Assembly: GCA_046292385.1 (NCBI GenBank)
Contig: JBKBRF010000010.1
Coordinates: 84,357 to 148,356 of the forward strand
Source of the DNA: Armatimonadota bacterium
GTDB lineage: Bacteria; Armatimonadota; SYMT01
Length of the DNA stretch: 64,000 nucleotides
Direction of reading: 5' to 3'
Every line of letters starts with the position of its first letter. Positions within the stretch are counted from its first letter, which is position 1. Position numbers and translations under genes: made by a program. Below the pieces are notes generated by a model. The model did not search any database and was not told where the DNA came from. It saw only the letters and a list, made by a program, of their open reading frames with translations. Shown here piece after piece: positions 1-64,000 of this stretch.

Positions 1-1207
1 CGGCGATCACCGGGTGAGCCCAGGCGTTCTTGTTCGACCGCTGCGGCTCGAAGCGGCCCTTCTCCACATACTGGCTCGGGTTCGCCTCCACCAGCGCCAC
101 CGGGCCGCTCTGGCTGCGGCAGTAGAGGTTACCGTCCGCGTAGACCACGGAGCCGTTCCCGCCGACGCTGCGGTTCTGCCACTTCGTCTCGCCGGTCTTG
201 AACTCCACACACGTCAGGGTGCCGGGATCGTCGAAGCCGTAGAGGTATCCGTCGACCAGCACCATGCCGCCGTGCTTGTTCTTCATGTCGCGGGTGAAGT
301 AGACCTCTTCCGCGGAGACCCCATTCGGGGTGCGCGCCAGCTTCACCAGCCCGCCCCCCACGTTGTACGCGGCGGCGGCGAAGAGCATGTTGTCCTGGAA
401 GACCGGCGTGGCGATGTTCGCCGTACCGCTGGCCGGGCGGTTGTAGCGCCAGAGGAAGCGGCCGTCCTCCGCGGCCACGCCCACCACGCCGCCGTGCAGG
501 AACTGGATGTACTGCCGCACGCCGTCCACCTCGGCCGCAATGGCGGAGGCGTAGTGGGCGGGGTCGCCCTGGGGCACCTGCGACCGCCAGATCACGTTCC
601 CGCTGTTGCGGTCGAGCGCCACCAGGGTCGCCTGCGGGCCGCCCGGGGTGACGATCACCTTCTGACCGTCGACCAGCGGCGACTCGCTGTAGCCCCAGTT
701 GGGCACCGCGCCGCCGAATTCTCGCACCAGGTTCTTCTGCCAGACCGGCTTGCCGTCGGCGGTATTCAGACAGACGACGTCGCCGCTCACCCCGAGGACG
801 TAGAGGCGGTTGCCGACGACGGTGGGAGTGGAGCGAGAGCCTTCGCCATAGCCGACGTCGTGGTTCGCGGCGGCAATGCGGGTGCTCCAGACCGGCTGCC
901 CGGTGCGCTCGTCCAGCGCCCACACCACCTCGTCATCGCCGCGGTAGCCCATGCCGTAGATCCGGCCGCCGGCCACCGAGGGGGTCGCGTAGCCGCCGCC
1001 GAGACCCTCGGACTTCCAGAGCAGTCGAGGGCCGCCCTGCGGCCAGCTCTTCAGGAGACCGGTCTCCCGGGAGATCCCGTCGCGGTTGGGGCCGCGCCAC
1101 TGTGCCCATTCTCCGCCGCGCTCCTGGGCAGAGACGGCGACGGCGGCGGCGCTGAGGGCCGTGAGCAGAAGGACCCGGCGGGTCAGGGGCGCAGAGCGGA
1201 GGGTCAT
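1..1207 (-). CDS. PQQ-like (BamB-type) beta-propeller repeat protein, secreted; 3' end runs off the window
   Basis: Not in the ORF track (no stop in window). Hand translation from ATG at 1207: MTLRSAPLTRRVLLLTALSAAAVAVSAQERGGEWAQWRGPNRDGISRETGLLKSWPQGGPRLLW..., the typical WxQWRGPxRDG N-terminus; AGGAG RBS upstream. Confidence 0.85.
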   Translation of the reverse strand, partial: MTLRSAPLTRRVLLLTALSAAAVAVSAQERGGEWAQWRGPNRDGISRETGLLKSWPQGGPRLLWKSEGLGGGYATPSVAGGRIYGMGYRGDDEVVWALDERTGQPVWSTRIAAANHDVGYGEGSRSTPTVVGNRLYVLGVSGDVVCLNTADGKPVWQKNLVREFGGAVPNWGYSESPLVDGQKVIVTPGGPQATLVALDRNSGNVIWRSQVPQGDPAHYASAIAAEVDGVRQYIQFLHGGVVGVAAEDGRFLWRYNRPASGTANIATPVFQDNMLFAAAAYNVGGGLVKLARTPNGVSAEEVYFTRDMKNKHGGMVLVDGYLYGFDDPGTLTCVEFKTGETKWQNRSVGGNGSVVYADGNLYCRSQSGPVALVEANPSQYVEKGRFEPQRSNKNAWAHPVIA

Positions 1208-1303
1208 GAGGTTCTCTCTCCTGAGGAGTGTTAGAGGTGGGACGCGTGCGGCTTCTCCGTCGTTCGGTCGTCCGGCGGGCCGTCCGGTTGCAGGAATCTT
1301 TTG

Positions 1304-4300
1304 TTACTCGCTGCGAAGGGCGCTCATCAGCGGCCCACGCAAGGCCAGGGCGGTGGCGAGCCAGGTCCACAACAGGCCGGTGAGCAGCACGGCAGCGAGC
1401 GTGAGCGAGAGCGACACGTACGGCACTTCCGCACCCGGGGACCGGAGCGCCGGGAGCACGGCGAGGACTGCCGCGGCGATGCCGACCAGCAGCCCCAGCC
1501 CGAGCAGCAGGGAGTGCTCGCTGAAGATGAGCCAGCGCAGCGCCCGCCCGCGGAACCCGACCGCCCGCAGCACTGCCAGCTCGCTCCGGCGCTCCAGCAC
1601 GTTCCGCAGCACGATGACGCCGAGACCCAGGCTGCCGAGCAGCAGGCCCAGCCCGCCGAGCGCCGCGAAGATCGAGAGATAGGTGTTCTCGACGGTGCCG
1701 AACAGCGCCAGTCGCTCCGGGGCGGGGGTCAGGTCGAGCCCTGCGTCGGTCAGCCCGTAGGCCAGCTCTTCCGCCACCGCCGGAGCCTGCTCGCGCGGCG
1801 CGTCGACCAGGAAGACCCGGTAGCCGCCGGACGACGGAAACGCCTCCGTAAAGTGAGCCTCGGAGATGAGGAGCCCGCCCTGCAGGATCGAGTTGGAGAG
1901 CACCCCGACGATCCGCAGCGTCCGCGGCTGCCCGCGGTCGTCGAGCATCACCACCGTGCCGCCGAGCCCCTTGCCGAGCGACCAGACGACGGTATTCACG
2001 TCGCCCACCGCCGGGATCTCGCCGTCCGGAAGCGTCCGCTCCAGCACGCGCCACGGGTCGCGCGGGTTGCCGTCGACCTGCGAGAAGGTAAACGCCTTCC
2101 GCTCCGCCAGCGCCGCCGGCTGCACGCCCAGGATGCGCGGGGTCTGGGCGCGGTTCAGGTTGAGGCAGGTCGCCTCGTCCCCCTCCCGCATCCGGAGCTG
2201 CACCAGCTGCGCGCCGGCCAGCTCCTCGCCGTCCAGCCCGAACTCGTCCCGGCCCGCCGCGCTGCCGAGGTCGTGGTAGACCGGCAGCGCCGTCTCTCCG
2301 TAGAAGGCAAAGCCGCCAGTCCCGGACGACCGCTCCTCCGCGTGGGCGAACGGGTCGTGCCGGTTCGCACCGACCGCGATCACGAGGAAGCTCCCGCAGG
2401 CGAGCAGCCCCACCGCCGCGAGGCTGCGGCCCCGGCGCCGGACGGTGTTGCGGATCCCGAGCCCGGAGAGCGAGAGCCCGCCGGGGTTCGCCCGCTGCTC
2501 CAGCCGCGCGAAGAGGGTGCGGCACACCGCGATCCCCGCGATCAGGAGCAGCCCGCCCGCCCCGAAGAAGTAGCCGGCGGCGCTCTGCGGCGTCGCTCCG
2601 AGCGCGAGCCCCGAGAGCGCGGCGGCGCCGAGGACGCAGACGACCGCCGTCGGCACTCCGGGAGCGCCTCGTCTTGATCCGGGCTTCTTCGCGGGCTCCG
2701 GCTCCAGCTCCGCGCCGGACGCCAGCAGCGCCCGCGCGGGAACCTGCGCCTGGCGCCGGGAGACGAGCCAGATCGTGAGGAGCGAGACCAGGAACCCGGC
2801 CGCGGCCCCGCCCACCAGCGTGAGCGGCTCCACGTGGAAGCGCAGCGGCGACTCCGCCACCGCCCCGCGCCAGACGGTCGAGAGCCCCAGGATCACCGCC
2901 TGCGTGTAGAGGACCCCCAGCGGCGCGCCGAGGACCGCCGCCAGCAGGGCGATCCCCGCCCCCTCCGCGAGGAGCAGGCGCCGCACGCGGGCCGGGGTGA
3001 ACCCGAGGGCCAGGAGCACGCCGACCTCCTCGGAGCGCTGCTCCACGCCGAGGCCGAAGAGCAGCGCCGCCAGGATGAGCGCCGCCGCGATCAGGAAGAA
3101 GCTAAAGCCGAGGAAGAGCTGGCCGAAGTCGAGCGCCTGGCTCGCGGCGTTCAGCGCGTACTGCCGCACCGGCGTAAAGAAGAGCCCCAGCGTGGAAGGC
3201 CCAAGCTCCTGCCGCAGGCGGTCCCGCGCCGCGTCGAGGCCGCCGCCGGCCGGGTCGAACCGCAGCGCCGTCAGGCTGCCAAACCGGTTCTTCCACATTT
3301 CCTGCCCCGCGGCGAGCGTGACGAACGCCTTCGGCGTGCCGCGGTAGCGGTCCCAGTAGGTCTCGTCCTTGTCCCGGATGCGGTCGAGGTTCACCGGGAT
3401 CCCGGGCTCCCAGTCCCGGCAGTTCTCCGCGTCCGAGACGCCGGGGAAGTCCGGCATCAGCGTGCGGTCCGCCGCCGCCCCCGCGATCGGCACTACCTCC
3501 CGCACGCGGAAGGTCTTCGCGCGCTCCTCGAGCTGCCGCATCGGCCCCACCACGAAGTAGCGCAGCGTCACCTCGTCGCCCGCGCGGGCCTGGAGGTCGT
3601 CAGCGAGCCATTCGTTCAGGACGATCTCGTCGTCGCGGAGGTCCGCCGGTCCCGGCGGTGCTTCCATCGCGGCGACCATCGAGTACGGCGTCGCCCGGCC
3701 GCCGGCACGCAGCTCGTTCACGAAGTACGTAAGCACGCCGCGCGCATCCGGCACCGCCTCGCGGGCGATCTGCCCCACCGAGTCATCCAGGAAGACGCGG
3801 TCGGTCCGCAGCTCGGCCCGCTGCGTGCCGGAGACGCTGCGCACCTCCAGACTGCCGTCCGCCAGCTCCCAGTGACGCGCCAGCGCCTGCCGCGCCTTCT
3901 CGCTCGCCGCGGTGGAGACCTCCGCGCCCCCGACCAGCAGCACGTTGGCGCGGCCTTCCAGCTCGATCTCCCGCTGCAGCCGCTCCAGCGGCACGAAGGC
4001 GCTGTACGGCGGGATCTGGTTCGCCTCCAGGCTGAAGCGCCCGAACTCCGCGTCGCTCGCGATGGCGGAAACCGGCAGCCGGATCGCGATGGCGGCATCG
4101 TCGGTCTTGGAGAGCGGCGCGTCGCGGGAGAGCAGGCTCGGCTTCTCCACCCGAAGCAGCACCTCGCTGCCGACCTTCGCGCCGAGCTTCCACGCGAGCC
4201 GCTCGTTCAGCACCACGCTGTCCGGCTCCGCGCCCGCCGGGGCGCGCCCGCCCGGAGCGAGCGCCCAGAACCGCTCGTCCACCCCCGCCACCTGCACCTG

Positions 4301-4609
4301 GGCGGCGCGCCTCTCGCCCTCGCCGGAAGCGGTCCCCCGCAGCAGTACCACCGGCGCGGGCGTGGCCCCCAGCTCCGCCGACAGCTCGTCCGCCAGCACC
4401 GCCCGGAAGAAGCGGTCGCCGCCCGCCAGCACCTGCGAGACCCCGCCAATGCGAGAAAGCGCCAGCTCCGTCAGCGAGTGGCGAACCGAGTCCCCCACGG
4501 CCAGCGCGCCCACCAGAATGGCGGTGCTCAGGATCGCGCCGAGCAGCACGCCGAGGTGAGAGCGCCAGTGGAAGCGGAGACCGCGCAGGACGAGCGTTCG
4601 AAAAGTCAT
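1304..4609 (-). CDS. ABC transporter permease, FtsX/MacB-like (duplicated large periplasmic + TM domains)
   Basis: 1101 aa; two FtsX-type motifs (EQRSEEVGVLLALGF; ERRSELAVLRAVGF), multiple TM segments, C-terminal ALRSE. Confidence 0.9.
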   Translation of the reverse strand: MTFRTLVLRGLRFHWRSHLGVLLGAILSTAILVGALAVGDSVRHSLTELALSRIGGVSQVLAGGDRFFRAVLADELSAELGATPAPVVLLRGTASGEGERRAAQVQVAGVDERFWALAPGGRAPAGAEPDSVVLNERLAWKLGAKVGSEVLLRVEKPSLLSRDAPLSKTDDAAIAIRLPVSAIASDAEFGRFSLEANQIPPYSAFVPLERLQREIELEGRANVLLVGGAEVSTAASEKARQALARHWELADGSLEVRSVSGTQRAELRTDRVFLDDSVGQIAREAVPDARGVLTYFVNELRAGGRATPYSMVAAMEAPPGPADLRDDEIVLNEWLADDLQARAGDEVTLRYFVVGPMRQLEERAKTFRVREVVPIAGAAADRTLMPDFPGVSDAENCRDWEPGIPVNLDRIRDKDETYWDRYRGTPKAFVTLAAGQEMWKNRFGSLTALRFDPAGGGLDAARDRLRQELGPSTLGLFFTPVRQYALNAASQALDFGQLFLGFSFFLIAAALILAALLFGLGVEQRSEEVGVLLALGFTPARVRRLLLAEGAGIALLAAVLGAPLGVLYTQAVILGLSTVWRGAVAESPLRFHVEPLTLVGGAAAGFLVSLLTIWLVSRRQAQVPARALLASGAELEPEPAKKPGSRRGAPGVPTAVVCVLGAAALSGLALGATPQSAAGYFFGAGGLLLIAGIAVCRTLFARLEQRANPGGLSLSGLGIRNTVRRRGRSLAAVGLLACGSFLVIAVGANRHDPFAHAEERSSGTGGFAFYGETALPVYHDLGSAAGRDEFGLDGEELAGAQLVQLRMREGDEATCLNLNRAQTPRILGVQPAALAERKAFTFSQVDGNPRDPWRVLERTLPDGEIPAVGDVNTVVWSLGKGLGGTVVMLDDRGQPRTLRIVGVLSNSILQGGLLISEAHFTEAFPSSGGYRVFLVDAPREQAPAVAEELAYGLTDAGLDLTPAPERLALFGTVENTYLSIFAALGGLGLLLGSLGLGVIVLRNVLERRSELAVLRAVGFRGRALRWLIFSEHSLLLGLGLLVGIAAAVLAVLPALRSPGAEVPYVSLSLTLAAVLLTGLLWTWLATALALRGPLMSALRSE

Positions 4610-4617
4610 GCTGGAAA

Positions 4618-5559
4618 TCAGGCGTTCTGCGACAGGTGCCCCAGGAACTCGTCCAGCGTCGCCGCGGTGGCAGCCACGCGCTGAAGCTCCCGAAGCCGCT
4701 CCTGATCTCTGATCTGGTCGAGCCGATCGGAAACGGTAGCAGGGAGTGTTCCAAAGCGGGCCGTCAAAGTCTCAACCAGAGCATCGCGGAATCCACGCAT
4801 GACACCGATTCGCTCTACACTTGTGACGTAAGGCATCACCTGCTCCTCCTCGTACTCCGCGATCTCGGTTTCGAACCCGAGCTCCAGCTCCTCCGGCAGC
4901 GCCATCATCCAATCGATGAAACGGAAGACCTCGATGATCTGTTCCCGGGTGAAGCCGCGGTGGTACAGTCCTTTTACGATCCGCAGCTTCCACTGAAGCC
5001 TCGATTGGGGGTCGTTTCGGGTCGACTGCGTGCGCAGGTGCGCCATCACCACGGCAGCAAACAGGTTCCGGCTGCTCTCCAACTCCGCCCAGCGAGCCTC
5101 CCAATCGAGCAGCTTCACGACCGGGAACTGCAATCCGGCGCGGCAGCCCCAGAGGTGGTGCTCGAACCGATCCGGACGCCAATCCGGCTGTGTGTCGCCA
5201 AGAACCCCGATGCTCACGACCGGGCGCTGGTACCGGTCGAACAGCCGGTAGTTGTAAACATACATCCGCCGGGCGAAGCCGGCGTCGGGCTGGCTCTGGA
5301 CCTCGACGTGGATCAGGACCCACGCTTCCTCGCCTGAGAGCAGCCAGACCTTCGCGAGCTTGTCGACCACGCGCGGGCCCACCTTGGCGCGACGGACGAC
5401 CCTCTCCAGCTCCTTGTCCAGAAAGGTATACCCGCGCACCCAGTCGACTTCTGCGGCGGCTTCCGGAAAGAAGAGCCGGAAGAAGCCGGGGAACTCCAGC
5501 TCCAGAGCCTCTTTCCAGGGTCCGTCCAGCTCGTCCGCACGCACGCGTTGCCGGGCCAT
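4618..5559 (-). CDS. Rpn-like / putative-transposase PD-(D/E)xK nuclease with DUF4351-like C-terminus
   Basis: DGPWKEALE...FLDKEL...VDKLAKV...LIHVEVQSQ...FARRMYVYNYRLFDRY and C-terminal MPYVTSVERIG. Confidence 0.8.
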   Translation of the reverse strand: MARQRVRADELDGPWKEALELEFPGFFRLFFPEAAAEVDWVRGYTFLDKELERVVRRAKVGPRVVDKLAKVWLLSGEEAWVLIHVEVQSQPDAGFARRMYVYNYRLFDRYQRPVVSIGVLGDTQPDWRPDRFEHHLWGCRAGLQFPVVKLLDWEARWAELESSRNLFAAVVMAHLRTQSTRNDPQSRLQWKLRIVKGLYHRGFTREQIIEVFRFIDWMMALPEELELGFETEIAEYEEEQVMPYVTSVERIGVMRGFRDALVETLTARFGTLPATVSDRLDQIRDQERLRELQRVAATAATLDEFLGHLSQNA

Positions 5560-5577
5560 CTCGTCTCCTCGCTCCGG

Positions 5578-6351
5578 CTACGACGGCTCACTCGGCGCCG
5601 GCACCAGTCTCCCATTCTCCAGGGCGAGCACGCGCGACATGCGGCGGGCCAGGCTCATGGCGTGGGTGATGACGACGAGCGCCACGCCTTCCTCGCGGTT
5701 CAGCTCGACCAGGAGGTCGGCGAGGTTTTCCGCGGACGCGCGGTCGAGCGCGCCGGTCGGCTCGTCGGCGAGGAGCAGCGGCGGCTCGTTGATCAGCGCG
5801 CGCACCACGGCCGCCCGCTGGCGCTCGCCGCCGGAGAGTTGGCCGGGGCGGTGGTCCAGCCGCGCTCCGAGGCCGACCCGCTCCAGCAGGCGCCGCGCGC
5901 GGGCTTCCGCCGGCTCCCGCCGCTTCTCCGCGCCGCCCGCCAGGGTCGGTACGAGCACGTTCTCCAGCACGGTGCACTGCGGCAGCAGGTGGTGGAGCTG
6001 GAAGATGAAGCCGATCTCGCGGTTGCGCAGCGCCGCCAGTGCCTGTTCGTCGAGCGAGGTCACGTCCCGGCCCCCCAACCGCACGGTGCCGGCGGTGGGA
6101 CGGTCGAGCGTGCCGATGATGTTCAGCAGCGTGCTCTTGCCGGAGCCGGACGGCCCCACGATCGCCACCGACTCGCCCGGCGCGACACGGAGGTCGACTC
6201 CGGCCAGCACCCGGGTCGCGTCGCCCGACGCGGCGGTGTAGCTCTTCTCGACCCCGGCCAGCACCCGGGTCGCGTCGCCCGACGCGGCGGTGTAGCTCTT
6301 CTCGACCCCGGCCAGCTCGACCAGTGAACTCCCGCTCGAGGCGTCACTCAC
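5578..6351 (-). CDS. ABC transporter ATP-binding protein (LolD/MacB-type)
   Basis: Walker A GPSGSGKST, LSGGE signature, LADEPTGALD; N-terminal 18-aa duplication. Confidence 0.93.
   Translation of the reverse strand: MSDASSGSSLVELAGVEKSYTAASGDATRVLAGVEKSYTAASGDATRVLAGVDLRVAPGESVAIVGPSGSGKSTLLNIIGTLDRPTAGTVRLGGRDVTSLDEQALAALRNREIGFIFQLHHLLPQCTVLENVLVPTLAGGAEKRREPAEARARRLLERVGLGARLDHRPGQLSGGERQRAAVVRALINEPPLLLADEPTGALDRASAENLADLLVELNREEGVALVVITHAMSLARRMSRVLALENGRLVPAPSEPS
6200..6316. repeat. Exact 54-bp in-frame tandem duplication
   Basis: ccggccagcacccgggtcgcgtcgcccgacgcggcggtgtagctcttctcgacc at 6200-6253 and 6254-6307, plus a 9-bp partial copy. Confidence 0.95.
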
Positions 6352-7663
6352 GTCCGTACCCCGTTTCTTCCTGAACTGTATCCAGCCGGACCCAGCGCCG
6401 CGACTTCAGCTCGAACCGGGGAAGTGTGCCGGGCGGGACCAGCTCCACCGGCACCCGCAGGTTGAACGCGGCCCGCAGCGCCGCCTCCACCTCCCGGGCG
6501 AGCTGCGCGGGGGCCTCGCAGCCGGGTGCCGGCTCCAGGTGCATCCGCACTTCCGCCATCGCCTCCCGCGTGTAGACCTCCACGCGGTACTCCGCCACCA
6601 GGTCGAAGCGCCGCACCGTCTCCTCGAACGCGCTGGGGAAGAGGTTGACGCCGCGCACCACCACCATCTCGTCGGTGCGGCCGCGGATGCCGCTCTCCAG
6701 CGCCAGGTCGTACCGCCCGCAGGCACACGGCACGGTGTCCGACCGGCGGACGCGGTCGCCGGTCCGGTACCGGAGCAGCGGGGACCCCTTGCGGCCGAGG
6801 TTGGTGAGCACCAGCTCGCCTTCCTCGCCGGGGCCGGCATGGGCGCCGGTCTCGGGGTCGATCACCTCCGCGATGTAGCCCGACTCCAGCACGTGGAGCA
6901 CCCCCTCGCGGGCAGGACACTCGTAGGTGACCGGGCCGACCTCGGTCATCCCGTGGTGGTCCTTCAGCCGCGCGCCGGGCCAGAGCGCTTCGATCCGGCG
7001 GCGCGTCGAAGGGATGCCGGCCCCCGGCTCCCCGGCCACGACGATTGTCCGGACCGAGCTCTCGGAGAGGTCGATCCCCTCCTCCCGCGCCGCCTCGCCC
7101 ATGCGGAGCGCGTAGGTCGGCGTGCAGCAGAGCGCCGTGACCCGGTTGTCCAGGATCGCCTTCAGCCGGGCGCCGGTGCTCATGCCGCCGCCCGGCAGGC
7201 AGAGGCAGTTCAGCCGGGTGCCGGCTTCGAAGGCGGTCCAGAAGCCGAGGAACGGCCCGAACGAGAAGGCGAAGAAGATCCGGTCTTCCGCGGTGAGGCC
7301 GGACGCGCGGAAGACCTCCACCCAGTTCTCCACCATCCAGCCCCAGCAGTCGTTCGTATCGAGCCACCGCATCGGGGTGCCGGTGGTGCCGCTGGTCTGG
7401 CTGAAGCGGGTGTACCGCTCCAGCGGGTAGGTCAGGTTGCTCCCGTAGGGCGGATGAGCGCGCTGGTCGTCGACCAGCTCCGCCTTGGTGGTGAACGGCG
7501 CGCGCGCGAAGAACGCCGCCAGGTCCGGAACCCCGCCCGCCAGGCCGGCCGGCTCCAGCTTGCGCGTATAGAAGCGGTTGGACGGTACCAGCTCCGCGAC
7601 CAGCTCCTGCAAGAGCAGGAGCTGCCGCGCCTCGATCTGCTCCCGGTCCGGGAACCCCGTCAT
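6344..7663 (-). CDS. paaK: Phenylacetate--CoA ligase family protein
   Basis: TSGTTGTP AMP-binding motif, GEPG, HGMTE, PLLRYRTGD, GRTDEMVVVRGVNLFP. Confidence 0.8.
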   Translation of the reverse strand: MTGFPDREQIEARQLLLLQELVAELVPSNRFYTRKLEPAGLAGGVPDLAAFFARAPFTTKAELVDDQRAHPPYGSNLTYPLERYTRFSQTSGTTGTPMRWLDTNDCWGWMVENWVEVFRASGLTAEDRIFFAFSFGPFLGFWTAFEAGTRLNCLCLPGGGMSTGARLKAILDNRVTALCCTPTYALRMGEAAREEGIDLSESSVRTIVVAGEPGAGIPSTRRRIEALWPGARLKDHHGMTEVGPVTYECPAREGVLHVLESGYIAEVIDPETGAHAGPGEEGELVLTNLGRKGSPLLRYRTGDRVRRSDTVPCACGRYDLALESGIRGRTDEMVVVRGVNLFPSAFEETVRRFDLVAEYRVEVYTREAMAEVRMHLEPAPGCEAPAQLAREVEAALRAAFNLRVPVELVPPGTLPRFELKSRRWVRLDTVQEETGYGRE

Positions 7664-8232
7664 TGCGTCTTCGGCTCTCCCACCGGGGCGGCGTGGGCGC
7701 TCTTCGCGGGCGCGTGCGCCCCCGGTGGCGGCGGCATCGGCCGGTAGCGCGTCACCAGGAAGCCGCCCATCGCCGCCAGCCCCAGACCCAGGAAGAACGG
7801 CCAGCGGATGGCGGAGACGCCGCCGGCCGGCGGATGCATCGCCATGGCGACAATCGCGTTTACGATCGGCGCGCCGGCGAAGACGATCGCCATCACGACC
7901 GCCGGCGAGCCTTTGGCTCCAAAGGCGAGGAGCACGCAGAACGCGCCGATCGCCCCGACGATCCCGGCGATGAGCGACCAGGTCATCCCGCGCATCGGCA
8001 TCTGCCAGGACGCACCGTTGATCAGCAGCACCACCAGCGGCGCCAGCACCGCGGTGAGGAAGTAGGCGATCCCCACGAAGAGGAACGCCTTGTAGCGTCC
8101 GTTCACCGGGTCGCCCATCGCGGTCTGCCCCGTGTGCAGGAAGACTCCGTAGACGCCCCAGGAGGCGACGGTCATCAGGGCGAAGATCAGCCAGGTCATC
8201 CCCGGCTGTGAAGATTGCTCGGTCGGCGGCAT
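7660..8232 (-). CDS. Small multi-pass membrane protein (EamA/DMT-like)
   Basis: About 5 hydrophobic helices, SWGVYG motif; 4-bp overlap with the ligase gene. Confidence 0.7.
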   Translation of the reverse strand: MPPTEQSSQPGMTWLIFALMTVASWGVYGVFLHTGQTAMGDPVNGRYKAFLFVGIAYFLTAVLAPLVVLLINGASWQMPMRGMTWSLIAGIVGAIGAFCVLLAFGAKGSPAVVMAIVFAGAPIVNAIVAMAMHPPAGGVSAIRWPFFLGLGLAAMGGFLVTRYRPMPPPPGAHAPAKSAHAAPVGEPKTQ

Positions 8233-8284
8233 GGAAACTCCTTCGGACTCTCGATCTTTCGCGCCGCGGCGGGCGCGCTCCGGC

Positions 8285-8746
8285 TCAGGCGCGGACGCCT
8301 TCCCCCTCGCTCTCCGGCGGCGCCGTCTCGATCTGTTCGGCGAAGACGGGCGGGATCGGCACCGCCTTCATGGTGCGGGTCTCCGGATCGAGACAGACGC
8401 AGACGGCGGTCACCGACCCGCGCGCCACCTCGAGCGGCGCGTCCCCGCTCAGCTTGCGGAAGCGGAACTCGTAAGTTAGCGACTTCTCCCGCTTCTCCCG
8501 CACCCGGAGGTGGACCTCCACCCGGTCCTCGAAGCGCAGCGGCGCGCGGTAGTCGCAGCTGACGTTCACGCGCGGCCAGCCGAGGGTGCGCCCCTCGTGC
8601 TCGAAGTGGACAGAGAGCCCCAGCGAGCGGAGGAAGGCGTGCTCCGTGACCTCCATATAGCGGAAGAAGTTGGCGAAGTGCATGATCCCGGCCATGTCGG
8701 TCTCCGAGAACTCCACCGTCCGGACCAGCCGGAACTCATGCGCCAT
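8285..8746 (-). CDS. Acyl-CoA thioesterase (4HBT/YbgC hot-dog fold)
   Basis: VEFSETDMAGIMHFANFFRYME motif. Confidence 0.9.
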   Translation of the reverse strand: MAHEFRLVRTVEFSETDMAGIMHFANFFRYMEVTEHAFLRSLGLSVHFEHEGRTLGWPRVNVSCDYRAPLRFEDRVEVHLRVREKREKSLTYEFRFRKLSGDAPLEVARGSVTAVCVCLDPETRTMKAVPIPPVFAEQIETAPPESEGEGVRA

Positions 8747-8905
8747 CCCTGCCTCTTTCTACTCTCCGCCGCCGAGCCATTCCGCAGGGAGGTTGGGCAC
8801 GCGCGCGCCGCCCCCCTGCCCGGAGTGGGTTGAGACTGGATTGAGCGAAGGAGCGGAGGCCCCGCGGCGAGAAGTGCTCTCCAGTATCTCTCCCCGGAGC
8901 TCCCG

Positions 8906-10048
8906 ATGCCGACCTCTCACCCCCCGATCTCCCGCCGCGGCGTCCTCGGCGGCCTGGCCGGCCTGGCGGCCCTTGCCACGCCCTCTCCCGCCGCGGCCCA
9001 GCGCGGCCGGTCCGGGCGCCACGCCTTTCTCGTCCTGATCGACGGGCTGCGCTGGCAGGAGGTGTTCCGCGGCGCCGACGAGACGCTCCTCTCCAAGGAG
9101 GCGGGAGGCGTGGGCGATCCGGACGCACTGCGGCGGGAGTTCTGGCGCCCCACCGCGGCCGAGCGGCGTCAGGTGCTGATGCCGTTCCTCTGGAGCACGG
9201 TCGCCTCCCGCGGGCAGATCCTCGGCAACCGGGACCGCGGCAGCCAGGCGCGGGTGACCAACGGCTTCCACTTCTCCTACCCCGGCTACAGCGAGATGAT
9301 CGTGGGGTACCAGGACCCGCGCATCGACAGCAACGACAAGCGCCCCAACCCCAACGTGACGGTATTCGAGTGGCTGCACGGCAAGCCCGGCTTCCGGAAC
9401 CGGGTGGCGGCGTTCGGGATGTGGGACGTGGTGCCCTACATCGTCAACCAGGAGCGCGCCGGCTTCTACGTCAACGCCGGCTGGGACCCGGTCACCGTGG
9501 GCAAGCTCTCCGAGGAGCAGAAGCTGATCAACCGCCTCAAGGCGGAGCTGCCCCGCCACCCGTGGCGCGACTACCCGTACGACGCGCTCCCCTTCCGAGC
9601 GATGATGGAGTACGTCAAGGCGAACCGCCCGCGCGCGGCGTGGCTCACGCTGGGCGAGACCGACGAGTGGGCGCACTCGCGGCGGTACGACCTCTACCTC
9701 GACGCCGCTCGCCGCACCGACGGCTTCCTGAAAACGCTCTGGGAGACGCTGCAGTCGATGCCGGAGTACCGGGACCGCACCACGCTGCTGGTCGCCGTCG
9801 ACCACGGCCGCGGCCGCACCGGCAAGGACTGGACCTCCCACGGCAACGACATCCCCGGCGCCGACGAGATCTGGCTCGCCGCGCTCGGCCCGGAGATCGC
9901 CCCGCTCGGTGAGCGCGCCCACATCGGAGAAGTCACCCAGGCCCAGATCGCCGCCACCCTCGCCGCCGCCCTCGGCCACGACTACCATGCCGAGATCCCC
10001 AAAGCCGCCCCACCCATCGCGGAGCTGTTCAAAACTGGAACGGGATAG
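8906..10048 (+). CDS. Tat-exported alkaline-phosphatase-superfamily protein
   Basis: SRRGVL Tat signal; IDGLRWQE, FSYPGYSE, ETDEWAH, DHGRG motifs. Confidence 0.82.
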   Translation: MPTSHPPISRRGVLGGLAGLAALATPSPAAAQRGRSGRHAFLVLIDGLRWQEVFRGADETLLSKEAGGVGDPDALRREFWRPTAAERRQVLMPFLWSTVASRGQILGNRDRGSQARVTNGFHFSYPGYSEMIVGYQDPRIDSNDKRPNPNVTVFEWLHGKPGFRNRVAAFGMWDVVPYIVNQERAGFYVNAGWDPVTVGKLSEEQKLINRLKAELPRHPWRDYPYDALPFRAMMEYVKANRPRAAWLTLGETDEWAHSRRYDLYLDAARRTDGFLKTLWETLQSMPEYRDRTTLLVAVDHGRGRTGKDWTSHGNDIPGADEIWLAALGPEIAPLGERAHIGEVTQAQIAATLAAALGHDYHAEIPKAAPPIAELFKTGTG

Positions 10049-10077
10049 AAGCCAAAGCCCGGGAGCCCGGAGACGAC

Positions 10078-10250
10078 AGCGGCGACCGAGCACTCCAGCG
10101 AGGTTCCCCTGGCGGGGAAGCGGTGGCGAGCCACCGCACTCCACAGACTTCACCGAGGCAGTCTCCCTTTCGGCCAGAGGGAGTGCCTCCCGGGCCGGCT
10201 TGTGGAGTGCGAATGCTTGTCCCCCGAACGGGGGGCTTGCTTTCGCGCCC
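10078..10250. repeat. REP-like palindromic cluster (GGAGTGC...GCACTCC type)
   Basis: aagcggtggcgagccaccgcactcca with inverted ggagtgc-initiated partners in intergenic DNA. Confidence 0.55.
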
Positions 10251-10419
10251 CGCGCCAGCGGGGCATCCGGAGCCGGCTCCTGATTTCGCCAACAGGCTCT
10301 GGCGAGGGGTGGCCACTGGAGCGGCCAGTGAATCGCCGCGACGCAGAAGCCGTTCTCGACAAGCGAGAGAACCTCACTAGACAGCAGGACCCAACCCATC
10401 CCACCGCCAACGGGTCCCC

Positions 10420-11823
10420 ATGCGCCCGCTTCTCCTCCTCGCCTTCCTCTGCGCCGCCATCCTCGGCGGCGGTGCGGCTGCCCAGCGAGAGCGGCCTGCC
10501 CGCCCGAACCTGCTCGTCATCCTGGCAGACGACCTGGGCTACGGCGATCTCTCCAGCTACGGCGCGGCCGACCTGAAGACGCCGCACCTCGACGCGCTGG
10601 TGGCAGACGGGATGCGGTTCGACCGCTTCTACGCCAACTCGCCGGTCTGCTCGCCCACCCGCGCCTCGCTCCTCACCGGCCGGTATCCGGACCTGGTCGG
10701 CGTGCCGGGGGTGATCCGCACGCACGCGGAGAATAGCTGGGGTTACCTGTCTCCGGAGGCGGAACTGCTCCCCAAGAGCCTGAAGCGCGCCGGCTACCAC
10801 ACGGCGCTGGTCGGCAAGTGGCACCTGGGGCTCACCCCGCCGAACACGCCGACGGACCGGGGATTCGACCACTTCCACGGCTTCCTGGGCGACATGATGG
10901 ACGACTACCTGGACCATCGCCGCCACGGGATCAACTACATGCGCCTGGGCCGCCGCGAAATCGACCCGCCGGGGCACGCGACCGACCTCTTCACCACCTG
11001 GGCGATCGACTACCTCCGCACCCGCGCCGGCACCCGGCAGCCGTTCTTCCTCTATCTCGCTTACAACGCGCCGCACGTGCCGATCCAGCCGCCGGACGCC
11101 TGGGTCGACCGCGTGAAGGCGCGGAACCCGGGGATCGACGATCGGCGCGCTCGCCTCGCCGCGCTGGTGGAGCAGATGGACGACGGCATCGGGAAGGTGA
11201 TCGACGCGCTGAAGCAGTCGGGCGACTACGAGAACACGCTGATCGTCTTCACCAGCGACAACGGCGGCCAGCTCAGTGCCGGGGCCTCGAACGGGCCGCT
11301 CCGCGGCGCGAAGGAAGACGTCTACGAGGGCGGCATCCGCGTGCCGGCGTGCGCCGTCTGGCCCGGGAAGATCCGGCGCGGCAGCCGCTCGGACCGCGTG
11401 GCGCTCACGATGGACCTCTTCCCCACGCTCTGCGAGGCCGCCGGTGTGAAGCCGCCCGCCCCGGTCGACGGCGTCTCCCTGATCCCGGAGTTGACCGGCA
11501 CCGGCGTCCCAGCCGCGGAGCGGACGCTCTTCTGGGTCCGGCGGGAGGGCGGAGCCCGCTACGAGGGGAAGACGATCCACGCCGTCCGCCGCGGCGATTG
11601 GAAGCTGGTCCACAACAGCCCGTTCGAGCCGATGCAGCTCTTCAACCTGGCCGCGGACCCGAAGGAGCAGACCGACGTGTCGGCTCGGAACCGCCCGGTC
11701 TTCGACGAGCTGAGCGCCGCCCTGCGAGAGCAGATCCGCCGCGCCGGCCGCGTGCCGTGGGTGGAGCCGGAAGCGCCGCGGCGCCGCCGGACCGCGGCTA
11801 CCGGCGCCCCAGCGCGGCCGTGA
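10420..11823 (+). CDS. Arylsulfatase family (formylglycine-dependent) sulfatase
   Basis: Signal peptide; ADDLGYGD, CSPTRASLLTGR, GKWHLG, SDNGG. Confidence 0.93.
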   Translation: MRPLLLLAFLCAAILGGGAAAQRERPARPNLLVILADDLGYGDLSSYGAADLKTPHLDALVADGMRFDRFYANSPVCSPTRASLLTGRYPDLVGVPGVIRTHAENSWGYLSPEAELLPKSLKRAGYHTALVGKWHLGLTPPNTPTDRGFDHFHGFLGDMMDDYLDHRRHGINYMRLGRREIDPPGHATDLFTTWAIDYLRTRAGTRQPFFLYLAYNAPHVPIQPPDAWVDRVKARNPGIDDRRARLAALVEQMDDGIGKVIDALKQSGDYENTLIVFTSDNGGQLSAGASNGPLRGAKEDVYEGGIRVPACAVWPGKIRRGSRSDRVALTMDLFPTLCEAAGVKPPAPVDGVSLIPELTGTGVPAAERTLFWVRREGGARYEGKTIHAVRRGDWKLVHNSPFEPMQLFNLAADPKEQTDVSARNRPVFDELSAALREQIRRAGRVPWVEPEAPRRRRTAATGAPARP

Positions 11824-13336
11824 TCGCCTGCTCCAGCTCGGCCCGGCTCTCCGGCCGACCGGCCCAGCCGAGGAAATGGTCCGGCCGGACCACGAGCACC
11901 TGACATTCGCCGAACCGGTAGGCCAGCAGTCCCGACGGATCGATCCAGCCGTCCCGCCCGATCGGGATCGTGGGTATGCCGAATGCGGGGTCGACTTCTA
12001 CGGGCGGATGGTCGAGGAAGAGGAGGGCGGGACCGAGGCCGAGGAGGGGGTGCAGCCGGCTCGAGCCCCGCAGCCCCTGCAGCTCCACGTCCGGAACGCG
12101 CTCGCCGGCCGGACCGCCTCTCGCCGGAAACAGCGGAGACTGCCGGTAGCTCCCGGCGAGCATCGTGAGCCGGCGCATCAGCGGTCGTCGGAGGGGCCGC
12201 ACGCCAGCCGCGGTCCGCGCCAGCCCCAGGGCGAGCAGTCGCAGAAGGCGGGGAGCGAAGACGGCGCGAGTGGCGCGGTCCGTAAACGAGTTCACCTCGC
12301 GCGTGACCAGGTCGTGGCGCTCCTGATGGTACGACTCCAGCAGCCGCTCCTCGTCCCCACCCGCCAGGATCGCCGCCAGCTTCCACGCCAGGTTGTGGAC
12401 GTCGTGGATGCCGGCGTTCATGCCCTGCGCTCCGACCGGGCTGTTCAGGTGCGCCGCGTCGCCCGCCAGCAGCACGCGCCCCCGGCGGAAACGTGGGGCG
12501 CAGCGGCAGTGGAGGCGGAAATGGCTCGACCAGACACACTCGTAATCGCCCGGACCCCAGATCAACCGCACGAGACGGTCGACCAGCTCCCGCGGGACGG
12601 GGCTCCCGGCTTCCACCCGATCCGGGTTGGCGGGCACGCCGCTCACGATCCGCCAGTTGCCGCTCTCCAGCTTGAGGCCGAACGCGACCCGCTCTTCGTC
12701 TGCGGCCAGGCGGGGAAACGGGAGGTCGGCACGGCCATCTCCGAAGCGGACGTCGGCGAGGATTGCCTCCAGCGGGTAGGTAATCCCCTCGAGCGAGAGC
12801 CCCAACCGGTGCCGGACCGTGCTGTCCGCCCCGTCGCAGCCCACCAGGTACCGCGCGCGGTGCGCGTATTCCCGATCGCCGCTGCGGATCGTGGCCAGAA
12901 CGCCGGTATCGTCCTGCTGCAGGTCGAGCAGCACCTGGCCGAAGCGGACGTCGCAAAGGCCGGTAGCGCGAACCTCCTCCAGCAGCAGGCGCTCCGTCTG
13001 TCCCTGCTCCAGGATACAGAGGCCGGCGAACCGGCACTCGTCATTCAGCTCTTCCACCGGCATCGTGAGCACCGGCTCGCCGGTCCGGGCGGAGTACGCC
13101 GTCAGGGACCGCAGGAAGAGCGCCTCTTCCAGCACCCGCTCGGCGATCCCCCACTGGCTGAAGATCTCCAGCGTCCGCGCGTGGATCCCCGGCGCCTTGG
13201 AATACTCACTGGTGGACGAGTGCTTTTCCACCAGCACCGAGTGGACGCCGCGGCGGGCCAACCCGAGGGCCAGCGAGAGCCCGACCGGTCCCGCACCCAC
13301 GATCAGCACAGGGCTATCGAAGTGGGAGCTCGACAT
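11798..13336 (-). CDS. FAD-dependent monooxygenase (PheA/TfdB-like)
   Basis: GAGPVG, GCDGADS, LAGDAAH...GAQGMNAGIHD; start taken at MSSSHFDS. Confidence 0.9.
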   Translation of the reverse strand: MSSSHFDSPVLIVGAGPVGLSLALGLARRGVHSVLVEKHSSTSEYSKAPGIHARTLEIFSQWGIAERVLEEALFLRSLTAYSARTGEPVLTMPVEELNDECRFAGLCILEQGQTERLLLEEVRATGLCDVRFGQVLLDLQQDDTGVLATIRSGDREYAHRARYLVGCDGADSTVRHRLGLSLEGITYPLEAILADVRFGDGRADLPFPRLAADEERVAFGLKLESGNWRIVSGVPANPDRVEAGSPVPRELVDRLVRLIWGPGDYECVWSSHFRLHCRCAPRFRRGRVLLAGDAAHLNSPVGAQGMNAGIHDVHNLAWKLAAILAGGDEERLLESYHQERHDLVTREVNSFTDRATRAVFAPRLLRLLALGLARTAAGVRPLRRPLMRRLTMLAGSYRQSPLFPARGGPAGERVPDVELQGLRGSSRLHPLLGLGPALLFLDHPPVEVDPAFGIPTIPIGRDGWIDPSGLLAYRFGECQVLVVRPDHFLGWAGRPESRAELEQAITAALGRR

Positions 13337-13383
13337 CACGGCCTCTGGCGCCACCCACCGGCCGGCCTGGCGCCGACCGCGCT

Positions 13384-13977
13384 CTAGCGCCCTACTCGGC
13401 CACTTCCCACAAACGGGGTCGCGCCACGCACGTCTTCCAGCCGCAGAACTCCCAGGACTGCCTCGCAGCTCCCGCTCTGGCCGATGCGCCACGGGTCCCA
13501 GGGCCTCCGGGGCAGCTCCGGATCGAAGAGCCGGCTCCAGCTTACCCGGAGCTCGGACTTCCACGGATCGGGGAAATCGCGGGGGTGGGCGTTCGGGTCA
13601 GTGTCGGGAAGCGCAGCGCTCCACCGGGCGTGCTCCCCCGCGGTGACAGCGAGATAGAGACCGCAGTAGACGGTGTCCCACGCCCAGATCGGAAACGTGA
13701 CGAAGCTTCCGGCGGCGGGCTCCAGCTCGATCCGCAACTCCCGCTGGCCCGCCGGCCGGCTGTGCCGGAACAGGCGGAGATCCGGCTTCTGGCAGTAGGC
13801 CCACCAGGGCAAGGTGCCGGGATAGCCGGACACGCGGCGCCCCAGCTCCCCTGCCAGCCAGCGATAGGCGGGCGGAACGTAGGCGTCGTCAGATAGGCGT
13901 ACCTCATCCACCAGCAGCTCGCCGGAGCGCTCCAGTTGCTCCCAGACCTCAAACGGTTGGATGGTCCAGAGTCGCAC
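13384..13977 (-). CDS. DUF3841-like hypothetical protein
   Basis: MRLWTIQPFEVW...AYRWL...PWWAY...KPDLR pattern. Confidence 0.65.
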   Translation of the reverse strand: MRLWTIQPFEVWEQLERSGELLVDEVRLSDDAYVPPAYRWLAGELGRRVSGYPGTLPWWAYCQKPDLRLFRHSRPAGQRELRIELEPAAGSFVTFPIWAWDTVYCGLYLAVTAGEHARWSAALPDTDPNAHPRDFPDPWKSELRVSWSRLFDPELPRRPWDPWRIGQSGSCEAVLGVLRLEDVRGATPFVGSGRVGR

Positions 13978-14016
13978 GGAGCTCGACTAAAGAAAAACTT
14001 GGCGCAACCCGCCATA

Positions 14017-14032
14017 TGGCACGGTTCTTGCT
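14017..14032 (+). promoter_or_regulatory. Sigma-54 (RpoN) -24/-12 promoter
   Basis: TGGCACGGTTCTTGCT matches consensus TGGCACG-N4-TTGC(A/T) exactly; A-tract upstream. Confidence 0.75.
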
Positions 14033-14042
14033 AGAGCCTGAA

Positions 14043-14101
14043 GAGGCTCATTGACTGTATAGTGCTTACGCTCGCCGGCGCCAAAACGCCGGCGATTTTT
14101 T
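14043..14101 (+). ncRNA. Putative sigma-54-dependent small RNA (~60 nt)
   Basis: Bounded by the sigma-54 promoter and a + strand intrinsic terminator; both neighbouring genes are on the minus strand; no ORF. Confidence 0.6.
14072..14101 (+). terminator. Rho-independent terminator
   Basis: tcgccggcg-ccaaaa-cgccggcga followed by tttttt. Confidence 0.8.
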
Positions 14102-14109
14102 CGTCAGCG

Positions 14110-14955
14110 CTATCCCAGCTCGAAGGTGGTGACGCCGAAGACGCGGCGGAGGTCGAAGTCGGGGGCGCCGCGGGTGTACATCCGGGCGGTGTCGAAGACC
14201 GGGACCATGCCGTGGGCCTCGGCGAGGCGGACTGCCTCCCGGTGCGGCGCGGGGACATCCAGGAAGATTGGCTGGTCCGGCGCCTGTGCAGCGAGGCCGC
14301 TGAAGAGCCCCTGCGCTGTATCCTCGTCTTCCGCAAAGAGGGGGCCGATCTTGCAGCCGCTGCGGCACGGACGGATCATCCCGTAGCCGCACAGGCTGCC
14401 GTCCCGGATGAGCCCCAGCGCGGTCGCGCCGGGCTGGGCCAGCCAGCGCTGGAGGAAGCGGCGGCGGGGGACCGGAAACGCGGTGCGGTCGAACGCCTCG
14501 ACCGCCTCCCACGGCACTTCCGAGAGGTCGGCCAGGCCCTCCGGGACGCTGCCGCCGCCGGTGCCCTGGTAGCGCACGTTCGGGTATTCCAGGCGGAACC
14601 CGGACTTGCGGTAGTTCTCCTGCTGGGCGGGCACGCCGTCCAGCCCCACGTTGCGGCCGTCCAGGTACTCCACCGCCGCGTTCCACACGCGCAGGCCGTA
14701 GCCGCGCCCGCGCTGGCCCGGCCGCACGATGTAGAAGCCGATGAAGCCGAAGGTGTCGTCGTAGGCAACGGCGGAGATGCAGGCGACCGGCTCGCCGTGG
14801 AGCGTCCCGACGAGGAAGCCCTGGGGGTCGGTGGCATGGAACGCCTCCGCGTCGTGAAGGCCGGGGTTCCATCCCTCCGCCGCGGCCCACTCGACGGCGA
14901 TCGCCTCCAGCTCGCGCCGGCTCATGCGGCGGATCTCGAAGCCGGCTTGCGTCAT
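14110..14955 (-). CDS. GNAT family N-acetyltransferase (YitH-like, two-domain)
   Basis: WAAAEGWNPG, RGRGYG acetyl-CoA motif, KIGPLFA, VFGVTTFELG. Confidence 0.88.
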   Translation of the reverse strand: MTQAGFEIRRMSRRELEAIAVEWAAAEGWNPGLHDAEAFHATDPQGFLVGTLHGEPVACISAVAYDDTFGFIGFYIVRPGQRGRGYGLRVWNAAVEYLDGRNVGLDGVPAQQENYRKSGFRLEYPNVRYQGTGGGSVPEGLADLSEVPWEAVEAFDRTAFPVPRRRFLQRWLAQPGATALGLIRDGSLCGYGMIRPCRSGCKIGPLFAEDEDTAQGLFSGLAAQAPDQPIFLDVPAPHREAVRLAEAHGMVPVFDTARMYTRGAPDFDLRRVFGVTTFELG

Positions 14956-14968
14956 CGGCTGCGGTTCC

Positions 14969-16435
<1,467 letters not shown>

Positions 16436-16436
16436 T

Positions 16437-16517
16437 ACGGTTGCAGGTGAGCAGGCTCGCAGGTTGCAGGTTCTGAACCGGGAACCTGCCCACTGGCCAA
16501 CCGGTAACCCCGGCAGG
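16437..16517. repeat. Degenerate (GCAGGTT)n inverted-repeat cassette
   Basis: ggttgcaggtgagcaggctcgcaggttgcaggtt then aacctgcc/aaccgg partners; same unit at 30609-30662. Confidence 0.5.
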
Positions 16518-18155
16518 CTATCCGCTGATCGCCGGGGTGCGGCTGGGAGCGTAGAAGCACTTCTCGCCCTCGCCGCGGGCGCACTCCCGCGCGAACTCGA
16601 TCATGTGGTGTGACACCACGCCGACGTGGATCACTTCCTCAATTTTCAGCCGGCGCAGGTTCGGCTTCGCCATCTGCCAGAAGCGCTGCCGGTAATCCGC
16701 CTTGCGCCCCACCTGCCAGACCAGCCGGGAGAGGATGCCGGCGCCGCGCGCAATGCTGCGCGGATTCACGCGGGCCCGGGTGGGGGGCGGCACCTTGCGG
16801 TTCGGGTAGGTGTGGCGGAGCTGGTGGTCGAAGCGCGCGTAGATCGCCTCCGGCGAGTAGGCGCGGGTGACGCACTCCTGCCACATCGAGACGACCGTCT
16901 CGTACGGCAGGCGGAAGTCGACGTTCGACTCTCGCCCGGCGCCGTCGAGCAACCGCCCCTCCGCCTCCAGCCGGCGCCAGAGCGGCGTCCGCGGGAGCGC
17001 GTGGAGGATGTTGATGGTGAGCATCGGGATCCCGGAGAGCTCGATGAACTGCACGATCCGCTCGCCGGTGGTCGGGGTGTCGGTATCCAGGCCGATGATG
17101 ATGCCGGAGACCACTTCCATCCCGTAGCTGTTGAGGGTCCGGACCGCCTCCAGGATCGGCTGGCGCAGGTTCTGCTTCTTCATCATCGCCTGGAGCGCGT
17201 GCTCCTCCGGCGTCTCGATGCCGCAGAAGACGGTGTAGAAGCAGGCCTCCCGCATCAGCTCCAGGACGTCCGGCGCCTGCGCCAGGTTCAGGGTCGCCTC
17301 GCAGGCGAACTGGATCGGGTAGCCGCGCTCCTCCTGCCACTTCACCAGCGCCTGCAGCAGCTCGACCGCCGCCTTCTTGTTGCCGATGAAGTTGTCGTCC
17401 ACGAAGTAGACGCACCCCGGGTTGCCGCGCGCCAGCATCGCGTCGAGCTCCGCGGTCACCTGCTCCGGCGTCTTCAGGCGCGGGTTGCGGCCGTACAGCT
17501 CCGGGATGTCGCAGAACTCGCAGCGATAGGGGCAGCCGCTGGAGAACTGGACGCTCGCCAGGAAGTAGTCGGTCAGGTTGAGCAGGTGGTAGGCCGGCAG
17601 CGGGAAATCGGCCAGCGGCAGCCGCTCCTCGGTGGTGTAGACCTCCTGCCGCTCCGGCCGCTCGACGCTCCGGTCGAGCCGCTCGATGATCCGGTCGGTG
17701 GCGTCCCCCATCTCGCCGAGGTGGAGGAGGTCGACGTCGACGTACCACTCCGCGCTGCTGGAGACGGAGGGGCCGCCCAGGACGGTGATCTTGCCGAAGG
17801 AGTGCGCTCGCTCGTTGATCTCCCGGATCCGGTCCCGCTGGACGTGCATGCCGCTGATGAAGACCACGTCTGCCCAGCGGTAGTCGGCCTCGGTCGCGCG
17901 GGAGATGTTCTCGTCCACAAAGCGCACCTCCCACTCCCGCGGCATGTAGGCGGCGATGAGCAGGATGCCCTGCGGCGGCATAAAGGCCCGCACCCGCATC
18001 AGCGGGAAGGCGTGGTCGAACGTGCCGAACGAGTGGGTGTACCGCGGAAACACGCAGAGCACGCGGCGCCGGTGCTGCGGCTGGTAGTCCGGGCCGCGCG
18101 GCGGCACGGGGGCGGGCTTAGGGATGGTAAGCTCGACGAGCGAAGATCCTGACAT
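16518..18155 (-). CDS. hpnP: B12-binding radical SAM methyltransferase, hopanoid C-2 methylase-like
   Basis: RRVLCVFPRYTHSFGTF..AFMPPQG..FVDEN, SGMHVQR, GCPYRCEFCDIPELYGRNPRLKTPEQ, RESNVDF; closely follows HpnP as I recall it. Confidence 0.8.
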   Translation of the reverse strand: MSGSSLVELTIPKPAPVPPRGPDYQPQHRRRVLCVFPRYTHSFGTFDHAFPLMRVRAFMPPQGILLIAAYMPREWEVRFVDENISRATEADYRWADVVFISGMHVQRDRIREINERAHSFGKITVLGGPSVSSSAEWYVDVDLLHLGEMGDATDRIIERLDRSVERPERQEVYTTEERLPLADFPLPAYHLLNLTDYFLASVQFSSGCPYRCEFCDIPELYGRNPRLKTPEQVTAELDAMLARGNPGCVYFVDDNFIGNKKAAVELLQALVKWQEERGYPIQFACEATLNLAQAPDVLELMREACFYTVFCGIETPEEHALQAMMKKQNLRQPILEAVRTLNSYGMEVVSGIIIGLDTDTPTTGERIVQFIELSGIPMLTINILHALPRTPLWRRLEAEGRLLDGAGRESNVDFRLPYETVVSMWQECVTRAYSPEAIYARFDHQLRHTYPNRKVPPPTRARVNPRSIARGAGILSRLVWQVGRKADYRQRFWQMAKPNLRRLKIEEVIHVGVVSHHMIEFARECARGEGEKCFYAPSRTPAISG

Positions 18156-18276
18156 GCGGGTGGGTCTTCCCCAGCGCCGGCACTCCCCCGGCGCGACACT
18201 GTTCTTCCCGCGTACACTCTACCACGCTGGCTCCATCACCCGCTGTTCTGACCGCCCTCCAGCCAGGCGACACCGA

Positions 18277-18543
18277 TTTCACCGCCGAGATCCGAACCTG
18301 TTTCACCACAGAGACGCGGAGAGCGCAGAGAGAACACAGACCAGGCGCCGAGAGGGAGGGGCCCGTTCCGCCTGTCGAGTACCGTACAGCGGCCCCGGAG
18401 CTGCTCCTTCTGGTCTTCTTCTTTGCGTCCTTTGCGCTCTTGGCGGTTAGTCCGGTTCGGATCCTGGTTCGGGTTCTCTCCGCGTCCTCTGCGTCTCTGC
18501 GGTGAATAAAAGTTCGGATTCGGTCCGCGCCTCGGCGGTGAAT
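18277..18543. repeat. Nested inverted-repeat (REP/MITE-like) cassette, GxxExxY-associated type
   Basis: ttcaccacagagacgcggagagcgcagag ... ctccgcgtcctctgcgtctctgcggtgaa; also ttcaccgccgag / ctcggcggtgaa. Confidence 0.75.
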
Positions 18544-18556
18544 CCGGGTCTGGAGC

Positions 18557-19819
18557 TCAGAGGTCCGTGCGTTCCAGGACGTCGTCGCGGACCCGGAAGA
18601 TGTACGGGGTGAGCGGGTGGTTCATCCGCTGGAAGTCCTGCTTCACCTGGCGGATGATGCTGGCGCAGACTTCCGGGTCCCGCTCGGAGAAGGCGATGAG
18701 GAAGTCGCGGTTCGGGAGGCCGACCAGGTACTCGTCGCCCAGCTCCGCCGCGAACGAGTCGCGGAGGCCGGGGAGCACCAGGCGGGCCGCGTCGTAGCCG
18801 TCCTGCGTGTTCACCACCATGGCGATGGTGCCGCCGTCGCGCGCGGGGAGCACGGTGACCGGCAGCTCTCCAGAGCGCTCCGCCAGGTTGTCGACCGCCA
18901 CCTCCTGCACCCGCTCCAGCGGCACGCCCCACTCATCCAGGATCGTCTCGGTAGCGTAGGCGAGCCGGGTGGGTGAGTCGATGGCGAAGCAGAGCAGCAG
19001 CCCGGGCGCGAACTCCACGCTCACCAGCGGCAGCTCGCGGCGGATCTCGCGGACCCAGTCGTGCGACTTCAACATCGGCAGCAGCCGGCCGCGGACGGCC
19101 GCGTAGTCGTGGTACTCGTCGTGCTCCAGCTCCGCGGTCAGCATCTGGTCCAGGTGCTCCCGGATCAGCACCCCGGCCGACTCCGGAGTGAGCAGGCAGC
19201 TCCGGTAGAGGTTCTCCAACCCGAGAGAGGTGTTCAGCTCCCCCTCGGTGTCGCTCAGCTCGATCGTCCAGGCATCGCCGGCGGTCGCCTGGAATCGCGG
19301 GTACTCCCGCTGCAGCACCTCCAGCACGCGCTCCCGGAACTGTTCCGGCGACGGCGGCTGCACCTCCGGCAGCCGGAGGGACGCCAGCAGCTCGTCGGCG
19401 GCACGGCGCTGCGACTCGGAGGCGGCGCCGGGGCCAAGCTGCGTGGCGTAGAGCGCCAGGGAGCCGGCCCGCACCAGCCACATGCGGATGCGCGTGCCGG
19501 AGGGGGCGAGGTCGGCCCGGGCGCTTTCCCCTTCCCCGTAGGCGACGGTCCGCTCCCCCTGGCGCAGGAGCGTGACCTCCTCCGGAGCGAGGGGAATGTC
19601 GAGCCGGTGCGCCGTCTTGACGAGCTGCATCCGCAGCTCCTCGTCTCCCGGCTGCGACTCGTCGGCGCCCATCACCACCGGCGAAAAGCTGACCGCCGTC
19701 GGGTCTACCCGGCCGCTGTAGACGAAGGTGACGCTATTGCTCTCCTCCTGGAAATGCGGCTCCCACTCGGACGGGTGCTCCACGGAAAAAAGCTGGCGCG
19801 GGTGCTCGTAAGTCGGCAT
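18557..19819 (-). CDS. DUF1444 (YtpQ-like) domain protein
   Basis: C-terminal LLPMLK...FAIDSP...AVDNL...DGYDAARL...VGLPNRDFL; start taken at MPTYEH. Confidence 0.7.
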   Translation of the reverse strand: MPTYEHPRQLFSVEHPSEWEPHFQEESNSVTFVYSGRVDPTAVSFSPVVMGADESQPGDEELRMQLVKTAHRLDIPLAPEEVTLLRQGERTVAYGEGESARADLAPSGTRIRMWLVRAGSLALYATQLGPGAASESQRRAADELLASLRLPEVQPPSPEQFRERVLEVLQREYPRFQATAGDAWTIELSDTEGELNTSLGLENLYRSCLLTPESAGVLIREHLDQMLTAELEHDEYHDYAAVRGRLLPMLKSHDWVREIRRELPLVSVEFAPGLLLCFAIDSPTRLAYATETILDEWGVPLERVQEVAVDNLAERSGELPVTVLPARDGGTIAMVVNTQDGYDAARLVLPGLRDSFAAELGDEYLVGLPNRDFLIAFSERDPEVCASIIRQVKQDFQRMNHPLTPYIFRVRDDVLERTDL

Positions 19820-19844
19820 CAGTCCTTCCAATCGGGGTGTGGTC

Positions 19845-20063
19845 TCACCGCAGAGACGCAAAGGACGCGGAGAGAACCCGAACCACCTAGAACCGCCAAG
19901 AACACCAAGCTAGCCAAGAGCTATTAGACCAGGAAGCTTTCCCGGATCGAGAACGCCGTGCGTCTACGGGCCGCACTGATACTCTTGGCGTTCTTGGCGT
20001 CTTGGCGGTTAAGCCTTCTTGCTGACTGGTTCTCTCTGTGCCCTCTGCGTCTCTGCGGTAAAA
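19845..20063. repeat. Nested inverted-repeat cassette
   Basis: Outer accgcagagacgca / tgcgtctctgcggt; inner aaccgccaagaacaccaag / cttggcgttcttggcgtcttggcggtt. Confidence 0.75.
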
Positions 20064-20077
20064 CCCGGTTCGGGAGA

Positions 20078-20833
20078 CTATCGCGGAGGAATCCCCAGCC
20101 AGCCGGCGGCCGCCTCCGCCAGCTCTTTCACGAGCGGGTCGACCGCCCACGGGTCGGCGTTTTCCAGGCGCAGGCAGACCGGGCCGTCGTAGCCCGCCAG
20201 GCGGAGGCGCTCTCCGAAGAGCGGTAGATCGAGCTCGCCTTCTCCGGGCGGCACCACCCGTCCGCGGAGCGCGTCGTTCAGGTAGACGCAGCGCGGCAGC
20301 TCCGGCAGGGCTTCCAGCTCCAGCGGGTCCCAGCCCGCGAGCAGCGCCTGGCCCGGGTCGAGCGCGATCCCGAACCGCCGTCTCCCGGCCGCGCGCAGGA
20401 TCTCCGCCAGCGCCCCCGGGTCGGCGGCCACGGTGCCGGCACGGTTTACCAGGCAGACGTCGACCGGCAGCGCGCCGAGCGCGCGGTCGAGCAGCCGCAG
20501 CCCCGCCGCCACCGCTTCCGGGGTGCCCTCGAAGGGGGCTTCGGTAATCAGCAGAGCGCTGTCCAGCTCCCGGGCATAGGAGGCAGCCCGGCCAATCGCC
20601 GCCAGGGCGGCTTCCCACTCCGGCCCCTCGGCCACCCTGGGCAGGGGCCCCGTGCGGACCGCCGCCAGCTCCAGCTCTTCGGCCCGCAGGCGCGCCCGCA
20701 TCGCCTCGACATCCGGGAACGGCTCTTCCGGCAGGTAGAGCTCCACGCCCGCGTACCCCGCCCATCCAGCCTTGGAGACGGCGGTCTCAATACGGTCCTC
20801 TGGGAAACAGGCGGTGGAACAGACAAGGCGCAC
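20078..20833 (-). CDS. Sugar phosphate isomerase/epimerase family TIM barrel
   Basis: AGYAGVEL, ALDPGQ, PPGEGELDL, GYDGPVCL; several metal ligands appear substituted. Confidence 0.7.
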   Translation of the reverse strand: MRLVCSTACFPEDRIETAVSKAGWAGYAGVELYLPEEPFPDVEAMRARLRAEELELAAVRTGPLPRVAEGPEWEAALAAIGRAASYARELDSALLITEAPFEGTPEAVAAGLRLLDRALGALPVDVCLVNRAGTVAADPGALAEILRAAGRRRFGIALDPGQALLAGWDPLELEALPELPRCVYLNDALRGRVVPPGEGELDLPLFGERLRLAGYDGPVCLRLENADPWAVDPLVKELAEAAAGWLGIPPR

Positions 20834-21025
20834 GCAGGATCTCCGAATCTCCGGTAAAAGGTTCCCTCAGCATACCATGGCCTCTGAGGGCGGGGTGCAG
20901 AGGACGGAGTGCGGAATTCGGATCTGCCGTGAACGAGATCGCTTGCTCCTGCTCGCTGGCGACCTGGTGCTTCCGGCACGTTTTAGCTACGGGTGGCCAT
21001 TGCCGGCCCGGACACCGGGCCGTGT

Positions 21026-21142
21026 CTGTCCCTCTGTCCCTCTGTCCCTCTGTCCCTCTGTCCCTCTGTCCCTCTGTCCCTCTGTCCCTCTGTCCCTCTG
21101 TCCCTCTGTCCCTCTGTCCCTCTGTCCCTCTGCCCCTCTGTC
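21026..21142. repeat. Octanucleotide tandem repeat (CTGTCCCT)n
   Basis: 13 perfect copies 21026-21129, one variant (ctgcccct), one partial; abuts the fhs stop codon. Confidence 0.97.
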
Positions 21143-22807
21143 TCAGAACAGCCCGGACATCGTGCCGTCCGGCAGCAGGTCCATCTCCACGGCGCTGGGC
21201 TGGCGGGGAAGGCCGGGCATCGTGAGGATCTCTCCGGCATAGACCACCACGAAGCCGGCCCCGGCCGAGAGGTGGAGGTCGCGGACGGTCAGGGCGTGGC
21301 CCTCGGGGGCGCCGTGGAGGGCGGGGTCGTCCGAGAAGGAGTACTGCGTCTTGGCGATGCAGACCGGGAGGCGGTCGTAGTGGTGCTCCTTCAGCCAGGC
21401 GAGGCGCTTGACGGCGGGAGGCAGAAAGCGGACCGAGCCGGCACGGTAGACTTCGCGCGCTACCGTCTCGATCTTCTCCGCCACCGGCGCGTCGTCGCGG
21501 TAGATCGCGTGGTACCCGGAGGGCGTCTGCAGCGTCTCCAGCAGCAGGTGCGCCACCTCTTCGCCGCCGGCGCCGCCGCGGCGCCAGACGTCGGCGACTC
21601 CCACCGGCAGATCGTGCTGCCGGCAGAGGTGCCGCAGGTGCTCCAGCTCCGCTTCGGTATCCGAGGGGAAGCGGTTCACCGCCACCAGGATCGGCAGGCC
21701 AAACTTCCGCAGGTTCTCGGCATGCCGCTGCAAGTTGGCGAAGCCGGCGTCGATCGCCTTCAGGTCCTCCTGGTCCAGCTCGTCCAGCGGCACGCCCCCG
21801 TGCATCTTGAGCGCGCGGACTGTCGCCACCAGCACGGCGGCATCCGGGTTCAGGCCCGCCTGGCGGCACTTGATGTCGAGAAACTTCTCCGCGCCCAGGT
21901 CGGCCCCGAAGCCCGCTTCGGTGAGGCAGATCTCGCCGAGCTTCAGCGCCATCCGCGTGGCGAGCACCGAGCTGCAGCCGTGGGCGATGTTGCCGAACGG
22001 GCCGCCGTGAACCAGCGCGGGGGTCCCCTCCACCGTCTGCACCAGGTTCGGCTTCAGCGCGTCCCGCAGCAGCACGGTCATCGCGCCGGAGGCCTTCAAC
22101 TCCCCGGCGGTCACCGGGCGGCCGGAGCGGTCCGAGCCGACGACGATGCGCGCCACCCGCGCGCGGAGGTCCTCCGCGGACTGCGCCAGGGAGAGCACCG
22201 CCATCACTTCGGAGGCGGCGGTGATCTCGAAGCCGGTCTCCCGCGGGTCGCCGTTCGCGCGCCCCAGGCCCACCACCACCTGCCGGAGGGAGCGGTCGTT
22301 CATGTCGAGGCACCGCTTCCAGGTGACGGTGCGCGGGTCGAGCTCCGGCTTCAGCCGCCAGTGGAGGTGGTTCTCCACCATCGAGGCGAGCAGGTTGTTG
22401 GCGGCGGTGATGGCGTGGAGGTCGCCGGTAAAGTGGAGGTTGATCTCCTCCATCGGCATCACCTGGGAGTAGCCGCCGCCGGTCGCCCCGCCCTTCATCC
22501 CGAAGATCGGCCCGAGCGACGGCTCTCGCGTGGCGGAGACGGCGCGGCTCCCGATCCGCTGCAGCGCCTGGGTGAGCCCCACCGTCATGGTGCTCTTCCC
22601 CTCGCCCGCGGGGGTGGGGGTGATCGCGGTCACCAGCACCAGCTTGCCGTCCGGCCGCTCCGCCCGCGCCTCCAGCGCTTCCAGCCGCACCTTCGCCTTG
22701 TGGCGGCCGTACAGCTCCAGCTCTTCCTCGTCCAGGCCGGCGGCGGTGGCGACCTCCAGGATCGGGCGCAGCTTCACGGAACGGGCGATCTCCAGGTTTC
22801 CACGCAT
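21143..22807 (-). CDS. fhs: Formate--tetrahydrofolate ligase
   Basis: TAITPTPAGEGKST, REPSLGP, KGGATGGG, HGGPFGNIAHG, TEAGFGADLGAEKF, MPGLP. Confidence 0.97.
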   Translation of the reverse strand: MRGNLEIARSVKLRPILEVATAAGLDEEELELYGRHKAKVRLEALEARAERPDGKLVLVTAITPTPAGEGKSTMTVGLTQALQRIGSRAVSATREPSLGPIFGMKGGATGGGYSQVMPMEEINLHFTGDLHAITAANNLLASMVENHLHWRLKPELDPRTVTWKRCLDMNDRSLRQVVVGLGRANGDPRETGFEITAASEVMAVLSLAQSAEDLRARVARIVVGSDRSGRPVTAGELKASGAMTVLLRDALKPNLVQTVEGTPALVHGGPFGNIAHGCSSVLATRMALKLGEICLTEAGFGADLGAEKFLDIKCRQAGLNPDAAVLVATVRALKMHGGVPLDELDQEDLKAIDAGFANLQRHAENLRKFGLPILVAVNRFPSDTEAELEHLRHLCRQHDLPVGVADVWRRGGAGGEEVAHLLLETLQTPSGYHAIYRDDAPVAEKIETVAREVYRAGSVRFLPPAVKRLAWLKEHHYDRLPVCIAKTQYSFSDDPALHGAPEGHALTVRDLHLSAGAGFVVVYAGEILTMPGLPRQPSAVEMDLLPDGTMSGLF

Positions 22808-22980
22808 AAAGCTCTCCACGGGACGGATCGACGGCCTCCGTAACCTTACCTCCCGCGTCCCGCCCGAGACCGGTCTTCGTGGGCCTTCCAGGCGCCAGAC
22901 GGGCTCTCGAGAGCCCGGCGGTGAAGAACAGGTTTGCCCGCTCGCCGAGGGGCCGATAATCCCCTCGGGAGACAGCCAGC

Positions 22981-23199
22981 ATGAAAACGCTAGCAGAGCC
23001 TCGGGCCAGAGCGTCAGCGCCTCAACGGGCGGAGAGCTTTCCGGAATGGGCCGCCGCCGAAGTAGGCCGGCTGATCGACGCGCGCGCGCAGGCGACCACC
23101 ACCGCGGAGCAGGCGGAGCTGGAGCTGCGCATCGCGATGGTCTACGACGCGGCCCAACGCTACGGCCGCTCTCTCGCAGACAGCGCGGAGCTTCCTTGA
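22981..23199 (+). CDS. Small helical hypothetical protein (72 aa)
   Basis: GGGAG RBS, ATG start, typical codon usage, divergent from fhs. Confidence 0.55.
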   Translation: MKTLAEPRARASAPQRAESFPEWAAAEVGRLIDARAQATTTAEQAELELRIAMVYDAAQRYGRSLADSAELP

Positions 23200-23659
23200 G
23201 GGATGAGGGATGAGGGATGAATCCTTCATCGCTTCGCCTTGGCTGACTTTACGCTGGCGACAAAGATGGCGATGAGCTCATCCGACTCTCGAAGCAGCGG
23301 CGCGATGCTCTCGGCAGAGGTGATCTCTGCGGCTGCAGCAGCTCCAGCCAGTAATGAGTCTCCTCCAACTCCTGTAAGGCGCCTTCCATCTTGCTGATCA
23401 GGTCCGCGGTCGACTTGGCTCGGAAGGCTTCCCGATACTGCGCACCTGGAGAAGTGCCGGCACGCAGCAGTTGCCGACCCAGCACCTGGGCTTCCGCCGT
23501 CCGTGGTAGTTGTCCGTAGAAGCGCACCACGGCCAGTGCGAACTGCTGCGTACGCGCGCGAAGATCCTGCCGGCCCCGCTCCGGCACGGCCTTGAATGTG
23601 AATTGCTCCCCTCCGGGGGTGGGTTCGGATTCATCCTTCATCCCTCATCCTTCATCCCT
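23198..23659. mobile_element. Four-helix-bundle cassette bounded by inverted heptamer arrays
   Basis: (gagggat)x3 at 23198-23221 and ttcatccttcatccctcatccttcatccct at 23630-23659. Confidence 0.55.
23226..23641 (-). pseudogene. Four-helix-bundle (23S-IVP/TIGR02436-like) protein with a 1-bp frameshift
   Basis: DLRARTQQFAL...LGRQLLRAGTSPGAQYREA...ELEETHYWLELL; the family-typical tail (EITSAESIAPLLRESDELIAIFVASVKSAKAKR*) continues in another frame from about 23335. Confidence 0.75.
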
Positions 23660-24222
23660 GTCCCGGAGAGCCACGGTGGGTTCAGCTCCACGATCCGGGC
23701 GTAGACGGGGCAGCTCTCTCGGTGAGCGCCGGGCAGGTAGCCGGTGCTGAGGAGGAACTCGTTTACGATCTCCCCGCCGGTGAAGACGAAGGTCCGCTTG
23801 AAGAGCTTCCGCCACTCGTCGCGGGAGCGGGGATGATGGGCGTCGAGCCAGGCGGCGAAGGAGCCGTGCTCCTCCCGCAGCGCCAGGATGCGCCGGGCGT
23901 TCTCGATCGCGGCGTTCACCTTCAGCCGGTTGCGGATGATTCCCGCGTCCGCCAGCAGCCGGGCGCGCTCCTCGTCGCCGTAGGCCGCCACCCGCTCCAC
24001 GCAAAAGCCGTCGTACGCGCGGCGGAAGCCCTCCCGCTTCTTCAGGATCGTCAGCCAGGAGAGTCCCGCCTGGTTGATCTCCAGGCAGAGCCGCTCGAAA
24101 AGGGCGTCATCGTCCCGGACCGGGAAGCCGTACTCCTCGTCGTGGTAGGGACCGTGGAATGGCGTCCCCGCCGCGTCGCAGTAACTCGGTGCCGACCCCT
24201 CCAGCTCTCTCGTGACTTCCAT
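23638..24222 (-). CDS. tag: DNA-3-methyladenine glycosylase I
   Basis: YHDEEYGFP, LFERLCLEINQAGLSWLTILKKR, IIRNRLKVNAAIENA, GAHRESC. Confidence 0.92.
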   Translation of the reverse strand: MEVTRELEGSAPSYCDAAGTPFHGPYHDEEYGFPVRDDDALFERLCLEINQAGLSWLTILKKREGFRRAYDGFCVERVAAYGDEERARLLADAGIIRNRLKVNAAIENARRILALREEHGSFAAWLDAHHPRSRDEWRKLFKRTFVFTGGEIVNEFLLSTGYLPGAHRESCPVYARIVELNPPWLSGTGMKDEG

Positions 24223-24423
24223 GCTCCTGCTCCCTCTTGAACCCGGTTGACCGCCCAGCATATAGAGTAGCGGTAGAAGTCGCAACGACCAAATTGCCGC
24301 AGGGGAGAGTGTGGCGTTGTAAGGATTTTCCTCGTTGCGTGCGGAATGGTCTCTCGTCCGGGAAGCGAGCGGGCATGCAGCAGCGCTCCGAGCCGGGCCC
24401 CGGATTGAAAGGAAGCAACCTGA

Positions 24424-25146
24424 ATGAACCGAGGACTCTACCTGGTAGGGATGGGGGCGCTCGCCGCGCTGCTGACGCTCTCGGGCGGCGGCGCCCGGGA
24501 CGTCGTCGCCGCGCCGGCCGCCGAGCCAATCCGGGACGCGCAGGGCAACGAGATCGGCGGGTTTGAGAACTGGGGCACCGGCAATGCCCGGCCCCCAGGT
24601 GTTCCCCAGATCGTCGCTCTGGAGCCGGTGGGCTGGACCGCCAAGTACAACGGGTACACCGAGATCTCCGGAGTAGCCGATCCGGTCACCCAGACGAAAG
24701 GGAAGAACGGCGCGGGCGTGCGCGGGCAGGTGCTCCAGTGGGTCGATCAGAACCAGCAGAAGTGGATTCTCCGGCCGGAGCTCTCCGCGGGACCCTACCT
24801 GGAGGAGGGGCTGAACTGGGGGGCGGGCGTGCCGGTGAGCAAGCGGCACGCGCAGGTCACCGGCATGTACCAGTTCAAGCCGAAGAAAGGCGACGGGGTC
24901 TCGATCTACGTCGAGATGTACCGGAACGGGCAGATGATCGGACAGGGCGGCGCTACCAGCCGCAAGGCCCAGAAGAAGTGGAAGAAGTTCAAGGCGCCGA
25001 TCTTCTACTTCGGCTCCGGAAACCCGGACACGGCCCGGATCCTGATCCAGATCGTGGGGAAGGAGACTCGCCAGGGGTTCAAAGAGCCGACTCCGGGCTC
25101 CTACTATCTCGTGGACGAAGTGAAGTTCGCCGGCGTGGCGCGCTGA
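24424..25146 (+). CDS. Secreted protein with PCMD-like carbohydrate-binding module
   Basis: Signal peptide; GGFENW...GMYQFKPKKGD...WKKFKAPI...YYLVDEVKF. Confidence 0.6.
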   Translation: MNRGLYLVGMGALAALLTLSGGGARDVVAAPAAEPIRDAQGNEIGGFENWGTGNARPPGVPQIVALEPVGWTAKYNGYTEISGVADPVTQTKGKNGAGVRGQVLQWVDQNQQKWILRPELSAGPYLEEGLNWGAGVPVSKRHAQVTGMYQFKPKKGDGVSIYVEMYRNGQMIGQGGATSRKAQKKWKKFKAPIFYFGSGNPDTARILIQIVGKETRQGFKEPTPGSYYLVDEVKFAGVAR

Positions 25147-25422
25147 TCCGCCCACCCCTCCCAATCCGGCACCGTCCGGAAACCACTCGGCGCTCGCCCG
25201 CGTAGATTCCGGACGGTGCAGTCTCCTAAATGGCTGCGGGCCAGGCGACTGGCCGCTATACTGCAGTGTCCGACTTCGAGCCTCCCCTCTGGGGCTCGTC
25301 GGCCCGTCGCCCGGCAGCCGGCGCTACGACGCAGGTCCCGCTGAGCGGAGGCGGGCTCTTCATCCCTCCGCTTCTCTCCGGCGCGCCGTATCCCCGGGGA
25401 TAAGCCCGGTCAGGATCTATCC

Positions 25423-27924
25423 ATGCGCACTCCTACGTCTGTCTCACTCGGCCTGCTGCTGGCGGCCGCGGTGGGAACGCTGCCGGCCGCGGCGGGAGCC
25501 CCCTCCCCGGTCCAGGCGCCTACCCCGGCTCCGACTCCCCCCACGCCGGAGATGCCGAAGGCCGGCATGCCGGTGCCGGGAACGCCCGGCGGGGCCGCGG
25601 CGGCACGCAAGAAGCCGAACGAGCCGAAGCCGTACGAAGAGGTGATCACCAAGGAGGCGAAGTCGGACGACGGCCTCTTCAAGGTGCACCAGGTCGACGA
25701 CAAGATCTATTTCGAGATTCCCACCTCGCAGCTCAAGAAGGAGCTGCTCTGGGTGAGCACCTTCGTGCGGACCCAGGTCGGCTTCGGCCTCGGCGGCACG
25801 GAGGTGCAGGACCGCGTGATCCGCTTCGAGCAGCGGGACGACAAGGTGCTGCTGCGAGGAGTCGACTATCAGATGCGCGCCGGGACCGAAGAGGGCCAGC
25901 GGCTGATCGACCTCGCCAACCTGGAGCCGATCATCCGCGTCTTCGACGTGGCGGCGTACGGCCCGGACAAGGCGCCGGTGATCGACGTCAGCGCCCTCTA
26001 TCTGCAGGAAGTGCCGGAGCTCTCCGCCCGCGAGGCAGTGGGAGCCAGCCGGATGGACCCGTCGCGCACCTTCCTGGAGAAGATCAAGTCGTTCCCGCGC
26101 AACATCGAGACCGTCGTCCTCGCGACGTTCGTCCCCACCGCTTCCACCGGCTTCCGGTTCGGGATCCCGTCCGGCGGTCCGCGGCGGGACAGCAGCCTGC
26201 AGAGTGTCTCCGCGGTGGTGCGGCACAGCCTGGTCGCCCTGCCGGACGATCCGATGAAGCCGCGGCTCGCGGACTCGCGGGTCGGCTACTTCTCCGGGCA
26301 GCACTACGAGTTCGACCGGCCGGACCACCGGGTGGCGGAGCGGACCTACATCCGCCGCTGGCGCCTGGAGAAGAAGGACCCGGCCGCGGAGCTCTCCGAG
26401 CCGGTGAAGCCGATCGTCTACTACATCGGCCGGGAGATCCCGAGCCGCTGGCGCGAGTACGTGAAGAAGGGCGTGGAGGACTGGCAGGTAGCGTTCGAGG
26501 CGGCCGGCTTCAAGAACGCGATTATCGCCAAGGAGCCGCCGACCCCCGAAGAGGATCCGGACTGGGATCCGGAAGACGTCCGCTACTCCACCATCCGCTG
26601 GCTGCCGTCGACCACGGAGAACGCCTACGGGCCCCACGTGGCGGACCCGCGCACCGGCGAGATCCTCGAGTCGGACATCAAGTTTTTCCACAACATCCTG
26701 AAGCTGAACTCGGAGTGGTACTTCACCCAGGCCTCTCCGAACGACCCCCGCGCCCAGCGGCTGCCGCTGCCGGACGACCTGATGGGCGAGCTGGTGCGCT
26801 ACGTCACCGCGCACGAGGTGGGCCACACGCTGGGGCTGCAGCACAACATGAAGGCGAGCTCCGCCTACACCGCCGCGCAGCTCCGCGACCCGAAGTTCAC
26901 GAACGAGTTCGGCACCGAAGCCTCGATCATGGACTACGGCCGCTTCAACTACGTGGCGCAGCCCGGAGACGGCGCGCGGCTGATCCCGATGATCGGACCG
27001 TACGACAAGTTCGCCATCGAGTGGGGCTACAAGCCGATTCCGAGCGCGGAGACTCCGGATGACGAGAAGAGCACGCTCGACGCCATCGCGGCGCGACAGC
27101 TCTCCAACCCGCACCTCCGCTTCGGCCACGAGGCGTCTTCCGAGGACCCGGGCCGGCAGACCGAAGACCTGGGCGCCGACCCGGTCGAGGCGACCGAGCT
27201 GGGGCTGAAGAACCTGAGCCGGGTGCTCGACTACCTGATCCCGGCTACCACAAAGCTGGGCGAGAACTACGACGATCTGGACCAGATGTACTCCGCGGTA
27301 GTCAGCCAGCGGAACCAGGAGCTGATGCACGTGGTGGCGGTCGTCGGCGGCGTCACCGAGACCAACTACCACGCCGGCCGCGGCGGGCTGGTCTACGTGC
27401 CGGTCGACGCCTCCCAGCAGCGGCGTGCCGTGCAGTTCCTGCTCAAGAGCGGCTTCTCCACCCCGTGGGACCTGCTCCGCAAGGAGATCCTCGGCCGCAT
27501 CGAGGCGTCCGGAGCCACCGACCGGGTGATCGTCTCCCAGAACCGCCTGCTCTCCGCGCTCCTGAGCGAGAGCCGGATCAAGCGGATGACGGAGCAGCTC
27601 AGCCTGAACGGCGGGAAGGGCTATACCCCGCTGCAGCTCATCGAAGATCTGCGCGGCGGCCTCTGGAGCGAGCTGGGAGAGGCGAAGGTCGCCATCGATC
27701 CGTACCGCCGGAATCTGCAGCGCACCTTCATCCAGCTCCTCACCGCCCAGGCGGCGCCGGGCACCGCGGCCACCCGCTCGGACCTGCGGTCGCTCTCCCG
27801 CGGCTCTCTGGTGAGCACGAAGACGGCGATCCAGGCGGCGCTCAAGAAGCCGATGGACACCACCACGCGGCTGCACCTGGAGGACATGCTGTCCGTGATC
27901 GACCAGGCGCTCAACCCGAAGTAG
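25423..27924 (+). CDS. Zinc-dependent metalloprotease (DUF5117/DUF5118/DUF4953, EcxA-like)
   Basis: HEVGHTLGLQHN metzincin motif, SIMDY Met-turn, DPRTGEIL. Confidence 0.92.
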   Translation: MRTPTSVSLGLLLAAAVGTLPAAAGAPSPVQAPTPAPTPPTPEMPKAGMPVPGTPGGAAAARKKPNEPKPYEEVITKEAKSDDGLFKVHQVDDKIYFEIPTSQLKKELLWVSTFVRTQVGFGLGGTEVQDRVIRFEQRDDKVLLRGVDYQMRAGTEEGQRLIDLANLEPIIRVFDVAAYGPDKAPVIDVSALYLQEVPELSAREAVGASRMDPSRTFLEKIKSFPRNIETVVLATFVPTASTGFRFGIPSGGPRRDSSLQSVSAVVRHSLVALPDDPMKPRLADSRVGYFSGQHYEFDRPDHRVAERTYIRRWRLEKKDPAAELSEPVKPIVYYIGREIPSRWREYVKKGVEDWQVAFEAAGFKNAIIAKEPPTPEEDPDWDPEDVRYSTIRWLPSTTENAYGPHVADPRTGEILESDIKFFHNILKLNSEWYFTQASPNDPRAQRLPLPDDLMGELVRYVTAHEVGHTLGLQHNMKASSAYTAAQLRDPKFTNEFGTEASIMDYGRFNYVAQPGDGARLIPMIGPYDKFAIEWGYKPIPSAETPDDEKSTLDAIAARQLSNPHLRFGHEASSEDPGRQTEDLGADPVEATELGLKNLSRVLDYLIPATTKLGENYDDLDQMYSAVVSQRNQELMHVVAVVGGVTETNYHAGRGGLVYVPVDASQQRRAVQFLLKSGFSTPWDLLRKEILGRIEASGATDRVIVSQNRLLSALLSESRIKRMTEQLSLNGGKGYTPLQLIEDLRGGLWSELGEAKVAIDPYRRNLQRTFIQLLTAQAAPGTAATRSDLRSLSRGSLVSTKTAIQAALKKPMDTTTRLHLEDMLSVIDQALNPK

Positions 27925-28049
27925 CCGGCGATTCGTGATACCAAAACGGGTGGCGCGCGATCTCCGGGCTCCCGGGGGCCGGCTGCGCCGCCCGTTCCCT
28001 CTTTTTTCCGGCCGTTGCGCCGCTGCCCCGTCTCCGTGCCGACCTGCCG

Positions 28050-28448
28050 ATGAGCTACTCCCTGATGTTACTCGCCGACCCCGGCACCGAGCGCCCGCGG
28101 GTGCTGCGCGTGCTCTCCGGCGCTCCGGACGTGCGGCCGGACTCCGGCGTGGAGACCCGGTTCTGGCTCACCACGCCCCACGGCGAGGCCCAGATCAACA
28201 TCGGGAGCAAGGATCCCGTGGAGTCGGTCCACCTGGAGCTGCCTCGCATCGAGGCGCCGCTGATCGAGGCGGCGACCCGGCGCGCGCTGGAGCTCGGCGC
28301 GCAGCTCGAGATGCGGGTGGAAGACGTGCAGTGGGGCCACGAGATCACCGCGGAGCGCCTTCCGGAGCTCCGGAGCTACTGGGCGTCCCTCAAGCCGCCG
28401 ACCCTGGAGCCCCCGACCCGGTCTCGCGCCTGGTGGAAGCCGTGGTAG
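28050..28448 (+). CDS. Hypothetical protein with C-terminal WWKPW motif
   Basis: 132 aa, typical codon usage. Confidence 0.65.
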   Translation: MSYSLMLLADPGTERPRVLRVLSGAPDVRPDSGVETRFWLTTPHGEAQINIGSKDPVESVHLELPRIEAPLIEAATRRALELGAQLEMRVEDVQWGHEITAERLPELRSYWASLKPPTLEPPTRSRAWWKPW

Positions 28449-28495
28449 CCCCGTTCTCCGCTCCCGATCCCTCCCGCCGACCCGAATCCTGGCTC

Positions 28496-29197
28496 ATGCA
28501 AGACGAAGGCCACCCTATCACCGACGAGGTGATCGAGCTCAGCTTCCACTTCCTGCCGCCCGCGCGCCAGGGGGAAGTCGACAGCGTGATCCGCGCCCTC
28601 CAGGCGGATCCGCAGTTCGAGTTCATGCTCACCGTGCTGGAGATCGAGGTGAACGGCCGCCGTCTCTCGCCGGAGACTCCCCCCAGCCAGGCGCTGATGC
28701 GCAAGCTGCTGGAGGCGCTGGACGAGGAAGACGGCGAGGTGATGCTCTACGGAAGCCCTTACAACCAGCTGGGCGACCCGGCGCGCGCGGAGCTGAACGA
28801 AGAGCTGCAGCGGATCGAGTGGTGGTCGTTCGAAGTGGCGGACCGCCTCTGCCGCTTTCCGGAGCTCCGCTCACTCCGGATGTTCCTGGAGCACGGCACC
28901 GGCCGCGGCGCCGGCCGCTCCGCCCAGGAGGCCCGGGAGCTGCACGACCGCCTGCTGCATGGGCTGGTCGGCGACTCCCAGAGCTTCGGCATCTGGGGCT
29001 GCACCAACGTGCGCGGCTTCGATCCCCCGCGCGATCCCGCCGCCGAGCCGGAGCAGTCAAGCTGCGGCCTCTGGCCCGCCGCCGACGTCTCCCCCTGGTT
29101 CCACGGCGTCTTCTGGGACGACCTGCTCTTCGTCCTGAACCCGCCGGAGAGCACCCTGGCGGTGCTCGCCATCACCTCCAACTGGAGCCGGATCTGA
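28496..29197 (+). CDS. Hypothetical protein
   Basis: C-terminal SPWFHGVFWDDLLFVLNP...LAVLAIT; start uncertain (ATG 28496 or GTG near 28443). Confidence 0.6.
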   Translation: MQDEGHPITDEVIELSFHFLPPARQGEVDSVIRALQADPQFEFMLTVLEIEVNGRRLSPETPPSQALMRKLLEALDEEDGEVMLYGSPYNQLGDPARAELNEELQRIEWWSFEVADRLCRFPELRSLRMFLEHGTGRGAGRSAQEARELHDRLLHGLVGDSQSFGIWGCTNVRGFDPPRDPAAEPEQSSCGLWPAADVSPWFHGVFWDDLLFVLNPPESTLAVLAITSNWSRI

Positions 29198-29201
29198 TCA
29201 G

Positions 29202-29348
29202 GGGCCAGGGTTTAGGGTCTAGGGTAGAGGGTGTGCTTTCCGGATGCGGCTACTCTTCTTCGGAGCCTCACGGGATGTGAAGGCGGATTCGTCTAGCCTG
29301 AGCGACCCCAACGGGGTACCTAGACCCTAAACCCTAAACCCTGGGCCG
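29202..29348. repeat. Inverted (TTTAGGG/TCTAGGG) heptamer cassette
   Basis: ggccagggtttagggtctaggg ... cctagaccctaaaccctaaaccctgggcc between convergent genes. Confidence 0.8.
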
Positions 29349-29356
29349 AAGGCCCA

Positions 29357-29872
29357 TCAGTCGACCCGGATCTTCTCTCGGCGGTCCCAGACGCCGCGCC
29401 ACTTCTCGATCTCGGCCAGCAGCTCTGCGGATGCGCCGCCGCGGCGGGCATGCTCCTCCACGGAGACCCTGGCGGCATCCACCGCCTTGGGGCTCGCTCC
29501 CCGGCCCAGCAGGAGCGAGGCGATCTCCTTCGCATTCTTCTGCTCCGGGGCGGATACAGCGGCCATCAGAGGAGTCTGCTGGTCGGGTCCGGCGCCGTCC
29601 GGAAAGGCGCCGTTATCGACCAGCAGGCGGACCATCTCCAGGTCGCCGCGGCCGGCGGCGATAAAGAGCGGCGAGCGGCCCTGGGCGTCGAGAACGTTGG
29701 TGCTCGCGCCCCGCTGGATGAGCCGCTGCGCGCTTTCCCGATCCCCTGCTTCCACCGCCTGCAGCAGCTGCGCGCCGAGCCCCTGTCGCTCCAACCGGAG
29801 CTGCACCAACCGCGCGCCCCCAACCAGCGCGATCGCGATCAGGATCAGCGCTACCCACCGTCCACCGTTCAA
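29357..29872 (-). CDS. Ankyrin repeat protein with N-terminal TM/signal
   Basis: GRSPLFIAAGRGDLEMVRLLVDNGA; TPLMAA. Confidence 0.85.
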   Translation of the reverse strand: MNGGRWVALILIAIALVGGARLVQLRLERQGLGAQLLQAVEAGDRESAQRLIQRGASTNVLDAQGRSPLFIAAGRGDLEMVRLLVDNGAFPDGAGPDQQTPLMAAVSAPEQKNAKEIASLLLGRGASPKAVDAARVSVEEHARRGGASAELLAEIEKWRGVWDRREKIRVD

Positions 29873-30081
29873 GAACGCCTCCCGGACGCGCCTACCGCGT
29901 CCTCTCTCGCAATTATGGCGCTAATCCGGCGGGCGCGGGCCGTTCCGGTAGGGGCCCGATCTCGCCAGCGTTTGACGGCGAGGCTCCCGCGGTAAATGAG
30001 GCCGGTCACAACTCCATAGCGGTATCTGGAGGACCGGACGCAGCAGGCGTTCGGTCCTCTTTGTCTAAGAAGGGAGCAGCA

Positions 30082-30591
30082 ATGGCGACGATCCGGCACT
30101 GGCTGACGGGAGAGGTCCTGGCAGAGACCCGGGGCGAGACCCTGGAAGGGGCGGACCTCTCCGGCCGTGATCTCTGCGACGCGGAGCTGGGCCGCGCCGA
30201 CCTTCGCGGCGCCAACCTGCGGGAGACGCTGCTGGAACGGGCCCGCATGGTGATGGCGAACCTGAGCGGCGCTCAACTGGTAGGCGCCCGCCTCTGCGAC
30301 GCGCTGATGCGCGGGGCCATTCTGGCCCGGGCCGTGCTCGACCGGGCCGACCTGAGCCGCGCACGCCTGAGCCTGGCCGACCTCTTCCGGGCGCGTCTCC
30401 GCGGGGCCCGGCTGCGAGAGAGCGTGCTCCAGGGCGCGGACCTCCGGGAAGCGGAGCTGGAAGGGGCCGACTTCCGAGGCGCGCGGCTCTTCGGAGCGAA
30501 GCTAAGCCGAGCTTCCTATGACGAGGACACGCGCTGGCCGGACGGTTTCGATCCGGAGGAGCACGGCGCCAGGAAGTCGGACGGCGACTAA
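30082..30591 (+). CDS. Pentapeptide repeat protein
   Basis: A(D/N)Lxx repeats; C-terminal YDEDTRWPDGFDP; GGAG RBS. Confidence 0.92.
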   Translation: MATIRHWLTGEVLAETRGETLEGADLSGRDLCDAELGRADLRGANLRETLLERARMVMANLSGAQLVGARLCDALMRGAILARAVLDRADLSRARLSLADLFRARLRGARLRESVLQGADLREAELEGADFRGARLFGAKLSRASYDEDTRWPDGFDPEEHGARKSDGD

Positions 30592-30608
30592 CCGGGAGCG
30601 CACGCGGA

Positions 30609-30727
30609 ACAGGTTGGCAGGTTGCAGGTTGACCGGCCGGCAAGCTGGCAGGTTGCAGGTTAAGACCCGTCGGAGGTGGGGTTCGGAACCTGGAACCTGA
30701 AACCTGAAACCTGAAACCTGAAACCCG
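30609..30727. repeat. Heptamer repeat cassette (GCAGGTT)n ... (AACCTGA)n
   Basis: Degenerate caggttg units, then gaacctggaacctgaaacctgaaacctgaaacctgaaacc. Confidence 0.8.
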
Positions 30728-30745
30728 AATCCTTCCAACTCCCGA

Positions 30746-30973
30746 TTAGGAGTCGCGGAGCCGTACGCTGCCCGGAAGCGCTCCCTGCGAGTGCACGATC
30801 GTACGGACCTCGTCCGGGGTGAGATAGCCGAGGCTGAGGCAGATGGTGCCGAGCGGGCGGTGGGGCAGCAGCTCCCGGTCTTCCTGCCGCTGCACCGTCA
30901 GCGCGCGGTCGAGCTGGTCCTGCGTCAGGTAGCCGAGCCTCACTGCCAGCTCTCCAAACCGGTCTGCCCGCAT
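30746..30973 (-). CDS. Stand-alone MshEN-like (c-di-GMP-binding) small protein, 75 aa
   Basis: RFGELAVRLGYLTQDQLDRALTVQ and RPLGTICLSLGYLTPDEV tandem motifs; GGAG RBS; hidden at the end of shadow ORF 30746..32560. Confidence 0.75.
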   Translation of the reverse strand: MRADRFGELAVRLGYLTQDQLDRALTVQRQEDRELLPHRPLGTICLSLGYLTPDEVRTIVHSQGALPGSVRLRDS

Positions 30974-31162
30974 CCCGTCTCCCCTTCCGCTGCGCCCGTC
31001 GCACGCCGGCCCTACGCACGCTCCAAGCTCCGTGCCAACCACGCAGGGCCACACAGGGCAAAGAAGCAGGCGCGTGGAACCTTTAGTCAGACTCCACCCA
31101 GCACTCCTGCTCGCGCCTCGCCTTCTCCGGCAGCGGCAGGCTGCTCCTCTTATTCTCTCCCG

Positions 31163-32164
31163 ATGTCGAACAAGATCGCCATTACACCCGTTGCCCTTCG
31201 CGAACCGCAGAATCCGATCGCGGTGACCCTGCGGGAGCGGGGCTTCACCGTGGCGCAGCACCCGGAAATGACGCCTCCCAGCCCGGAAGAGCAGCGGGCG
31301 CTGCTGGACGGCGCGATCGGTTTCATCGCCGGACCGGAGCCGGTCGGCCGCGAGGCGCTGGCAGCGGCGGGATCGCTGCGCGTCGTGTCCCGCTTTGGAG
31401 TGGGGTACGACAACATCGACCTCCAGGCGGCGACCGACCTCGGCATCATCGTCACCTACGTGCCGGACGCGATGGTGGAAGCGGTGGCCGACCTCACCCT
31501 CGGGCTGCTGATCACTGCCGCGCGGCGCATCTCGGAGCTCGACGCCGCCGCCAAGCGGGGAGATTGGGTGCGGGTGATCGCGGCCGACGTCTCCGGCGCC
31601 ACGCTGGGTCTGGTCGGCACCGGCCGGATCGGCCTGGCGGTGGCGCGCCGGGCGAAAGCGTTCGGGATGCGGCTCCTCGGCTGCGATCCGTATCCCAACC
31701 GCACCTTTACGGAAGAGCTGGGCGGCCGGTACGTGCCGCTGGAAGAGCTGGCCGCCGGCTCCGACTTCCTGAGCCTGCACATGCCGGCCACGTCGGAGAC
31801 CCGGAACCTGATCGGCCCGGAGCTGCTCGCGCGGATGAGGCCCACGGCGTTCCTGGTGAACGCGGCGCGCGGGTCGGTAGTCGACGAGCCCGCCCTCCTG
31901 GTGGCACTCGACGAGGGGCGGCTCGCCGGGGCCGCGCTCGACGTCTTCAGCGTGGAGCCGCCCGCGCCCGATTCCGCCGCCGCCCGGCTGATGCGCCATC
32001 CGAGGGTGGTCGCCACCCCGCACGTCGCCTCGTTTACGCCGGCTACGGTAGCGCGGATGGGACAGTGCGCGCTCGAGAACCTGCTGACGGTGCTGGACGG
32101 CCGCCGGCCGGAGCACGTCGCCAACCCGGAGGTCTACGAGCGCGGGCTGCGGTTCGGAGCGTGA
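31163..32164 (+). CDS. D-isomer-specific 2-hydroxyacid dehydrogenase (phosphoglycerate dehydrogenase-like)
   Basis: RFGVGYDNID, GTGRIG, LVNAARG, AALDVFSVEP, TPHVAS. Confidence 0.92.
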   Translation: MSNKIAITPVALREPQNPIAVTLRERGFTVAQHPEMTPPSPEEQRALLDGAIGFIAGPEPVGREALAAAGSLRVVSRFGVGYDNIDLQAATDLGIIVTYVPDAMVEAVADLTLGLLITAARRISELDAAAKRGDWVRVIAADVSGATLGLVGTGRIGLAVARRAKAFGMRLLGCDPYPNRTFTEELGGRYVPLEELAAGSDFLSLHMPATSETRNLIGPELLARMRPTAFLVNAARGSVVDEPALLVALDEGRLAGAALDVFSVEPPAPDSAAARLMRHPRVVATPHVASFTPATVARMGQCALENLLTVLDGRRPEHVANPEVYERGLRFGA

Positions 32165-32204
32165 CGAGCAGAGACGAGACCCTGGACACGGAGGAGCGGA
32201 AAGC

Positions 32205-32654
32205 ATGTTCGGAGAGACGGCGGTGGGGCAGTTCGGGCGGGTGATCCTGTTCACGGGGCAGCAGCGGGGCGGCCGCGACGGCGGGCCGGTCTGCCGGTTC
32301 GTGCTGGACGGCCGCTCCGGCGTGCTCCTCGACCTCGGGCGGATCGACTGCTTCGCGGTGGAGCCGCACCACCACACGCAGACGCCGCGGATGAACGAGG
32401 AGATGGAGTACCCGGTCGAGATCCGCACCGACCTGGCGGAGATGGGAAAGCGGCTCACACTGGACGAGTGGCAGGAGTGCGCACGGCGGGCCGTCGGCTG
32501 GCTGCGGAACGACTTCACCCGGGAACTCCAGGAATCGGGCTGGGGCGCCTGGGTGATCAACGCGGTGGAGCGGGAAAAGCCGGCGCTGGCCGACGCCGCC
32601 GAGCGGTTCCTGCTGGAGAACCCGCCGACCGGACTGGCCGATGCAGAGTCGTAG
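32205..32654 (+). CDS. Hypothetical protein
   Basis: GGAGG RBS, typical codon usage, in operon position. Confidence 0.65.
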   Translation: MFGETAVGQFGRVILFTGQQRGGRDGGPVCRFVLDGRSGVLLDLGRIDCFAVEPHHHTQTPRMNEEMEYPVEIRTDLAEMGKRLTLDEWQECARRAVGWLRNDFTRELQESGWGAWVINAVEREKPALADAAERFLLENPPTGLADAES

Positions 32655-33741
32655 CGGTTTCCGCCCCCTCGCCGCGGCGGCGCTGCTCCTGGCGGCGGGC
32701 GCGGCGCTGGCGGCGCCGGGAGTGATGCGCTCCGCCGCCGGCACCGGGCAGCAGGGCTACTCCGGCGACGGCGGCCCCGCCGCGCAGGCGCGGCTGGACC
32801 AGCCGTTCCACTGCAGCATGGACCGCCGCGGCAACCTCTACGTCGCGGACACCTTCAACCACTGCATCCGCAAGGTGGAGGCCGACACCGGAGTCATCAC
32901 GACGGTCGCCGGCACCGGTCAGAAGGGCTATTCCGGCGACGGCGGGCCGGCCACCCGCGCTACGCTGAACGAGCCGTACGGCGTGCTGCCGGACCGGGCG
33001 GGCAACCTCTTCATCGTCGACCGGCTCAACCGCGTGGTCCGGCGGGTCGACGCGCGAACCGGCATGATCAGCACCTACGCCGGCAGCGGGGAGAACGGCT
33101 ACTCCGGCGATGGCGGCCCCGCCGCCCGCGCGGCGATGAAGGAGCCGAACGCCCTCGACTTCGACCCGAGCGGCAACCTCTACGTCGCCGACGTCAGCGA
33201 TAACCGCATTCGCCGGGTCGACGCGAAGACCGGGATCATCACCACCGCGGCAGGCACTGGGCGGCGGGAGTTTACCGGCGACGGCGGTCCCGCCGCCCAG
33301 GCGAGTATCCAGGGCGCCCGCGGCGTGGCATTCGCCCGCGACGGCACCATGTTCATCTGCGAGCGGGAAGGGAACCGCCTCCGCCGGGTCGATCCGAAGA
33401 CCGGGGTCATCACCACGGTCGCCGGGACCGGCCGGACCGGCTACTCCGGCGACGGCGGACCGGCGCTGCAGGCGACCTTCAACGGTCCCAAGTGGATCCA
33501 CGTCGGCGCGGACGGTCACCTCTACGTGGTCGACACGGAAAACCACTGTGTCCGGCAGATCGACACCCGCCGCTGGACCATCCGCACGGTGGCAGGCGGC
33601 CGGCGCAGCCCCGGCGGCGACGGAGGCCCCGCGCTGGAAGCCGGCATGGACCGACCCCACGGCTGCTGGGTCGACGCGAAGGGCGACCTCTACACCGGCG
33701 ACACCAACAACCACCGCATCCGCGTCAATTCCGTTCGTTAA
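32641..33741 (+). CDS. NHL-repeat beta-propeller protein, secreted
   Basis: Repeated VAGTG..GYSGDGGPA..A.L..P..GNLY(V/I)AD..N..IR. Confidence 0.92.
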   Translation: MQSRSGFRPLAAAALLLAAGAALAAPGVMRSAAGTGQQGYSGDGGPAAQARLDQPFHCSMDRRGNLYVADTFNHCIRKVEADTGVITTVAGTGQKGYSGDGGPATRATLNEPYGVLPDRAGNLFIVDRLNRVVRRVDARTGMISTYAGSGENGYSGDGGPAARAAMKEPNALDFDPSGNLYVADVSDNRIRRVDAKTGIITTAAGTGRREFTGDGGPAAQASIQGARGVAFARDGTMFICEREGNRLRRVDPKTGVITTVAGTGRTGYSGDGGPALQATFNGPKWIHVGADGHLYVVDTENHCVRQIDTRRWTIRTVAGGRRSPGGDGGPALEAGMDRPHGCWVDAKGDLYTGDTNNHRIRVNSVR

Positions 33742-33759
33742 CCCAAGGAGCACACCCCG

Positions 33760-34146
33760 ATGTCCGACACGCCCCGGTTCGCCCCCGGCACCATCTGCTG
33801 GCAGGACCTGACGGTCCCCAACGCCGAGGAAGTGCGCGACTTCTATGCCGCCGTGGTCGGCTGGACCTGGCTCGGCGAGGACATGGGCGGCTACGAAGAC
33901 TACCACATGCTGCCGCCCGGCAGCGACAAGAGCGCGGCCGGGGTCTGCCACGCCCGGGGCTGCAATGCCGACGTGCCGCCGCAGTGGCTGGTCTATATCA
34001 ACGTCGCCGACATGGCGCAGAGCGTGGCGAAGGTCCGGGAGCTCGGCGGCGAGGTGGTGGTGGAGCCGCGCGGGATGGGCCCGGGCCTCTTCGCCGTGAT
34101 CCGCGATCCCGCCGGGGCGATGTGCGCGCTCTACCAACCCTCGTAG
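33760..34146 (+). CDS. VOC/glyoxalase family protein
   Basis: ICWQDLTVPNAEEVRDFY..VVGW; WLVYINV; IRDPAGA. Confidence 0.9.
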   Translation: MSDTPRFAPGTICWQDLTVPNAEEVRDFYAAVVGWTWLGEDMGGYEDYHMLPPGSDKSAAGVCHARGCNADVPPQWLVYINVADMAQSVAKVRELGGEVVVEPRGMGPGLFAVIRDPAGAMCALYQPS

Positions 34147-34258
34147 GTCCGGTACCTGCCGGACCGGCGATGGAAACATCGCGGTGCGGTCCACAGTCTG
34201 ATACCTCGGCTGCGGCTCTGAAGCGGCTTCGCTTCGGATTTGAAGGAGGTGGCGCTCC

Positions 34259-36025
34259 ATGCACTCCTGGCGCCGGGTCATCTTCGTGCCGGTCTTGCTG
34301 CTCGGCGCGCTTCTTCCAGCTGCCCTGGAGAGCGCCGAGCAGCCAAAAGCTGCTGGAGAGCGCGCCCGGGCGATTGCCCGGGCCCTGGAAGCGCGGCGGC
34401 TGCCGGAAGCGCTCGCCGCCGCGGAGCGGGCGGCCCGCGAGCTTCCCGATAATCCGCAGATCCGCCTCCGCTGCGCACAGGCGCAAATCGCTCGCGCCCT
34501 TACCACGAACCTGCGGGTGCAGGTGGCGCTCCGCGATGCTCTCCTTGAGAAGCAGCTCTCCGTCACGGTGCGGTGGCTGGCGACGTTCACTCCGGACCAG
34601 TTCGAGCAGCACCGGCTCGACGCCGTCCGGTTGGAAGAGCTCGCGGCGGTCGCCCGCAGTCCGCAGGTCGAGGCGTTCCGTCAGGCCGCCCGGCGCGGCG
34701 CCGCCGAGTGCCGGCCGTCGCTGGGGGAGACGGCGGCAGCTCTGAAAGCGTCTCAGGCGGCGCTGCGAGAAGCGCGGGCACTCGGCGCGTCCGGCGCGGA
34801 GCTGGAGCTGACGGAGCTGTGGGCGTGGTTTCTGGCGCTCCTCTGGCGCGACGACCTGAGCCGGCTGGAGCAGTCGGTAAGACTCAGCGAGCCGGAGTCC
34901 GACCTGCTGCCGGACCTGGCCTCGCTCGCGAAGGTGTTTACCACTTTCGGTGCGCTGACGCCTGACGTGGTACTGGACCGCTGCGCCGAGGTGATACGGC
35001 GTTACCCCGAGGACGCGGGCGCGCTGGCGGGCGCTGCCGATCTGGTTGGGCTGGTCTGTGTGCTGGCGGAGAAGCCGGATCCGCTGCGAAAGCACCTGAT
35101 GGGGGTGCTCGAGCCGCGCTACCTTCCGAACGGAGGACGGTTCAGCCGGGAGCGCACTCCGGAGGCGCGGACGGCGGCGCGGGAGTTGTTCACGCGTACC
35201 ACCACGCCGCGTGAGCCGAACCTGAACGTCGCTCCGGCCGAGGCGGTCTGGATTCTCTACCGGCGGGCGCACGAGATCGGGGCGCGGGAGAGTTCCGTCC
35301 TCCCGTACCTACCTCTCCGGCGTTACCTGCTGGAGCTCGCCTTCAATCCCGAGAGCGCGGAGGCCCTCCTCAAGGAGGCGGCGCGACTCGATCCGCGCAA
35401 CGCGGCGGTTCCCCTGGAGCGGGCGCGGGCACGGATGCTCGTCAGTGATAGAGCGAGCGAGGCGTTGGCGGAGCTTCGCGCTGCGGGACGGCTGCCAAGG
35501 CTCTCGCGCTCCTACCTCACGGCCGCGCCGTCGACGCTCCGACCGTTCCTGAACCTCGACCTCCGTCTGCGGTCGCTGATCAAAAGGGCATGGCCGAGCT
35601 ACGAGGGGATCTTCACCACACTCCTGGACTCCCAACTCCAGGCCGGCGATGAGAAGGTACGGATGGAGTTTAGACTGCTCCGGCTGCGTCTGGCGGAGCT
35701 GCTCTGCTCGGCCGAAGATGCCGCGGATCAGGCGCAGGGGATTGATTACCGCGGCTCGATCCTGCGAGAGTTGATCGGGTTACAGGAGCAGTTGTCGCCG
35801 GAGCAGATCGCCCGACTGCGAGAGCAGCTCGTGCACCACGAACGGGCCGCGTCCGAGTTTCCGACGGAGCGCACGAGTGTGGTCCTGAGCTCCTCCGGCC
35901 TGGGCTTTTCGGAGTACCCGAGGATCGCCTCGGATCGTTCCGGGGCGGAAGGGATGCAGCTACTCGTGCGGGAGAACGCGTACATGATCTTCCCGAACGT
36001 CACCTACGGCCGCAGTCCCAGGTAG
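34259..36025 (+). CDS. Secreted helical (TPR-like) hypothetical protein
   Basis: GGAGG RBS, signal peptide, AARLDPRNAA TPR-like turn; less biased codon usage. Confidence 0.65.
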   Translation: MHSWRRVIFVPVLLLGALLPAALESAEQPKAAGERARAIARALEARRLPEALAAAERAARELPDNPQIRLRCAQAQIARALTTNLRVQVALRDALLEKQLSVTVRWLATFTPDQFEQHRLDAVRLEELAAVARSPQVEAFRQAARRGAAECRPSLGETAAALKASQAALREARALGASGAELELTELWAWFLALLWRDDLSRLEQSVRLSEPESDLLPDLASLAKVFTTFGALTPDVVLDRCAEVIRRYPEDAGALAGAADLVGLVCVLAEKPDPLRKHLMGVLEPRYLPNGGRFSRERTPEARTAARELFTRTTTPREPNLNVAPAEAVWILYRRAHEIGARESSVLPYLPLRRYLLELAFNPESAEALLKEAARLDPRNAAVPLERARARMLVSDRASEALAELRAAGRLPRLSRSYLTAAPSTLRPFLNLDLRLRSLIKRAWPSYEGIFTTLLDSQLQAGDEKVRMEFRLLRLRLAELLCSAEDAADQAQGIDYRGSILRELIGLQEQLSPEQIARLREQLVHHERAASEFPTERTSVVLSSSGLGFSEYPRIASDRSGAEGMQLLVRENAYMIFPNVTYGRSPR

Positions 36026-36037
36026 AGCGACCGCGGC

Positions 36038-36919
36038 CTATCCGCCGAGGGCGCCGTAGCCGACTGCTTCGACGTGGGTCGGCGCGCGGAACGCTTCCTC
36101 CCACGTGACCCCGTCCGGGGAGCGGAGGAGGCGGCCTTTCCAGGCGGCGCCGACGAACGTTCCGGCGCCGTAGGCGGCGGTGAGCGGCGGGTTCCGGTTG
36201 GGGCGCCGCTCCCACTGGACCCCGTCCGCGCTGAAGTAGCTGGCGCCGAGCCCGATGGCGGCGAACTGCTTGCCGGTCCAGAGCACGGAGTTCAGGTGCT
36301 CGCCTTCGGGACCGGTCACGCGGTGCTCCCACTGCAGCCCGTCTCGGCTTACCATGCGGAGGCCGTGCAGTCCCACGCCGACGAAGACGCCGGCGCCGAA
36401 CGCGACGTCGACCAGCGTGTCGACCGCCTTCGGCTCCGGCACGTCCTGCCAGGTGAGGCCGTCCGTCGAGACGGCGCGGCGGCCGCGGTCCCCCACCGCC
36501 ACGATGCGGCCGCTGCCCCAGGCGAGGCGGCGCAGGACGTTCTTGCCGGAGATCTCCTGCCGCTCGCTCCAGCTCTCGCCGTCCGGAGAATGCACCACGA
36601 ACGGCTGGGACGCGCCGACGGCGCCCGGATCGCCGCCGACCCCCAGGAACCGCCCGGCGGCGTGGCAGAGGCCGAGGAGATAGAGGGCATAGCGAGCGTC
36701 CTGGAGCTGGTTCTTCCAGGTGCGGCCATCTGCCGTGACGGAGAGCAGGTTGCTTCCGCCGAAGCGTCCCGCGGCGACGCACCGTCCACCGCCGAAGCAG
36801 ACCGAGAGAAAGGTCTCGCCCTCGCGGCCGCTCTGCGCGTGCTCCCACCGGATCCCGTCCCGGGAGACGATGCGGAGCCCGTCGTGGCCCGCCGCGACGA
36901 AGAGGCTCTCCCCCGCCAT
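36038..36919 (-). CDS. BNR/Asp-box beta-propeller repeat protein
   Basis: Repeated S.DG..W boxes; start MAGESLF coupled to the DUF1552 stop. Confidence 0.8.
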   Translation of the reverse strand: MAGESLFVAAGHDGLRIVSRDGIRWEHAQSGREGETFLSVCFGGGRCVAAGRFGGSNLLSVTADGRTWKNQLQDARYALYLLGLCHAAGRFLGVGGDPGAVGASQPFVVHSPDGESWSERQEISGKNVLRRLAWGSGRIVAVGDRGRRAVSTDGLTWQDVPEPKAVDTLVDVAFGAGVFVGVGLHGLRMVSRDGLQWEHRVTGPEGEHLNSVLWTGKQFAAIGLGASYFSADGVQWERRPNRNPPLTAAYGAGTFVGAAWKGRLLRSPDGVTWEEAFRAPTHVEAVGYGALGG

Positions 36920-38385
36920 CAGGCGAGCCCCGGGAGCCGGCCGTCGTACGCCGCGTGCGGCGAGCTCCGGCTGTCGCCGAAGGCGTCGACCTTCGCCCCG
37001 ATCCGGTCGAGCAGCTCCACGTAGAGGTTCGCGACCGGTGTCTTCGGCTGGACCGTCACCTGCCGCCCGGTGCGGAGCGTCCCCTGGGCGCGGCCGGCGA
37101 GGAGCGCGGGGTAGTCGTTCGTGCCGTGGCCGCCGTCCGCCATGTAGGAGGTGTAGAGGATCAGGCTGTTGTCGAGCAGCGAGGTGCCGCCCTCGTCGAT
37201 CGCCTTCATCTTCGCGACCATCTCGGCGAAGAAGCCGGTGTACCAGGCGTGGATCTGCCGGCACGCCTCCCGGGCGATCGGGTCGGCGTCTTCCACGCGG
37301 CCGGCGTTCCCCTGGTGCTCCAGGGTGTGGCAGTGCCGCTCATAGCCGACGGTCACCACGCCGGGGAAGTAGGCGCCGTCGTCGCCGATCGCCAGCGTCA
37401 CCACGCGCGTGGTATCGGTCTGGAACGCCAGGACCATCAGGTCGCTCATCAGCCGGATGTACTCGCCGTGCTTCTCCGGGTCGCGGTGGATCTCGTTCGC
37501 GATCTGGTAGAACGGGATCTCCGGCCCCGGGAGATTCTTCGGCAGCACCAGCTTCGAAGAGCCGGGCTGCGCCGCGTCGAGCACCTCCTCCTGAAGCCGC
37601 GCTTCCAGGAAGTCGAGCCGCTTCTCCACCGCGCGAACCGAGTGGAGGTATTCGTCCAGCTTCTGCTGATCGCCGGCTCCCAGCCGCCCGCGCAGCTCCT
37701 TCGCTTCCTCGAGCACGAGGTCGACCACTCCCTGCTCGTAGGAGTCGCGGCGGGCGGTCTTGCTCACCGCCTCCGCCCGCGCGGCGGCGCGGCGCTGCCA
37801 GTTCGGGACGACCGGCTGCCGCCCGCGGAACATCCGCTCGAACACCAGGCGCGGGTTCGGCTCGTACGGCACCGCCTCGTAGGGGGAGCGGAACGAGTAC
37901 TTCGTCTCCGCATTGCTGAGCCCCATCTCCAGCGACGGCAGGAAGGTCTGCCCGCCGACCGCCCGCGCCGCGACCTGGTCGACGGAGATCGCCGCCACCG
38001 GCTTGCCGCCCTCCTTCTTCACCTGCTCCGCGCAGGTCAGGTGCAGGTAGCCGCAGTGCTCGTGCGCGTTGAGCCCCTCGCTCCGGCCGGACTGCGCCAG
38101 GCCCGTTATCAGGAGGAGATCGTCTTTAAGAGGCTCCAGCGGCCTCAGGATGGAGGGCAGCGCGCCGAGCGGACCCGGCTGCGGCAGCCGCCACGACTCC
38201 AGCACCGTCCCACCCGTCACGGTGAAGATTCCCATCCGCAGCGGCGGCCGGGCCTCCTTCGGCACCGGCAGGTCCGCCGCCCGCGCCAAGGCGGGCACCA
38301 GCGACTCCAGGAACGGCAGCGAGAGCATCGCCCCCGCCCCGCGCAGCACGCCCCGCCGGGTGATCGTTCGGTGTGGGTTAGTCAT
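36919..38385 (-). CDS. DUF1552 domain protein
   Basis: TRRGVLRGAGAMLSLPFLESL, ISVDQVAA, KLDEYLHSVRAVE, LAFQTDTTRV. Confidence 0.9.
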   Translation of the reverse strand: MTNPHRTITRRGVLRGAGAMLSLPFLESLVPALARAADLPVPKEARPPLRMGIFTVTGGTVLESWRLPQPGPLGALPSILRPLEPLKDDLLLITGLAQSGRSEGLNAHEHCGYLHLTCAEQVKKEGGKPVAAISVDQVAARAVGGQTFLPSLEMGLSNAETKYSFRSPYEAVPYEPNPRLVFERMFRGRQPVVPNWQRRAAARAEAVSKTARRDSYEQGVVDLVLEEAKELRGRLGAGDQQKLDEYLHSVRAVEKRLDFLEARLQEEVLDAAQPGSSKLVLPKNLPGPEIPFYQIANEIHRDPEKHGEYIRLMSDLMVLAFQTDTTRVVTLAIGDDGAYFPGVVTVGYERHCHTLEHQGNAGRVEDADPIAREACRQIHAWYTGFFAEMVAKMKAIDEGGTSLLDNSLILYTSYMADGGHGTNDYPALLAGRAQGTLRTGRQVTVQPKTPVANLYVELLDRIGAKVDAFGDSRSSPHAAYDGRLPGLA

Positions 38386-38409
38386 AACTCGTCAGGTACT
38401 CCGAACCTG

Positions 38410-38706
38410 ATTCACCACAGAGCGCACAGAGGGCACAGAGAGGGAACCAGAGGGTCGGGCCTGATCCTCCTCACGAGCATCGTACAGCGACCCCGATCCG
38501 AACCTGGTTTACCGCAGAGGACGCGGAGTGCGCAGAGGGGTCGCAGAGGAGGGAAGCAGAGGGACGGGCCTGCCGCGCCTCTCGAGTCCCGTACTGCGAC
38601 CCCGGGGTGTGCCTGTGCTCGTTCTTCTCTCTGCGTCCTCTGCGCTCTCCGCGGTTCAATTCTGGTTCTGTTCCTCTCGGTGTCCTCTGTGTGCTCTGTG
38701 GTGAAT
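38410..38706. repeat. Nested inverted-repeat cassette inside the DUF1592-DUF1552 operon
   Basis: Outer ttcaccacagagcgcacagagggcac / gtgtcctctgtgtgctctgtggtgaa; inner accgcagaggacgcggag / ctctgcgtcctctgcgctctccgcggt. Confidence 0.8.
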
Positions 38707-38712
38707 GGGAAG

Positions 38713-40605
38713 TCAGCCCCGCCCGCGGCGGTACTGGAACGGCACGCTGCGGGTGATGCCGAGGACCAGACTGGAGAAGCGGTAGCCGTTCTTCTCCAAT
38801 CCGTCTACGGTCTCGCGCAGGGTCCACTCGTCGCTCTCTTCCAGCTCGCGGCCCAGGGCATACGACAGCATCTGCGCCGCTAGGTTGCGGGCGAACTCCC
38901 GCTTGCGCGCCAGCAGGACCCGCTTCAGGTCCGCGGCGCCGGTCAGCTTCTCGCCGGTGGGAAGCTCACCGGTGGTGTCGAGCTTCCGCTCGGGCGTGCT
39001 CTCCCGCCAGGCGCCGACTGCGTCGTAGTTATCGAGCGCGAAGCCGAGCGGGTCGAGCTTGCGGTGGCAACCGGCGCAGGAGGGATCGGAGGCATGGCGC
39101 GCGAGCTGCTGGCGGAAGCTGGCCGCCTCGCTCTCCTGCTTCTCCTGCAGCATCCCCGCGGCGTTGGGTGGCGGTGGGGGCGGCGGGGTGCCGAGGATCA
39201 CCTCCAGCACGTACTTGCCGCGCAGCGTGGGGCTGGTGCGGAAGGTGTGCGAGGTAAGCGCGAGGACGCTTCCCATGCCGAGGAGCCCCCCGCGGCGGTG
39301 CTCCGGCCGCAGCGCCACCCGCCGCAGCTCCTTCCCCGAGACGCCTTCCACGCCGTAGTGCCGCGCCAGCTCTTCGTTCAAATAAGTGTAGTCGGCGTCG
39401 AGCAACTCCAGGACGCTGCGGTCCTCCGTCCGCAGCCCGTCGAAGAAGAGCGTCGTCTCCTGTCGCATCGCCTCCCGCAGGCGCGCGTTGAACGCGGGGA
39501 AGAACTCCGTGCTCGGGCGCGCCTGCGCCAGCTTCCGGAGCTGAAGCCACTGCTCTCCGAAGCCGTCGGTCAGCGCCCACGCCCGCGGATCGGCGAGCAT
39601 CCGCCGCACCTGGGCCTCCAGTACCGCGGGTTCGGAGAGCCTGCCGGCGTCCGCCAGCTGGGAGAGCTCTGCGTCCGGCGCCGTACTCCAGAGGAAGTAG
39701 GAGAGCCGCACCGCCAGCTCGTGGGCGTTCACGCGCGCGGCGGCGCCCGGCGGGTCCGCTTCCACGCGGAAGAGGAAGTGCGGCGAGGCGAGCACCGGCT
39801 TCAGGAGGGCGCGGACCGCCGCCTCGTGCTCGGCTCCCTCCGCTCGCGCGCGGTCATACAGCTTCAGCAGCCGCTCTATCTCTTCCGGGCGGGGCGGACG
39901 CCGGTAGGCGCCGCGGAGGAGGCGCTGCGTGACCGCCCCGGCAGCCTCGCGCCCCTCCTTGCCGGCCGCGGGGGCGAGAAGTGCCTGCCGGGCCTTCCCG
40001 TCCGCGAACACCCGCTCCCCGACCTTCTCCGCCGCCGCGAGGTACTTATCGAGCAAGGCCGGGGAGAGCGTAAGGGTGGCGGCCAGGTTGTCGAAGCCGG
40101 TGGTGTTCTCCGAGCCGGGCAGTCCGACTTCCGCCTCGGCATCAAAGTCGATCCCGAAAAGGTCGCGGATCGTCCGGTTGTACTCGGTCAGCGTCAGGCG
40201 GCGCAGGACGGAGGGTCCGGGATCTCGCCGGGCCGGGTCCTGCGGATCGAGGTACTCCGCCGCCGCGTGTGCCCACTGGAGCAGGGCCGCCCGCGCGGCG
40301 GGGGAAAGCGGCTTCGAGCCTTTCGGCGGCATCGAGCCGGCTTCCACCTGCGCCGAGATCCGCCGCCACAGGCGCCGTTGGCGCGCCGCGGAGGCGCCGT
40401 CGGCGAGGCCGGAGAGATCGACCCCTCCCACCTGCCGCTCCGCGCTGTGACACCCGGTGCAGTGCGCGGCCAGGGCCGGCTTCACCGCCGTGTCGAACGC
40501 CTTCGGATCGGGCCGCGCGGCCTGCAGCGCTACGGAGCACGGCACCGCCACCGTGGTGACGAGCAGCGAGGCGAAGAGTCCGTGTCGTGAGGTGAAGTGG
40601 GGCAT
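38713..40605 (-). CDS. DUF1592/1588/1587/1595/1585 (PSD/PSCyt) cytochrome-c-like protein
   Basis: CTGCH and CAGCH, LRRLTLTEYNRTIRDL, LSYFLWS, TSPTLRG, DPLGFALDNYD. Confidence 0.9.
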   Translation of the reverse strand: MPHFTSRHGLFASLLVTTVAVPCSVALQAARPDPKAFDTAVKPALAAHCTGCHSAERQVGGVDLSGLADGASAARQRRLWRRISAQVEAGSMPPKGSKPLSPAARAALLQWAHAAAEYLDPQDPARRDPGPSVLRRLTLTEYNRTIRDLFGIDFDAEAEVGLPGSENTTGFDNLAATLTLSPALLDKYLAAAEKVGERVFADGKARQALLAPAAGKEGREAAGAVTQRLLRGAYRRPPRPEEIERLLKLYDRARAEGAEHEAAVRALLKPVLASPHFLFRVEADPPGAAARVNAHELAVRLSYFLWSTAPDAELSQLADAGRLSEPAVLEAQVRRMLADPRAWALTDGFGEQWLQLRKLAQARPSTEFFPAFNARLREAMRQETTLFFDGLRTEDRSVLELLDADYTYLNEELARHYGVEGVSGKELRRVALRPEHRRGGLLGMGSVLALTSHTFRTSPTLRGKYVLEVILGTPPPPPPPNAAGMLQEKQESEAASFRQQLARHASDPSCAGCHRKLDPLGFALDNYDAVGAWRESTPERKLDTTGELPTGEKLTGAADLKRVLLARKREFARNLAAQMLSYALGRELEESDEWTLRETVDGLEKNGYRFSSLVLGITRSVPFQYRRGRG

Positions 40606-40712
40606 ACGGCGACGAGGCGGACGTACTCTGCCGGGGCGTTGGCGAGGGTCCCAGGTCGAGTTCAATTGTCGGGTGAAGCCGACCGACAGTCAGATCGAAA
40701 CACCAGGTTGGA

Positions 40713-42911
40713 TCAGCGGCGGTGCGGGCTGCCGTCGTTGCGGGCGAGCTCGGCGCGGACGGCGGCAAGGTGAGGGCGGAGGTCGCGCTTCTCGATCAGG
40801 CTCCAGAGGCTGCTCTGCTGCTCCCGCAGGGCGAGGGTGGCCAGGATCCAGGACTGTCCCCAGCCGGTCTCCACGCACCAGGGGCCCCAGCCGATGTCGC
40901 CGGAGCTGCCGAAGTACTCCCAGCGTCCGTAGTCGAACGCTCGGAACCAGGCGCCGTCGAGATAGGGGTGCTCCGGCGCGCGGATCTGGATGCGGCAGAG
41001 GTAGCGGGCGAGGCGGTCCTCCGCCTCCCGCATCCACGGCTCGCCGGTCGCGGCCGCCGCCTCGCGCAGCCCGAACAGGGCAAAGCCGGTGGTGTAGAGC
41101 TGGTCGCTGACCGGGTCGCCATTTTTCTGGATCAGCGGCGTCTCCCCCGTGCCGTAGCTCTCGTTGGAGGGCGGGACGTGGAGGTGCCCGCCGCCGCCCT
41201 GCTCGTTCACCTCCTCCGCCAGCGCGCCGCTGGGCCGCTGGTTGCGCAGCATGTCGCGCGTGACACGGGTCAGCCACTCCCGGTGCTGCGGGCGGTCGTC
41301 CACCCGCACCAGCCACGCCAGCGCCAGGATCATCCGGGCCCGGTCCAGGTTGTCCCGCCAGCGCCAGCCGGAGGGATAGGCGTCCATCGTCCGCCGGATC
41401 CCCTCCCGGGTGCGGTCCAGAAACTCCCGCTCTCCGGTCGCGCGGTAGCCCCAGAGATAGCACGCCCACAGGTACGCCTCGAAGTGAGGGGAGAGGTTGA
41501 CCCGCTCCGCGTCATAGAAGCTCTTCCAGCCGCGCCGCTCCAGCTCGGGGAGGTCGATCCGGTCGCCGCGGAAGCCGAGGCGGCCGGTGGTGCGCAGGTT
41601 GGCGAGCAGCGCGCGGAGGACGCTGCGGTCCCAGCGCGACGACTGCGTCCACCCGGTTGCCGCCAGCGTGGCGAGGAGGGTGCGGGCCTCGTCGTCGCCG
41701 TAGGTGGCGACCTCCCAGAGCGGCGAGACGGCGCCCCACTTGATCAGGCCGAAGGCGGGGTGAGTCGGGTCGGCGTGGACCCCGCCGTGCAGTCCGGAGC
41801 GCTCGTAGAGGTACTCCAGCAGGTTCTCGCCGACCTCGCGCGACTTCCGGTCCCGCCGCAGCGCCCACGCGCCGGCGAGCACCATCGCCGATTCAGCCTG
41901 GCAGTCGGCCCGCAGGGGGAGCCGCTGCCGCTGGTGCCCCCAGGCGTCGATGCCGGAAGCGTACCCCTCCAGGATCCCGTGGCTGCCATCCGCCGGAAGA
42001 CGGCGCGCAGGTCGAGAAGTCGTCTCCACGTTCTGCCGCAGGGCGGCGTGGACTTCTGCCTCACGCTCCGCGGGGAGCAGGAGGTCGGAGCGGTGATACC
42101 ACTCGACGCCCTGGCGGAAGGCGCGCCGCTCCACGTCGCCGGGCAGCTTCGCCTGCGGCCCGAAGGCGGGTGCGACGACCGGCTTCCAGCGCAGCTCGGG
42201 CACCCCCGGAGTCCCCGCGAGCCACGCGGCGAGGGCGCTCCAGGTACTCTCCCACTGGCGCTGCGGCGTGGCCCGGCTGGTGACGGGAGCGCTCAGGCGA
42301 GTGGTCGCGACCATGACCTCGCTCCCCGGGAGCCGGAAGAGGATGGGAGCCGCGTTCTTCGGGACCCCGTAGACGGCGTGGTCGAAGCCCGCCACCCGCG
42401 CGGCGACGAGGAGCGGCTCGATGCCGGCCGGGAGCGAGGCGTGCAGGTACTGCAGGCCGGGCTGCTCCAGGATGTCGTGCCGGGAGTGAGCGCCCTTCCC
42501 CGGACGCACCAGTCGCTCCCACTGCGGCGCTGGTCGCGCTTCCAGGGGAATGCCGGGCAACTCCGCCGGGTACTCCAGGTAGACCCGCAGCCGCCGGGCC
42601 GCGACCCGGGCGAGCAGCTCCGGCGAGACTTCCGTCCGCCGCTCCGGATAGCCAGCGGCGAGCAGCAAGACGCCGCCCCCCTGTGGGGCGCGCTCGACCG
42701 CCCGCTCGGGAGTCTCCTCGCGCAGCACGCGATAGCCCGCGGCGCTCAGGATGGGGCCCAGGTCGTTCTCCGGCGGTGCCGCGAGCACTAGCGTCGGCTT
42801 TCCGCGGCCCGAAGCCGGCACATCCGGAGCCGCGGCGGCAGCGATGCCGGCGGCGGCGAGCAGCAAAGCGCCGCAGGCAAGGCTTGCGCGGCGGAGTGTG
42901 AAGTGGCCCAT
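40713..42911 (-). CDS. Large secreted hypothetical protein (possible alpha/alpha-barrel carbohydrate-active enzyme)
   Basis: Signal peptide from MGHFTL; Trp/Tyr-rich helical C-terminal half. Confidence 0.7.
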   Translation of the reverse strand: MGHFTLRRASLACGALLLAAAGIAAAAAPDVPASGRGKPTLVLAAPPENDLGPILSAAGYRVLREETPERAVERAPQGGGVLLLAAGYPERRTEVSPELLARVAARRLRVYLEYPAELPGIPLEARPAPQWERLVRPGKGAHSRHDILEQPGLQYLHASLPAGIEPLLVAARVAGFDHAVYGVPKNAAPILFRLPGSEVMVATTRLSAPVTSRATPQRQWESTWSALAAWLAGTPGVPELRWKPVVAPAFGPQAKLPGDVERRAFRQGVEWYHRSDLLLPAEREAEVHAALRQNVETTSRPARRLPADGSHGILEGYASGIDAWGHQRQRLPLRADCQAESAMVLAGAWALRRDRKSREVGENLLEYLYERSGLHGGVHADPTHPAFGLIKWGAVSPLWEVATYGDDEARTLLATLAATGWTQSSRWDRSVLRALLANLRTTGRLGFRGDRIDLPELERRGWKSFYDAERVNLSPHFEAYLWACYLWGYRATGEREFLDRTREGIRRTMDAYPSGWRWRDNLDRARMILALAWLVRVDDRPQHREWLTRVTRDMLRNQRPSGALAEEVNEQGGGGHLHVPPSNESYGTGETPLIQKNGDPVSDQLYTTGFALFGLREAAAATGEPWMREAEDRLARYLCRIQIRAPEHPYLDGAWFRAFDYGRWEYFGSSGDIGWGPWCVETGWGQSWILATLALREQQSSLWSLIEKRDLRPHLAAVRAELARNDGSPHRR

Positions 42912-43236
42912 CCCGTCTCCCTCGGTCGCCCGCAATGGCGCCCCGGAAGCGTTCCGCCTCGGGTGCCCCGGTCCCTGCCGGATCGGCGGCGGCCCGGTGG
43001 GGCGACGATTCTCCCGGAGGAAATCTCCGCGCCGGTGCGGCACTGGGCTGCGGAAAGGCGTCCGAGTCTACAGTGATGCGCAGTCCGGGAGTGCACGCCG
43101 GCTGATGTCACCAAGATGGTGTGAGAGTTTTCACAGCATCCCCGCAACACGGCGCCCCATAATGGCACGACTACACGCCGGACGGCCGAGCACGCTGGCC
43201 ATCGGCCGCCGGACGAAACCCCAGGGGGGAGCAACG

Positions 43237-45129
43237 ATGAACGTGCTACGCAACACCTGTCTCACCGCCGCCGCAGCGCTGCTGCTGGCCGGACCGGCGT
43301 CCGGGGTCCTCGCCGCCCCGGCCCCCAAAGCCTCGGCGAAGAAGCCGTCGCCGGAGCTGTTCGTCGCCGTCGGGAAGCGGGACGCAGCGGAGGTCCGCCG
43401 CCTGCTGAACGGAGGCGCCGATCCCGACTCCCGCAACTTCCTGCAGATGACGCCGCTGATGTTCGCGGCGACGGTCGACGAAGTGGAGAGCGCGCGGGTG
43501 CTCCTGCAGGGAGGCGCCGACCTGAACGCGACGAGCCCGATCGGCGCTCCGATCACCTTCGCGACGATGGTCGGCAGCCGCGACGTCACGCTCCTGCTCC
43601 TCCAGCGTGGGGCGAAGATCGACGCTGCCCGGCCGGACCGCATCACCACCCTGATGTATGCCGCCCGCAGCGGCCAGGCCGACGTGATCCGGAAGCTGGT
43701 GGCCCGCGGCGTGGAGATCCACGCCCGGGACCTGAATGAGGAGACGGCGCTGAGCCACGCCGCCCGCGCCGGCCGCGCGGCGGCGGCGCGCGTGCTGATC
43801 GAAGAAGGCGCGCGGGTGGATGCCGCGGACAAGAAGGGGTGGACCCCGCTGATGCACGCCGCGGCGGGCGGCCATGCCGAGGTGGTGAAGCTGCTGATCG
43901 AGAAGGGGGCGCAGGTCGACCGGCGGGATCCGTCCGGCCGGACCGCCCTCCTGCTCGCCGCCTCGCTGGGCGATCACCCGGCGGCAGTGAAGGCGCTGCT
44001 GGCCGGCGGCGCCGCGATCGACGCGCGGGACAGCGAGGGCCGCACGCCGCTCACGCTCGCCTCGAAGCATGGCTATGGCGGGACGGCGGAGGTACTGCGC
44101 GCCGCCGGCGCGCCGGCGGTGCCGGCCGTGGAGCGGCCGGTCCGCACCGCCTCCCAGGCGGTGAAAGCCGCGTTGCCGCTGGTGGAAGGCTCCATGCGGA
44201 CGTTCGCGGAGCGGACCGGCTGCGTCTCCTGCCATCACGAGGGCCTCGGCCGCTGGGCGACCGGCGTGGCGCGGGAGCGCGGCTTCACCACCGACGCGAG
44301 CCTGGCCGGGATGCAGCGGGAACGGCTCGCCGGCTTCTTCGCGCAGGGGCTCGGCCCGGCGGTGAAGCAGGCGCTGGCGCACCCGGAGCTGATGCTGCAG
44401 GTGCCCGGCTCGGAGATCGGAGAGATCCCGCCGATGGTCGGCTTCGCGCTGGTCGGGATGGCGGCCCAGGGCGAGACCGCGGAGGCGCTCAACGAGGCGG
44501 CGCTGCTGCTGGGTCGCCAACAGGATGCGGACGGCGCCTGGCGGTTCCACCTGGAGCGCGCGCCGATGCAGTCGAGCTACGTCACCATCACCGCGCTCGC
44601 CGTGCGCTCGCTGACGGCTTACGCGGCGAAGGCGGATGCGGAGGAGACGGCGCGGCGGGTGCAGGCCGCGCGGGAATGGCTGCGGAAGTCGGCCGGCACC
44701 AGCCTGGAGGACCGCGCGTTCAAGGTGATTGGTCTCCAGTGGGCGGGTGCGGAAGCGGCCGACCTGCAGGCGCCGCTCCGCGAGCTCCGCGCGGACCAGC
44801 GGCCCGACGGCGGCTGGGGCCAGCAGCCGGGCTGGAAGAGCGACGCTTACGCCACCGGACAGGCGCTCTTCGCGCTGATCGAGGGCGGAGCCGCGGCGGA
44901 CGATCCGGCGGTCCGGCGTGGGACCGACTACCTGCTCCGCACCCAGCTCGACGACGGCTCCTGGTTCGTGAACAAGCGCGCGATCCCGGCGAACAACTAC
45001 TTCGACGCGGCGTTCCCGCACGGGCAGTCGCAGTATGCCTCGCACGCGGCCACCTGCTGGGCCACCATGGCGCTGGCGCGGATCGCGCCGCCCGAGCCGG
45101 CGGTCAAGCAGGCTGCTTCCGACCGATAA
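43237..45129 (+). CDS. Ankyrin repeats fused to CxxCH and prenyltransferase/squalene-cyclase-like repeats
   Basis: Signal peptide, about 8 ankyrin repeats, GCVSCHH, QDADGAW/QRPDGGW/QLDDGSW QW-motifs. Confidence 0.85.
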   Translation: MNVLRNTCLTAAAALLLAGPASGVLAAPAPKASAKKPSPELFVAVGKRDAAEVRRLLNGGADPDSRNFLQMTPLMFAATVDEVESARVLLQGGADLNATSPIGAPITFATMVGSRDVTLLLLQRGAKIDAARPDRITTLMYAARSGQADVIRKLVARGVEIHARDLNEETALSHAARAGRAAAARVLIEEGARVDAADKKGWTPLMHAAAGGHAEVVKLLIEKGAQVDRRDPSGRTALLLAASLGDHPAAVKALLAGGAAIDARDSEGRTPLTLASKHGYGGTAEVLRAAGAPAVPAVERPVRTASQAVKAALPLVEGSMRTFAERTGCVSCHHEGLGRWATGVARERGFTTDASLAGMQRERLAGFFAQGLGPAVKQALAHPELMLQVPGSEIGEIPPMVGFALVGMAAQGETAEALNEAALLLGRQQDADGAWRFHLERAPMQSSYVTITALAVRSLTAYAAKADAEETARRVQAAREWLRKSAGTSLEDRAFKVIGLQWAGAEAADLQAPLRELRADQRPDGGWGQQPGWKSDAYATGQALFALIEGGAAADDPAVRRGTDYLLRTQLDDGSWFVNKRAIPANNYFDAAFPHGQSQYASHAATCWATMALARIAPPEPAVKQAASDR

Positions 45130-45161
45130 CAGGTCTGTAGCGGCGACGGAAAGGACGACTT

Positions 45162-45770
45162 ATGAGTGTGCCGGCCCAGGCGTGGATTTCCCCGGAGGAG
45201 TATCTCGAGCGAGAGCGTGCGTCCGAGTGGAAGCACGAGTACTTCGACGGAGAGATCCTTGCCAGGGCCGGCTCATCGCTGGCGCATAACCACCTTGTCG
45301 TCAACTTGGTTGCGCAGATACGGCCGCAGCTCCGCGGTGGTAAGTGCCGTGTTTATGGGCTCGACATGCGGCTCAAAGTCTCACCAACAGTCTATACCTA
45401 CCCCGATCTGGTGATTGCCCCTGGAGACATCGCCGTGGAGGCGGAGGCGGACGACATCTTGATCGATCCGGTCGTGGTGATCGAGGTGCTCTCTCCCACT
45501 ACAGAGGCGTACGAGCGAGGCAAGAAGGCGGACGAGTACCGACACATGGAGTCGCTCCGGGCGCTCGTGCTGGTAGAAGAGGAGCGGATGCGGGTGGAGT
45601 GCTTCACCCGCGGCACGGAGCCGAATAGATGGGAGCTCACCGCGCTGGTCGGGCCGGAGGCGCGGCTGCGACTGGAGGCGATCGGCTGCGAGCTAACGCT
45701 GGCGGAGATCTACGAAGACGTGGAGCTGCCGGAGAAACCGGTCTCCCCGCGGCCGGTCGTCGATCTCTAG
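45162..45770 (+). CDS. Uma2 family endonuclease
   Basis: EEYLERE..KHEYFDGEI, YPDLVI, IEVLSPTTEAYERGKK. Confidence 0.9.
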   Translation: MSVPAQAWISPEEYLERERASEWKHEYFDGEILARAGSSLAHNHLVVNLVAQIRPQLRGGKCRVYGLDMRLKVSPTVYTYPDLVIAPGDIAVEAEADDILIDPVVVIEVLSPTTEAYERGKKADEYRHMESLRALVLVEEERMRVECFTRGTEPNRWELTALVGPEARLRLEAIGCELTLAEIYEDVELPEKPVSPRPVVDL

Positions 45771-46555
45771 TCCGGCACCCAGATGCTGCCCTCCAGGTAG
45801 CGGACCGCCCGCCCGGAGATCAGCACTCGCTCCCCCGCCAGCTCGCAGAACAGCTCTCCACCCCGCGCGGAGACCTGGCGGGCGTGGAAGCGGGTCTTGC
45901 CGAGCCGCTCTGCCCAGTACGGCACCAGCGTGCAGTGGGCAGAGCCGGTAACGGGGTCTTCCGGAATACCGGCTCCGGGAGCGAAGAAGCGCGAGACGAA
46001 GTCGCAGTCGTCCCCCGACGCGGTGGCGATCACCCCCAGGCCCTCCACGCGCCGGAGCCGCTCCATGTCCGGCCGGAGGGCGCGGACCTCCGCCTCCGTC
46101 TCGTAGCGCACCAGCCAGTCGCGAGAGCCGACCACCTCTCGGGCCTCGCCGCCCAGGGCGGGGAGCAGCTCGGCCGGCGGCGTCTCGACCTCGCGCAGGG
46201 GGAGACGCGGGAAGTCGAGGGTGAGCAGCCCCTCGCGCCGCGTGACGGTGAGGGGGCCGCTGCGGGAGTCGAAGCGGACCGACTCGAGCTCCGGCCGCAG
46301 GTACTCGAAGATCACCCAGGCGCTGGCCAGCGTGGCGTGGCCGCAGAGCGCCACCTCGACCTCCGGCGTGAACCAGCGCAGGTGGTACCCGTCTCCCCGG
46401 GGGACGAAGAAGGCAGTCTCCGCCAGGTTGTTCTCCGCCGCGACGCTCTGCAGCACCTCGTCCGGGAGCCAGTCCGCGAGTGGACAGACGGCGGCCGGAT
46501 TCCCCCGGAACAGCTGGTGGGTGAACGCGTCGATCTGATAGAGAGGGAGCTTCAT
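45767..46555 (-). CDS. PhzF family isomerase
   Basis: YQIDAFT..FRGNPAAV, ENNLAETAF, LCGHATLA, EDPVTGSAH. Confidence 0.93.
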   Translation of the reverse strand: MKLPLYQIDAFTHQLFRGNPAAVCPLADWLPDEVLQSVAAENNLAETAFFVPRGDGYHLRWFTPEVEVALCGHATLASAWVIFEYLRPELESVRFDSRSGPLTVTRREGLLTLDFPRLPLREVETPPAELLPALGGEAREVVGSRDWLVRYETEAEVRALRPDMERLRRVEGLGVIATASGDDCDFVSRFFAPGAGIPEDPVTGSAHCTLVPYWAERLGKTRFHARQVSARGGELFCELAGERVLISGRAVRYLEGSIWVPD

Positions 46556-46675
46556 CGAGTGCTCTCGTCCATGGAGCGCCGGAAAGTCGGCCTGTTGGCC
46601 TGCAGGCGAGCGATAGGCATAGCGCGCTAAGCCAGCATGGTCTATTATGAGGAGGGAGGCCGAAAACGCCACGCT

Positions 46676-47893
46676 ATGCCCACGCCCGGAGAACGCGCGA
46701 TCCGATTGCCGCAGGAGGACGAGGCGCGCTGCCGCGCCTACGGCAGCCTGAAGCTTCTCCTGGAAGCGGCAGATCTGCTGCTGGTGCCGCTCGCGCTGGC
46801 TGTCCTTACGCTCTCCGGCGCCGCCTCCGCGCTCCTCGCCGCGTGCGAGGCCACCACTCCCGGCTGGCCGGGGCACCTGGAGTTCCTGATCCTGGTCGGG
46901 TGCGTGGTACGCGGGGTCCAATTTCCGCTGCACTTCCTGAGTGAGAGCTGGCTCGACCGGCGCTTCGGCCTCAGCGCGCAGGGCGCCGCCGGGTGGTGCT
47001 GGGAGTGGCTCTGCCGCTCCGCGGTGCTGGGGATCGCCGGGCTCCTGGTGCTCCTGCCGGTGGTCGAGCTCCTCGGCTGGTGGCCGGTGCTCGCGCCGCT
47101 CTGGTGTGTCCTCTTCCTCCTGGGACGCCCGCTCTTCTTCGAGTGGATCTACTATCCGCTGCTCGGCCTCTTCTATCCGGTGCGGTTCCTGCGGGAAGAG
47201 ACGTTCTCGCTGCCGGGGATCGGGCGGGTCACGCTGCCGGTCTACCTGGTGAAGGTGAGCCACCGCACCCGCCGCGCCAACGCCAGCATCCGGATCCGTG
47301 GCAAGCGCTCCGCCATCTACGTGACCGATACCCTGATCGACGAGTTCGACGACGGCGAAGAGCGCGTGGTGATGGCGCATGAGTTCGGACACCTCTACGA
47401 CCAGCTCCACCTGGAGGAGCGGACCCGCGCCGGGGTGGCGCAGGCGCAGCGGAAGCTGGTCTACGGCTCGGTGCAGCTCCTGGCGGCGATCTTCAGCGTC
47501 GTCTGCATGCACCTGCTCTCGCCGGCCCTCGGGTTGAGCGGCGTGCAGGACCTGCGCGGCGTGCCGCTGCTGGTGGCGCTGGTGCTGGTCTTTACGCAGG
47601 CGCTCTCGCCCCTGATCTACGCGGAGGCGCGGCGGGACGAGAAGGACGCCGACGAGTACGCGCTGGCGATTACCGGCGACGTGGAGAGCTACGTCTCCGT
47701 GATGCGCAAGCTGCGCCAGATCAACCTGGAGGAGAGCCATTCATCCGGACTGGCACGAGTGTTGTTCGACACGCACCCGAGCTACAGCGAGCGGGTGCGG
47801 CTGGCGTTCGAGTACCGGCGCAGGCACGGGAAACGAAAAAAGCCGCGGCACTGGCGCGGCTGGAAGCACATTCAACGACACGGTCGCCGCTGA
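46676..47893 (+). CDS. M48 family (Ste24-like) membrane metalloprotease
   Basis: Multiple TMs, HEFGH, EKDADEYA, THPSYSER. Confidence 0.85.
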   Translation: MPTPGERAIRLPQEDEARCRAYGSLKLLLEAADLLLVPLALAVLTLSGAASALLAACEATTPGWPGHLEFLILVGCVVRGVQFPLHFLSESWLDRRFGLSAQGAAGWCWEWLCRSAVLGIAGLLVLLPVVELLGWWPVLAPLWCVLFLLGRPLFFEWIYYPLLGLFYPVRFLREETFSLPGIGRVTLPVYLVKVSHRTRRANASIRIRGKRSAIYVTDTLIDEFDDGEERVVMAHEFGHLYDQLHLEERTRAGVAQAQRKLVYGSVQLLAAIFSVVCMHLLSPALGLSGVQDLRGVPLLVALVLVFTQALSPLIYAEARRDEKDADEYALAITGDVESYVSVMRKLRQINLEESHSSGLARVLFDTHPSYSERVRLAFEYRRRHGKRKKPRHWRGWKHIQRHGRR

Positions 47894-48061
47894 CGCACGA
47901 TGAAAACCGGGCGGATGTCCTACGAAAAGTGGGTTTGTTGGCTGGCAGGTTAGCAGCGGGCCGCAGACCGGGTAGGAAAGGGGCGGAAAGGAGGGCGGTC
48001 GAGGACCGACCGCCCCGCCCAGCGCGGATCGGCCGGGGGAGCTCGGGAAGAGGGGCTAGAG

Positions 48062-48361
48062 ATGTCGCTCGCAACCTGCCGGAGATGCCAGGCAGTATTC
48101 ATCGTCGATCTGGACGAAAACGGGGGAACCCGCGCGCTCTGTCCCTACTGCGGACGGGAGATGGAGCCCGCGAAACCGCAGGACGTACAGAAGCGCATCG
48201 AGCGGCGGCGGACACCCCCCAGGCCGGAGCCTCCGGACGCGGAAGCAGGCCCCCACGTCGGCACCGGACGGCTGCCGCAGCCACCCGATCCGCCCACCGC
48301 CGTCTTTCCGTACCTGGTCGCCGTCTTGCGAGACCGCCGCGGGCGTGAGACCGGGCGTTAG
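48062..48361 (+). CDS. Small zinc-ribbon protein
   Basis: CRRC...CPYC; AGAGGGG RBS. Confidence 0.6.
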   Translation: MSLATCRRCQAVFIVDLDENGGTRALCPYCGREMEPAKPQDVQKRIERRRTPPRPEPPDAEAGPHVGTGRLPQPPDPPTAVFPYLVAVLRDRRGRETGR

Positions 48362-48388
48362 CCCCCCGCAGCTTTCGCGGGAGGGACG

Positions 48389-48841
48389 CTAGCCGAAGAC
48401 CGGGTGGAGAAAGGCGGGCAGGCCGCTGCATTCCACCAGGCTCTGCGGAAGCTCCAGCGGGGCGCTCGTCGTGTCGCGGGCGACATACTCCGCGATCCCG
48501 AAGAGCCGTTCGAGGTCGATCGGCTTCGGGAGGATGCCCTGGGCGCCGGTGGCGAGCGCCCGCTCCCGCGGGACCTGGTCGGACGCGCCGGAAACGATCA
48601 GCATGCAGCGGTGCCCGCGCGGAGCGAGCAGCGGCAGCAGCTCCACGCCGTCGAGCTGCGGCATCCGGTAGTCGATCAGCACCAGGTCGTAGCGCGTGGT
48701 GTCGGAGAGCGCCACGCCCGCGTAGGGGGTGAGCGCCACGTCGACGGCGCAGCCGGCGCTCTCGAGCAGGCTCTCGATCGTCTCGCAGAAGCCGGCGTGG
48801 TCATCGATCACCAGCACGCGGAGAGAGCGGTTCAGACGCAT
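48389..48841 (-). CDS. Single-domain response regulator (CheY-like)
   Basis: VLVIDD, DLVLIDYRMP, KP. Confidence 0.88.
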   Translation of the reverse strand: MRLNRSLRVLVIDDHAGFCETIESLLESAGCAVDVALTPYAGVALSDTTRYDLVLIDYRMPQLDGVELLPLLAPRGHRCMLIVSGASDQVPRERALATGAQGILPKPIDLERLFGIAEYVARDTTSAPLELPQSLVECSGLPAFLHPVFG

Positions 48842-48947
48842 GGTGAGGGGCCCTCGTCGCCGCGCAACTACGGGACCGCGGCGGCTGCACTATTGTGAGC
48901 GATTGTGGGCCGGACCGTCAATCCGGCCGCGGGACGCCCCGTGCCGG

Positions 48948-51900
48948 TCAGGCCTCGAGGATCCGCGCGAGGGCGGAGAACTCGACCGGCTTCACCAGAT
49001 GGTAGTCGAACCCGGCCTCGCGGGAGCGGTCGCGGTCTCGCTGCTGCCCGTAGCCGGTCAGCGCCACCAGGCGCAGCCCGCTGCCGGTCTCGGCTTCCCG
49101 CTCCCGCAGCTGCCGCGCCACGGCGTAACCGTCCATCCCGGGAAGGCCGATGTCGAGCAAGACCACCTGCGGCGCAAATTCGCGCGCCACGGCGAGCGCC
49201 GACTGGCCGTCGTACACCACCCTCACTTCCGCGCCCCACATTTCCAGGATCTCGGCTAGGGTGTCGGCGCTGTCCTGATTGTCGTCCACCACCAGGATGC
49301 GTCTCGCTCCGGGCTCCGGGGCGGTCGCTGACGGGTCCTCGGCGTGCCGGCTCTCCGTGACCGGCGGCTCGAGCGCGCCGGCGAGGGCGACCTGCTCGCC
49401 GGCCGGCAGCCGGACGACGAACTCACTGCCCTTGCCGGGGCCGTCACTGTGCGCTGAAACCTCCCCGCCGTGCATCTCGACGAGCGTCCGGACCAGCGTG
49501 AGGCCGATGCCCAGGCCGCCCTGCGTCCGGTCCAGCGGTCGCTCCGTCTGCACGAAGAGCTCGAAGATGCGCGGCAGGTCGTCCGCCGTGATGCCGACCC
49601 CGGTGTCCCGCACGGAGATGGCGACCCACCGGTCCTCCGGCGTCACGCGCACCCAGATCTCGCCGCCGGGCTCCGTGTACTTGGCAGCGTTGGTGAGCAG
49701 GTTCGCCACCACCTGCTCGATGCGGGTGGCATCCACGCGCACGCGGATCGGCGCGTCCGGCAGCTCCACGTGCAGCGTATGGCCGCGGGCGTCGATCAGG
49801 GGGCGGGCGTCCTGGATCGCGTGGTGGACCACGCCGCCCAGCTCGGCCGGCTGGATCCTCAGCTCGATCTTTCCCCGCGTGATGCGAGAGACGTCGAGCA
49901 GGTCGTCCAGCAGCCGTCCCATGTGGGCGATCTGCCGCTCCAGCACCTCCCGCTCGTCGTGGAGCACGTCGTGCGGGAGCTGCCTCAACCGGATCAGCTC
50001 CAGGCTGTTGCGGATGGCGGCCAGCGGATTGCGAAGCTCGTGCGCCAGCATCGCGAGGAACTCGTCCTTGGTCCGGTCCGCTTCTTGCAGGTTGCGGAAG
50101 AGGCGGGCGTTGTCCAGCGCCAGCGCCGCCCGCCGCGCCAGCTCTTCCGCCAGCTCCAGATCCTGCCCGGTGTAGCTCCGCCCCGACTCGGCGTGGACCA
50201 GGGTGATCGTGCCGAGGATCCGCTCGCGCGCCTTCAGCGGCACCACGATATACGACCGGAGCTGCAGGCTGCGGATCAGCTCCAGGTGCTCGTCGTCCTG
50301 CGCCGCCTGCTCCAGCACCTCCGGCGGGATCTCCGCCATCATCTCGGACCGGCCACTGCGGGCGACGGCCGGCGCCCCGTACGGCGAGTCCTGCCGCGCA
50401 GGATACCGGCGCTGCAGCTCGTGGACCCAGCGCACCTTGGCCGGATCGGTGTGCGCGACGGCGAGCTGCCGCAGCGCTCCGTCCTCCTCCACCACGTGGA
50501 CCGAGCACCAGTCGGCCAGGGCAGGCACCATGAACTGCGCCACGGCGGCAAGCGTCTGCTCCCAGTCGAGGCTGGACGAGACGATCTCGCTCGCCTCGGC
50601 GACGAGCGAGGCCTGCCAGCGAGCGGCCTCGGCGCCGGCCCGCATCTCCCGCTGCTCTTCGTACAGCTCGGAGGTGCCGACCGCGGCGGACGCGAGGTTC
50701 GCCAGCGCCGCGCCGATCCGAAGCTCCAGCTCGGAGAAATGATGGGGCTGGCGGAAGTAAAGCGTGATGGTGCCGCGGAGCTCCCCGCGGATGCGGAGGG
50801 GCAGTACCAGCAGCGACTCGATCCCTTCGCGGCGGTAGCCTTCCTGCCGCTCCTTCACCAGCAGCGCTGCCCGCACGTCCGGAATGGCCACCGGGTCCTG
50901 CGGGAGCTGGTGGCTCTCGACCGGACGCAGCGCGCCCTGTTGATAGCCTTCCGAGAGACCCGAGGACGCCGCCATCTCCCAGGCGTCCCCGCCGGCCGGC
51001 AGCCGCCACACCGCGTAGGCATCCGCGGGAATCAGCGTTTGGGAGATGGTGATAAGCCGGGAGAGCACCTCATCAAGCTCCAGCGAGCCGAGCAGGGACG
51101 CGGACCCTTCCACGAGCAGCGTCAGGCCGCGCTCCAGCTCCTGGTGTAGGCGCAGTGCCGCTTCCCGGTCGGCCAGCGCCGCTTCCACTCGCTGGTAGAG
51201 ACGATGGCGCTCCACCGCCAGCCCGCACCGGCGGGCCAGGTCGGAAGCCAGGGAGACGTCCTCCGCGCCGAACGTGCGGTTCGGGTCGAGCGAGAAGAAG
51301 CCGATCACCCCGAGGAGACGCTCGTCGACCAGCAGCGGCACCGCCAGGTAGGAGGTCACGCCAATCTCGCGCAGCAGGCGCAGGTGCTCCGCGTCCCGGG
51401 CGGCCGCGATCCGGACCGCGTCGGTAATCTCTGAGTAGAGGACCGGCTGCTTCGAACGTACCACCACGGCGGAGCCGAAGGCGGCGTTGATGTCCGGCGG
51501 GTACCGTTCCGACAGCGCGCGGATCTGCTCCGACCGCGGGTCCGGCTCGAGCACGAGCGCCACCCGCCGCAGCCGCTGGGAGCCCACCGGCTCGTCGTCG
51601 ACCAGATCGATGAAGCATGCCGAGGCGATCGTCGGGACGGCCAGCCGGCTGACTTCCTGCAGGGTGCTCTCGACGTCGAGGGTGGAGGCGAGCGTGATGC
51701 TTGCTTCCAGCAGGAAGGTCAGATGGCGGCGCTGCCGCGTAAGATCCTCGTAGGCCTGGCGCAGCTCGTCCTGCTGGATCCGCAGCTCTTCTTCCACCTG
51801 CTGCAGCTCTTCGTGCTGACTCTGGAGCTCCTCGTGGGCGAGCTGCAAGCTCTCGGCCTGGCCGTCCGCCACCTGGCGCCGCTCCTCCGCCTCCTGCCGC

Positions 51901-52304
51901 AGCCGCTGCTCGGAGAGGAACAGCTCTTCGCGCTCGCGCTCGCTTTCCTGGAGTCTCGCCAGGCGCTGCTCGGCCTTCGCCTGCGCGGAGCGGACGGCGC
52001 CGTTCATCCGGGAGATCAGGACTCCCGTGAGCGCGTAGCCGGCCAGGCGCAGCCCGCCCGCGGTGCCGGCGAAGACCGGGTGCACCCCCGGGGGGTAGAT
52101 GAGCAGCACGCCGGCGGTGGTGAGCCCGGTGGAGAGGAGGCCAGGCCCCAGGCCGCCGCGCCACCCCGAGATCACGATCGCGAGGAGGCACGGCAGCAGC
52201 GGGATCGGGTCGACCGCCCCTCGGAACACCACCGTGACGCCCAGCGCGAGCGCCGACGCCGCCAGGGCCTCGATGTAGGGAGCGTAAGTACGAAAAATGC
52301 TCAC
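48948..52304 (-). CDS. Hybrid sensor histidine kinase (DUF4118-like TM, 3 GAF, HisKA, HATPase, receiver)
   Basis: FLAMLAHELRNPL, NLLTNAAKYT, GGLGIGL, C-terminal LLDIGLPGMDG receiver. Confidence 0.93.
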   Translation of the reverse strand: MSIFRTYAPYIEALAASALALGVTVVFRGAVDPIPLLPCLLAIVISGWRGGLGPGLLSTGLTTAGVLLIYPPGVHPVFAGTAGGLRLAGYALTGVLISRMNGAVRSAQAKAEQRLARLQESEREREELFLSEQRLRQEAEERRQVADGQAESLQLAHEELQSQHEELQQVEEELRIQQDELRQAYEDLTRQRRHLTFLLEASITLASTLDVESTLQEVSRLAVPTIASACFIDLVDDEPVGSQRLRRVALVLEPDPRSEQIRALSERYPPDINAAFGSAVVVRSKQPVLYSEITDAVRIAAARDAEHLRLLREIGVTSYLAVPLLVDERLLGVIGFFSLDPNRTFGAEDVSLASDLARRCGLAVERHRLYQRVEAALADREAALRLHQELERGLTLLVEGSASLLGSLELDEVLSRLITISQTLIPADAYAVWRLPAGGDAWEMAASSGLSEGYQQGALRPVESHQLPQDPVAIPDVRAALLVKERQEGYRREGIESLLVLPLRIRGELRGTITLYFRQPHHFSELELRIGAALANLASAAVGTSELYEEQREMRAGAEAARWQASLVAEASEIVSSSLDWEQTLAAVAQFMVPALADWCSVHVVEEDGALRQLAVAHTDPAKVRWVHELQRRYPARQDSPYGAPAVARSGRSEMMAEIPPEVLEQAAQDDEHLELIRSLQLRSYIVVPLKARERILGTITLVHAESGRSYTGQDLELAEELARRAALALDNARLFRNLQEADRTKDEFLAMLAHELRNPLAAIRNSLELIRLRQLPHDVLHDEREVLERQIAHMGRLLDDLLDVSRITRGKIELRIQPAELGGVVHHAIQDARPLIDARGHTLHVELPDAPIRVRVDATRIEQVVANLLTNAAKYTEPGGEIWVRVTPEDRWVAISVRDTGVGITADDLPRIFELFVQTERPLDRTQGGLGIGLTLVRTLVEMHGGEVSAHSDGPGKGSEFVVRLPAGEQVALAGALEPPVTESRHAEDPSATAPEPGARRILVVDDNQDSADTLAEILEMWGAEVRVVYDGQSALAVAREFAPQVVLLDIGLPGMDGYAVARQLREREAETGSGLRLVALTGYGQQRDRDRSREAGFDYHLVKPVEFSALARILEA

Positions 52305-52485
52305 CAGGGAAACGCTCGCGGGGATACTTGGGCCGCGTGGAGGGGCCGGAGAGCGGGGAGAGGGCTGCCTCCCAGTTTACCACGGGTGTCCGGCATCCCT
52401 CGTGGGATCTCTTTCCGGACTGTGCCGCAGTCCACATCCTCGCCGGGGAGCTCGACGCAAAGCGGAACGGAGGGAGGGGCGATGA

Positions 52486-52590
52486 GGGAGAGGAGAGGGA
52501 TGGGGGATGTGTGCTCGGCGCCGGGTGCCGCGGCGGCTCACGCGACGCAAGCCGCCGGCGCCTTCATCCCCCATCCCCCTCCTCTCTCCC
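52486..52590. repeat. Purine/pyrimidine inverted-repeat hairpin
   Basis: gggagaggagagggatgggggatg ... catcccccatccccctcctctctccc just downstream of the barrel gene. Confidence 0.65.
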
Positions 52591-52603
52591 TGCTTACACC
52601 TCC

Positions 52604-53326
52604 TCAGAACCCGACGTTCACCGCGATCCCGGGATAGCGGCCGCGGATCAGCAGCCCGCTGACGCTGTACCGGTCCCAGGAGTAGGTGACGAGCTGGTGG
52701 AAGGCGTGCCCGTCGAAGGTGGGCGTGACCGACCACTGGTCGCCGAGCCGGATTACCATGCCGAACGGATAGACCAGCTCATCGTCGAACGAGCCGTAGA
52801 GGACGCTGAAGTACGGAGCGATGGGGAGACCCGTCTCCCGCTCCAGGTCCTTGGAGATCGTGACGAAGTAGGCCCGGCCGTACGGCGTGCCGATCCGGTC
52901 CGACGAAGTGCCGACGCTCACTGCCGGGCGGGTGGCGGTTTCCCGCAGGAGCCGCCAGTTCACCAGCGGGCCGACGTCGTCCGCCAGCGGGTTGTACTCG
53001 ATGCCGACCTGCAGGTCCTGGCTCAAGCGGTACATCAGCGTGTTGCGCCACTTCGCCCGGTCGATCACCCCGTGGGGGATCACGCGGAGGCCGTAGTTGA
53101 AGCGTGTCGCCAGTAGGTTTCCTGAACCTCGCACGGAGGTTCCCTCGCCGGGTCAGCTCGGTCAGCTCGGGGCGGCCGAGCCGCCGGGGTTGGCCGGGTT
53201 CGGCGTGCCGGTCGGCGGGGCCGGGTGCTGATGCCCCGCGCCGGATTCGCCGGGAGGCGCCTGCGCGGCCGCCGGGGCCGCCAGCATCACGGCGGCGAGC
53301 GCCGCGGCGGATAGAAGTCTCTTCAT
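52604..53326 (-). CDS. Probable UxxU selenoprotein: secreted outer-membrane beta-barrel-like protein (240 aa, Sec55 and Sec58)
   Basis: GGAG RBS + ATG 53326, signal peptide MKRLLSAAALAAVMLAAPAAA; in-frame TGA at 53162-53164 and 53153-53155; same frame continues into ORF 52604..53134 ending GIAVNVGF. Confidence 0.75.
53124..53142 (-). promoter_or_regulatory. Putative bacterial SECIS hairpin
   Basis: mRNA GAACCUC-CGUGC-GAGGUUC starting 10 nt after the second UGA, with GU in the apical loop. Confidence 0.65.
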
Positions 53327-53424
53327 CAAACCAGTCTCCACAGGAAAACAAGGGTACTCCCGGGATGGGACGGGAGAAGTAAGGTGCCGCGCGAAGGCGG
53401 CAGCGCGAGCCGTCGACGCAGAGG

Positions 53425-53817
53425 TCAGGCCGCGGGAGGTCCCCGTGGGGCGCAGAGCCGGAGCGACGGCGGCTCGCGCGGCGGCACGCTCCGCGGGCGG
53501 AGCGGAAGGATGAGACCGGTGTCTCCTGGCGAGTATGCAACACCCGGCGCGGGCAGGACGGCCGGCTCGAGCGTCAGCCGGCTCCCGGCCAGGGTCTCCG
53601 ATTCGTCCAGGCGGAAGTAGCACCCGCACGCCGGCGCCTTTATCCGGGCGAGCGGCGCAGCGCCTTCCTCGCCCTCACCGCAGCAGCAGGCCGAGCGGGT
53701 CGGCGGCTCGCACTGCCGCCCGTCGGCGCAGAACCAGCCTCCGGACCAGGTCCAGAGCGAGGCGAGCAGCAGCGGAAGCTGCGCCCATCTCCGCAGGCGG
53801 TGGGCTAGGAGGCGCAT
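53425..53817 (-). CDS. DUF2946/CruR/CutF-like Cys-rich leader protein with C-terminal RGPP arrest motif
   Basis: Basic/hydrophobic N-terminus, C-x5-C...CCC...CGC, Pro-rich linker, ends LCAPRGPPAA*. Confidence 0.7.
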   Translation of the reverse strand: MRLLAHRLRRWAQLPLLLASLWTWSGGWFCADGRQCEPPTRSACCCGEGEEGAAPLARIKAPACGCYFRLDESETLAGSRLTLEPAVLPAPGVAYSPGDTGLILPLRPRSVPPREPPSLRLCAPRGPPAA

Positions 53818-53862
53818 CTGACTTTCAGATTAGCCCGTCTCCGACGGGGCCAAACAAGCGGT

Positions 53863-56010
53863 TCACGTTCCACCCGGCTTCGGCGCCGCCTCCGCCGGTC
53901 TCCACGCGAGCAGCCGGAGCCCGTTGAACACGACGAGGAGGCTGGCGCCCATGTCGGCGAAGACCGCCATCCAGAGCGTCGCCGCGCCGCCGAGCGCGAG
54001 CGCGAAGAAGACCGCCTTGATGCCGACGGAGAGGGCGATGTTCTGCGCCAGGATGCGCGCGGTCCGGCGGCTCAGCCGGATCAGCTCCGGCACCCCGCGC
54101 AGGTCGTCCCCCATCAGCGCCACGTCGGCCGTCTCCAGGGCGGTGTCGGTGCCGGCAGCGCCCATCGCGAAGCCGACCGACGCCCGGGCCAGCGCGGGCG
54201 CGTCGTTGATGCCGTCGCCGACCATCCCGACGTGCCGGTGCACCCGAAGTAGCTCCTCAATCGCCGCCAGCTTTTCCTCCGGCAGCAGGCCGCCGCGCGC
54301 GTCGTCGATCCCCACGTGCGCCGCCACCGCTTCGGCCGTCGCCCGGTTGTCGCCGGTCAGCATGACGGTGCGGACCCCCAGCGCGTGCAGCTCCCGCAGT
54401 GCCGCGGCGCTGTCTTCCCGGGGCTGGTCCGCCACTCCCAGCAGGAGCAGCGGCTCGCGCCCGTCGGAGAGGAGCACCGCGGTCTTTCCCTGCCGCTCCA
54501 GGGCACGCATCCGCTCGGCCGCCGCGGGGGTGGCAACGCCCAGCTCGTCCGCGAGGCGATGGTTTCCGACGTAGTAGCGCCGGCCGGCGATCTCGCCGCT
54601 CGCGCCGCGGCCGACCAGCACCTCGAACCGTTCCGCGGAGAGCAGGCCGGCCGGGTCGCCGCCGGTGGAGAGCCAGTGGGAGACGACGGCCCCCGCCACC
54701 GGGTGCTCCGAGTGGGCGTTCAGGCTGGCAGCGATCCGCAGCAGCTCCGGCGCGGGCGCGCCGTTGAGCGCAGCCAGGTCGGTGACCTCCGGCCGGCCGC
54801 GGGTGAGCGTGCCGGTCTTGTCGAGCGCCAGCACTCGCAGCCGCCGCACCTCCTCCAGGTAGACCCCGCCTTTGACCAGGATCCCCGCCCGCGCCGCGGC
54901 GGCGAGCCCGCTCACCACCGTCACCGGGGTGGAGAGGACCAGCGCGCACGGGCACGAGATGACCAGCAGCACCAGCGCGCGGTAGAGCCACTCCGGGAAC
55001 GAGGCCCCGAGCAGCAGCGGCGGAACGGTCGCCACTCCCACCGCGAGCGCCACGACCGCGGGGGTGTAAACGCGCGCGAAGCGGTCGATGGCGCGCTGGG
55101 TCGGGGCTCGCTGCGCCTGGGCCTCCTGGACGGAGCGGACGATGCGGTCGAGCGTGGTGTTCCCCCACGCCGCCGTCACCTCCACCTCCAGCACGCCGCG
55201 GCCATTCACCGTGCCGGCGAAGACCGGGTCGCCGGCGCCCTTCTCGGCCGGAATGCTCTCTCCGGTGATCGGCGCTTCGTCGACCGCCGAGCGGCCGGCC
55301 ACGACCGTCCCGTCGAGCGGCACCCGCTCTCCCGGCCGCACCCGCAGCACCGAGCCGGGCGGCACCTCCGCGGCCGGCACTTCCCGCCAGCCGCCGGGCG
55401 TGCGCAGTGTCGCCCGCTGGGGCGAGAGCTCCATCAGCGAGCGGACCGCATTCCGCGCGCGGTCGAGCGAATGAGCCTCGATCTCCTCCGCCAGCGCGAA
55501 GAGGACCGTAACCATCGCCGCCTCCGGCCACTCACCGATCGCGACGGCGCCGAGGATGGCGATCGACATCAGGAAGTTGATGTTGAGGGTGAACGAGCGG
55601 AGCGCGTAGAAGCCGCGGCGGAGCGTCTCGCGCCCGCCGATCAGGATCGCCGCCAGGGAGAGCAGCACCACCGGCGCGGAGGCCTCGGCGCCGGTGAGCC
55701 ACCCGGCCGATTCCGCCGCCAGCGCGCAGAGCCCCGCCGCCCCCAGCGGCACCCACTCTCGGAAGCGCGCGGCGGGCGCCTCCGACACGGTCTCCGAAGC
55801 CCCCGGGCCGCGGATCTCCGCCGCCATCCCGATCGACGCCAGTGCCGAGATCAGCTCCCGCTCGTCCGGCAGGCGGTGCTCCACCCGCACGTCGCGCTCC
55901 AGCAGGTTTACCTGCAGGTTCTCGATCCCACTGACCTTCGCCAGCCGCGCGCGGATCAGCTGCTCTTCGGTAGGGCAGCAGAGATCCGGAACGTGAAGGA
56001 CGGTGCGCAT
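53863..56010 (-). CDS. Heavy-metal-translocating P1B-type ATPase (ZntA/CadA-like)
   Basis: N-terminal HMA LCCPTEE, TGES, SCPC, DKTGT, SEHP, GDGINDAP, TM8 FADMG. Confidence 0.95.
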   Translation of the reverse strand: MRTVLHVPDLCCPTEEQLIRARLAKVSGIENLQVNLLERDVRVEHRLPDERELISALASIGMAAEIRGPGASETVSEAPAARFREWVPLGAAGLCALAAESAGWLTGAEASAPVVLLSLAAILIGGRETLRRGFYALRSFTLNINFLMSIAILGAVAIGEWPEAAMVTVLFALAEEIEAHSLDRARNAVRSLMELSPQRATLRTPGGWREVPAAEVPPGSVLRVRPGERVPLDGTVVAGRSAVDEAPITGESIPAEKGAGDPVFAGTVNGRGVLEVEVTAAWGNTTLDRIVRSVQEAQAQRAPTQRAIDRFARVYTPAVVALAVGVATVPPLLLGASFPEWLYRALVLLVISCPCALVLSTPVTVVSGLAAAARAGILVKGGVYLEEVRRLRVLALDKTGTLTRGRPEVTDLAALNGAPAPELLRIAASLNAHSEHPVAGAVVSHWLSTGGDPAGLLSAERFEVLVGRGASGEIAGRRYYVGNHRLADELGVATPAAAERMRALERQGKTAVLLSDGREPLLLLGVADQPREDSAAALRELHALGVRTVMLTGDNRATAEAVAAHVGIDDARGGLLPEEKLAAIEELLRVHRHVGMVGDGINDAPALARASVGFAMGAAGTDTALETADVALMGDDLRGVPELIRLSRRTARILAQNIALSVGIKAVFFALALGGAATLWMAVFADMGASLLVVFNGLRLLAWRPAEAAPKPGGT

Positions 56011-56275
56011 GATGAATCGGGCTACCGGGCGACGCTTACCTCCCTATTCTTACCGCTTACGCCTCGAACGTGGCGAGCGTTGGGGGTGTCCCTCGGCCGC
56101 TCTTCCGGCGAGACCGGATCAACCCGTCCGCTCTGGTGACCCACGTAGTCCGCCCCGGGCCTTGAGAGTTCTTCCCAGTATTCGCCTTCCCGGAGTTCAC
56201 TCACAGACAGAGCTGCCGATTCCACTCCGTGCACTCGGGATGGATGAAGATCGGTGGGAGCTACTTCTTACGCGG

Positions 56276-56395
56276 CCTCACCCCCGGCCCCTCTCCCGGG
56301 AGGAGAGGGGAGCTGTCGGTGTAGAGCTGATCAGGACCCCCCGTTCCACTTCCGGGAAGGCCTGTCCCCCGAACGAGGCAGGGCTGGGGGTGGGC
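56276..56395. repeat. REP-like pair (CCTCACCCC..CCCTCTCC..GGAGAGGGG type)
   Basis: cctcacccccggcccctctcccgggaggagagggg plus a degenerate inverted copy near 56361-56395. Confidence 0.6.
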
Positions 56396-56454
56396 CGCGT
56401 CGATCGGCGACCCTTCGCTGCTCTTCCGGAACTAACTTCAGGGCGGTGACGCGA

Positions 56455-56793
56455 CTAACGCGGGCCGGGCGGCTGGTCGTCGGCGTCGTTCTCCGGCCGG
56501 TCCGGGGCTCCCTCGCGGCGGAAGTCCCGGCTCTCCTGGCTGCCCCAGGGATCGGTCTCATCCGGAAGACCGGCGTGGGTGACTTCGATGCCGTTCGCCC
56601 GCTCCGGAGCGCGGTCGATCCGCTCCGTGTCGAGCAGCGGTTTGTCCTCCCGCTCCACCAGCGGGCCCGGGTAGTAGCTGCCGAAGCCTTCGCCCTCACC
56701 GGAGTCGACCGGCTCCCGGGCTTCCGGCTCCAGTTGGTCCCGGGTGTACTGCGGATTCAGCACTTCTTCGGCGTCCACGCGGCTCTGTGCCAT
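56455..56793 (-). CDS. Small acidic, probably disordered protein (112 aa)
   Basis: MAQSRVDAEEVLNPQY...; strong purine-rich RBS; tail of shadow ORF 56455..58356. Confidence 0.7.
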   Translation of the reverse strand: MAQSRVDAEEVLNPQYTRDQLEPEAREPVDSGEGEGFGSYYPGPLVEREDKPLLDTERIDRAPERANGIEVTHAGLPDETDPWGSQESRDFRREGAPDRPENDADDQPPGPR

Positions 56794-56814
56794 GCTCTCC
56801 CCCTTTTCTCCTGC

Positions 56815-56841
56815 GTACCCGGGTCCGGGAGCGGCCGAAAC
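56815..56841 (-). promoter_or_regulatory. SigB/SigF-type promoter candidate
   Basis: GTTTC-N16-GGGTAC upstream of 56793. Confidence 0.45.
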
Positions 56842-56937
56842 GGAGCCCTGCTCCGAAAGAAGGAACCGCGCGCCCTCTGGAGAAGGGGCAAGTAGCGTGA
56901 CACAGTGAGGTTCGCAGCTGTCTCGAGGAGGAGACCC

Positions 56938-58221
56938 ATGCCCGCACCCGACCTTTCCCGCCGTGAGCTGCTCAAGTCGGCCGCGCTTTCCGCAGGGGCG
57001 CTCGCGGCGACCTCCCTCGCTCCCCCCGCCGCCCACGGCGCGAACGACCGCCTCCGCTTCGCCGTGATCGGGTGCGGCGGGATGGGGGGTGGGCACCTGG
57101 GCGGCCTGATGCGCCGCGCGGAGGCCGACAACCTGCAGGTCGTCGCCGTGTGCGACGTCTACCAGCGGCGGCTCACCCGGGCCCGGGCCGCGAGCAGCAG
57201 CGACGGCTATCTCGACTACCGCAAGCTGCTGGAGCGTCCGGACATCGACGCCGTGCTGATCGCCACGCCGGACCACTGGCACGCGAAGATCGCCATGGAC
57301 GCGATGGAAGCGGGGAAGCACGTCTACTGCGAGAAGCCGATGACTCACACGGTGGAGCAGGCGATCGCGCTGCGCGACGCGGTCCGGCGGAGCGGCAAAG
57401 TGCTGCAGGTCGGGCCGAACGCCACCGCGAGCGACGGCTACTGGCAGGCTCACGAGGCGATCCGGAGCGGCCGGCTCGGCAAGGTCACCTGGGCCCAGGG
57501 GAGCTACAATCGGAACGCAAAGATCTGCCTCTTCAACGAGCACCAGAAGATCGACCCGACCGCCGGGCCGGGCAAAAGCGGGGAGGACTACGTCGACTGG
57601 GACATGTGGCTGGGCCACCGCTGGGGGCTGGCGCCGAAGATCCCCTGGAATCCGGAGCACTTCTTCCGGTTCCGGAAGTACTTTCCGTACAACGGCGGGG
57701 TGGCGACCGATCTCCTCTACCACAAGCTCGCGCCGCTGCTCATCGCCCTGGCGGGACCGAACGGGCAGTACCCCACCCGGGTCAATGCGAACGGGGGCCT
57801 CTACGTGGAAAAGGACGGGCGAGAGATCCCGGATACGTTCCTGATGACCGCCGATTACCCGGGCGAGTTCACCGTCTTTCTCGTCAGCACGCTCACGAAC
57901 GATGCCCAGCTTCCGGACCGGATCTACGGCAAGCTCGGCACCATGGATCTGGGCGGGGAGCCGCACCTGACCGTCAACGGCGAGCTGGTGGAGGAGTTCC
58001 GCGCCAAGAACGGCGGGCAGACCGAGGCGCGCCTGCCGCTGCAGCCGCGGCGCGACCTGGTGGGGAACTTCGTCGACGCGATCCGCGGAAAGGACCCGCT
58101 CCACTGCAACGCGGAGCTCGGCGCCGCCACCATGGTCGCCATCAAGATGGCGGTGGAGTCGTACCGGCAGAGCCGCACGATGCTCTGGGACGCGAAGCGG
58201 GAGAGGGTGGTGAAGGGATGA
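56938..58221 (+). CDS. Gfo/Idh/MocA family oxidoreductase (Tat)
   Basis: SRRELLK, IGCGGMG, ATPDHWH, VYCEKP. Confidence 0.93.
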   Translation: MPAPDLSRRELLKSAALSAGALAATSLAPPAAHGANDRLRFAVIGCGGMGGGHLGGLMRRAEADNLQVVAVCDVYQRRLTRARAASSSDGYLDYRKLLERPDIDAVLIATPDHWHAKIAMDAMEAGKHVYCEKPMTHTVEQAIALRDAVRRSGKVLQVGPNATASDGYWQAHEAIRSGRLGKVTWAQGSYNRNAKICLFNEHQKIDPTAGPGKSGEDYVDWDMWLGHRWGLAPKIPWNPEHFFRFRKYFPYNGGVATDLLYHKLAPLLIALAGPNGQYPTRVNANGGLYVEKDGREIPDTFLMTADYPGEFTVFLVSTLTNDAQLPDRIYGKLGTMDLGGEPHLTVNGELVEEFRAKNGGQTEARLPLQPRRDLVGNFVDAIRGKDPLHCNAELGAATMVAIKMAVESYRQSRTMLWDAKRERVVKG

Positions 58222-58919
58222 ACCGCCGCACATTCGGAGCCGCGGCGCTCGGCGGCCTGGCCGCGCTGGCCGGAACGCGGGCGAGCGCGGCCGAAAACAG
58301 GCTCTCCCCGCAGGAGCGCGCCGAGGGCTGGATCCTGCTCTTCGACGGCGAGACACTGAACGGCTGGACCACCAGCAGCCGGCAGCCGAGCCGCACCCCC
58401 GTGGAGGACGGCGCGCTCAACCCGCACCGGTGCGGCGGGTACATGTTGATCCACGAACAGCAGTGGTCCGACTTTATCCTGGCGCTCGACTTCAAGCTGA
58501 GCAAGGGGTGCAACAGCGGCGTGTTCCTCCGCACCTTCCCGCTCACGCCGCGCCCGGGCAAGGACGTCGGCTTCAACGGCCTCGAGGTGGCGTTGGACGA
58601 CACCACCGGCGCCGGCTATCACGACACCGGCGCGATCTACGACCTGGTAAAGCCGGCGCGGAACGCGATGAAGCCGGCCGGGGAGTGGAACCGGATGCGG
58701 ATTACCTGCGACCGGAGCCGCATCGAGGTGGAGTTGAACGGGGAGCGGGTAACGCGGATGGACCTGGATCAATTCACCGAGCCGTACCGCCGCCCCGACG
58801 GCTCCGAGCACAAGTTCGACGTCGCCTACCGGGACCACCCGCGCCGGGGCTACCTGGGACTGCAGGACCACGGCTCGCCCTGCTGGTTCCGGAACGTCAA
58901 GCTCCGCCAACTCCCGTGA
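58218..58919 (+). CDS. DUF1080 (3-keto-disaccharide hydrolase) protein
   Basis: MNRRTF Tat, GWILLFDGETLNGW, NSGVF, GEWN, GLQDHG..WFRNVK. Confidence 0.9.
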   Translation: MNRRTFGAAALGGLAALAGTRASAAENRLSPQERAEGWILLFDGETLNGWTTSSRQPSRTPVEDGALNPHRCGGYMLIHEQQWSDFILALDFKLSKGCNSGVFLRTFPLTPRPGKDVGFNGLEVALDDTTGAGYHDTGAIYDLVKPARNAMKPAGEWNRMRITCDRSRIEVELNGERVTRMDLDQFTEPYRRPDGSEHKFDVAYRDHPRRGYLGLQDHGSPCWFRNVKLRQLP

Positions 58920-59325
58920 GGCTGCGCCGGTAGGAGCCGGACATCGAGTCGCTGACGATCGCCGATGCTGTCGAAGTAGTGGGTCTCCCGGGACGAGAGG
59001 TCGGTCTCGTGGTCGACCGGGTACGTCTGGGCCTGACCGACCGGCTGCCTCGGCACAGCCCGGTCGCGACCACGGAGCTCCCGGCATCTCGCAAGCCCTC
59101 CGCGATCCGCCTCTCCTCCAACTTCTCGTCCTACAGGTCTCTACCGGCCACTACAGGCAGCGGTGGCTCCGCAGGCCCCGGGTCGGTTCCTCTTCGACCG
59201 CGGGATGGCGCGGCGCCGCGTCCCCGGCGGGCGGTGCCGCGCGCCCATGACGACGTTGCGCCCTTTTCTGGGTAGAATCCGCCGAGCCGGGTTTGGTTTC
59301 GGTTCACCCAGGAAGGGGCGTGGAG

Positions 59326-60252
59326 ATGGAGCAGGGTCGGGGCACGGGCAGGCTTCCCGGAGCATCGCCGCGAGAGCGGCTGGCAAGCGCGTTCACGCGG
59401 CCGCCCTATGCGGGGATCTGGGCGCTGTTGGCAGCGGCCCTGGCGACCTTCCTGCTGTTCGTCTTCCTCACTCGCCCCGAGCCGCTGGAGCAGGTGGCGG
59501 TGGTGCGGCCCACGCCGCCGCCGTCGCCCGCGCCCGCCGTTACCCGGACCCCGCAGGCGGAGGAAGAGAAGCCGGAGCCGGAAGAGCTGCCGCGGGTGCG
59601 AGTCCGCGCGGTCCTGCCGCCCGCGGGCGCGAATACCCCGGCGGCCAACACGCCGGCAAGCAACGCGCCCGCCGCCAACGGCCCGGCTGCGAACCAGCCG
59701 GCGGCAAACGCGCCTGCCCCCGCCCGCCCCGGGACGGAGGAGCGCTCACCGGCGCGTCCCACGCCGCCCACCCGGCCGGTGGAGGAGCAGCCGGCGACGC
59801 CCCCGGTGGAGGTGATCCCGCCGACCGAGACCGGCAGGCCGCCGCTCCCGGCGCCGGTGGAGCCCCGGCCGCAGCCGCGACCGCGCGCGGAGCCGCGGCG
59901 CACGCCGCCGGTCTCGGAGGTCCGCCCCGCAACCGGCGAGCTCTCGATCTACTTCGACGCGGACAGCAGCACTTTCGCGCGCGGCCAGCGCCGCCTACCG
60001 CTGCGGGTGGAGGTCTACGTGGACGGCGTCCGCCAACTCGTCACCGACGATCCGGAGAAGCGGGAGTTCATCATCGGCAGCATCCCCGCGGGCCGGCACG
60101 AGATCGCCATTGTCCCGTACGTGGGAGACGCTCCCGCGGATCCGCGCCGGGAGATCGTGCGCATCCCCGCCGACTCGGAGCGGCGCTTCAAGGCGGTCCT
60201 GCGCCGCTCCAACGGCGTCTCCCGCGTCGGCAAATGGCAGGAACAGGATTAG
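59326..60252 (+). CDS. Membrane-anchored proline-rich protein with C-terminal beta domain
   Basis: One TM, AN(T/A/G/Q)PA repeats, Pro-rich stalk. Confidence 0.7.
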   Translation: MEQGRGTGRLPGASPRERLASAFTRPPYAGIWALLAAALATFLLFVFLTRPEPLEQVAVVRPTPPPSPAPAVTRTPQAEEEKPEPEELPRVRVRAVLPPAGANTPAANTPASNAPAANGPAANQPAANAPAPARPGTEERSPARPTPPTRPVEEQPATPPVEVIPPTETGRPPLPAPVEPRPQPRPRAEPRRTPPVSEVRPATGELSIYFDADSSTFARGQRRLPLRVEVYVDGVRQLVTDDPEKREFIIGSIPAGRHEIAIVPYVGDAPADPRREIVRIPADSERRFKAVLRRSNGVSRVGKWQEQD

Positions 60253-60357
60253 AAGGCAAAAGTCAAAAGGCTAAAGTGGCAACCCCGCGCTCGCGTAGCA
60301 ACTTCCGAGGCAGCATGACGGTCTAACCTTCGACGGAAAGGCGAAAGGTAGGACCCA

Positions 60358-61047
60358 ATGCTATGCGAGCACCCCTCCATCGCGCGTGCGGCCCGTGGTA
60401 CTCTCCTGCTGCTGGCGATGACCGGAGTAATCGCCTCGGTCGCTCCTGCCGGCTGGGCAGTGGACCTGGAGGCGTCGAAGCAGGCCCCGCCGCTGCCGGA
60501 TGACCCGATCAATGTCAAGTTCGAAGGCACTCCGCTCCGCGAGGCGCTGAAGCAAGTTCTCGACCAGTCCGGAGCGAAGCTGGAGGTTTCTCCCGTCGTC
60601 CCCGACCTCCCGGTTCGGCTTACGCTCACCGACTTACCGCGAGACCGGGTGGTGCAAGCGATCCTCCGTCAGGCGTCGATCAGGATGCCGGGAGTGCAGT
60701 TGGTCCGGTCGGAGGAAGTCTGGCGTGTCCAGCTTCACGCGGACGATCGGATTGCGACGGCGGCCGAGTATCGGATCAAGTACGAATCTAAAGGTCTGCC
60801 GCTGCGAACGGCCCTCGCCAAAGTGGTGAAAGACACGCCGATCCGGCTCAAGATCGAGCCTGCGGTGGGCAATCCACCGGTGCAGATCAAACCGGTGTAC
60901 CAAACGCGCCACCAGCTTCTGGAGGCGATTGTCGAAGCCGGCCGCCGTGAGCAACCGATGCTGCGACTCATCCCGACCGAGACCGGCTATTCGATCGAGC
61001 TGCAGCGCCCGCCGAACCCGAATGAGGAGCGCCCGGTCAGCAGCTGA
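60358..61047 (+). CDS. Secreted protein with two secretin/STN-like N domains
   Basis: INVKFEGTPLREALKQV...VRLTLTDLP...AIL pattern occurs twice. Confidence 0.6.
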   Translation: MLCEHPSIARAARGTLLLLAMTGVIASVAPAGWAVDLEASKQAPPLPDDPINVKFEGTPLREALKQVLDQSGAKLEVSPVVPDLPVRLTLTDLPRDRVVQAILRQASIRMPGVQLVRSEEVWRVQLHADDRIATAAEYRIKYESKGLPLRTALAKVVKDTPIRLKIEPAVGNPPVQIKPVYQTRHQLLEAIVEAGRREQPMLRLIPTETGYSIELQRPPNPNEERPVSS

Positions 61048-61122
61048 CCGGGACAGCCCTCGGCACGCTGCCGGTTCCGGACCTACTGCTCGGCAGCCGC
61101 GAATCGCGGCGCCGGATCGCCC

Positions 61123-62097
61123 TTAAAGCTCTCCGTCCTCGGAGTGAAGATCCGGCTCCCGGCCCGCCCGGCGCAGCGAGCGGTACTGCCAGTAGGCGGC
61201 GAAGTCCCGGGCGTGCTCCCGGAACGGGAACGGCATGCCCCGCCGGGCGCGGCGGAGCTCGGCGCGGAGGACGCGGAGCCACTCCACCGGGCGCTGGCGG
61301 GCGATCTGCGGGTAGTCCCTCCGGATCTCCGGGTGGCGCAGCAGCCCCTCGATCAGCCAGAGCATGTCGAGCCAGGGCCGGTTGGTCCGGTGGTTGGCCG
61401 AGGTGGTGGAGCCGGGATGATAGCGGAATGAGGCGAGCTCCTGCTCCAGGAAGCCGACGTCGTAATACGCCATGATGCGGATCCACATCTCGAAGTCGCA
61501 TCCCTGGTGGAGCCGCGCGTTGAACCGCCCGAGCCGCCGGAACACCTCGGAGCGCACCAGCACGCAGGTCGGCTCGCCGACCATGTTCACCCGGAACCGG
61601 CGGCGCAGGTACTGCTCGAAGAGGTCTCGCCCGCGATTGATCCGGCCGAGGCGCTCGAACTGGGTGTCGAGCACGCCGTACTCCCGCTTCCAGGCCTGAC
61701 TGCGGGGGTCGTCCGGCTCGTCCAGCAGCACTTCCCGCCGGGAGAAGACCATCCCCACGCTCGGGTGCTCCCGAATCACGGCCGCCATCTCCGGCACGCA
61801 CCGCGGGTGGAGCAGGTCGTCCTGAAACAGCAGCTTCACCAGCTCGCCGCGGGCATGGCCTACCGCCCGGTTCCAGTTGCGCACCAGTCCCACGTTCCGG
61901 GGGTTCCGCTCCACCCGCAGGCGCGGGTCGTCGAACCGGCCGACCACCTCCAGCGTGGCGTCGGTGGAGGCGTCGTCGACCACCACCACTTCCAGCGGCG
62001 CGTACTCCTGGGCGAGCGCGGAGCGGAGCGCCCCCTCGATCCAGGGCGCGCCGTTGTAAGTGGGTATACAGATGGAGACGAGCGGCGCTGCGGACAC
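61123..62097 (-). CDS. Glycosyltransferase family 2
   Basis: VSICIPTYNG, VVDDASTD, NVGLVRNWN, QDD, DFEMW. Confidence 0.93.
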   Translation of the reverse strand: MSAAPLVSICIPTYNGAPWIEGALRSALAQEYAPLEVVVVDDASTDATLEVVGRFDDPRLRVERNPRNVGLVRNWNRAVGHARGELVKLLFQDDLLHPRCVPEMAAVIREHPSVGMVFSRREVLLDEPDDPRSQAWKREYGVLDTQFERLGRINRGRDLFEQYLRRRFRVNMVGEPTCVLVRSEVFRRLGRFNARLHQGCDFEMWIRIMAYYDVGFLEQELASFRYHPGSTTSANHRTNRPWLDMLWLIEGLLRHPEIRRDYPQIARQRPVEWLRVLRAELRRARRGMPFPFREHARDFAAYWQYRSLRRAGREPDLHSEDGEL

Positions 62098-62148
62098 GAC
62101 TTAGACTCTATCAAGGCGGGCGCCGCGGGAAGCAGCCTGCCCCCGCGC

Positions 62149-62175
62149 GTTTCAGGCAAACCCCGGTCTGGGCAA
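62149..62175 (+). promoter_or_regulatory. SigB/SigF-type promoter candidate
   Basis: GTTTC-N16-GGGCAA upstream of 62219. Confidence 0.4.
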
Positions 62176-62218
62176 GTTGTGACACCAATCATCCCCGCAA
62201 AGGAGGACGGAGGACAGC

Positions 62219-62647
62219 ATGGCAGACGAGCGGATCGAGGATGGCATTCAGCACGGAATCGACGATGACCCGAGCAACGACGCGATCAAGGGTGCGACGA
62301 TCGGCGGCATCGGCGGCGCAGCGGTCGGCGCGGCAGCCGGAGCGATGGCGGGGCCGTGGACGGCGGTGATCGGCGCGGTAGCGGGCGGCCTGGCCGGCGC
62401 GGCCGGCAGCGGCGCGGCGGTGGCGGCGATCGACGCGGTCGACAACGACAACACGATGACCGGCCTGGGCGACGGCGTCACCCGTGACGACGACCTCGAC
62501 GACCAGTACGACGACGAGCTGGACGACGACTACACCCAGTCCGCGACCACCGACACCGCGGTCGCCATGCCGGGAGGAACGATCATCCACTACGACGACG
62601 CGGACGCCGCCGACGACCTCGATGACCGCACCCGACGCGTCGGATAG
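62219..62647 (+). CDS. Glycine-zipper protein with acidic tail
   Basis: GATIGGIGGAAVGAAAG...; Asp-rich C-terminus; AGGAGG/GGAGG RBS. Confidence 0.8.
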   Translation: MADERIEDGIQHGIDDDPSNDAIKGATIGGIGGAAVGAAAGAMAGPWTAVIGAVAGGLAGAAGSGAAVAAIDAVDNDNTMTGLGDGVTRDDDLDDQYDDELDDDYTQSATTDTAVAMPGGTIIHYDDADAADDLDDRTRRVG

Positions 62648-62762
62648 TCGAGGCTCCGCCGAGTAGAGCCCCGCCGGCAAACCGGCGGGCTCCCGTTCCA
62701 GGGAGCTAAGCAGGCAAGAGCGCGCGGGGAGGCGAACCTGACGCCACTTCCCGCACCCACGT

Positions 62763-63671
62763 ATGCGCCTCAACCTCCCGATCCTGGACGAGCTCGCCCG
62801 CTGCCGCAGCCTGCTCATCGCGGGCCTGGGCGACGGATACGATCTCTACGCCGGGCTGCCGATCTACTTCGAGCTGCGGCAGCTCGGCGTGAACGTCCAC
62901 CTGGGAAGCCACAGCTTCTCCCCGTTTCTGAACTACCTCAAGGAGGGCGTGCGGCTCTCGCGCACCCTCACCGGAGTCACCGCGGACCACCCCGGCTTCA
63001 CGCTCAACTTCCCGGAGCTCGACCTGGCGCGCTGGCTCCGCCGGGAGCAGGGCGAGGCGGCGACCGTCTGGACTTTCCACAAGTCGGGCGGCCGGCCGAT
63101 GGCGGAGGACTACCACCGGCTCGCCGAGCACCTGGAGCTGGACGGGATCCTGCTGGTGCAGGCGGGAATGCGCGCGCTGCTCCGCGGGGACGAGTCTTCG
63201 GCCGGTGAGGCGGTCGAGGACCTGCTCCACCTGGCGGCAGTCGACAGCCTTGCCGCCGTTCCCCTGCGGCGACTCGCCTGCGTCGGCTTCGGCGCGGAGC
63301 CGGAGGTCCGCACCGCCGACCTGCTGCGGAACACGGCCGACCTCTGCCGCACCGGCGCCTTCCTCGGCAGCTGCTCCCTGCTCCCGCAGATGCCCGCGGC
63401 GCGCCGCTACCTCGATGCGGTCCACGCCCTCCACGCCCTCCCGCACCAGGACCGGAGCGCCGTGAACGCGGCGGTGGTCGCCGCCGTGGAGGGCCGGTTC
63501 GCGGAGGGAGCCTCGGCCGTCCATCCCCTGATGGCCGCCTACTGGCTCTTCGACCTCCCGGCCCTCGCCGAAAAGAACCTCTTCGTCCCCGCCCTCCGGG
63601 AAACCGAAAGCGCCCGGGAGGCTCTGTACGTCATTACGAAGGTTCGCAGCGAGACGGGAAGGGACGTGTAA
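62763..63671 (+). CDS. DUF1152 domain protein
   Basis: LIAGLGDGYDLYAGLPIYFEL, LLRGDE, ACVGFG, PLMAAYWLFDL. Confidence 0.8.
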   Translation: MRLNLPILDELARCRSLLIAGLGDGYDLYAGLPIYFELRQLGVNVHLGSHSFSPFLNYLKEGVRLSRTLTGVTADHPGFTLNFPELDLARWLRREQGEAATVWTFHKSGGRPMAEDYHRLAEHLELDGILLVQAGMRALLRGDESSAGEAVEDLLHLAAVDSLAAVPLRRLACVGFGAEPEVRTADLLRNTADLCRTGAFLGSCSLLPQMPAARRYLDAVHALHALPHQDRSAVNAAVVAAVEGRFAEGASAVHPLMAAYWLFDLPALAEKNLFVPALRETESAREALYVITKVRSETGRDV

Positions 63672-63676
63672 GAAAA

Positions 63677-63765
63677 GGAGATGTGGGGATGGGGGAACGG
63701 GGATGAGGGGGATGGGAGCCAACCGAACTCAGCTCCTTCTCATTCTCGTTCTCCTACTCCTACTC
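63677..63765. repeat. Low-complexity arms (GGGGATG)n and (CTCCTA/CTCGTT)n
   Basis: ggggatgggggaacggggatgagggggatggg, then ctccttctcattctcgttctcctactcctactc. Confidence 0.55.
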
Positions 63766-64000
63766 AAAGGGCCAGTCGAGTCAGGGCTTCCGCGCGATCG
63801 TAGAGCGAGTACTCCCTGGTTCGGGACGGCATTCCGGTGAGCAACTCCCTGGGCCGAGAGGCTCCACAAAGCGGAAGCGAGCTTCCGCACTTGTATGTTA
63901 GCTCCAGGTGGGAAGGAAGAAGAAGGTCACCCGCACTTGCCGCCCTTCGGGGACGGACGTTTGGAGAAGACCTCTTCTTCCCTCTCACCGCCGATGAGGA

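Follow-up and report, generated by a model that had tools for sequence, protein, structure and literature searches.

The 64,000-nt stretch of Armatimonadota DNA analysed here (the window) carries, judging by its letters and those of related genomes, one copy of an uncatalogued, conserved small RNA (sRNA) family of that phylum, which belongs to a known kind of RNA. The locus is probably a stand-alone non-coding gene for a 57-nt RNA (14045-14101), with a 5' seed predicted to pair with start-codon regions and block translation. A trans-acting, Hfq-type sRNA with 5' seed pairing over start codons is the best reading of the locus. Such an RNA would likely silence mRNAs, among them possibly the message for a pilus or secretion channel of the outer membrane, in a little-studied phylum.

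The genome of the window (G000; 7.04 Mb, 69% G+C, 98% complete) has the following features at the locus. Both neighbouring genes lie on the minus strand, in agreement with the preliminary description.

13384-13977, minus strand: DUF3841 gene, neighbour of the sRNA unit
14017..14032, plus strand: sigma-54 (-24/-12) promoter box TGGCACG-N4-TTGCT, kept in all seven copies of the family (mean pairwise identity 0.85)
14033..14044, plus strand: spacer of 12 nt from the box to the predicted start; 12 nt long in all seven copies, identity 0.27, final base a pyrimidine in six of seven
14045..14057, plus strand: conserved 5' seed GGCUCAYUGACUG, predicted +1 at 14045; 12 of 13 columns invariant over seven copies, identity 0.96
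14058..14071, plus strand: variable linker ahead of the hairpin; identity 0.41 over its first 10 nt, U-rich in most copies
14072..14095, plus strand: terminator hairpin predicted by folding, nine pairs (eight G-C), loop of 6; a 3' hairpin is found in every copy, from differing letters
14096..14101, plus strand: U6 tail (T6 in DNA) directly after the hairpin, predicted 3' end
14110-14955, minus strand: GNAT acetyltransferase gene, neighbour of the sRNA unit

The letters at 14017-14032 on the plus strand (TGGCACG-GTTC-TTGCT) were the only strict sigma-54 box in the window; in 100 shuffles no such match arose. Genome-wide, six strict boxes were observed versus 0.43 expected, two of them preceding sRNA copies. 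Other -24/-12 spacings yielded zero or one match each, the enrichment being confined to the correct spacing. No sigma-70-type promoter was found in 13700-14300. The box, hairpin and T6 reported earlier on the plus strand were all present. The same description had placed the 5' end near 14043 and the length at about 59 nt; a short RNA remains the reading, but its start has moved. The conserved block begins at 14045, and because the spacer letters are free, the initial GG is invariant and the preceding base is a pyrimidine in six of seven copies, we infer a start at 14045 and a likely length of 57 nt. The seed of the window copy is unpaired in the centroid structure, and the U-rich linker (14058..14071) is likely the Hfq contact. 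A small peptide product was rejected, since the frame from TTG runs for three codons only and the C variants of the seed do not have it. Just upstream of the box, a minus-strand terminator-like hairpin with a T-rich tail occupies 14014-14000; it would end the GNAT mRNA after the whole sRNA gene had been crossed, 20 nt before the DUF3841 start.

The unit consists of the box, a spacer of exactly 12 nt, the block GGCTCAYTGACTG, a variable linker, the hairpin and a U-tail. It has seven copies in six genomes: two in G000 and, from pattern searches, one each in G001, G002, G005, G006 and G007. The box lies at the same 12-nt distance from the predicted 5' end in all seven. The paralogue in G000 (C52:9254) was detected among the five other strict boxes of the genome; the 12-nt distance recurs there, the next 15 letters are identical and the terminator is another one. 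Beyond the box and these 15 nt of seed, the two copies have nothing in common. Mean pairwise identity over the seven copies was highest in the 13-nt block (0.96) and the box (0.85), as against 0.30 upstream of the box, 0.27 in the spacer and 0.41 after the block. The flanks and hairpin letters turn over (0.27-0.41) while box and seed persist. A 3' hairpin with a U-tail folds in seven of seven copies, each time from different letters; it is the sole structure common to all, and covariation could not be counted cleanly because the hairpins line up only loosely. The tails comprise 7-8 U in four copies, 6 U in the window copy and an interrupted UUCUUUUU in two. The only variable seed position, position 7, alternates between U and C.

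The preliminary description had looked to relatives and a paralogue for conservation of promoter and terminator, and the architecture is kept in five relatives and in the C52 paralogue. It had also failed to recognise the RNA family; likewise, the Rfam search gave no match in the window at the gathering threshold. For the seven loci at E-values up to 10, Rfam returned 10 weak matches, all far below the gathering score and none common between copies. Adjoining genes and their orientations vary between copies, which indicates that the unit is independent. An OmpR-type regulator adjoins the C52 and G006 copies, and greA precedes those of G002 and G005; given these differing neighbours, the window copy is likely a later duplicate.

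The unit was detected in six of the eight genomes of the order: G000, G001, G002, G005 and G006, which form one family, and G007. rpoN, the NtrC-type activator and the sRNA were each present in the same six genomes. The other two, both incomplete drafts (G003, 69% complete; G004, 90%, 1140 contigs), contained none of the three, which suggests a possible joint loss. Across 401 genomes of the phylum, reversed-pattern controls gave no matches; the pattern matches outside the order numbered three (G045, G144 and G376), and neither these nor five bare-seed matches (one in G004) had the box-seed-terminator unit. A sequence model run on 150 genomes scored the seven training copies at 60-71 bits and everything else at no more than 22 bits. 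Five of the 16 weak model matches were inspected, none with seed and terminator. Three matches assigned to f29 had only TGACTG in common with the seed. The scans of the genome-contig and metagenome collections fixed T at seed position 7, so C variants were missed. One of nine loci in the genome-contig collection was a true copy (L011), with the same letters as the G007 copy and counted once with it; by eye, none of 31 metagenome loci had the unit with the T-variant seed. Viral contigs, scanned with both seed variants, gave no matches. At G147:C10:70009-70081 (L333), a sigma-54-like box is followed by 12 nt, GG and TGACTGTA, then a hairpin that lacks a U-tail; this locus has only half of the seed.

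As anticipated, G000 has an rpoN gene, and its product scores above the TIGR02395 cut-off. Each of the six sRNA-bearing genomes encodes a single enhancer-binding protein. In G000 this activator has a REC-AAA-HTH layout with GAFTGA, and its gene directly follows those for a PAS hybrid kinase and rpoN. The kinase-rpoN-activator order recurs in G001, G005 and G007, and rpoN-activator in G006. The sRNA copy nearest to the activator gene is about 15 kb away in G000; in the five relatives the two are on different contigs. Within the 260 nt upstream of 25 sigma-54 boxes, no shared dyad was found that could mark an activator-binding site. Other conserved boxes precede an HD-GYP/GGDEF gene (G000, G001) and S8 protease genes (G000, G001, G005). 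One more stands before the gene that comes next behind a pilC-like gene (G001:C29:27251, G006:C534:7842) and is absent in G000. Near 23630 on C4 of G000, the gap behind the pilC-like gene has shrunk to about 15 nt and has no sigma-54 box.

Several further observations concern these boxes. Between the kinase and rpoN genes, a sigma-54 box points back into the kinase gene on the minus strand (G000:C52:22993; G005:C1:674090-674105), which suggests an antisense feedback transcript. A 38-codon, peptide-precursor-like ORF (G000:C21:100139-100255, minus strand) lies divergent to the box that precedes the HD-GYP/GGDEF gene. At L029, L031, L034 and related metagenome loci, a conserved sigma-54 box is followed by a structured leader that is unrelated to the sRNA family and in our view resembles the c-di-GMP-I riboswitch.

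Hfq-dependent sRNAs are described as carrying a seed of 8-15 nt 5' of a terminator with a U-tail, which by an enteric rule has 7 or more U (PMC6582626). The 13-nt block, 5' of an intrinsic terminator in seven of seven copies, fits this class I plan. Hfq was found in seven of the eight genomes of the order, the main protein scoring above the TIGR02383 cut-off; no Hfq turned up in G002, a genome that bears the sRNA and is 80% complete. The best match of the main Hfq among solved structures is 3ahu, which we take to be Bacillus subtilis Hfq. Five of the eight genomes also carry a second Hfq-like gene, a divergent one whose product has a long tail rich in Arg and Pro (G000:C20:81280-81456; L180:1586-1999). 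Hfq annealing is reported to rise with the number of rim arginines (PMC10628458). The main Hfq rim reads RKEG, with one arginine; this, the 6 U of the window copy and the interrupted tails of two others count against a simple Hfq model.

The seed complement, CAGTCARTGAGCC or CAGUCA(A/G)UGAGCC, contains an AUG or GUG start codon; base pairing in trans is a proposal. Under the proposed mechanism, the PAS hybrid kinase would phosphorylate the sole activator, and the phosphorylated activator would let sigma-54 polymerase fire the sRNA promoter. Hairpin and U-tail would end the sRNA and bind Hfq, and the seed, its complement holding AUG or GUG, would cover the ribosome start sites of distant mRNAs. 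In that case the sRNA would provide the repression within a small sigma-54 regulon linked to surface structures and c-di-GMP.

Potential targets were scored by sequence complementarity, with no accessibility term, at gene starts from a simple gene caller that contain errors. Aligned on the start codon, three G000 genes agreed with the seed complement in 12 of 13 positions, compared with 0.31 for shuffled seeds (4 of 300 reached this number). At a threshold of 11.5, there were six genes versus 1.19 (1 of 300); the enrichment vanished at looser thresholds (44 and 90 of 300 shuffled seeds). We compared five G000 candidates in the relatives, a set that excluded the sigma factor on C28, a small ORF on C55, the C42 site and the gene at C14:134466. 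Four of the five were rejected: rpoD (a 15-bp match in G000 that the relatives have not kept), an O-antigen ligase (ranks 0.23-0.93 in four relatives, with uncertain orthology), a PRC-barrel gene (found among relatives only in G005, where the site is lacking) and the hybrid kinase (pairing in G000 only). The start regions of rpoN, the activator and hfq in G000 were likewise rejected, and perfect 11-mer sites in the five relatives indicated no shared gene.

The fifth candidate, a secretin gene (PF00263; G000:C5:178792-180672), is the best target lead, and the sequence comparisons are suggestive only: it may be a target, although we put this somewhat short of probable. The gene ends a four-gene operon. 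Its product is GspD/PilQ-like, yet below both cut-offs; the other three operon proteins gave no family match and, from the layout only, may be PilN/O/P-like. Against 400 background starts, the secretin start region ranked at 0.4% in G000 and, in the relatives not used for picking it, at 1.6% (G001), 0.9% (G006), 6.4% (G005), 17% (G002) and 17% (G007). The combined Fisher statistic over these five relatives was 30.3, reached by none of 250 shuffled seeds; from G002, G005 and G007 alone, leaving aside the genus of G001 and G006, the signal had p = 0.051. In G003 and G004, which do not have the sRNA, the rank was 26-78%. Seed position 7 would pair as U:A in G000 and G007 and as C:G in G001 and G006 (one genus); in G005 it stays unpaired, and in G002 its pairing depends on the model. 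The pairing registers vary between genomes, G001 needing a 15-nt bulge, and part of the site is forced by the last codons of the upstream gene and is common to G004, which is without the sRNA. The secretin topped 1037 G000-G001 pairs in a comparison that covered about 2.1 of the 5.2 Mb of G001, but the leading pair was better still with 4 of 25 shuffled seeds. Among eight upstream regions inspected, only that of G007 has a sigma-54 box before the secretin operon.

Five rival explanations were considered, which even in combination appear improbable to us. The one that survives best, though we find it unlikely, is that the RNA is a protein decoy whose 13-nt block is a protein-binding site, as when CrcZ titrates Hfq or CsrB titrates CsrA. 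Decoy RNAs usually repeat their binding site; here the block occurs once per RNA. A decoy of the CsrB/RsmY type would have repeated GGA loops and a host with CsrA; the window copy has no GGA, and CsrA was not found in the 98% complete G000. The U/C alternation confined to one seed position is what pairing would predict, and the start-codon enrichment and secretin signal also point away from a decoy. In its favour, all mRNA targets are still candidates and the second Hfq-like gene is present in five of eight genomes. CrcZ and CrcY, moreover, are described as RpoN-linked and acting through Hfq (PMC6292655, PMC4063720).

It is less likely again that the RNA is a sponge pairing with another small RNA and not with mRNAs. 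This would suit a short RNA with one conserved block, of whose five mRNA candidates only one survived comparison; however, no second sRNA-like unit was recognised by eye among the top-scoring complementary sites listed in G000 (of 182). We regard as very unlikely that the conserved 13 bp are a DNA operator over the start of a sigma-54 promoter and the RNA a by-product. A TCA-N-TGA dyad is indeed visible in the block and its distance from the box is fixed, but with a terminator within about 45 nt in seven of seven copies the promoter would be left without anything else to transcribe, and behind the other sigma-54 boxes inspected the block is missing. A cis-antisense RNA against the GNAT 3' UTR or the DUF3841 leader, which the hairpin at 14014-14000 would accommodate by letting the GNAT mRNA cross the whole unit, is slightly less credible still: the seed is kept while the neighbours differ between copies, and both G007 neighbours are on the strand of the sRNA itself. 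A chance motif beside an ordinary terminator would be allowed by the fact that the sRNA is known here from sequence alone, and is scarcely tenable in view of seven copies with fixed spacing and empty reversed-pattern controls.

Returning to the trans-acting sRNA, a broader and more speculative proposal, which we think doubtful as a whole, is that in this order the sole sigma-54 activator works largely through this dedicated RNA. The RNA would mask the start codon of a pilus or secretion secretin and so shut it off, and the activator would at the same time switch on c-di-GMP enzymes and proteases. If this were true, then, counting the unrelated anti-Shine-Dalgarno family of another branch, sigma-54-to-sRNA circuits of the Qrr type would have arisen at least twice in Armatimonadota, far from Proteobacteria. 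The candidate circuit is compact and fully specified (kinase, activator, promoter, seed and candidate target) and could be rebuilt in E. coli. With it one could also ask if seed pairing works in a 69% G+C organism whose Hfq has a single rim arginine. A literature search, with subscription journals and supplements outside its scope, found among the papers listed no description of an Armatimonadota regulatory RNA or of a GGCTCAYTGACTG RNA; Armatimonadota and Hfq were co-mentioned only in an unrelated context.

Among known systems, the sRNA resembles RybB, MicA and OmrA/B in being short, with a conserved 5' seed, a U-rich linker and one terminator hairpin, and in its predicted start-region action and outer-membrane lead target. 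Those are 5'-seed, Hfq-dependent sRNAs acting on envelope genes and driven by sigma-E or OmpR, whereas the promoter here is of the sigma-54 type and no Rfam sequence match links them. GlmY/GlmZ, CrcZ/CrcY and NrsZ, whose transcription is linked to sigma-54, exceed the sRNA in length and include two decoys, GlmY and CrcZ; again, no Rfam match connects them to it.

Qrr sRNAs of Vibrionaceae act by Hfq-dependent base pairing, exist in multiple copies and are about twice as long as 57 nt. The likeness lies in a sigma-54 promoter and a response-regulator activator putatively fed by a kinase, and would, with that to Pxr, extend the Qrr/Pxr design to a distant phylum. The differences are a length of about 57 nt with one hairpin, no Rfam match, an activator under the LuxO cut-off (376 versus 800 bits) and no activator gene beside any copy. 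By comparison, a qrr adjoins luxO in 20 of 21 taxa, and histidine kinases feed a REC-type enhancer-binding protein that, once phosphorylated, activates the Qrr promoter (PMC10162802). The myxobacterial Pxr has an apparent sigma-54 promoter, and its paralogues each have their own (PMC5568312), as does the paralogue here. Pxr is described as a processed RNA of 108 nt with three stem-loops, encoded downstream of nla19 in hosts without Hfq (PMC5568312); here only the terminator hairpin is common to the copies, the gene is not beside that of the activator, and no Rfam match was found.

A parallel within the phylum is another sigma-54 sRNA family, whose core is of the anti-Shine-Dalgarno type (G026, G051, G075, G086, G332, G367 and G377; families f19 and f26). 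Its core is CATCTTTTTCTCCTTCC-like and not GGCTCAYTGACTG, it lies outside the order of G000, and the sequence model of the GGCTCAYTGACTG family gives it at most a weak, promoter-only score (G026, 16 bits). Like the family described here, it combines a strict box, a distance of 12-13 nt, a purine start (mostly GG) and a short RNA with a terminator, in several copies per genome, of which up to three are in tandem (G377:C84:8127-8525).

Follow-up and report, generated by a model that had tools for sequence, protein, structure and literature searches.

Selenoproteins with two selenocysteines (Sec) in a CxxC-like arrangement, and outer-membrane proteins with Sec, have both been predicted before. 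Table 1 of a 2026 review of the selenoproteome, which covers 119 families (PMC13188914), includes the HMA-type metal-binding protein NF041115, an FmdB-family protein and a Prx-like oxidoreductase as predicted UxxU double selenoproteins, and GSU2204/MtrB-PioB (NF041027) and an FCYXU-type TonB-dependent receptor (NF049945) as predicted Sec outer-membrane proteins. The gene described here resembles both groups. Like the UxxU proteins, its product would carry two Sec residues with CxxC spacing, presumably served by one nearby SECIS, and a metal-binding or redox role has been proposed for them as it is here; unlike it, they are soluble domains with other folds. Like GSU2204/MtrB-PioB and the FCYXU-type receptor, it would place Sec in a predicted outer-membrane beta-barrel, but those proteins have one Sec and much larger barrels of unrelated sequence, and NCBIfam scans gave no hit. 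For P0001 and five homologues, no model of a UxxU double selenoprotein matched at thresholds of E up to 1 / 0.01, and the barrel protein had no hit to NF041115, TIGR02605, PF00578 type, NF041027 or NF049945; it is a partner domain fused in some relatives, not the barrel, that matches Redoxin/AhpC-TSA. The barrel family fits none of the 119 families in the review (PMC13188914), and no description of a double-Sec barrel family was found in the main texts of the literature, although supplements may list one. An earlier note on this DNA knew of no characterised Sec barrel of this kind. That stands for the present family as far as the main texts searched go, but not for Sec outer-membrane barrels in general, which have been predicted in other families (PMC13188914).

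Other described systems are close in their chemistry or in their genomic setting. TlpA with ScoI/CoxB, and ResA/CcmG, are periplasmic reductases that keep the cysteine pair of a client reduced for copper or haem insertion. The system proposed here would likewise set a dedicated reductase beside a dithiol/diselenol site; unlike those systems, the client would be a Sec outer-membrane barrel, often fused to the reductase. PcoB/CopB are outer-membrane barrels found with metal-resistance genes, just as the present gene lies near a metal ATPase, and they have an N-terminal metal-binding extension, which in PcoB is Met/His-rich rather than Cys-/Sec-rich. However, the likeness to the predicted structure is weak and no greater than generic barrels would show (7pge, Z 8.4, rmsd 4.8), with no Pfam CopB hit.

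The gene occupies positions 52604-53326 on the minus strand of the window, by which we mean the whole 64,000-nt stretch of Armatimonadota DNA that was analysed. The earlier note proposed that the minus-strand ORFs 53162..53629 and 52604..53134 are joined in one gene across two UGA codons, and direct reading of the sequence confirms that layout. The two ORFs are in the same frame, which runs for 240 codons from the ATG at 53326 to the stop at 52604. A Shine-Dalgarno-like GGAG (53336..53339) lies 9 nt ahead of the ATG (53324-53326). The frame opens with a predicted Sec-type signal peptide (residues 1-23, MKRLLSAAALAAVMLAAPAAAQA; 53258..53326) with n, h and c regions of the usual kind and an AQA cleavage motif; homologues look alike when judged by eye. 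A Pro/Gly/His-rich linker with GHQHP follows (residues 24-54; 53165..53257). It is disordered in the structural model, and in other lineages its position is taken by a YHS domain and/or a TlpA-like thioredoxin domain. The frame then reads AGC TGA CCG AGC TGA CCC, in which the TGAs are codon 55 (53162..53164), where homologues have TGA or Cys, and codon 58 (53153..53155), where PGEG-type homologues have TGA. Both are predicted to be read as selenocysteine, and homologue comparison defines a conserved motif, U-x-x-U-P-G-E-G, at 53141..53164. After the second TGA, 182 codons continue without interruption through a barrel domain with a Gly-Phe end (residues 76-240; 52607..53101), predicted from AlphaFold2 and structural matches to have 12 beta-strands, to the C-terminus GIAVNVGF and a true stop codon, TGA (52604..52606); in homologues the stop, whether TGA, TAA or TAG, is at the matching position. 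By itself, the downstream ORF has a GTG start and no signal peptide. The gene very likely encodes an exported 240-residue protein with two Sec residues and an outer-membrane barrel, from a widespread family that gene callers split. The explanation taken whole, that is, an exported double-Sec barrel decoded through a SECIS, linked to a TlpA-like partner and bearing a metal or redox site, is in our judgement likely.

Are the two TGAs real? They fall within a perfect 9-bp tandem repeat (2.2 copies, 53151-53170), which could have been an assembly duplication. This was rejected, as the DNA of homologues differs and independent contigs keep both TGAs. A 73%-identical homologue has another, imperfect DNA sequence and the same U-P-S-U, and further homologues have the spacers U-PG-U, U-TG-U, U-PL-U and U-PV-U. 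Independent soil metagenome contigs (X4 record 15 and X2 record 7) are gapless across the site with both TGAs present, which rules an artefact out; X2 record 7 differs from the window by just two synonymous changes, at 53168 and 53174. It had also been argued that paired nonsense mutations of this kind would be unlikely, and this has been borne out: a search of the phylum (401 genomes) gave exactly two in-frame TGAs in 62 of 95 match rows, a pattern far beyond chance. The conservation of TGA in homologues thus leads us to reject a pseudogene with chance stops.

The family is large. A scan of species-representative genomes gave at least 598 matching stretches and a protein search returned 1,101 protein clusters, with members in Armatimonadota-like, Acidobacteriota, Verrucomicrobiota, Planctomycetota and other genomes. 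The 111 distinct homologous loci of PGEG type, which come from several phyla, all have TGA at the second motif position; at the first, 101 have TGA and 10 have Cys. Loci L020-L059 include 33 UxxU-PGEG forms, one CxxU, one CxxC and one UxxU paralogue, and the best 80 loci from species genomes of all phyla are UxxU in 70 cases and CxxU in 9, with one cut by a contig end. Those nine and L024 make up the ten CxxU loci of PGEG type. A sister clade has CxxC or UxxC, with Cys at the second position. CxxC forms were seen at L033, L060-L066, L069 and L070 and a UxxC form at L067, and CxxU paralogues at L073 and L067b. Indeed, when the motif codons were checked for TGA, TGC or TGT, as the earlier note had advised, they proved to be TGA or a Cys codon throughout the homologous loci examined, and TAA, TAG or a residue other than Sec/Cys was seen in none of them. 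The upstream segment is also kept: judged by eye, most upstream parts of 35 motif-bearing loci begin with a hydrophobic, signal-peptide-like stretch in frame with UxxU. The barrel matched no model in Pfam or NCBIfam, the sole hit being a sub-threshold one to YjbH (E 0.01-0.02, 14-15 bits, cut-off 24), and public databases hold the family only as 143-178-aa “hypothetical” fragments. Computational comparison of the sequences places the window gene in a large, unannotated family whose motif is UxxU, CxxU, UxxC or CxxC.

The genome has the machinery to insert selenocysteine. A search for selA, selB, selC and selD found them all, with scores above curated cut-offs (selB 367 bits, selA 578 bits, selD 362 bits, tRNA-Sec 66.6 bits), and selD of the same genome has its own in-frame TGA. 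Beyond this genome, selA was present in 5/5 tested genomes with UxxU forms and absent in 2/5 genomes showing only Cys forms. A SECIS-like hairpin, GAACCUC-CGUGC-GAGGUUC (53124..53142), starts 10 nt past the second UGA. It is a stem-loop just downstream of the UGA whose apical loop contains G/U and whose pairing is kept by compensatory changes, and the loops of homologues are CGUGC, CGUGA, GUG, GGU or GGG, 10-16 nt past the second UGA. The support for this hairpin is comparative. In the register of the window (78 sequences), 84.4% of cells pair, as against 74.7% after shuffling (0/500 shuffles reach the observed value) and 23-62% when the hairpin is slid; the pair 24-40 is UA in 30 sequences, CG in 28, AU in 6 and UG in 6. 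In the other register (29 sequences), pairing is 92.7% versus 72.3%, and 5/8 pairs are compensatory. In either register, covariation is stronger than in the shuffled or the slid controls, a synonymous third-position change in a Gly codon covaries with a first-position Thr/Ala change, and RNAalifold recovers the hairpin independently. These statistics come from ungapped 57-nt alignments, which replaced a MAFFT alignment that broke codon register. Folded as a single sequence, the hairpin region of the window has an energy no better than shuffles (z 0.13), and an Rfam scan of 52500-53900 gave chance-level matches only (E 2.4-8.8). A single hairpin would need to act on both UGAs, which lie 9 nt apart, and the distance from the first UGA to the stem is 19 nt, further than the E. 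coli optimum of 11 nt. Overall, the computed comparisons reveal a recoding signature for both UGAs, and selenium would be inserted at codons 55 and 58.

Could the TGAs nevertheless be true stops, with a short secreted peptide or TlpA-like protein made upstream and the barrel translated separately from the GTG at 53134? The short products listed in databases agree with this, as does the conservation of GTG at the start of the short ORF. However, the short product would then be an outer-membrane barrel that has no signal peptide. The GTG used by gene callers as the start is a codon for a conserved Val inside the covarying hairpin loop (CGUGC), and the residues from the TGAs to the GTG (PGEG...) are conserved as protein. 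Moreover, in homologues either TGA may be replaced by Cys, which yields a continuous ORF, and a TGA pair exactly three codons apart is maintained across phyla, so termination is very improbable. Slightly less probable still is that a variant code or near-cognate suppression inserts another amino acid, such as Trp, at the TGAs. The database protein P0093 does have W at both positions, but its closest DNA relatives (63-71% identity) have TGA at both. The W is probably a code-4 gene call, because the nearest DNA relatives carry TGA twice, and the Trp reading drawn from P0093 was rejected on these grounds; the contig of P0093 was not recovered in the metagenome scan. Furthermore, the gene itself and many homologues terminate in TGA, it is Cys, not Trp, that takes the place of TGA in homologues, and the SECIS-like hairpin and the full Sec machinery in the genome also count against Trp. 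Decoding as selenocysteine is the reading carried forward here.

The downstream part of the protein is predicted to be a barrel, as the earlier note had claimed. The AlphaFold2 model has 12 strands (mean pLDDT 82.8, pTM 0.75), with pLDDT >90 over residues 80-240 and low confidence in the N-terminal 70 residues (pLDDT <50 at residues 16-34 and 41-47). Computation on this model yields a closed, 12-stranded antiparallel outer-membrane barrel fold, which superposes on solved 12-stranded barrels with Z 13.6-16.1 and rmsd 2.3-2.9 over 151-167 residues at 5-17% identity. Like FapF (5o65), the COG4313 channel (4rl8) and KdgM/NanC (4pr7, 2wjr), the modelled domain has 12 antiparallel strands, and it shares the 12-stranded predicted fold with autotransporter beta-domains (EstA, NalP, Hbp). 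VIA-align gave Z 16.1 for FapF, 15.7 for the COG4313 channel and 15.6 for KdgM, and Foldseek matched the model to FapF, OmpG, NanC and KdgM. Unlike the fold, any sequence relationship to the known 12-stranded barrels is undetectable (Pfam and NCBIfam without a hit), and FapF, the COG4313 channel, KdgM/NanC and the autotransporters have neither a Cys/Sec pair nor a thioredoxin partner. In the alignments to FapF and the autotransporters, the first aligned model residue is 45-57, which falls at UxxU or shortly ahead of it; in several 12-stranded barrels, an N-terminal segment enters or plugs the pore. A C-terminal aromatic residue is the BAM beta-signal, and the window protein ends in a Phe that is at least 90% conserved in alignment A4. 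Export and an outer-membrane location are predicted.

What accompanies the barrel? A Redoxin/thioredoxin gene, often with YHS, adjoins 18/33 loci, and a TlpA-like match lies at most 3 kb away in 61 of the best 80. A TlpA-like domain is fused in frame just before UxxU in 52/77 loci; Pfam and NCBIfam confirmed the fusion on L092, L078, L084 and L110, with best matches to ResA, TlpA and DsbE. These scores are under curated cut-offs, so the partner is best described as a relative, not an orthologue, of ResA/TlpA/DsbE. YHS domains are fused in L021, L025 and L033. Computation on these sequences shows linkage to a putative periplasmic thioredoxin of TlpA/ResA-like type. No TlpA-like gene was found beside the window gene, and the best match in its genome is 36% identical to the G003 partner; about 20 other loci share this short form without a fused domain. 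Upstream of the window gene is a P1B heavy-metal ATPase of Zn/Cd/Pb type (53863..56010, minus strand; TIGR01525 586 bits, TIGR01512 515 bits), which also has E1-E2_ATPase, HMA and Hydrolase domains. Next to it is a Cys-rich ORF of 130 aa (53425..53817, minus strand), a candidate partner with no Pfam or NCBIfam match, whose motif GGW[FY]CA.GRQCEP..CCCG..CGCY[FY] also occurs in a syntenic ORF of G003. This block is separated from the barrel gene by a terminator-like hairpin (53385-53402), and the ATPase is adjacent in only 1 of the best 80 loci and in about 3/34 loci (the window, L045 and L052). An operon link to the ATPase is weakened by the hairpin and by this rarity among homologues. L045, L052 and L079 have P-type ATPase, ArsR-type or RND genes as neighbours.

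The preferred explanation is as follows. SelB and tRNA-Sec would decode both in-frame UGAs as selenocysteine, directed by the hairpin downstream of the second. The mature protein would be a 12-stranded outer-membrane barrel with a periplasmic N-terminal extension that carries U-x-x-U-PGEG before strand 1. A TlpA/ResA-type thiol-disulfide reductase, adjacent or fused in frame and often with a YHS metal-binding domain, would hold the pair in its reduced form against the oxidising periplasm. As a diselenol (or selenol/thiol), this pair may bind a thiophilic metal or carry out redox reactions where the channel opens to the periplasm, and the barrel would be a route across, or an anchor in, the outer membrane. 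We infer a soft-metal or redox function for the UxxU site and, likewise, metal binding, a direction of transport and a metal identity; the neighbouring Zn/Cd/Pb-type ATPase suggests the handling of metal pumped into the periplasm. More tentatively, the protein could be the first member of a selenium-dependent outer-membrane transport/redox system, in which a diselenol/diselenide on the N-terminal segment of the barrel is a soft-metal selectivity site or redox gate for the pore, recycled by a tethered TlpA-like-YHS reductase.

It is possible, if on balance unlikely, that the protein is a genuine double-Sec barrel with a redox job, UxxU plus a TlpA-like relay, and not one in metal trafficking. 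The protein might reduce peroxides, selenite/tellurite or disulfides in envelope proteins, or it might relay reducing equivalents through the barrel. In favour of this role, the conserved partner belongs to the ResA/TlpA/DsbE type of reductase, metal-transport neighbours are rare among the best 80 loci, and redox enzymes with UxxC or CxxU motifs make up most of the selenoproteins known (PMC13188914, section 7). Yet YHS, a metal-binding domain according to Pfam, is found repeatedly in the partner, whether fused or adjacent, as well as in the CxxC clade, and P1B ATPase, RND or ArsR-type genes flank some copies. Moreover, ScoI and CoxB, which are known clients of TlpA, are copper sites in their own right. 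A different concern is that the window copy, which has neither a TlpA-like partner nor a YHS domain, represents a family member in decay or without function. The missing adjacent gene and the lack of a close partner orthologue in the genome speak for decay, but the 240-codon frame is intact, the signal peptide, motif, hairpin and terminal Phe are retained, the same short form recurs elsewhere, and related strains in other metagenomes show only synonymous differences near the motif. An RNA-library contig (X7) covers only 52789-53123, which is weak evidence against decay and has no bearing on read-through. Decay is improbable, and a functional double-Sec barrel remains the preferred reading of the window gene.

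What are the implications of such a family? First, if confirmed, it would add a large new family to the prokaryotic selenoproteome. Second, it points to a systematic annotation error, in which genes are split at the TGAs, such that the barrel becomes a signal-less “hypothetical protein” and the fused thioredoxin a separate gene. Third, the family could be a tractable model for how one SECIS serves two close UGAs and for the use of Sec over Cys in the oxidising periplasm. Fourth, if the explanation is true, two selenocysteines reside in an outer-membrane protein and are tied to a dedicated periplasmic reductase. If the pair is indeed a selectivity site or redox gate, Sec chemistry would be at work at the outer membrane, or across it, in several widespread phyla of soil and fresh water, and the family may provide a new outer-membrane route for thiophilic metals.

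The gene at 52604-53326 (minus strand) is very probably interrupted only on paper. ORFs 53162..53629 and 52604..53134, split under translation table 11, share one frame, in which an ATG (53324-53326) behind a Shine-Dalgarno-like GGAG (53336-53339) opens a signal-peptide-like N-terminus, MKRLLSAAALAAVMLAAPAAAQA, followed by a Pro/Gly/His linker and the motif region GGSAAPS-TGA-PS-TGA-PGEGTSVRGSGNLL. The two in-frame TGAs are at 53162-53164 and 53153-53155, and 182 codons then run without interruption to the C-terminus GIAVNVGF and a TGA stop at 52604-52606. An earlier note had read this frame, its ORFs and its TGAs as a double-selenocysteine (U-P-S-U) outer-membrane barrel, and all were found where it placed them. 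Past the stop, by 18 nt, lies the near arm of a 22-nt inverted repeat (52488-52509 and 52565-52586, 95% complementary, 55-nt spacer) with purine-rich tandem repeats close by; this element (52488-52586) could be either a terminator or some repeat element.

Could the paired TGAs be an error? Both lie inside 2.2 perfect copies of a 9-bp unit, a repeat that the earlier note flagged as a possible assembly duplication. S-U-P-S-U-P is shared by the closest homologue (73% identity), which encodes it with non-identical DNA. Two contigs of independent soil metagenomes also keep both TGAs: one is gapless over 52934-53338 (set X4, record 15), and one over 53135-53213 (set X2, record 7), where it departs nearby solely by changes at 53168 and 53174 that are synonymous in minus-strand translation. 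The homologue's differing DNA and these contigs rule out an assembly artefact. The other possibility, two chance nonsense mutations, is addressed by homologous loci. Six-frame searches that read through stop codons recovered two in-frame TGAs in 11 of 17 match rows from 41 relatives, and in 62 of 95 match rows from 401 genomes of the phylum, 68 of which have a match. Translation of 40 homologous loci (L020-L059) gave [VAL]P[STPA]-U-x-x-U-PGEG in 33, C-P-G-U-PGEG in L024, CxxC in L033 and a UxxU paralogue in L036; L023 is interrupted by a contig end, and three weak matches have no motif. One genome per species was also scanned across all phyla, with matches to at least 598 stretches; by record title, the best 80 come from Armatimonadota, Candidatus Xenobia/Vulcanimicrobiota, Pyrinomonadaceae and other Acidobacteriota, Verrucomicrobiota, Planctomycetota and Burkholderiales MAGs. 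UxxU occurs in 70 of these 80 (64 by pattern, 6 by eye) and CxxU in nine, with one more interrupted by a contig end. Three of the best 80 (of at least 598) coincide with earlier loci; with each locus counted once, these 80 and L020-L059 yield 111 distinct PGEG-type loci. All 111 carry TGA at the second position; at the first, 101 carry TGA and the other 10 carry Cys. In these PGEG-type loci, the codons that the earlier note proposed to check are TGA or Cys at the first position and TGA at the second, and retention of the pair in 101 of 111 loci upholds its argument that two chance nonsense mutations are improbable.

Other forms of the site exist. A CxxC clade (L033, L060-L066) has the architecture SP-YHS-YHS-APT-C-AG-C-AGEA-barrel, and there are shorter CxxC forms (L069, L070) and a single UxxC form (L067, n=1). 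A distant paralogue clade (L036, L071 second match, L072, L073, and L067b, the second match of L067) reads SAPP-U-PL-U-PASGYSAQSG, or C-PL-U, and is a second Sec-containing subfamily within the barrel superfamily; in the genome G300, a distant paralogue adjoins the main barrel form. One database protein alone, P0093, has W at both positions, where its relatives' DNA has TGA; its own contig was searched for in the metagenome scan and not recovered.

The machinery for Sec insertion, which the earlier note suggested looking for, is present: selB, selA, selD and tRNA-Sec (selC) of the window's genome each score above the curated cut-off, and selD has its own in-frame TGA. All five tested genomes having UxxU forms have selA; among the phylum's 401 genomes, five show Cys forms only; selA is found in three of these and is absent from the other two, which are 98% complete. 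In the window's genome, selA, selD and tRNA-Sec cluster on contig C11 (87438-90122), and six or more matches of TlpA/Redoxin type that contain one in-frame TGA (contigs C18, C6, C17, C4, C14, C22) probably belong to known Sec-containing thiol-disulfide oxidoreductase families. The genome looks selenoprotein-rich.

A SECIS-like hairpin, GAACCUC-CGUGC-GAGGUUC (53124-53142, minus strand), begins 10 nt past the second UGA. Ungapped 57-nt alignments starting at the first TGA support hairpins in two registers: i+j=72 (29 sequences; columns 27-34/38-45 by RNAalifold, G-rich 3-nt loop) and the window's i+j=64 (78 sequences, not pre-selected for register; columns 23-29/35-41, loop CGUGC or CGUGA). Paired cells amount to 92.7% and 84.4%, respectively, against 72.3% and 74.7% in shuffled controls (observed value reached in 0/500 each) and 45-59% and 23-62% when the partner is slid; covariation scores are 0.619 vs 0.258 and 0.313 vs 0.133. 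Compensatory changes affect 5/8 pairs in register i+j=72 and, in register i+j=64, pair 24-40 (UA 30, CG 28, AU 6, UG 6), which in Pyrinomonadaceae joins a synonymous Gly third position with a Thr/Ala first position. The hairpin case is weakened by the unexceptional single-sequence folding energy of the window's hairpin (z 0.13) and by the lack of a family match in Rfam. The annotated start of the 176-aa ORF, GTG 53132-53134 (minus strand), sits in the apical loop and codes for a conserved Val, so public-database relatives are truncated at the same place. Indeed, the read-through product matched 1,101 proteins, and nearly all of the 120 matches listed are 143-178 aa long, covering the C-terminal 54-73% of the query; gene callers have evidently cut these relatives there too.

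Judged by eye, most of the upstream parts listed for 35 motif-bearing loci start as a signal peptide would, hydrophobic and sharing the motif's reading frame. An AlphaFold2 model (61-sequence alignment, TGA taken as Cys) has 12 strands, mean pLDDT 82.8 and pTM 0.75, with residues 80-240 above pLDDT 90. Its best Foldseek matches are FapF, OmpG, NanC and KdgM. A fold-wide VIA-align search gave Z 16.1 for FapF, 15.7 for a COG4313 channel, 15.6 for KdgM, 13.5-15.2 for autotransporter barrels, 14.5 for LpxR, 13.6 for NanC and just 8.4 for PcoB. With a terminal Phe conserved at 90% or more, this FapF/KdgM-like model bears out the prediction of an outer-membrane beta-barrel. No Pfam or NCBIfam model matched the barrel of the window protein or of five homologues from other lineages; as modelled, the barrel is therefore a new sequence family having a 12-stranded outer-membrane barrel fold.

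A 2026 review of prokaryotic selenoproteomes counts 119 families (PMC13188914). In the portion of its text available, the UxxU entries (a Prx-like oxidoreductase, the HMA-type metal-binding protein NF041115 and an FmdB-family protein) and the outer-membrane entries (the GSU2204/MtrB-PioB family and an FCYXU-type TonB-dependent receptor) include none matching the barrel protein. On one point the earlier note needs correcting: outer-membrane barrels with Sec have been predicted in other families (PMC13188914). The available part of an earlier review agrees that there is no matching family (PMC9312934). No description of the family was found in the literature, supplements aside, and its fragments are named only "hypothetical protein" in databases.

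What might the protein do? Upstream of the barrel gene, the window has a gene for a P1B ATPase of Zn/Cd/Pb type (TIGR01525, 586 bits), and between the two is a 130-aa Cys-rich ORF (53425-53817, minus strand) with no match in Pfam or NCBIfam. Its motif, GGW[FY]CA.GRQCEP..CCCG..CGCY[FY], recurs in a syntenic ORF of genome G003 (L022:2-670), just upstream of YHS-TlpA-like and barrel genes; the ORF could encode a small partner that binds metal. Fused YHS domains occur in L021, L025 and L033, neighbours in L045 and L052 include ATPase, ArsR-type, RND or DUF305 genes, and L079 has an ATPase neighbour. Counting against a tight metal link, few homologues adjoin an ATPase gene (1 of the best 80 of at least 598 loci), and a terminator-like hairpin ending in T-rich sequence (53385-53402, minus strand) separates the Cys-rich ORF from the barrel gene, which may thus have its own transcript, apart from the ATPase block. 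Directly downstream, on the same strand, is a large hybrid histidine kinase gene (48948-52304; DUF4118, three GAF, HisKA, HATPase_c, receiver).

A same-strand Redoxin/AhpC-TSA/thioredoxin gene, often preceded by YHS, adjoins the barrel in 18/33 loci of the phylum; of the 85 flank ORFs that remained after a first set, the domain check covered 63. Among the best 80 of at least 598 loci, a TlpA-like match lies within 3 kb in 61, and the domain is fused in frame in 52/77. The fusion order is signal peptide, Cys-rich or YHS domain, thioredoxin (WxxxCxPC), linker, VPS-U-x-x-U-PGEG and barrel, and Pfam and NCBIfam confirmed the thioredoxin-type domain in four fused proteins. The best partner-domain matches are ResA, TlpA and DsbE, every one below its curated cut-off; these are periplasmic reductases that hold a client's Cys pair reduced. 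The window copy has no TlpA-like neighbour gene, and its genome has no close orthologue of the partner (best match 36% identical), which likewise counts against a tight link. In-frame fusion puts UxxU on the periplasmic side, after the reductase and ahead of the barrel's first strand, and is the strongest functional clue.

The computation shows that the UxxU/CxxU/UxxC/CxxC site is conserved, that a hairpin covaries and that Sec machinery is present, together with a 12-stranded barrel predicted to be exported and a TlpA-like reductase, linked or fused, with YHS domains. A genuine double-Sec family of outer-membrane barrels is highly probable, and we rate the barrel a SelB-dependent selenoprotein of new family and new architecture. 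At the barrel's periplasmic mouth, the two selenols would serve as ligands for a thiophilic metal or alternate between the diselenide and diselenol states; the reductase would hold them reduced, and the barrel would conduct or anchor. A purely redox role seems rather unlikely, while the chances that the family serves in metal trafficking are about even.

Follow-up and report, generated by a model that had tools for sequence, protein, structure and literature searches.

The closest described counterpart of one gene in the locus examined here is CruR (Bp2923, DUF2946) of Bordetella pertussis. In the portion of the report that was accessible (PMC9426467), CruR carries a CXXC motif 45 residues ahead of RAPP, copper relieves its arrest, and it heads copper-acquisition operons that include AhpC_TSA-type genes; operons of this type serve chiefly copper uptake, not efflux. 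RGPP and RAPP are described, in the available text of a second study (PMC12992588), as robust arrest motifs that are not relieved by EF-P, that are avoided proteome-wide and that are enriched at the C-termini of small exported proteins encoded upstream of metal or thioredoxin genes.

A second counterpart is the UxxU metal-binding (seleno)protein NF041115 (HMA/MerP-like), listed in PMC13188914; it is exported, carries a U-x-x-U selenocysteine pair and occurs in metal-gene neighbourhoods, as does the barrel protein described below. In NF041115 the UxxU is part of an HMA fold, whereas in the barrel protein it lies in a short hairpin loop before a membrane barrel. The NF041115 family itself has copies in loci L001 and L002, and contig C8 of the genome under study carries it as well. 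A third parallel is TlpA, which acts with ScoI and CoxB as a periplasmic reductase keeping copper-binding Cys pairs reduced and has a role in copper-centre assembly. What the two have in common is a periplasmic metal site with two chalcogens, in our case a proposed one, that has a TlpA/ResA-like thioredoxin as its partner; here, in contrast, reductase and presumed client are fused, and the client is of the Sec-Sec type and belongs to an outer-membrane barrel. A TlpA client of that kind is not described in the accessible text of the literature consulted for selenoproteins and arrest peptides.

The window, a 64,000-nt stretch of DNA from an Armatimonadota bacterium, holds three co-oriented genes on the minus strand: a P1B-2 ATPase gene (53863-56010), a Cys-rich ORF of 130 aa that follows after 45 nt (53425-53817) and, after a further 98 nt, a barrel selenoprotein gene (52604-53326). 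All three have TGA as their stop codon. An earlier note on this DNA had reported this order, both gaps and a closing inverted repeat, all of which were confirmed on the sequence, as were the soft-metal ligands it listed, which were found here as CCPTEE and CPC in the ATPase, eight Cys in the middle ORF, and GHQH and UxxU in the barrel gene. Our verdict is that the selenoprotein family of the barrel gene is real and has apparently not been described before, and that the middle ORF is a plausible stalling leader; a metal function of the locus is inferred. Given the arrest hallmarks of the middle ORF and the Sec recoding of the barrel gene, the locus would combine stalling with recoding. The grouping of the three genes is local, and they form neither a conserved operon nor a fixed 'system': only 5 of 81 loci have a P1B ATPase close to the barrel gene and only 9 of 122 an R(A/G)PP ORF, so that the trio is not co-conserved.

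The barrel gene and its two UGA codons

The selenoprotein gene (minus strand) begins with an ATG at 53326, 9 nt behind a GGAG Shine-Dalgarno sequence (53335-53338), and continues in a single frame to the TGA at 52604-52606. Its 240 aa comprise a signal peptide (MKRLLSAAALAAVMLAAPAAAQA, 53258-53326, read from the translation), a linker, U55-P-S-U58 and a 12-stranded barrel; a GHQH motif lies at about 53225-53236. The in-frame TGA codons for Sec55 and Sec58 (53162-53164 and 53153-53155, together delimiting U-P-S-U at 53153-53164) give the peptide S-U-P-S-U-PGEG and fall inside a perfect 9-nt tandem (GGTCAGCTC twice, 53151-53168). That 52604-53326 encodes one secreted protein with both selenocysteine and an outer-membrane barrel is, in our judgement, very probable.

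In-frame U/C-x-x-U-PG(E/H)(G/S) was present in all 121 loci covering the site, as 72 UU and 6 CU among 78 genome loci and as UU in each of 43 metagenome loci. Carriers include Armatimonadota, Xenobia/Vulcanimicrobiota, Pyrinomonadaceae, Planctomycetota and Verrucomicrobiota MAGs, the N-termini of the relatives are likewise signal-like, and distant homologues have CxxC (PTCAGCAGEAR) at the UxxU position. Hundreds of bacteria from soils and hot springs have the family; the 81 genome loci represent the best 80 of 471 and mostly bear Pyrinomonadaceae titles, so that locus counts given here are not independent events. An assembly error as the origin of the TGA pair was ruled out: wherever sequence covers the pair it is in frame, in 78 of 78 loci from genomes and in 43 of 43 from metagenomes. 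Contigs from other runs span the TGA region without gaps (52934-53338 and 53005-53155).

Eleven nt past the second UGA starts a SECIS-like hairpin (GAACCUC-CGUGC-GAGGUUC, 53124-53142, minus strand), whose loop contains the GUG (53132-53134) that gene callers choose as a false start codon. Support for this element is comparative and comes from aligned sequences. Of the cells in alignment columns 23-29 and 35-41, 84% form pairs, versus 23-62% when the partner is slid, and compensatory pairs occur at columns 24-40 (CG 32, UA 29, UG 6, AU 4), 25-39 (CG 56, GC 4, GU 5, AU 3) and 28-36 (GC 59, CG 4, UA 3, GU 7). The covariation score was matched by 0 of 500 shuffles, RNAalifold recovers the same hairpin, and in the loop U32 is invariant and G31 almost so. 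Taken alone, the hairpin of the window is no more stable than its shuffles (z -0.89). In Xenobia-type loci, by our own reading of the alignment, the hairpin fits a shifted register. The genome of the window encodes SelA, SelB and SelD (the last with a TGA of its own) and has a tRNA-Sec beside selD/selA; SelA was found in 5 of 5 other carrier genomes versus 2 of 14 control genomes.

For the barrel domain (52607-53128, minus strand, ending in NVGF), an AF2 model has 12 long strands with pLDDT 87-96 over residues 71-240, values being only 57-73 in the U-x-x-U segment and low in the signal-peptide helix (residues 6-16). Foldseek placed FapF, NanC and KdgM on top; VIA gave Z scores of 16.1 for the COG4313 channel 4rl8, 16.1 for FapF (5o65) and 15.9 for KdgM, with rmsd 2.3-2.8 over 152-166 residues, and an Atlas structure search (TM 0.84 to a YjbH cluster) provided a link to YjbH/BcsS-type barrels. 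The predicted fold is thus like that of known 12-stranded barrels (the COG4313 channel, FapF, KdgM/NanC porins, autotransporter β-domains), but sequence identity is just 7-17%, and by sequence YjbH/BcsS (PF06082) reaches E 0.011 and 15 bits, below the cut-off of 24. We know of none among these barrels with a selenocysteine or CxxC ahead of the barrel. Several matches align from model residue 51-58, which in those proteins is a plug or pore-threading segment, and from these aligned ranges our guess would be that U-x-x-U sits in or at the pore. With the whole protein, neither Pfam nor NCBIfam had a model that passed its cut-off, the best NCBIfam result being a chance hit (E 0.014, 16.4 bits versus a cut-off of 44), and a word search of the accessible text of two selenoprotein reviews returned no such family. 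On comparative, hairpin and fold evidence the 'Sec barrel' of the earlier note stands: the selenoprotein is genuine, has UxxU and is predicted to form a barrel in the outer membrane.

Directly after the selenoprotein stop codon lies a long hairpin (52473-52605, minus strand) with 22-nt arms (52488-52509 and 52565-52586) that are 95% complementary. Its 137-nt RNA folds at -93 kcal/mol versus -61.9 ± 4.4 for shuffles (z -7.1), none of 200 shuffles being as good, and its sequence is unique in the genome. Since it lacks a U-tract it was not scored as an intrinsic terminator; it is probably a transcript end or a stabiliser. A single RNA-library contig of 335 nt covers 52789-53123, ending short of the UGAs and of every gene junction.

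The ATPase gene and the Cys-rich ORF

By sequence, the first gene (53863-56010, minus strand, 715 aa) is a P1B-2 heavy-metal ATPase of the Zn/Cd/Pb type, and the subtype assigned to it earlier is borne out by both model scores and motifs. It matches E1-E2_ATPase (1.2e-55) and Hydrolase (3.2e-33) in Pfam, with a weak HMA match (24.7 bits versus a cut-off of 24.8), and scores 586 against TIGR01525 (cut-off 346), 515 against TIGR01512 ATPase-IB2_Cd (cut-off 313.5) and 391 against the Cu model TIGR01511, slightly below its cut-off of 397. Minus-strand motifs are CCPTEE at the N-terminus (55963-55980), CPC, as SCPCAL (54940-54957), DKTGT (54808-54822), N-x7-K (53998-54042) and D-x-G (53941-53958). 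We take CCPTEE, CPC, N-x7-K and D-x-G to be tied to the P1B-2 (Zn/Cd/Pb-type) subtype. The protein shares with ZntA/CadA-type P1B-2 ATPases the passing of subfamily cut-offs and the presence of CPC, N-x7-K and D-x-G; it does not, however, reach the ZntA equivalog cut-offs (572 versus 1005; 499 versus 1240), and CCPTEE replaces their GMxCxxC. On this family assignment, the ZntA-like enzyme would in all likelihood pump Zn/Cd/Pb-type ions from the cytoplasm into the periplasm. Of the four other barrel loci with a P1B ATPase nearby (L007, L060, L062 and L068), L007 and L062 were subtyped, and both ATPases score as copper type.

The Cys-rich ORF (53425-53817, minus strand) specifies an exported-type protein of 130 aa with eight Cys and the end PRGPPAA, the RGPP codons (53434-53445) lying two residues ahead of the stop. 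Homologues directly upstream of the barrel operon were found in L001 (4110-4535) and L002 (3583-4014), and W-x-C-A-x-G-x-x-C, CCCG, CGCY and the C-terminal RGPP are invariant in the three. A search returned no further homologues, and no Pfam family, DUF2946 included, matched even at E 10. Upstream Cys-rich ORFs of the R(A/G)PP type occur in 9 of 122 loci. Those of the window, L001, L002, L008, L009 and L010 combine an export signal with RGPP 2-6 residues ahead of the stop and a Cys cluster 52-63 residues upstream of it, L093 has the same RGPP type by sequence, and L121 and L122 have a RAPP form.

Like CruR, the ORF is small and has an export signal and a Cys motif before R-(A/G)-P-P (PMC9426467, accessible part). 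With the RAPP/RGPP class it shares a motif 2-6 residues from the stop and a position ahead of outer-membrane, metal or thioredoxin genes (PMC9426467 and PMC12992588, as far as their text was available). On the other hand, CruR has one CXXC, whereas the ORF of the window has a Cys cluster; the Cys-to-R spacing is 45 residues in CruR versus 52-63; CruR heads its array, whereas the ORF sits behind the ATPase gene; and the downstream gene encodes a TonB-dependent transporter for CruR and a selenoprotein barrel here. Copper-responsive arrest of the CruR type is published (PMC9426467, same portion), while arrest of the Cys-rich ORF is predicted from its sequence. The metal-sensing leader of the earlier note thus survives in its arrest-peptide hallmarks, which match published ones, but not as a short leader, the product being a conserved 130-aa protein. 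We classify the ORF as a candidate CruR-like metal-sensing arrest peptide.

Translation of the exported protein would probably arrest at the C-terminal RGPP; the nascent Cys cluster, just out of the exit tunnel, could then bind metal and alter the arrest, as in CruR, and the arrest would set barrel-gene expression via mRNA structures around the stop codon. By this analogy, we give metal-responsive control of the barrel gene an even chance. An imperfect hairpin (53397-53485, minus strand) encloses the last codons and stop of the ORF; its arms (53397-53419 and 53463-53485) are 83% complementary and it appears in both MFE and centroid folds (201 nt, z -3.1) and may have a regulatory role. A small terminator-like hairpin in the 98-nt gap (53385-53402, minus strand, six pairs, tail CCTTACTTCT), overlapping the larger one at 53397-53402, is a weak call, the scan having found two such sites against 1.2 expected. 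The distance to the next gene varies (98 nt in the window, 76 nt in L001, 18 nt in L002), and thus no single attenuator structure is conserved.

This unconserved spacing would also suit a somewhat unlikely alternative, namely a membrane-anchored periplasmic metal-binding protein or chaperone in which RGPP is incidental or a sorting tag and no arrest takes place. Such a protein would fit the length of 130-143 aa, which exceeds that of classic leaders, the presence of several conserved motifs with Cys, the missing DUF2946/CruR match in Pfam and the presence of the ORF in so few loci. Against it, three sequence types that are unrelated to one another all have R(A/G)PP at 2-6 residues from the stop, and in every case the ORF lies upstream on the same strand; the Cys-to-R spacing is held although the intervening sequence is not conserved; and, given the avoidance of RGPP/RAPP across proteomes (PMC12992588, available text), a copy that is conserved at the terminus is unlikely to be neutral.

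Partner genes and function of the selenoprotein

The commonest partner of the barrel is a YHS/TlpA-like thioredoxin module, which 93 of 127 loci have either fused to it or next to it; 62 of 81 genome and 31 of 46 metagenome loci have a match of this type within 5 kb. Ahead of the barrel, architectures are a signal peptide only, YHS, YHS plus TlpA, or a Cys-rich domain plus TlpA. In L002 and L121, YHS-TlpA is a separate adjoining gene, in L009 a YHS/TlpA-type match lies directly upstream, and Cys-form relatives have one or two scored YHS stretches; within 5 kb of the window's own barrel gene there is no TlpA/YHS gene.

Metal-type genes neighbour the barrel gene in 26 of 81 genome loci (CDF 17, CYCXC (seleno)protein 11, P1B 5, CusA/CzcA-type RND 5, UxxU-HMA selenoprotein 2). 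As background, about 2.3% of positions in the window's genome are within reach of such a gene, and there are 3-5 CDF genes in each of five genomes of Pyrinomonadaceae. The metagenome loci, on short contigs (median 4.5 kb), gave one such neighbour in 46. The predicted link of barrel homologues to metal genes is therefore upheld by the genome loci and the fused YHS domains, but not by the metagenome loci. L001 and L002 carry UxxU-HMA/MerP-like and SO_0444-type efflux genes, and a DsbB-like gene was noted in L001. Both loci combine a stalling-type leader, a TlpA-like reductase and an outer-membrane channel with a double-Sec HMA protein.

We consider it somewhat probable that the locus is a cell-envelope soft-metal module, its three parts having very unequal proof. 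One SECIS hairpin would recode both UGAs, and in the product an outer-membrane barrel of 12 strands would follow an N-terminal U-P-x-U hairpin loop. The TlpA-like partner, present in most relatives, often with YHS or Cys-rich domains and either fused before the motif or encoded adjacently, would hold the diselenide in its reduced state against the oxidising periplasm. Thiophilic ions such as Cu(I), Zn and Cd could then be bound by the selenolate pair, in the lumen of the barrel or at its mouth, and be captured or let through at the outer membrane, a proposal we make tentatively and rate a little short of even.

The same thioredoxin, with its intact CxxC, could instead recharge a redox device in which U-x-x-U cycles between diselenide and diselenol on an outer-membrane substrate (a peroxide, an oxidised envelope protein or a metalloid oxyanion), nearby metal genes reflecting metal-driven oxidative stress. 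We regard this as unlikely, although the place of UxxU, where Cys-form relatives have redox CxxC motifs, and the DsbB-like gene of L001 agree with it, as does the redox nature of most prokaryotic selenoproteins (PMC9312934 and PMC13188914, in their accessible text). It accounts poorly for YHS metal-binding domains fused in several lineages and scored in Cys forms (one or two stretches), for the CDF, P1B, CusA, CYCXC and UxxU-HMA genes near the barrel gene in 26 of 81 loci, for a CruR-like upstream ORF that is Cys-rich and has R(A/G)PP, and for a motif joined to a membrane barrel only, with no catalytic fold.

Transport might also run inwards, with the barrel as an uptake or delivery channel for a scarce thiophilic metal or selenium, YHS and TlpA handing metal to periplasmic chaperones, and the R(A/G)PP ORF shutting the gene off at metal plenty, as CruR does with a TonB-dependent copper importer. 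The role of TlpA in copper-centre assembly would accord with this, as would the copper-type P1B ATPases near L007 and L062, which could load cuproproteins, and the copper-acquisition operons with AhpC_TSA-type genes headed by CruR (PMC9426467, accessible part). Uptake is nonetheless quite improbable, the neighbour in the window being a Zn/Cd/Pb exporter, the commonest metal neighbours CDF and CusA/CzcA-type efflux genes, and L001 and L002 bearing the UxxU-HMA/MerP-like and SO_0444-type efflux genes.

Strongly disfavoured, finally, is the notion that the TGAs are true stops, yielding a 54-aa secreted peptide and a 176-aa protein from GTG 53134, or marking a decayed pseudogene: every gene caller reads the gene so, TGA is the normal stop of all three genes, and the best 120 of 1165 homologues are listed at 143-187 aa, those with a name as 'hypothetical protein', but 121 of 121 loci keep frame and peptide across both TGAs and from the second to the GTG, six loci have Cys for the first U and distant relatives have it at both sites, a barrel of outer-membrane fold would be left without a signal peptide, the GUG 'start' forms the conserved loop of a hairpin that covaries, and the genome has Sec machinery. 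Annotation pipelines split the gene, and its database entries are those of a truncated hypothetical protein.

The barrel gene and its two selenocysteine codons

The barrel gene (52604-53326, minus strand; 240 aa) starts at an ATG at 53326 and ends with a TGA at 52604-52606, and its reading frame holds two further TGA codons, at 53162-53164 and 53153-53155. Of 1239 candidate homologues of the 176-aa part past the second of these, 1165 (clusters at 90% identity) reach E ≤ 0.001. The best 120 of the 1165 measure 143-187 aa and many open with M or V followed by RG(S/A); gene callers everywhere therefore seem to stop and restart at the same place. In species-representative genomes, 471 of 481 candidate stretches were confirmed as barrel-gene loci, and the best 80 of these 471 were fetched and read upstream in frame. 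Two fetched loci (L003 and L075) are truncated by contig ends before the motif, leaving 78 genome loci that reach the site. All 78 carry (V/A)PS-U/C-P-x-U-PGE(G/S), with U..U in 72 and C..U in 6. Likewise, U-x-x-U-PG(E/H)G was present in 43/43 site-reaching loci of a separate 46-locus metagenome sample, including U-S-G-U, U-T-G-U and U-V-G-U variants at 34-44% identity. Across both sets, in-frame UGA, as U/C-x-x-U with flanks conserved on both sides, was found in 121/121 covering loci.

A profile search of 1.84 billion representatives returned 301 proteins at E ≤ 0.001. Some of the 20 longer matches that were fetched have PTCAGCAGEAR at the motif's place before the barrel, and CxxC occupies the aligned place in distant representatives (P0200, P0215, P0243 and others); Cys at the second Sec site was not seen among close relatives. 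A passage of the deep-Sep paper (PMC12013277) states the rule that true selenoproteins are classically recognized by an exchange between Sec and Cys at a conserved position. An altered genetic code for TGA was rejected in favor of SECIS-dependent recoding, as TGA is the ordinary stop of all three genes. Judged by its sequence, we consider the barrel gene to represent a genuine, widespread double-selenocysteine outer-membrane protein family.

In the window, both Sec codons lie within a perfect 9-nt tandem at 53151-53168 (GGTCAGCTC x2, encoding S-U-P-S-U-P), and U-P-G-U-P-G occurs in other lineages; the Sec motif may have originated by duplication of a U-P-x unit. The contigs of seven carrier loci (L002, L005, L010, L012, L013, L056 and L067) are titled as Actinomycetota, Burkholderiales, Selenomonadaceae or Clostridia MAGs, and some of these bins may be mislabelled or contaminated, given their closeness to Xenobia, Armatimonadota and Acidobacteriota loci.

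A 60-nt stretch counted from the first UGA aligns without gaps in 77 distinct sequences, many of them from related Pyrinomonadaceae. A 7-bp hairpin formed by alignment columns 23-29 and 35-41 begins 11 nt past the second UGA and 20 nt past the first, and encloses a 5-nt loop with one invariant U and one nearly invariant G. The 11-nt distance from UGA to hairpin is the rule of E. coli fdhF. At the true register 84.4% of cells are paired, vs 22.8-62.3% with the partner slid, and Xenobia-type rows fit the hairpin with the register shifted by 1-3 nt. Compensatory change is seen at three pairs (for instance at pair 24-40: CG 32, UA 29, UG 6, AU 4), the covariation score was matched by 0/500 shuffles, and the same hairpin was predicted independently by RNAalifold. 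Pair 24-40 joins the wobble position of a Gly codon to a first codon position, and protein conservation therefore does not account for the covariation. Taken by itself, the window's own hairpin is not unusually stable (-17.2 kcal/mol, z -0.89). The GUG that the truncated annotation takes as 'start codon' is precisely the one in its loop, at 53132-53134. Because this false GUG start is its own SECIS loop, the family, with its 1165 clusters and 471 of 481 genome stretches, is systematically mis-annotated as a truncated, signal-less 'hypothetical protein'.

The window's own genome, 98% complete in 91 contigs, encodes SelA (7.7e-146) and SelB (367 bits, above the cut-off), and on its contig C11 (87434-89894) tRNA-Sec, selD and selA lie side by side. 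The selD gene has one in-frame TGA, indicating that SelD is here a selenoprotein, and a second, shorter tRNA-SeC was called by ARAGORN on contig C77 (16947-17029). SelA was found in 5/5 other carrier genomes, drawn from five lineages, vs 2/14 control genomes.

Near-identical DNA is present in sequencing runs of other studies, two of which have contigs that span the UGA site without a gap. In a metatranscriptome library, a 335-nt contig matches only a part of the barrel gene, 52789-53123, with one difference; this shows presence in an RNA library and is no proof of transcription of the whole unit. All four runs compared consist of assembled contigs, in which depth and ends carry no information. 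Many 'joints' and the high depth at 54146-54383 and 54741-54859 were rejected as a signal of the locus, being conserved P-type ATPase motifs of other organisms.

Predicted fold and relation to known families

An AlphaFold2 model of the barrel protein, built on a 62-row alignment, has a mean pLDDT of 80.9, reaching 87-96 over residues 71-240, and is predicted to contain 12 long strands. The segment U-P-S-U-P-G-E-G, at a pLDDT of 57-73, would be flanked by the two strands of a short hairpin (residues 51-53 and 64-66). FapF, NanC and KdgM take the top Foldseek ranks, and an independent VIA search returned the COG4313 channel (Z 16.1), FapF (Z 16.1) and KdgM (Z 15.9), followed by autotransporter beta-domains (Z 13-15) and the copper-related barrel PcoB (Z 8.7). 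The ESM Atlas relates the barrel domain to YjbH/BcsS-type barrels; this likeness is one of structure and features, whereas the score against the corresponding Pfam family PF06082 is below gathering (15 bits vs 24). The signal peptide, the 12 antiparallel strands of the model, the aromatic C-terminus (...VGF) and the match to solved folds together agree with the criteria for outer-membrane barrels, and the product is, on this model, a small 12-stranded outer-membrane barrel. In several fold matches the alignment begins at model residue 51-58, the place of the plug or pore-threading segment of FapF and autotransporters, and these aligned ranges hint that the UxxU loop would lie at or in the pore.

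Neither the motif nor the barrel, in Sec or Cys form, matched any family of NCBIfam release 20, which holds many curated selenoprotein families, and the barrel protein gave no match to the UxxU_metal_bind HMM NF041115. The family table of a 2026 review (PMC13188914) lists three UxxU families (Prx-like, NF041115 and FmdB) and one outer-membrane barrel (MtrB/PioB). Word searches of the accessible portions of the selenoprotein literature (PMC13188914, PMC9312934, PMC12013277) returned nothing like the barrel family, and word searches of the open-access literature gave no description of a UxxU/UPxU outer-membrane barrel selenoprotein family. Among eight barrel clusters looked up, only two members are named, both as 'hypothetical protein'. 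The double-Sec barrel family is thus apparently undescribed. Its recognition adds a double-Sec family to the prokaryotic selenoproteome, in phyla whose selenium use has been little studied.

A second double-Sec gene, encoding an exported HMA/MerP-like protein with G(V/A)T-U-A-T-U-G, is present in the fetched relatives' loci L001 (6613-7161, minus strand) and L002 (2970-3500, plus strand). Both proteins score 36.6-37.9 against NF041115, below its cut-off of 95. In both loci a 162-aa Cys-rich ORF with a RAPP end comes before this UxxU-HMA gene and a gene for an outer-membrane protein ending ...FAFETFF comes after it, and the same trio was found on another contig of the window's own genome (C8, about 20600-22720). 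In these arrays the two Sec residues sit on the HMA protein, whereas in the barrel family they sit on the barrel protein itself.

The ATPase and the Cys-rich open reading frame

In agreement with the earlier note, three minus-strand ORFs are separated by gaps of 45 and 98 nt: the ATPase (53863-56010, 715 aa), the middle Cys-rich ORF (53425-53817, 130 aa, 8 Cys) and the barrel gene. All ligand motifs it had named were likewise recovered, namely CCPTEE and CPC in the ATPase, the 8 Cys of the middle ORF, and HQH and U-P-S-U in the third gene. The long inverted repeat it had placed 3' of the last stop was also found, with arms at 52488-52509 and 52565-52586 that are 95% complementary. As a 137-nt RNA this terminal hairpin folds at -93 kcal/mol (z -7.1; G+C of the window about 70%), and a genome-wide check found it in a single copy in the window's own genome. 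Rfam returned no matches at gathering scores over the entire window; with E relaxed to 10 for 50000-58000, the sole additions were chance matches to microRNA models, on the terminal hairpin and far under gathering scores. A scan of 52200-56400 for sigma-70-like promoters gave no sites, and four candidate ORFs 5' of the ATPase (56011-56900) belong to no Pfam family.

The long gap 5' of the ATPase gene contains an element of about 55-60 nt (56258-56327) with dozens of genomic copies at 85-97% identity, which looks like a REP-like dispersed repeat. Directly past the terminal hairpin lies a 1118-aa ORF (48948-52304, minus strand) with the H-box AMLAHELRNPL and, by eye, a receiver-like C-terminus; it reads like a putative hybrid sensor histidine kinase, and the fetched loci gave no sign of a conserved association with the barrel gene.

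The ATPase passes the cut-off of TIGR01525 and that of the cadmium-family P1B model TIGR01512 (514.9 vs 313.5), and falls just short of the cut-off of the copper model TIGR01511 (391 vs 397), so that the Zn/Cd/Pb type proposed earlier is the one favored by subfamily HMMs. CPC, N-x7-K and D-x-G, which we take to be transmembrane signatures of P1B-2 specificity, were all located, and the N-terminal domain, which contains CCPTEE, matches HMA marginally. The gene product is probably an ordinary P1B-2 pump. Unlike the window's Zn/Cd/Pb-type ATPase, the P1B ATPases adjoining the barrel gene in two relatives' loci (L007 and L062) are by score of the copper type.

The middle ORF matches no Pfam or NCBIfam family. 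A word-seeded search for homologues returned only the ORF itself, and a pattern scan of genome contigs gave 600 pattern matches, none of which was confirmed; all known relatives were found solely by inspecting the regions 5' of barrel genes. Clear homologues are present in L001 and L002, with invariant W-x-C-A-x-G-x-x-C, CCCG, CGCY and C-terminal RGPP. A different Cys-rich ORF (LCCxxxxCCCC), likewise ending in RGPP, was found in L008, L009, L010 and L093, the last assigned to the L008 type by sequence, and a third type (GWTVCINSGAC...) with a RAPPINS end in L121 and L122. RGPP occupies residues 125-128 of the 130 of the middle ORF and is kept in 3/3 homologues and in two further sequence types. 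The ORF thus shows the pattern applied here as arrest-peptide criterion, R-(A/G)-P-P at most a few residues from the C-terminal end of a protein of <300 aa. The six RGPP ORFs measured (the window's own and those of L001, L002, L008, L009 and L010) all lie on the same strand, end 2-6 residues past the motif, have a Cys cluster 52-63 residues before the Arg and, by eye, carry an export signal consisting of a basic n-region and a hydrophobic stretch.

According to the passages on CruR in Roy et al. (2022; PMC9426467), this small exported protein has a CXXC 45 residues before a C-terminal RAPP and arrests its own translation, and copper sensed via the CXXC relieves the arrest, upon which the downstream genes are shut off. 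In the part of Fujiwara et al. (2025; PMC12992588) concerned with these motifs, RAPP and RGPP are reported to cause robust arrest that EF-P does not relieve, to be avoided in proteomes, and to be enriched near the C-terminus of small exported proteins 5' of metal-homeostasis and thioredoxin-domain genes. For the reading of the middle ORF as a metal-sensing stalling leader there is thus a real precedent, with which the motif evidence agrees. The eight R(A/G)PP ORFs compared with DUF2946/CruR (PF11162) gave no family match at E up to 10, so the likeness to CruR is one of pattern, whereas family membership is not indicated. By this analogy, a CruR-like arrest-peptide gene of a new sequence family is a credible reading of the middle gene.

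A long hairpin is predicted around the end of the middle ORF (arms 53397-53419 and 53463-53485), and an arrested ribosome would sit at its loop. It has six bases in common with a small terminator-like hairpin at 53385-53402. The overlap suggests an attenuation-type switch, which we rate as a lead only because the spacing to the next gene differs (76 nt in L001, 18 nt in L002). The window's own genome holds a third Cys-rich ORF, on contig C3 (192715-193254, plus strand), with CCCG and CGC motifs and the end ...SRAPPASER; some 4 kb further downstream, at about 197136-197712, is a secreted YHS-like ORF.

Partner domains, gene neighborhood and proposed role

The barrel gene occurs in four architectures: with a signal peptide only (the window, L005, L008 and others), as YHS, motif and barrel (L001), as YHS, TlpA-like thioredoxin, motif and barrel (Xenobia-type loci), and as a Cys-rich domain (GQVVCCxxCW), TlpA-like domain, motif and barrel (Pyrinomonadaceae). 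YHS-TlpA is a separate adjacent gene in L002 and L121, and in L009 a YHS/TlpA-type match lies immediately 5' of the barrel gene. Such a match is present within 5 kb in 62/81 genome loci and 31/46 metagenome loci, and the Cys-form relatives have 1-2 scored YHS stretches each. All-against-all clustering of 748 ORFs from the 81 loci revealed no other neighbor common across phyla.

The earlier note had expected barrel homologues to be linked to metal genes. This was borne out in the genome set, in which 26 of 81 loci, a phylogenetically clumped sample built from the best 80 of 471, have a metal-type gene within 5 kb, but not in the metagenome set (1 of 46 loci, most of the contigs being short). 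For a rough comparison, such a gene is within reach of 2.3% of positions in the window's own genome. The neighbors are a divergent CDF (17 loci), a CYCXC (seleno)protein (11 loci; the L062 copy scores 103 bits against NF041379, cut-off 90), a CusA/CzcA-type RND protein (5 loci; the L020 copy scores 810 bits against TIGR00914, cut-off 701), a P1B ATPase (5 loci), a membrane-fusion protein (4 loci) and the UxxU-HMA selenoprotein (2 loci). CDF genes number only 3-5 in each of five Pyrinomonadaceae genomes. The proposal that ATPase, middle ORF and barrel form one system did not hold: the combination is local and not conserved, with a P1B ATPase in 5/81 loci and an R(A/G)PP ORF 5' of the barrel gene in 9/122.

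We infer that metal handling is the best-supported reading of the UxxU barrel, with a purely redox role as its main rival. A possible, if somewhat doubtful, form of the metal-handling reading is a diselenol-gated or diselenol-binding outer-membrane channel, reduced by TlpA, that would provide a widespread, selenium-dependent last step of metal efflux, controlled in some lineages by arrest and Sec decoding. The U-x-x-U loop, at or inside the 12-stranded barrel and kept reduced by the fused TlpA-like thioredoxin, would capture ions of the Cu, Zn, Cd or Hg type that had been pumped into the periplasm, and pass them through the outer membrane. Two stacked translational controls would govern synthesis of the channel in some lineages: an upstream RGPP arrest peptide that senses metal, and decoding of both UGA codons as Sec through one SECIS.

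If true, this efflux step would occur widely among soil Acidobacteriota, Armatimonadota, Xenobia, Planctomycetota and Verrucomicrobiota and still escape annotation. The barrel protein combines in one polypeptide three separately known themes, UxxU metal sites, TlpA-type periplasmic reductases and small outer-membrane barrels, and this architecture suggests how selenolates might serve diderm bacteria in handling metals within an oxidising envelope. The Cys-rich R(A/G)PP upstream ORFs would widen the CruR idea of metal-sensing nascent chains beyond DUF2946, to selenoprotein genes, and the locus offers a concrete candidate case of arrest-peptide control stacked on Sec recoding.

In some Pyrinomonadaceae MAGs (L060, L062 and L068, about 1-5500), a same-strand array starts with a copper-type P1B ATPase, followed in order by a 237-aa ORF, a CYCXC (seleno)protein-family gene, a divergent CDF and the Cys-rich-TlpA-UPLU-barrel gene.

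What the first reader, a model, noticed from the sequence alone, without database searches (positions are those of the whole stretch)
53124..53164. One SECIS-like hairpin positioned to serve two UGA codons
Seen: a perfect 7-bp stem GAACCUC/GAGGUUC around CGUGC (or a bulged C with a GUGC loop) begins 10 nt after the second UGA. The loop G follows the second UGA by 18 intervening nt and the first by 27. Codons across it (CGA GGT TCA GGA AAC CTA) are unusually A/T-ending for this genome, as expected under RNA-structure constraint. Established: bacterial SECIS elements lie just 3' of the UGA with a G(U) at the start of the apical loop. Inference: a single SECIS may drive both insertions.
Basis: partly seen in the sequence, partly recalled or inferred. 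Interest (0 to 1): 0.72.

Follow-up and report, generated by a model that had tools for sequence, protein, structure and literature searches.

The report
One SECIS hairpin, two selenocysteine codons
A small conserved RNA hairpin just after two in-frame UGA "stop" codons likely lets both be read as selenocysteine, in a predicted outer-membrane barrel protein that gene callers cut short and that the selenoprotein catalogue we read does not list.

Summary
The hairpin is present as described and meets the bacterial SECIS model from both UGAs. On its own it is only mildly unusual; the homologues decide the case.

The gene reads signal peptide, S-U-P-S-U-P-G-E-G, then a predicted 12-stranded outer-membrane barrel. 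The genome has selABCD. The family occurs in four states (UxxU, CxxU, UxxC, CxxC).

A G-first-loop hairpin with compensatory changes sits in one of two fixed registers in 45/55 UxxU and 11/14 CxxU clusters, but in 1/11 CxxC. In 8 of 9 UxxC genes, where only the first UGA remains, the hairpin stays in place; 0 of 20 CxxC sisters keep it. No second conserved SECIS appears.

One hairpin therefore likely serves either codon. That is comparative inference: nothing was assayed, and the UxxC genes use the other register.

A shared SECIS for UxxU has been proposed before. The barrel family is absent from the 119-family catalogue, NCBIfam and Pfam. This scan already noted the family on other DNA (four notes). 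The additions here are the four-state test and the two registers.

The parts
53124..53142 (-). SECIS-like hairpin: 7-bp stem GAACCUC/GAGGUUC, loop CGUGC (53135-53131) with GU at loop positions 2-3; register A (pairs +11/+29 to +17/+23 after UGA2)
   Evidence: covariation in 18 register-A clusters
53162..53164 (-). First in-frame UGA (predicted Sec55); loop starts 26 nt downstream
   Evidence: TGA in 177 and TGY in 7 of 184 close loci; sole UGA in 9 UxxC genes
53153..53155 (-). Second in-frame UGA (predicted Sec58); loop starts 17 nt downstream
   Evidence: TGA in 185 of the 186 close loci whose upstream stop could be read; Cys in UxxC and CxxC relatives
53264..53326 (-). Start ATG and signal-peptide-like N-terminus (MKR, Ala/Leu-rich core, AAA-Q cleavage-like site)
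   Evidence: judged by eye; no signal-peptide predictor was available
53165..53263 (-). Pro/Gly-rich linker ending in S-A-A-P-S; in relatives a TlpA/redoxin or YHS domain lies in frame upstream of the motif
53102..53152 (-). Conserved P-G-E-G segment and SECIS-coding codons; part of the N-terminal segment that likely plugs the barrel
   Evidence: plug position inferred from aligned ranges
52607..53101 (-). Predicted 12-stranded outer-membrane beta-barrel ending in Phe
   Evidence: AlphaFold2 pLDDT 93.7; structural matches
52604..53326 (-). Whole gene, 240 aa when both UGAs are read through; databases call only 52604-53134 (176 aa, from an internal GTG)

Best explanation
The hairpin is a conserved RNA stem-loop inside the coding region that likely acts as a bacterial SECIS element and likely directs selenocysteine insertion at both UGA codons of a U-P-S-U motif, in a predicted exported outer-membrane barrel protein. 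Inferred steps: SelB carrying Sec-tRNA binds the GU loop; the ribosome decodes UGA1 with the loop 26 nt ahead; SelB reloads on the still-folded hairpin; UGA2 is decoded with the loop 17 nt ahead; the ribosome then melts the stem. Shown directly: the sequence, the fit to the bSECIS model from both codons, covariation, loss in CxxC genes, retention in UxxC and CxxU genes, and selABCD in the genome. The protein's job is much less certain (about 0.5): most likely a small channel whose Sec-x-x-Sec site is a redox switch or soft-metal ligand on a periplasmic plug, serviced by the thioredoxin-like or YHS domains fused to it in relatives.
For: (1) Machinery: selA, selB (30), Sec-type selD (31) and tRNA-Sec (32) all pass their cut-offs. 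selB is found in 52 of 56 genomes with a strong family hit versus 215 of 401 genomes sampled (counted by eye; kin are not independent). (2) One protein: full-length Cys homologues carry signal peptide, CxxC and barrel in one chain, and one has C-x-x-W-P-G-E-G. (3) RNA-level selection over 81 clusters at 70% identity: mean z against synonymous recoding was -1.57 (UxxU, n=55), -1.91 (CxxU, n=14) and +0.03 (CxxC, n=11); control windows gave -0.09 to -0.25. (4) Covariation: register A 92% paired with 25 two-sided changes; register B 95% paired, all 7 pairs with two-sided changes; 0 of 500 shuffles reached either, and slid controls were 23-57% paired. Without sorting by fold, the fixed-register test passes 45/55 UxxU, 11/14 CxxU and 1/11 CxxC. 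(5) G at +23 is kept while the codon encodes Arg, Ser or Gly (54 of 54 main-clade clusters). (6) UxxC genes keep a stem of 5 or more bp with a G[GU] loop about 30 nt after their only UGA in 7 of 8, plus L306 read by eye; 0 of 20 CxxC sisters do. (7) No second conserved hairpin. (8) In this genome, SelD has a GUG-loop hairpin at +33/34 in 7 of 7 family genomes, and two UxxU Trx7/PDZ genes each show one AGGU-loop hairpin at the position used by their CxxU paralogue. The 26-nt distance is thus inside the range this organism's SelB appears to use.
Against: No experiment was done. The hairpin alone is weakly significant. The UxxC evidence is for register B in a distant subfamily, and no register-A UxxC gene was found. 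Of the 7 UxxC stems, 4 are weaker than the model's -7.5 kcal/mol (-3.5, -4.7, -5.9, -7.4), and the mean synonymous z of the 8 genes is only -0.81. L290 lacks the stem. The UxxC genes may be one clade that inherited the stem. Alignments A2 and A3 were sorted by each sequence's own fold, so their pairing percentages are partly circular. Recalled, paper not held: E. coli fdhF needs a tightly fixed UGA-to-stem spacing, so other SelBs may not reach a UGA three codons earlier. Metal-related neighbours turned up in only 3 of 24 loci.
Confidence: 0.85

Rival explanations
1. The hairpin is a SECIS for UGA2 only. UGA1 is read with help from a second or helper hairpin, or by SECIS-independent leaky read-through.
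For: The stem starts 10 nt after UGA2, close to the spacing recalled for E. coli fdhF. A 3-bp C1-C3/G9-G11 stem is possible, with positions 3 and 9 paired in 48% versus 39% shuffled. An alternative helix over UGA2 occurs in about half of the main-clade UxxU clusters. Earlier scan notes reported tandem or helper hairpins in other UxxU genes (unchecked).
Against: The alternative helix is only 56% paired, contains UGA2 itself and competes for the SECIS 5' arm. The pairing profile has no second peak of comparable size. In UxxC genes the window 10-36 nt after UGA1 shows no excess structure (mean z +0.13), while the distal hairpin is kept.
Confidence: 0.07
2. The same hairpin works, but one or both UGAs are read as cysteine by a SelB-dependent tRNA-ReC (SelC*), so the product is not a double selenoprotein.
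For: PMC13582414 (passages and discussion read) reports tRNA-ReC-like genes in 5 of 5 Armatimonadota genomes with UxxU hydrogenases and gives this caveat. ARAGORN calls a 97-nt tRNA-Cys(GCA) with a long variable arm about 2.4 kb from the selA reading frame.
Against: That call has an irregular acceptor stem and T-loop, and Rfam finds no tRNA family there even at E up to 10. A normal 72-nt tRNA-Cys and a normal tRNA-Sec exist. No tRNA-ReC model was available, so this is not excluded.
Confidence: 0.05
3. The UGAs are real stops. A short exported peptide ends there, the barrel is a separate gene restarting at the GTG in the loop behind a GAGG ribosome-binding-like stretch, and the hairpin regulates that start.
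For: Gene callers start here: most of the best 120 homologues are about 175 aa or shorter. The window has GGCGAGGG a few bases before GTG.
Against: The matching codon is GTG in only 11 of 54 main-clade clusters and otherwise GTC, CTC, GTT or ATC; only 15 of 69 clusters have any start-type codon in the 12 codons after UGA2. The barrel would lack an export signal. Cys homologues are one continuous chain. P-G-E-G varies synonymously.
Confidence: 0.02

Closest known systems
Bacterial SECIS (bSECIS) consensus model, as given in PMC13188914 Fig. 2A legend (passage read)
   Same: Loop 3-9 nt (here 5), upper stem 4-16 bp (7), G then G/U in the first two loop positions (C-G-U), 16-37 nt from the UGA (17 and 26), energy at most -7.5 kcal/mol (-10.1).
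   Different: Meets the spacing rule from two UGAs at once. Across the family the hairpin occupies two registers 4 nt apart that have changed several times on the tree.
UxxU Group 4 [NiFeSe] hydrogenases (PMC13582414; abstract passage, passages and discussion read)
   Same: UxxU with CxxU, UxxC and CxxC relatives; the authors raise the possibility of one downstream SECIS for both UGAs; loop G lost in Cys types.
   Different: Unrelated protein. Their UxxC type is in another subgroup (4e), whereas here UxxC and UxxU relatives keep the hairpin at the same position.
Selenoprotein L (SelL)
   Same: UxxU inserted with a single SECIS (stated for vertebrates in PMC3316567, passage read). That the bacterial SelL SECIS was described as placed to serve either or both codons is recalled from Shchedrina et al. 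2007, which was not held.
   Different: SelL is a soluble Prx-like protein; this is a predicted outer-membrane barrel.
12-stranded outer-membrane channels COG4313 (4rl8), FapF (5o65), KdgM (4pr7)
   Same: Fold: Z 16.3, rmsd 2.8 over 166 residues; Z 16.3, rmsd 2.2 over 163; Z 16.1, rmsd 2.4 over 152.
   Different: 7-17% identity; no profile match to any PDB sequence below E 0.6; a shared fold shows no function.
Outer-membrane selenoproteins in the catalogue: GSU2204/MtrB-PioB barrel (NF041027) and FCYXU TonB-dependent receptor (NF049945)
   Same: Sec in an outer-membrane barrel protein (Table 1 read).
   Different: Each is listed with one Sec; none of 79 family members matched either model at E 0.01.

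Membership tests
bacterial SECIS element | Stem-loop in the coding region just 3' of an in-frame UGA, loop 16-37 nt away | tested here: met
   17 nt from UGA2 and 26 nt from UGA1
bacterial SECIS element | 3-9 nt loop with G followed by G/U in the first two positions; 4-16 bp stem; at most -7.5 kcal/mol | tested here: met
   CGUGC loop, 7 bp, -10.1 kcal/mol; G among the first two loop positions in 68 of 69 UGA2-bearing clusters, but also in 8 of 11 CxxC best folds
bacterial SECIS element | Structure conserved in Sec-type genes and relaxed in Cys-type genes | tested here: met
bacterial SECIS element | Sec machinery (selA, selB, selC, selD) in the genome | tested here: met
bacterial SECIS element | Binds SelB and is needed for Sec insertion | not testable with these tools
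   needs a binding assay or reporter
single SECIS serving a UxxU pair (SelL-like arrangement) | Same hairpin kept when either UGA is the only one; no second SECIS | tested here: met
   CxxU 11 of 14; UxxC 8 of 9, register B only; no second peak
single SECIS serving a UxxU pair (SelL-like arrangement) | Two Sec residues in the protein product | not testable with these tools
   needs mass spectrometry or 75Se labelling
catalogued prokaryotic selenoprotein families (119 in PMC13188914 Table 1; NCBIfam 20.0) | Match to a family model | tested here: not met
   0 of 79 members hit a selenoprotein model at E 0.01; no row of Table 1 describes this motif or domain
YjbH (PF06082) | Pfam gathering score | tested here: not met
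   14-15 bits against a cut-off of 24; 1 of 79 members at E 0.0008; the Atlas shows YjbH-labelled look-alikes, so distant kinship is possible
COG4313 / FapF / KdgM 12-stranded channels | Sequence or functional membership beyond the shared fold | tested here: inconclusive
   fold matches are tied at Z about 16; no sequence match

The most novel reading that the evidence does not exclude
A widespread, uncatalogued family of small outer-membrane channels carries a diselenide-capable Sec-x-x-Sec gate on its plug, opened or loaded by fused thioredoxin or YHS metal-binding domains. Its single SECIS slides between two registers and serves either or both UGAs, giving a natural four-state series (UxxU, CxxU, UxxC, CxxC) that maps how far and how often one SelB site can reach.
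Probability: 0.4. Interest if true: 0.75.

Novelty: new variant of a known kind. Interest (0 to 1): 0.56.

Why it matters
Bacterial SECIS elements are usually treated as one hairpin per UGA, and recent work only raises the possibility of a shared one for UxxU motifs. This family supplies a comparative test: the hairpin stays put whichever of the two codons is UGA and decays when neither is. It also gives ready natural constructs for a reporter assay of SelB reach (17 to about 31 nt) and reloading, which bears on engineering proteins with more than one Sec. Separately, the 1,165 database hits look routinely truncated (most of the best 120 are), which hides an outer-membrane selenoprotein family. 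The RNA element itself is an ordinary bacterial SECIS.

Tried and rejected
Homologue search with the motif region alone found only truncated calls and no Cys forms; the Cys forms came from weak genome hits and a profile search.

Family models: no family in NCBIfam or Pfam, no PDB sequence match, no plasmid match.

Phylum search around G401: none of the 150 other genomes matched.

tRNA calls: the second ARAGORN 'tRNA-SeC' on C77 looks spurious, and the 97-nt tRNA-Cys(GCA) has no Rfam support.

No formate dehydrogenase passed the TIGR01553 cut-off and no listed match had an internal stop, so it could not serve as an in-genome SECIS control.

Sequencing runs were contigs only. An RNA-library contig covers 52789-53123 and stops short of the hairpin, so nothing is shown about expression. 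DNA contigs from two other studies cover the hairpin or the UGAs with no listed difference there.

A helix over UGA2 was rejected as a second SECIS. The promoter scan found nothing; one terminator-like site is at chance level.

Literature: 8 searches found no description of this barrel family. Three wanted papers were not held, including Haft and Tolstoy 2025, whose families appear in the Table 1 I read. The BSepDB supplement gave no hit for barrel, porin, outer membrane, YHS, UxxU or TlpA; since even YHS was missing, the family table may not be in the file searched.

Full report
Observation. The finding lies on the minus strand. Reading from the ATG at 53326 gives a signal-peptide-like start, a Pro/Gly linker, S-[TGA]-P-S-[TGA]-P-G-E-G, and then 178 more residues ending in Phe before a TGA at 52604-52606. 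Five of the six named codons end in A/T, against 6% in the rest of the gene. It passes every term of the published bSECIS model (PMC13188914, passage read) from both UGAs: loop 17 and 26 nt away, 7 bp, -10.1 kcal/mol. Alone it is not rare: 15 of 200 shuffles fold as well, and about 10-16% of ordinary in-frame positions pass the same rule.

The UGAs are sense codons. The genome has selA, selB, a Sec-type selD and tRNA-Sec. The downstream domain has 1,165 database relatives, and most of the best 120 are called at about 175 aa or shorter. I fetched 190 loci. Four were cut before the motif, one had TAA and 185 had TGA at the same place; one of those was too near a contig end. In the remaining 184 (168 distinct), the position three codons earlier was TGA in 177 and TGC/TGT in 7. 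Named carriers include Armatimonadota, Acidobacteriota, Planctomycetota, Verrucomicrobiota and Vulcanimicrobiota. Weaker genome hits gave the other states: CxxU, UxxC and CxxC. Full-length database proteins carry signal peptide, CxxC and barrel in one chain. selB was found in 52 of 56 genomes with a strong hit versus 215 of 401 sampled. One of the four without it has a Sec-type selD, and two are under 70% complete. A restart at the GTG in the loop is unlikely, because that codon is GTG in only 11 of 54 main-clade clusters.

The hairpin is under RNA-level selection. I reduced 216 distinct genes to 81 clusters at 70% identity and compared the fold of nucleotides +10 to +36 after the second position with synonymous recodings. 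One CxxC hit with a weak domain score (L259) was left out, as were hits without the motif, with a stop or an N in the domain, or under 120 codons. Mean z was -1.57 for UxxU (55), -1.91 for CxxU (14), +0.03 for CxxC (11) and -0.38 for the one UxxC; control windows gave -0.09 to -0.25. Of 69 clusters with UGA2, 60 fold in one of two registers: A (18 clusters, loop G at +19, as in the window) or B (42 clusters, loop G at +23). The 11 CxxC clusters fall at 11 different centres. Pair counts were 92% paired with 25 two-sided changes for A, and 95% with 85 for B; no shuffle reached these, and slid controls were 23-57% paired. These two alignments were sorted by fold, which inflates pairing. The unsorted fixed-register test gives 45/55, 11/14 and 1/11, and no cluster holds both registers. 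On a tree built without the SECIS codons, the register-A label needs 5 changes, at least 4 of them forced by well-supported branches. The hairpin has therefore shifted by 4 nt several times; the direction is not known.

One hairpin, two codons. If the hairpin served only UGA2, it should decay in UxxC genes as it does in CxxC genes. Two searches of 175 genomes of one family gave 9 UxxC genes. Seven of the 8 scored by script keep a register-B stem of 5-7 bp with a G[GU] loop about 30 nt after their only UGA; none of 20 CxxC sisters does. The ninth, L306, has a 6-bp stem with a GGUCC loop, read by eye. The outer pair +16/+32 appears as UA, GC and AU among them. L290 is the exception. The weak points are that four of these stems miss the -7.5 kcal/mol bar, the mean synonymous z is only -0.81, the genes are kin, and all are register B, so the step to the window's register-A hairpin is inference. 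The window's distance from UGA1 (26 nt) is shorter than theirs. No second SECIS emerged: the pairing profile has no comparable upstream peak, the region near UGA1 in UxxC genes has z +0.13, and the one recurring alternative helix is 56% paired and includes UGA2. In-genome controls agree. SelD has a GUG-loop hairpin at +33/34 in 7 of 7 genomes of the family. Two UxxU Trx7/PDZ genes each have one AGGU-loop hairpin about 25 nt after UGA2, where their CxxU paralogue has its hairpin.

Mechanism. Shown: sequence, model fit, covariation, state-dependent retention and machinery. Inferred from established SelB biology: SelB-GTP-Sec-tRNA docks on the loop, delivers Sec at UGA1, reloads while the stem is still ahead of the ribosome, and delivers Sec at UGA2. 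The amino acid could be Cys if a tRNA-ReC acts (caveat in PMC13582414, discussion read). A candidate 97-nt tRNA-Cys call exists but looks irregular and has no Rfam support.

The protein. AlphaFold2 on 79 read-through rows predicts a 12-stranded barrel (pLDDT 93.7). It resembles COG4313, FapF and KdgM at Z about 16. Alignments to the plugged barrels begin at model residue 2-8, which suggests that the segment after the motif lies in the lumen; I could not inspect coordinates. In relatives, a TlpA/redoxin or YHS domain is fused in frame ahead of the motif. Neighbours vary. From 23 loci I scanned 111 of 196 crude ORF calls, plus three N-terminal segments from other loci, and found metal genes at two loci (L008: P1B-ATPase and MerR; L032: cation efflux and PCYCGC); the window adds a Cd/Zn-type P-ATPase. 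A redox- or metal-gated small channel is my best reading, at about even odds.

What is known. The element is a standard bacterial SECIS. A single SECIS for UxxU is stated for vertebrate SelL (PMC3316567, passage read), recalled for bacterial SelL (Shchedrina 2007, not held), and proposed for Group 4 hydrogenases (PMC13582414). The barrel family is not in the 119-row Table 1 of PMC13188914 (read), in NCBIfam or in Pfam, and eight literature searches did not find it; subscription papers and some supplements were out of reach. PMC9312934, PMC2398784, PMC10778597, PMC1976440 and PMC13326102 were read as passages only. Earlier notes of this scan describe the same family on other DNA; they are unchecked and not counted as support.

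Verdict. This is a new variant of a known kind, interest 0.56.

Noticed in passing
window 53425-53817 (-): 130-aa Cys-rich ORF (CxxxxxxC, CCC, CGC) between the ATPase and the barrel gene; no NCBIfam or Pfam match at E 0.1; may be a small metal-binding protein.
   Followed up: partly
window 53863-56010 (-): Heavy-metal P1B-type ATPase (TIGR01525 and TIGR01512 over cut-off) upstream on the same strand.
   Followed up: partly
G000:C50:15281-16402, C39:50370-51512, C59:20602-21771 (L317, L319, L318): Three Trx7/PDZ (NF041199) genes: two U-E-R-U and one C-V-P-U, each with one AG-GU loop hairpin about 25 nt after the second position.
   Followed up: partly
G000:C11:87438-90278: selA, selD and selC lie together on one strand; SelD has two small hairpins after its UGA, the distal GUG-loop one kept in 7 of 7 genomes.
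   Followed up: partly
G000:C11:92717-92813 (L229): 97-nt ARAGORN tRNA-Cys(GCA) call with a long variable arm near selA; possible tRNA-ReC or a false call; no Rfam support.
   Followed up: partly
L216 (G314:C7), L297 (G583:C153), L219, L224: Tandem paralogues of the barrel family with different motif states side by side (UxxC next to CxxU; UTGU next to UPLU); up to 4 matches per genome.
   Followed up: no
L218, L222, L239, L223, L243, L245: Distant subfamilies use other hairpin registers with GCAAA/GCAGA or GUUCAA loops (loop G at +21 or +19).
   Followed up: no
P0131, P0165, P0151: Relatives with Trp in place of the second Sec (C-x-x-W-P-G-E-G) or with no Cys at all, suggesting loss of the site.
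   Followed up: no
L210-L213, L230, L232-L234: CxxC-type members carry long N-terminal regions with repeated Cys-Cys motifs; Pfam YHS confirmed for L211.
   Followed up: no
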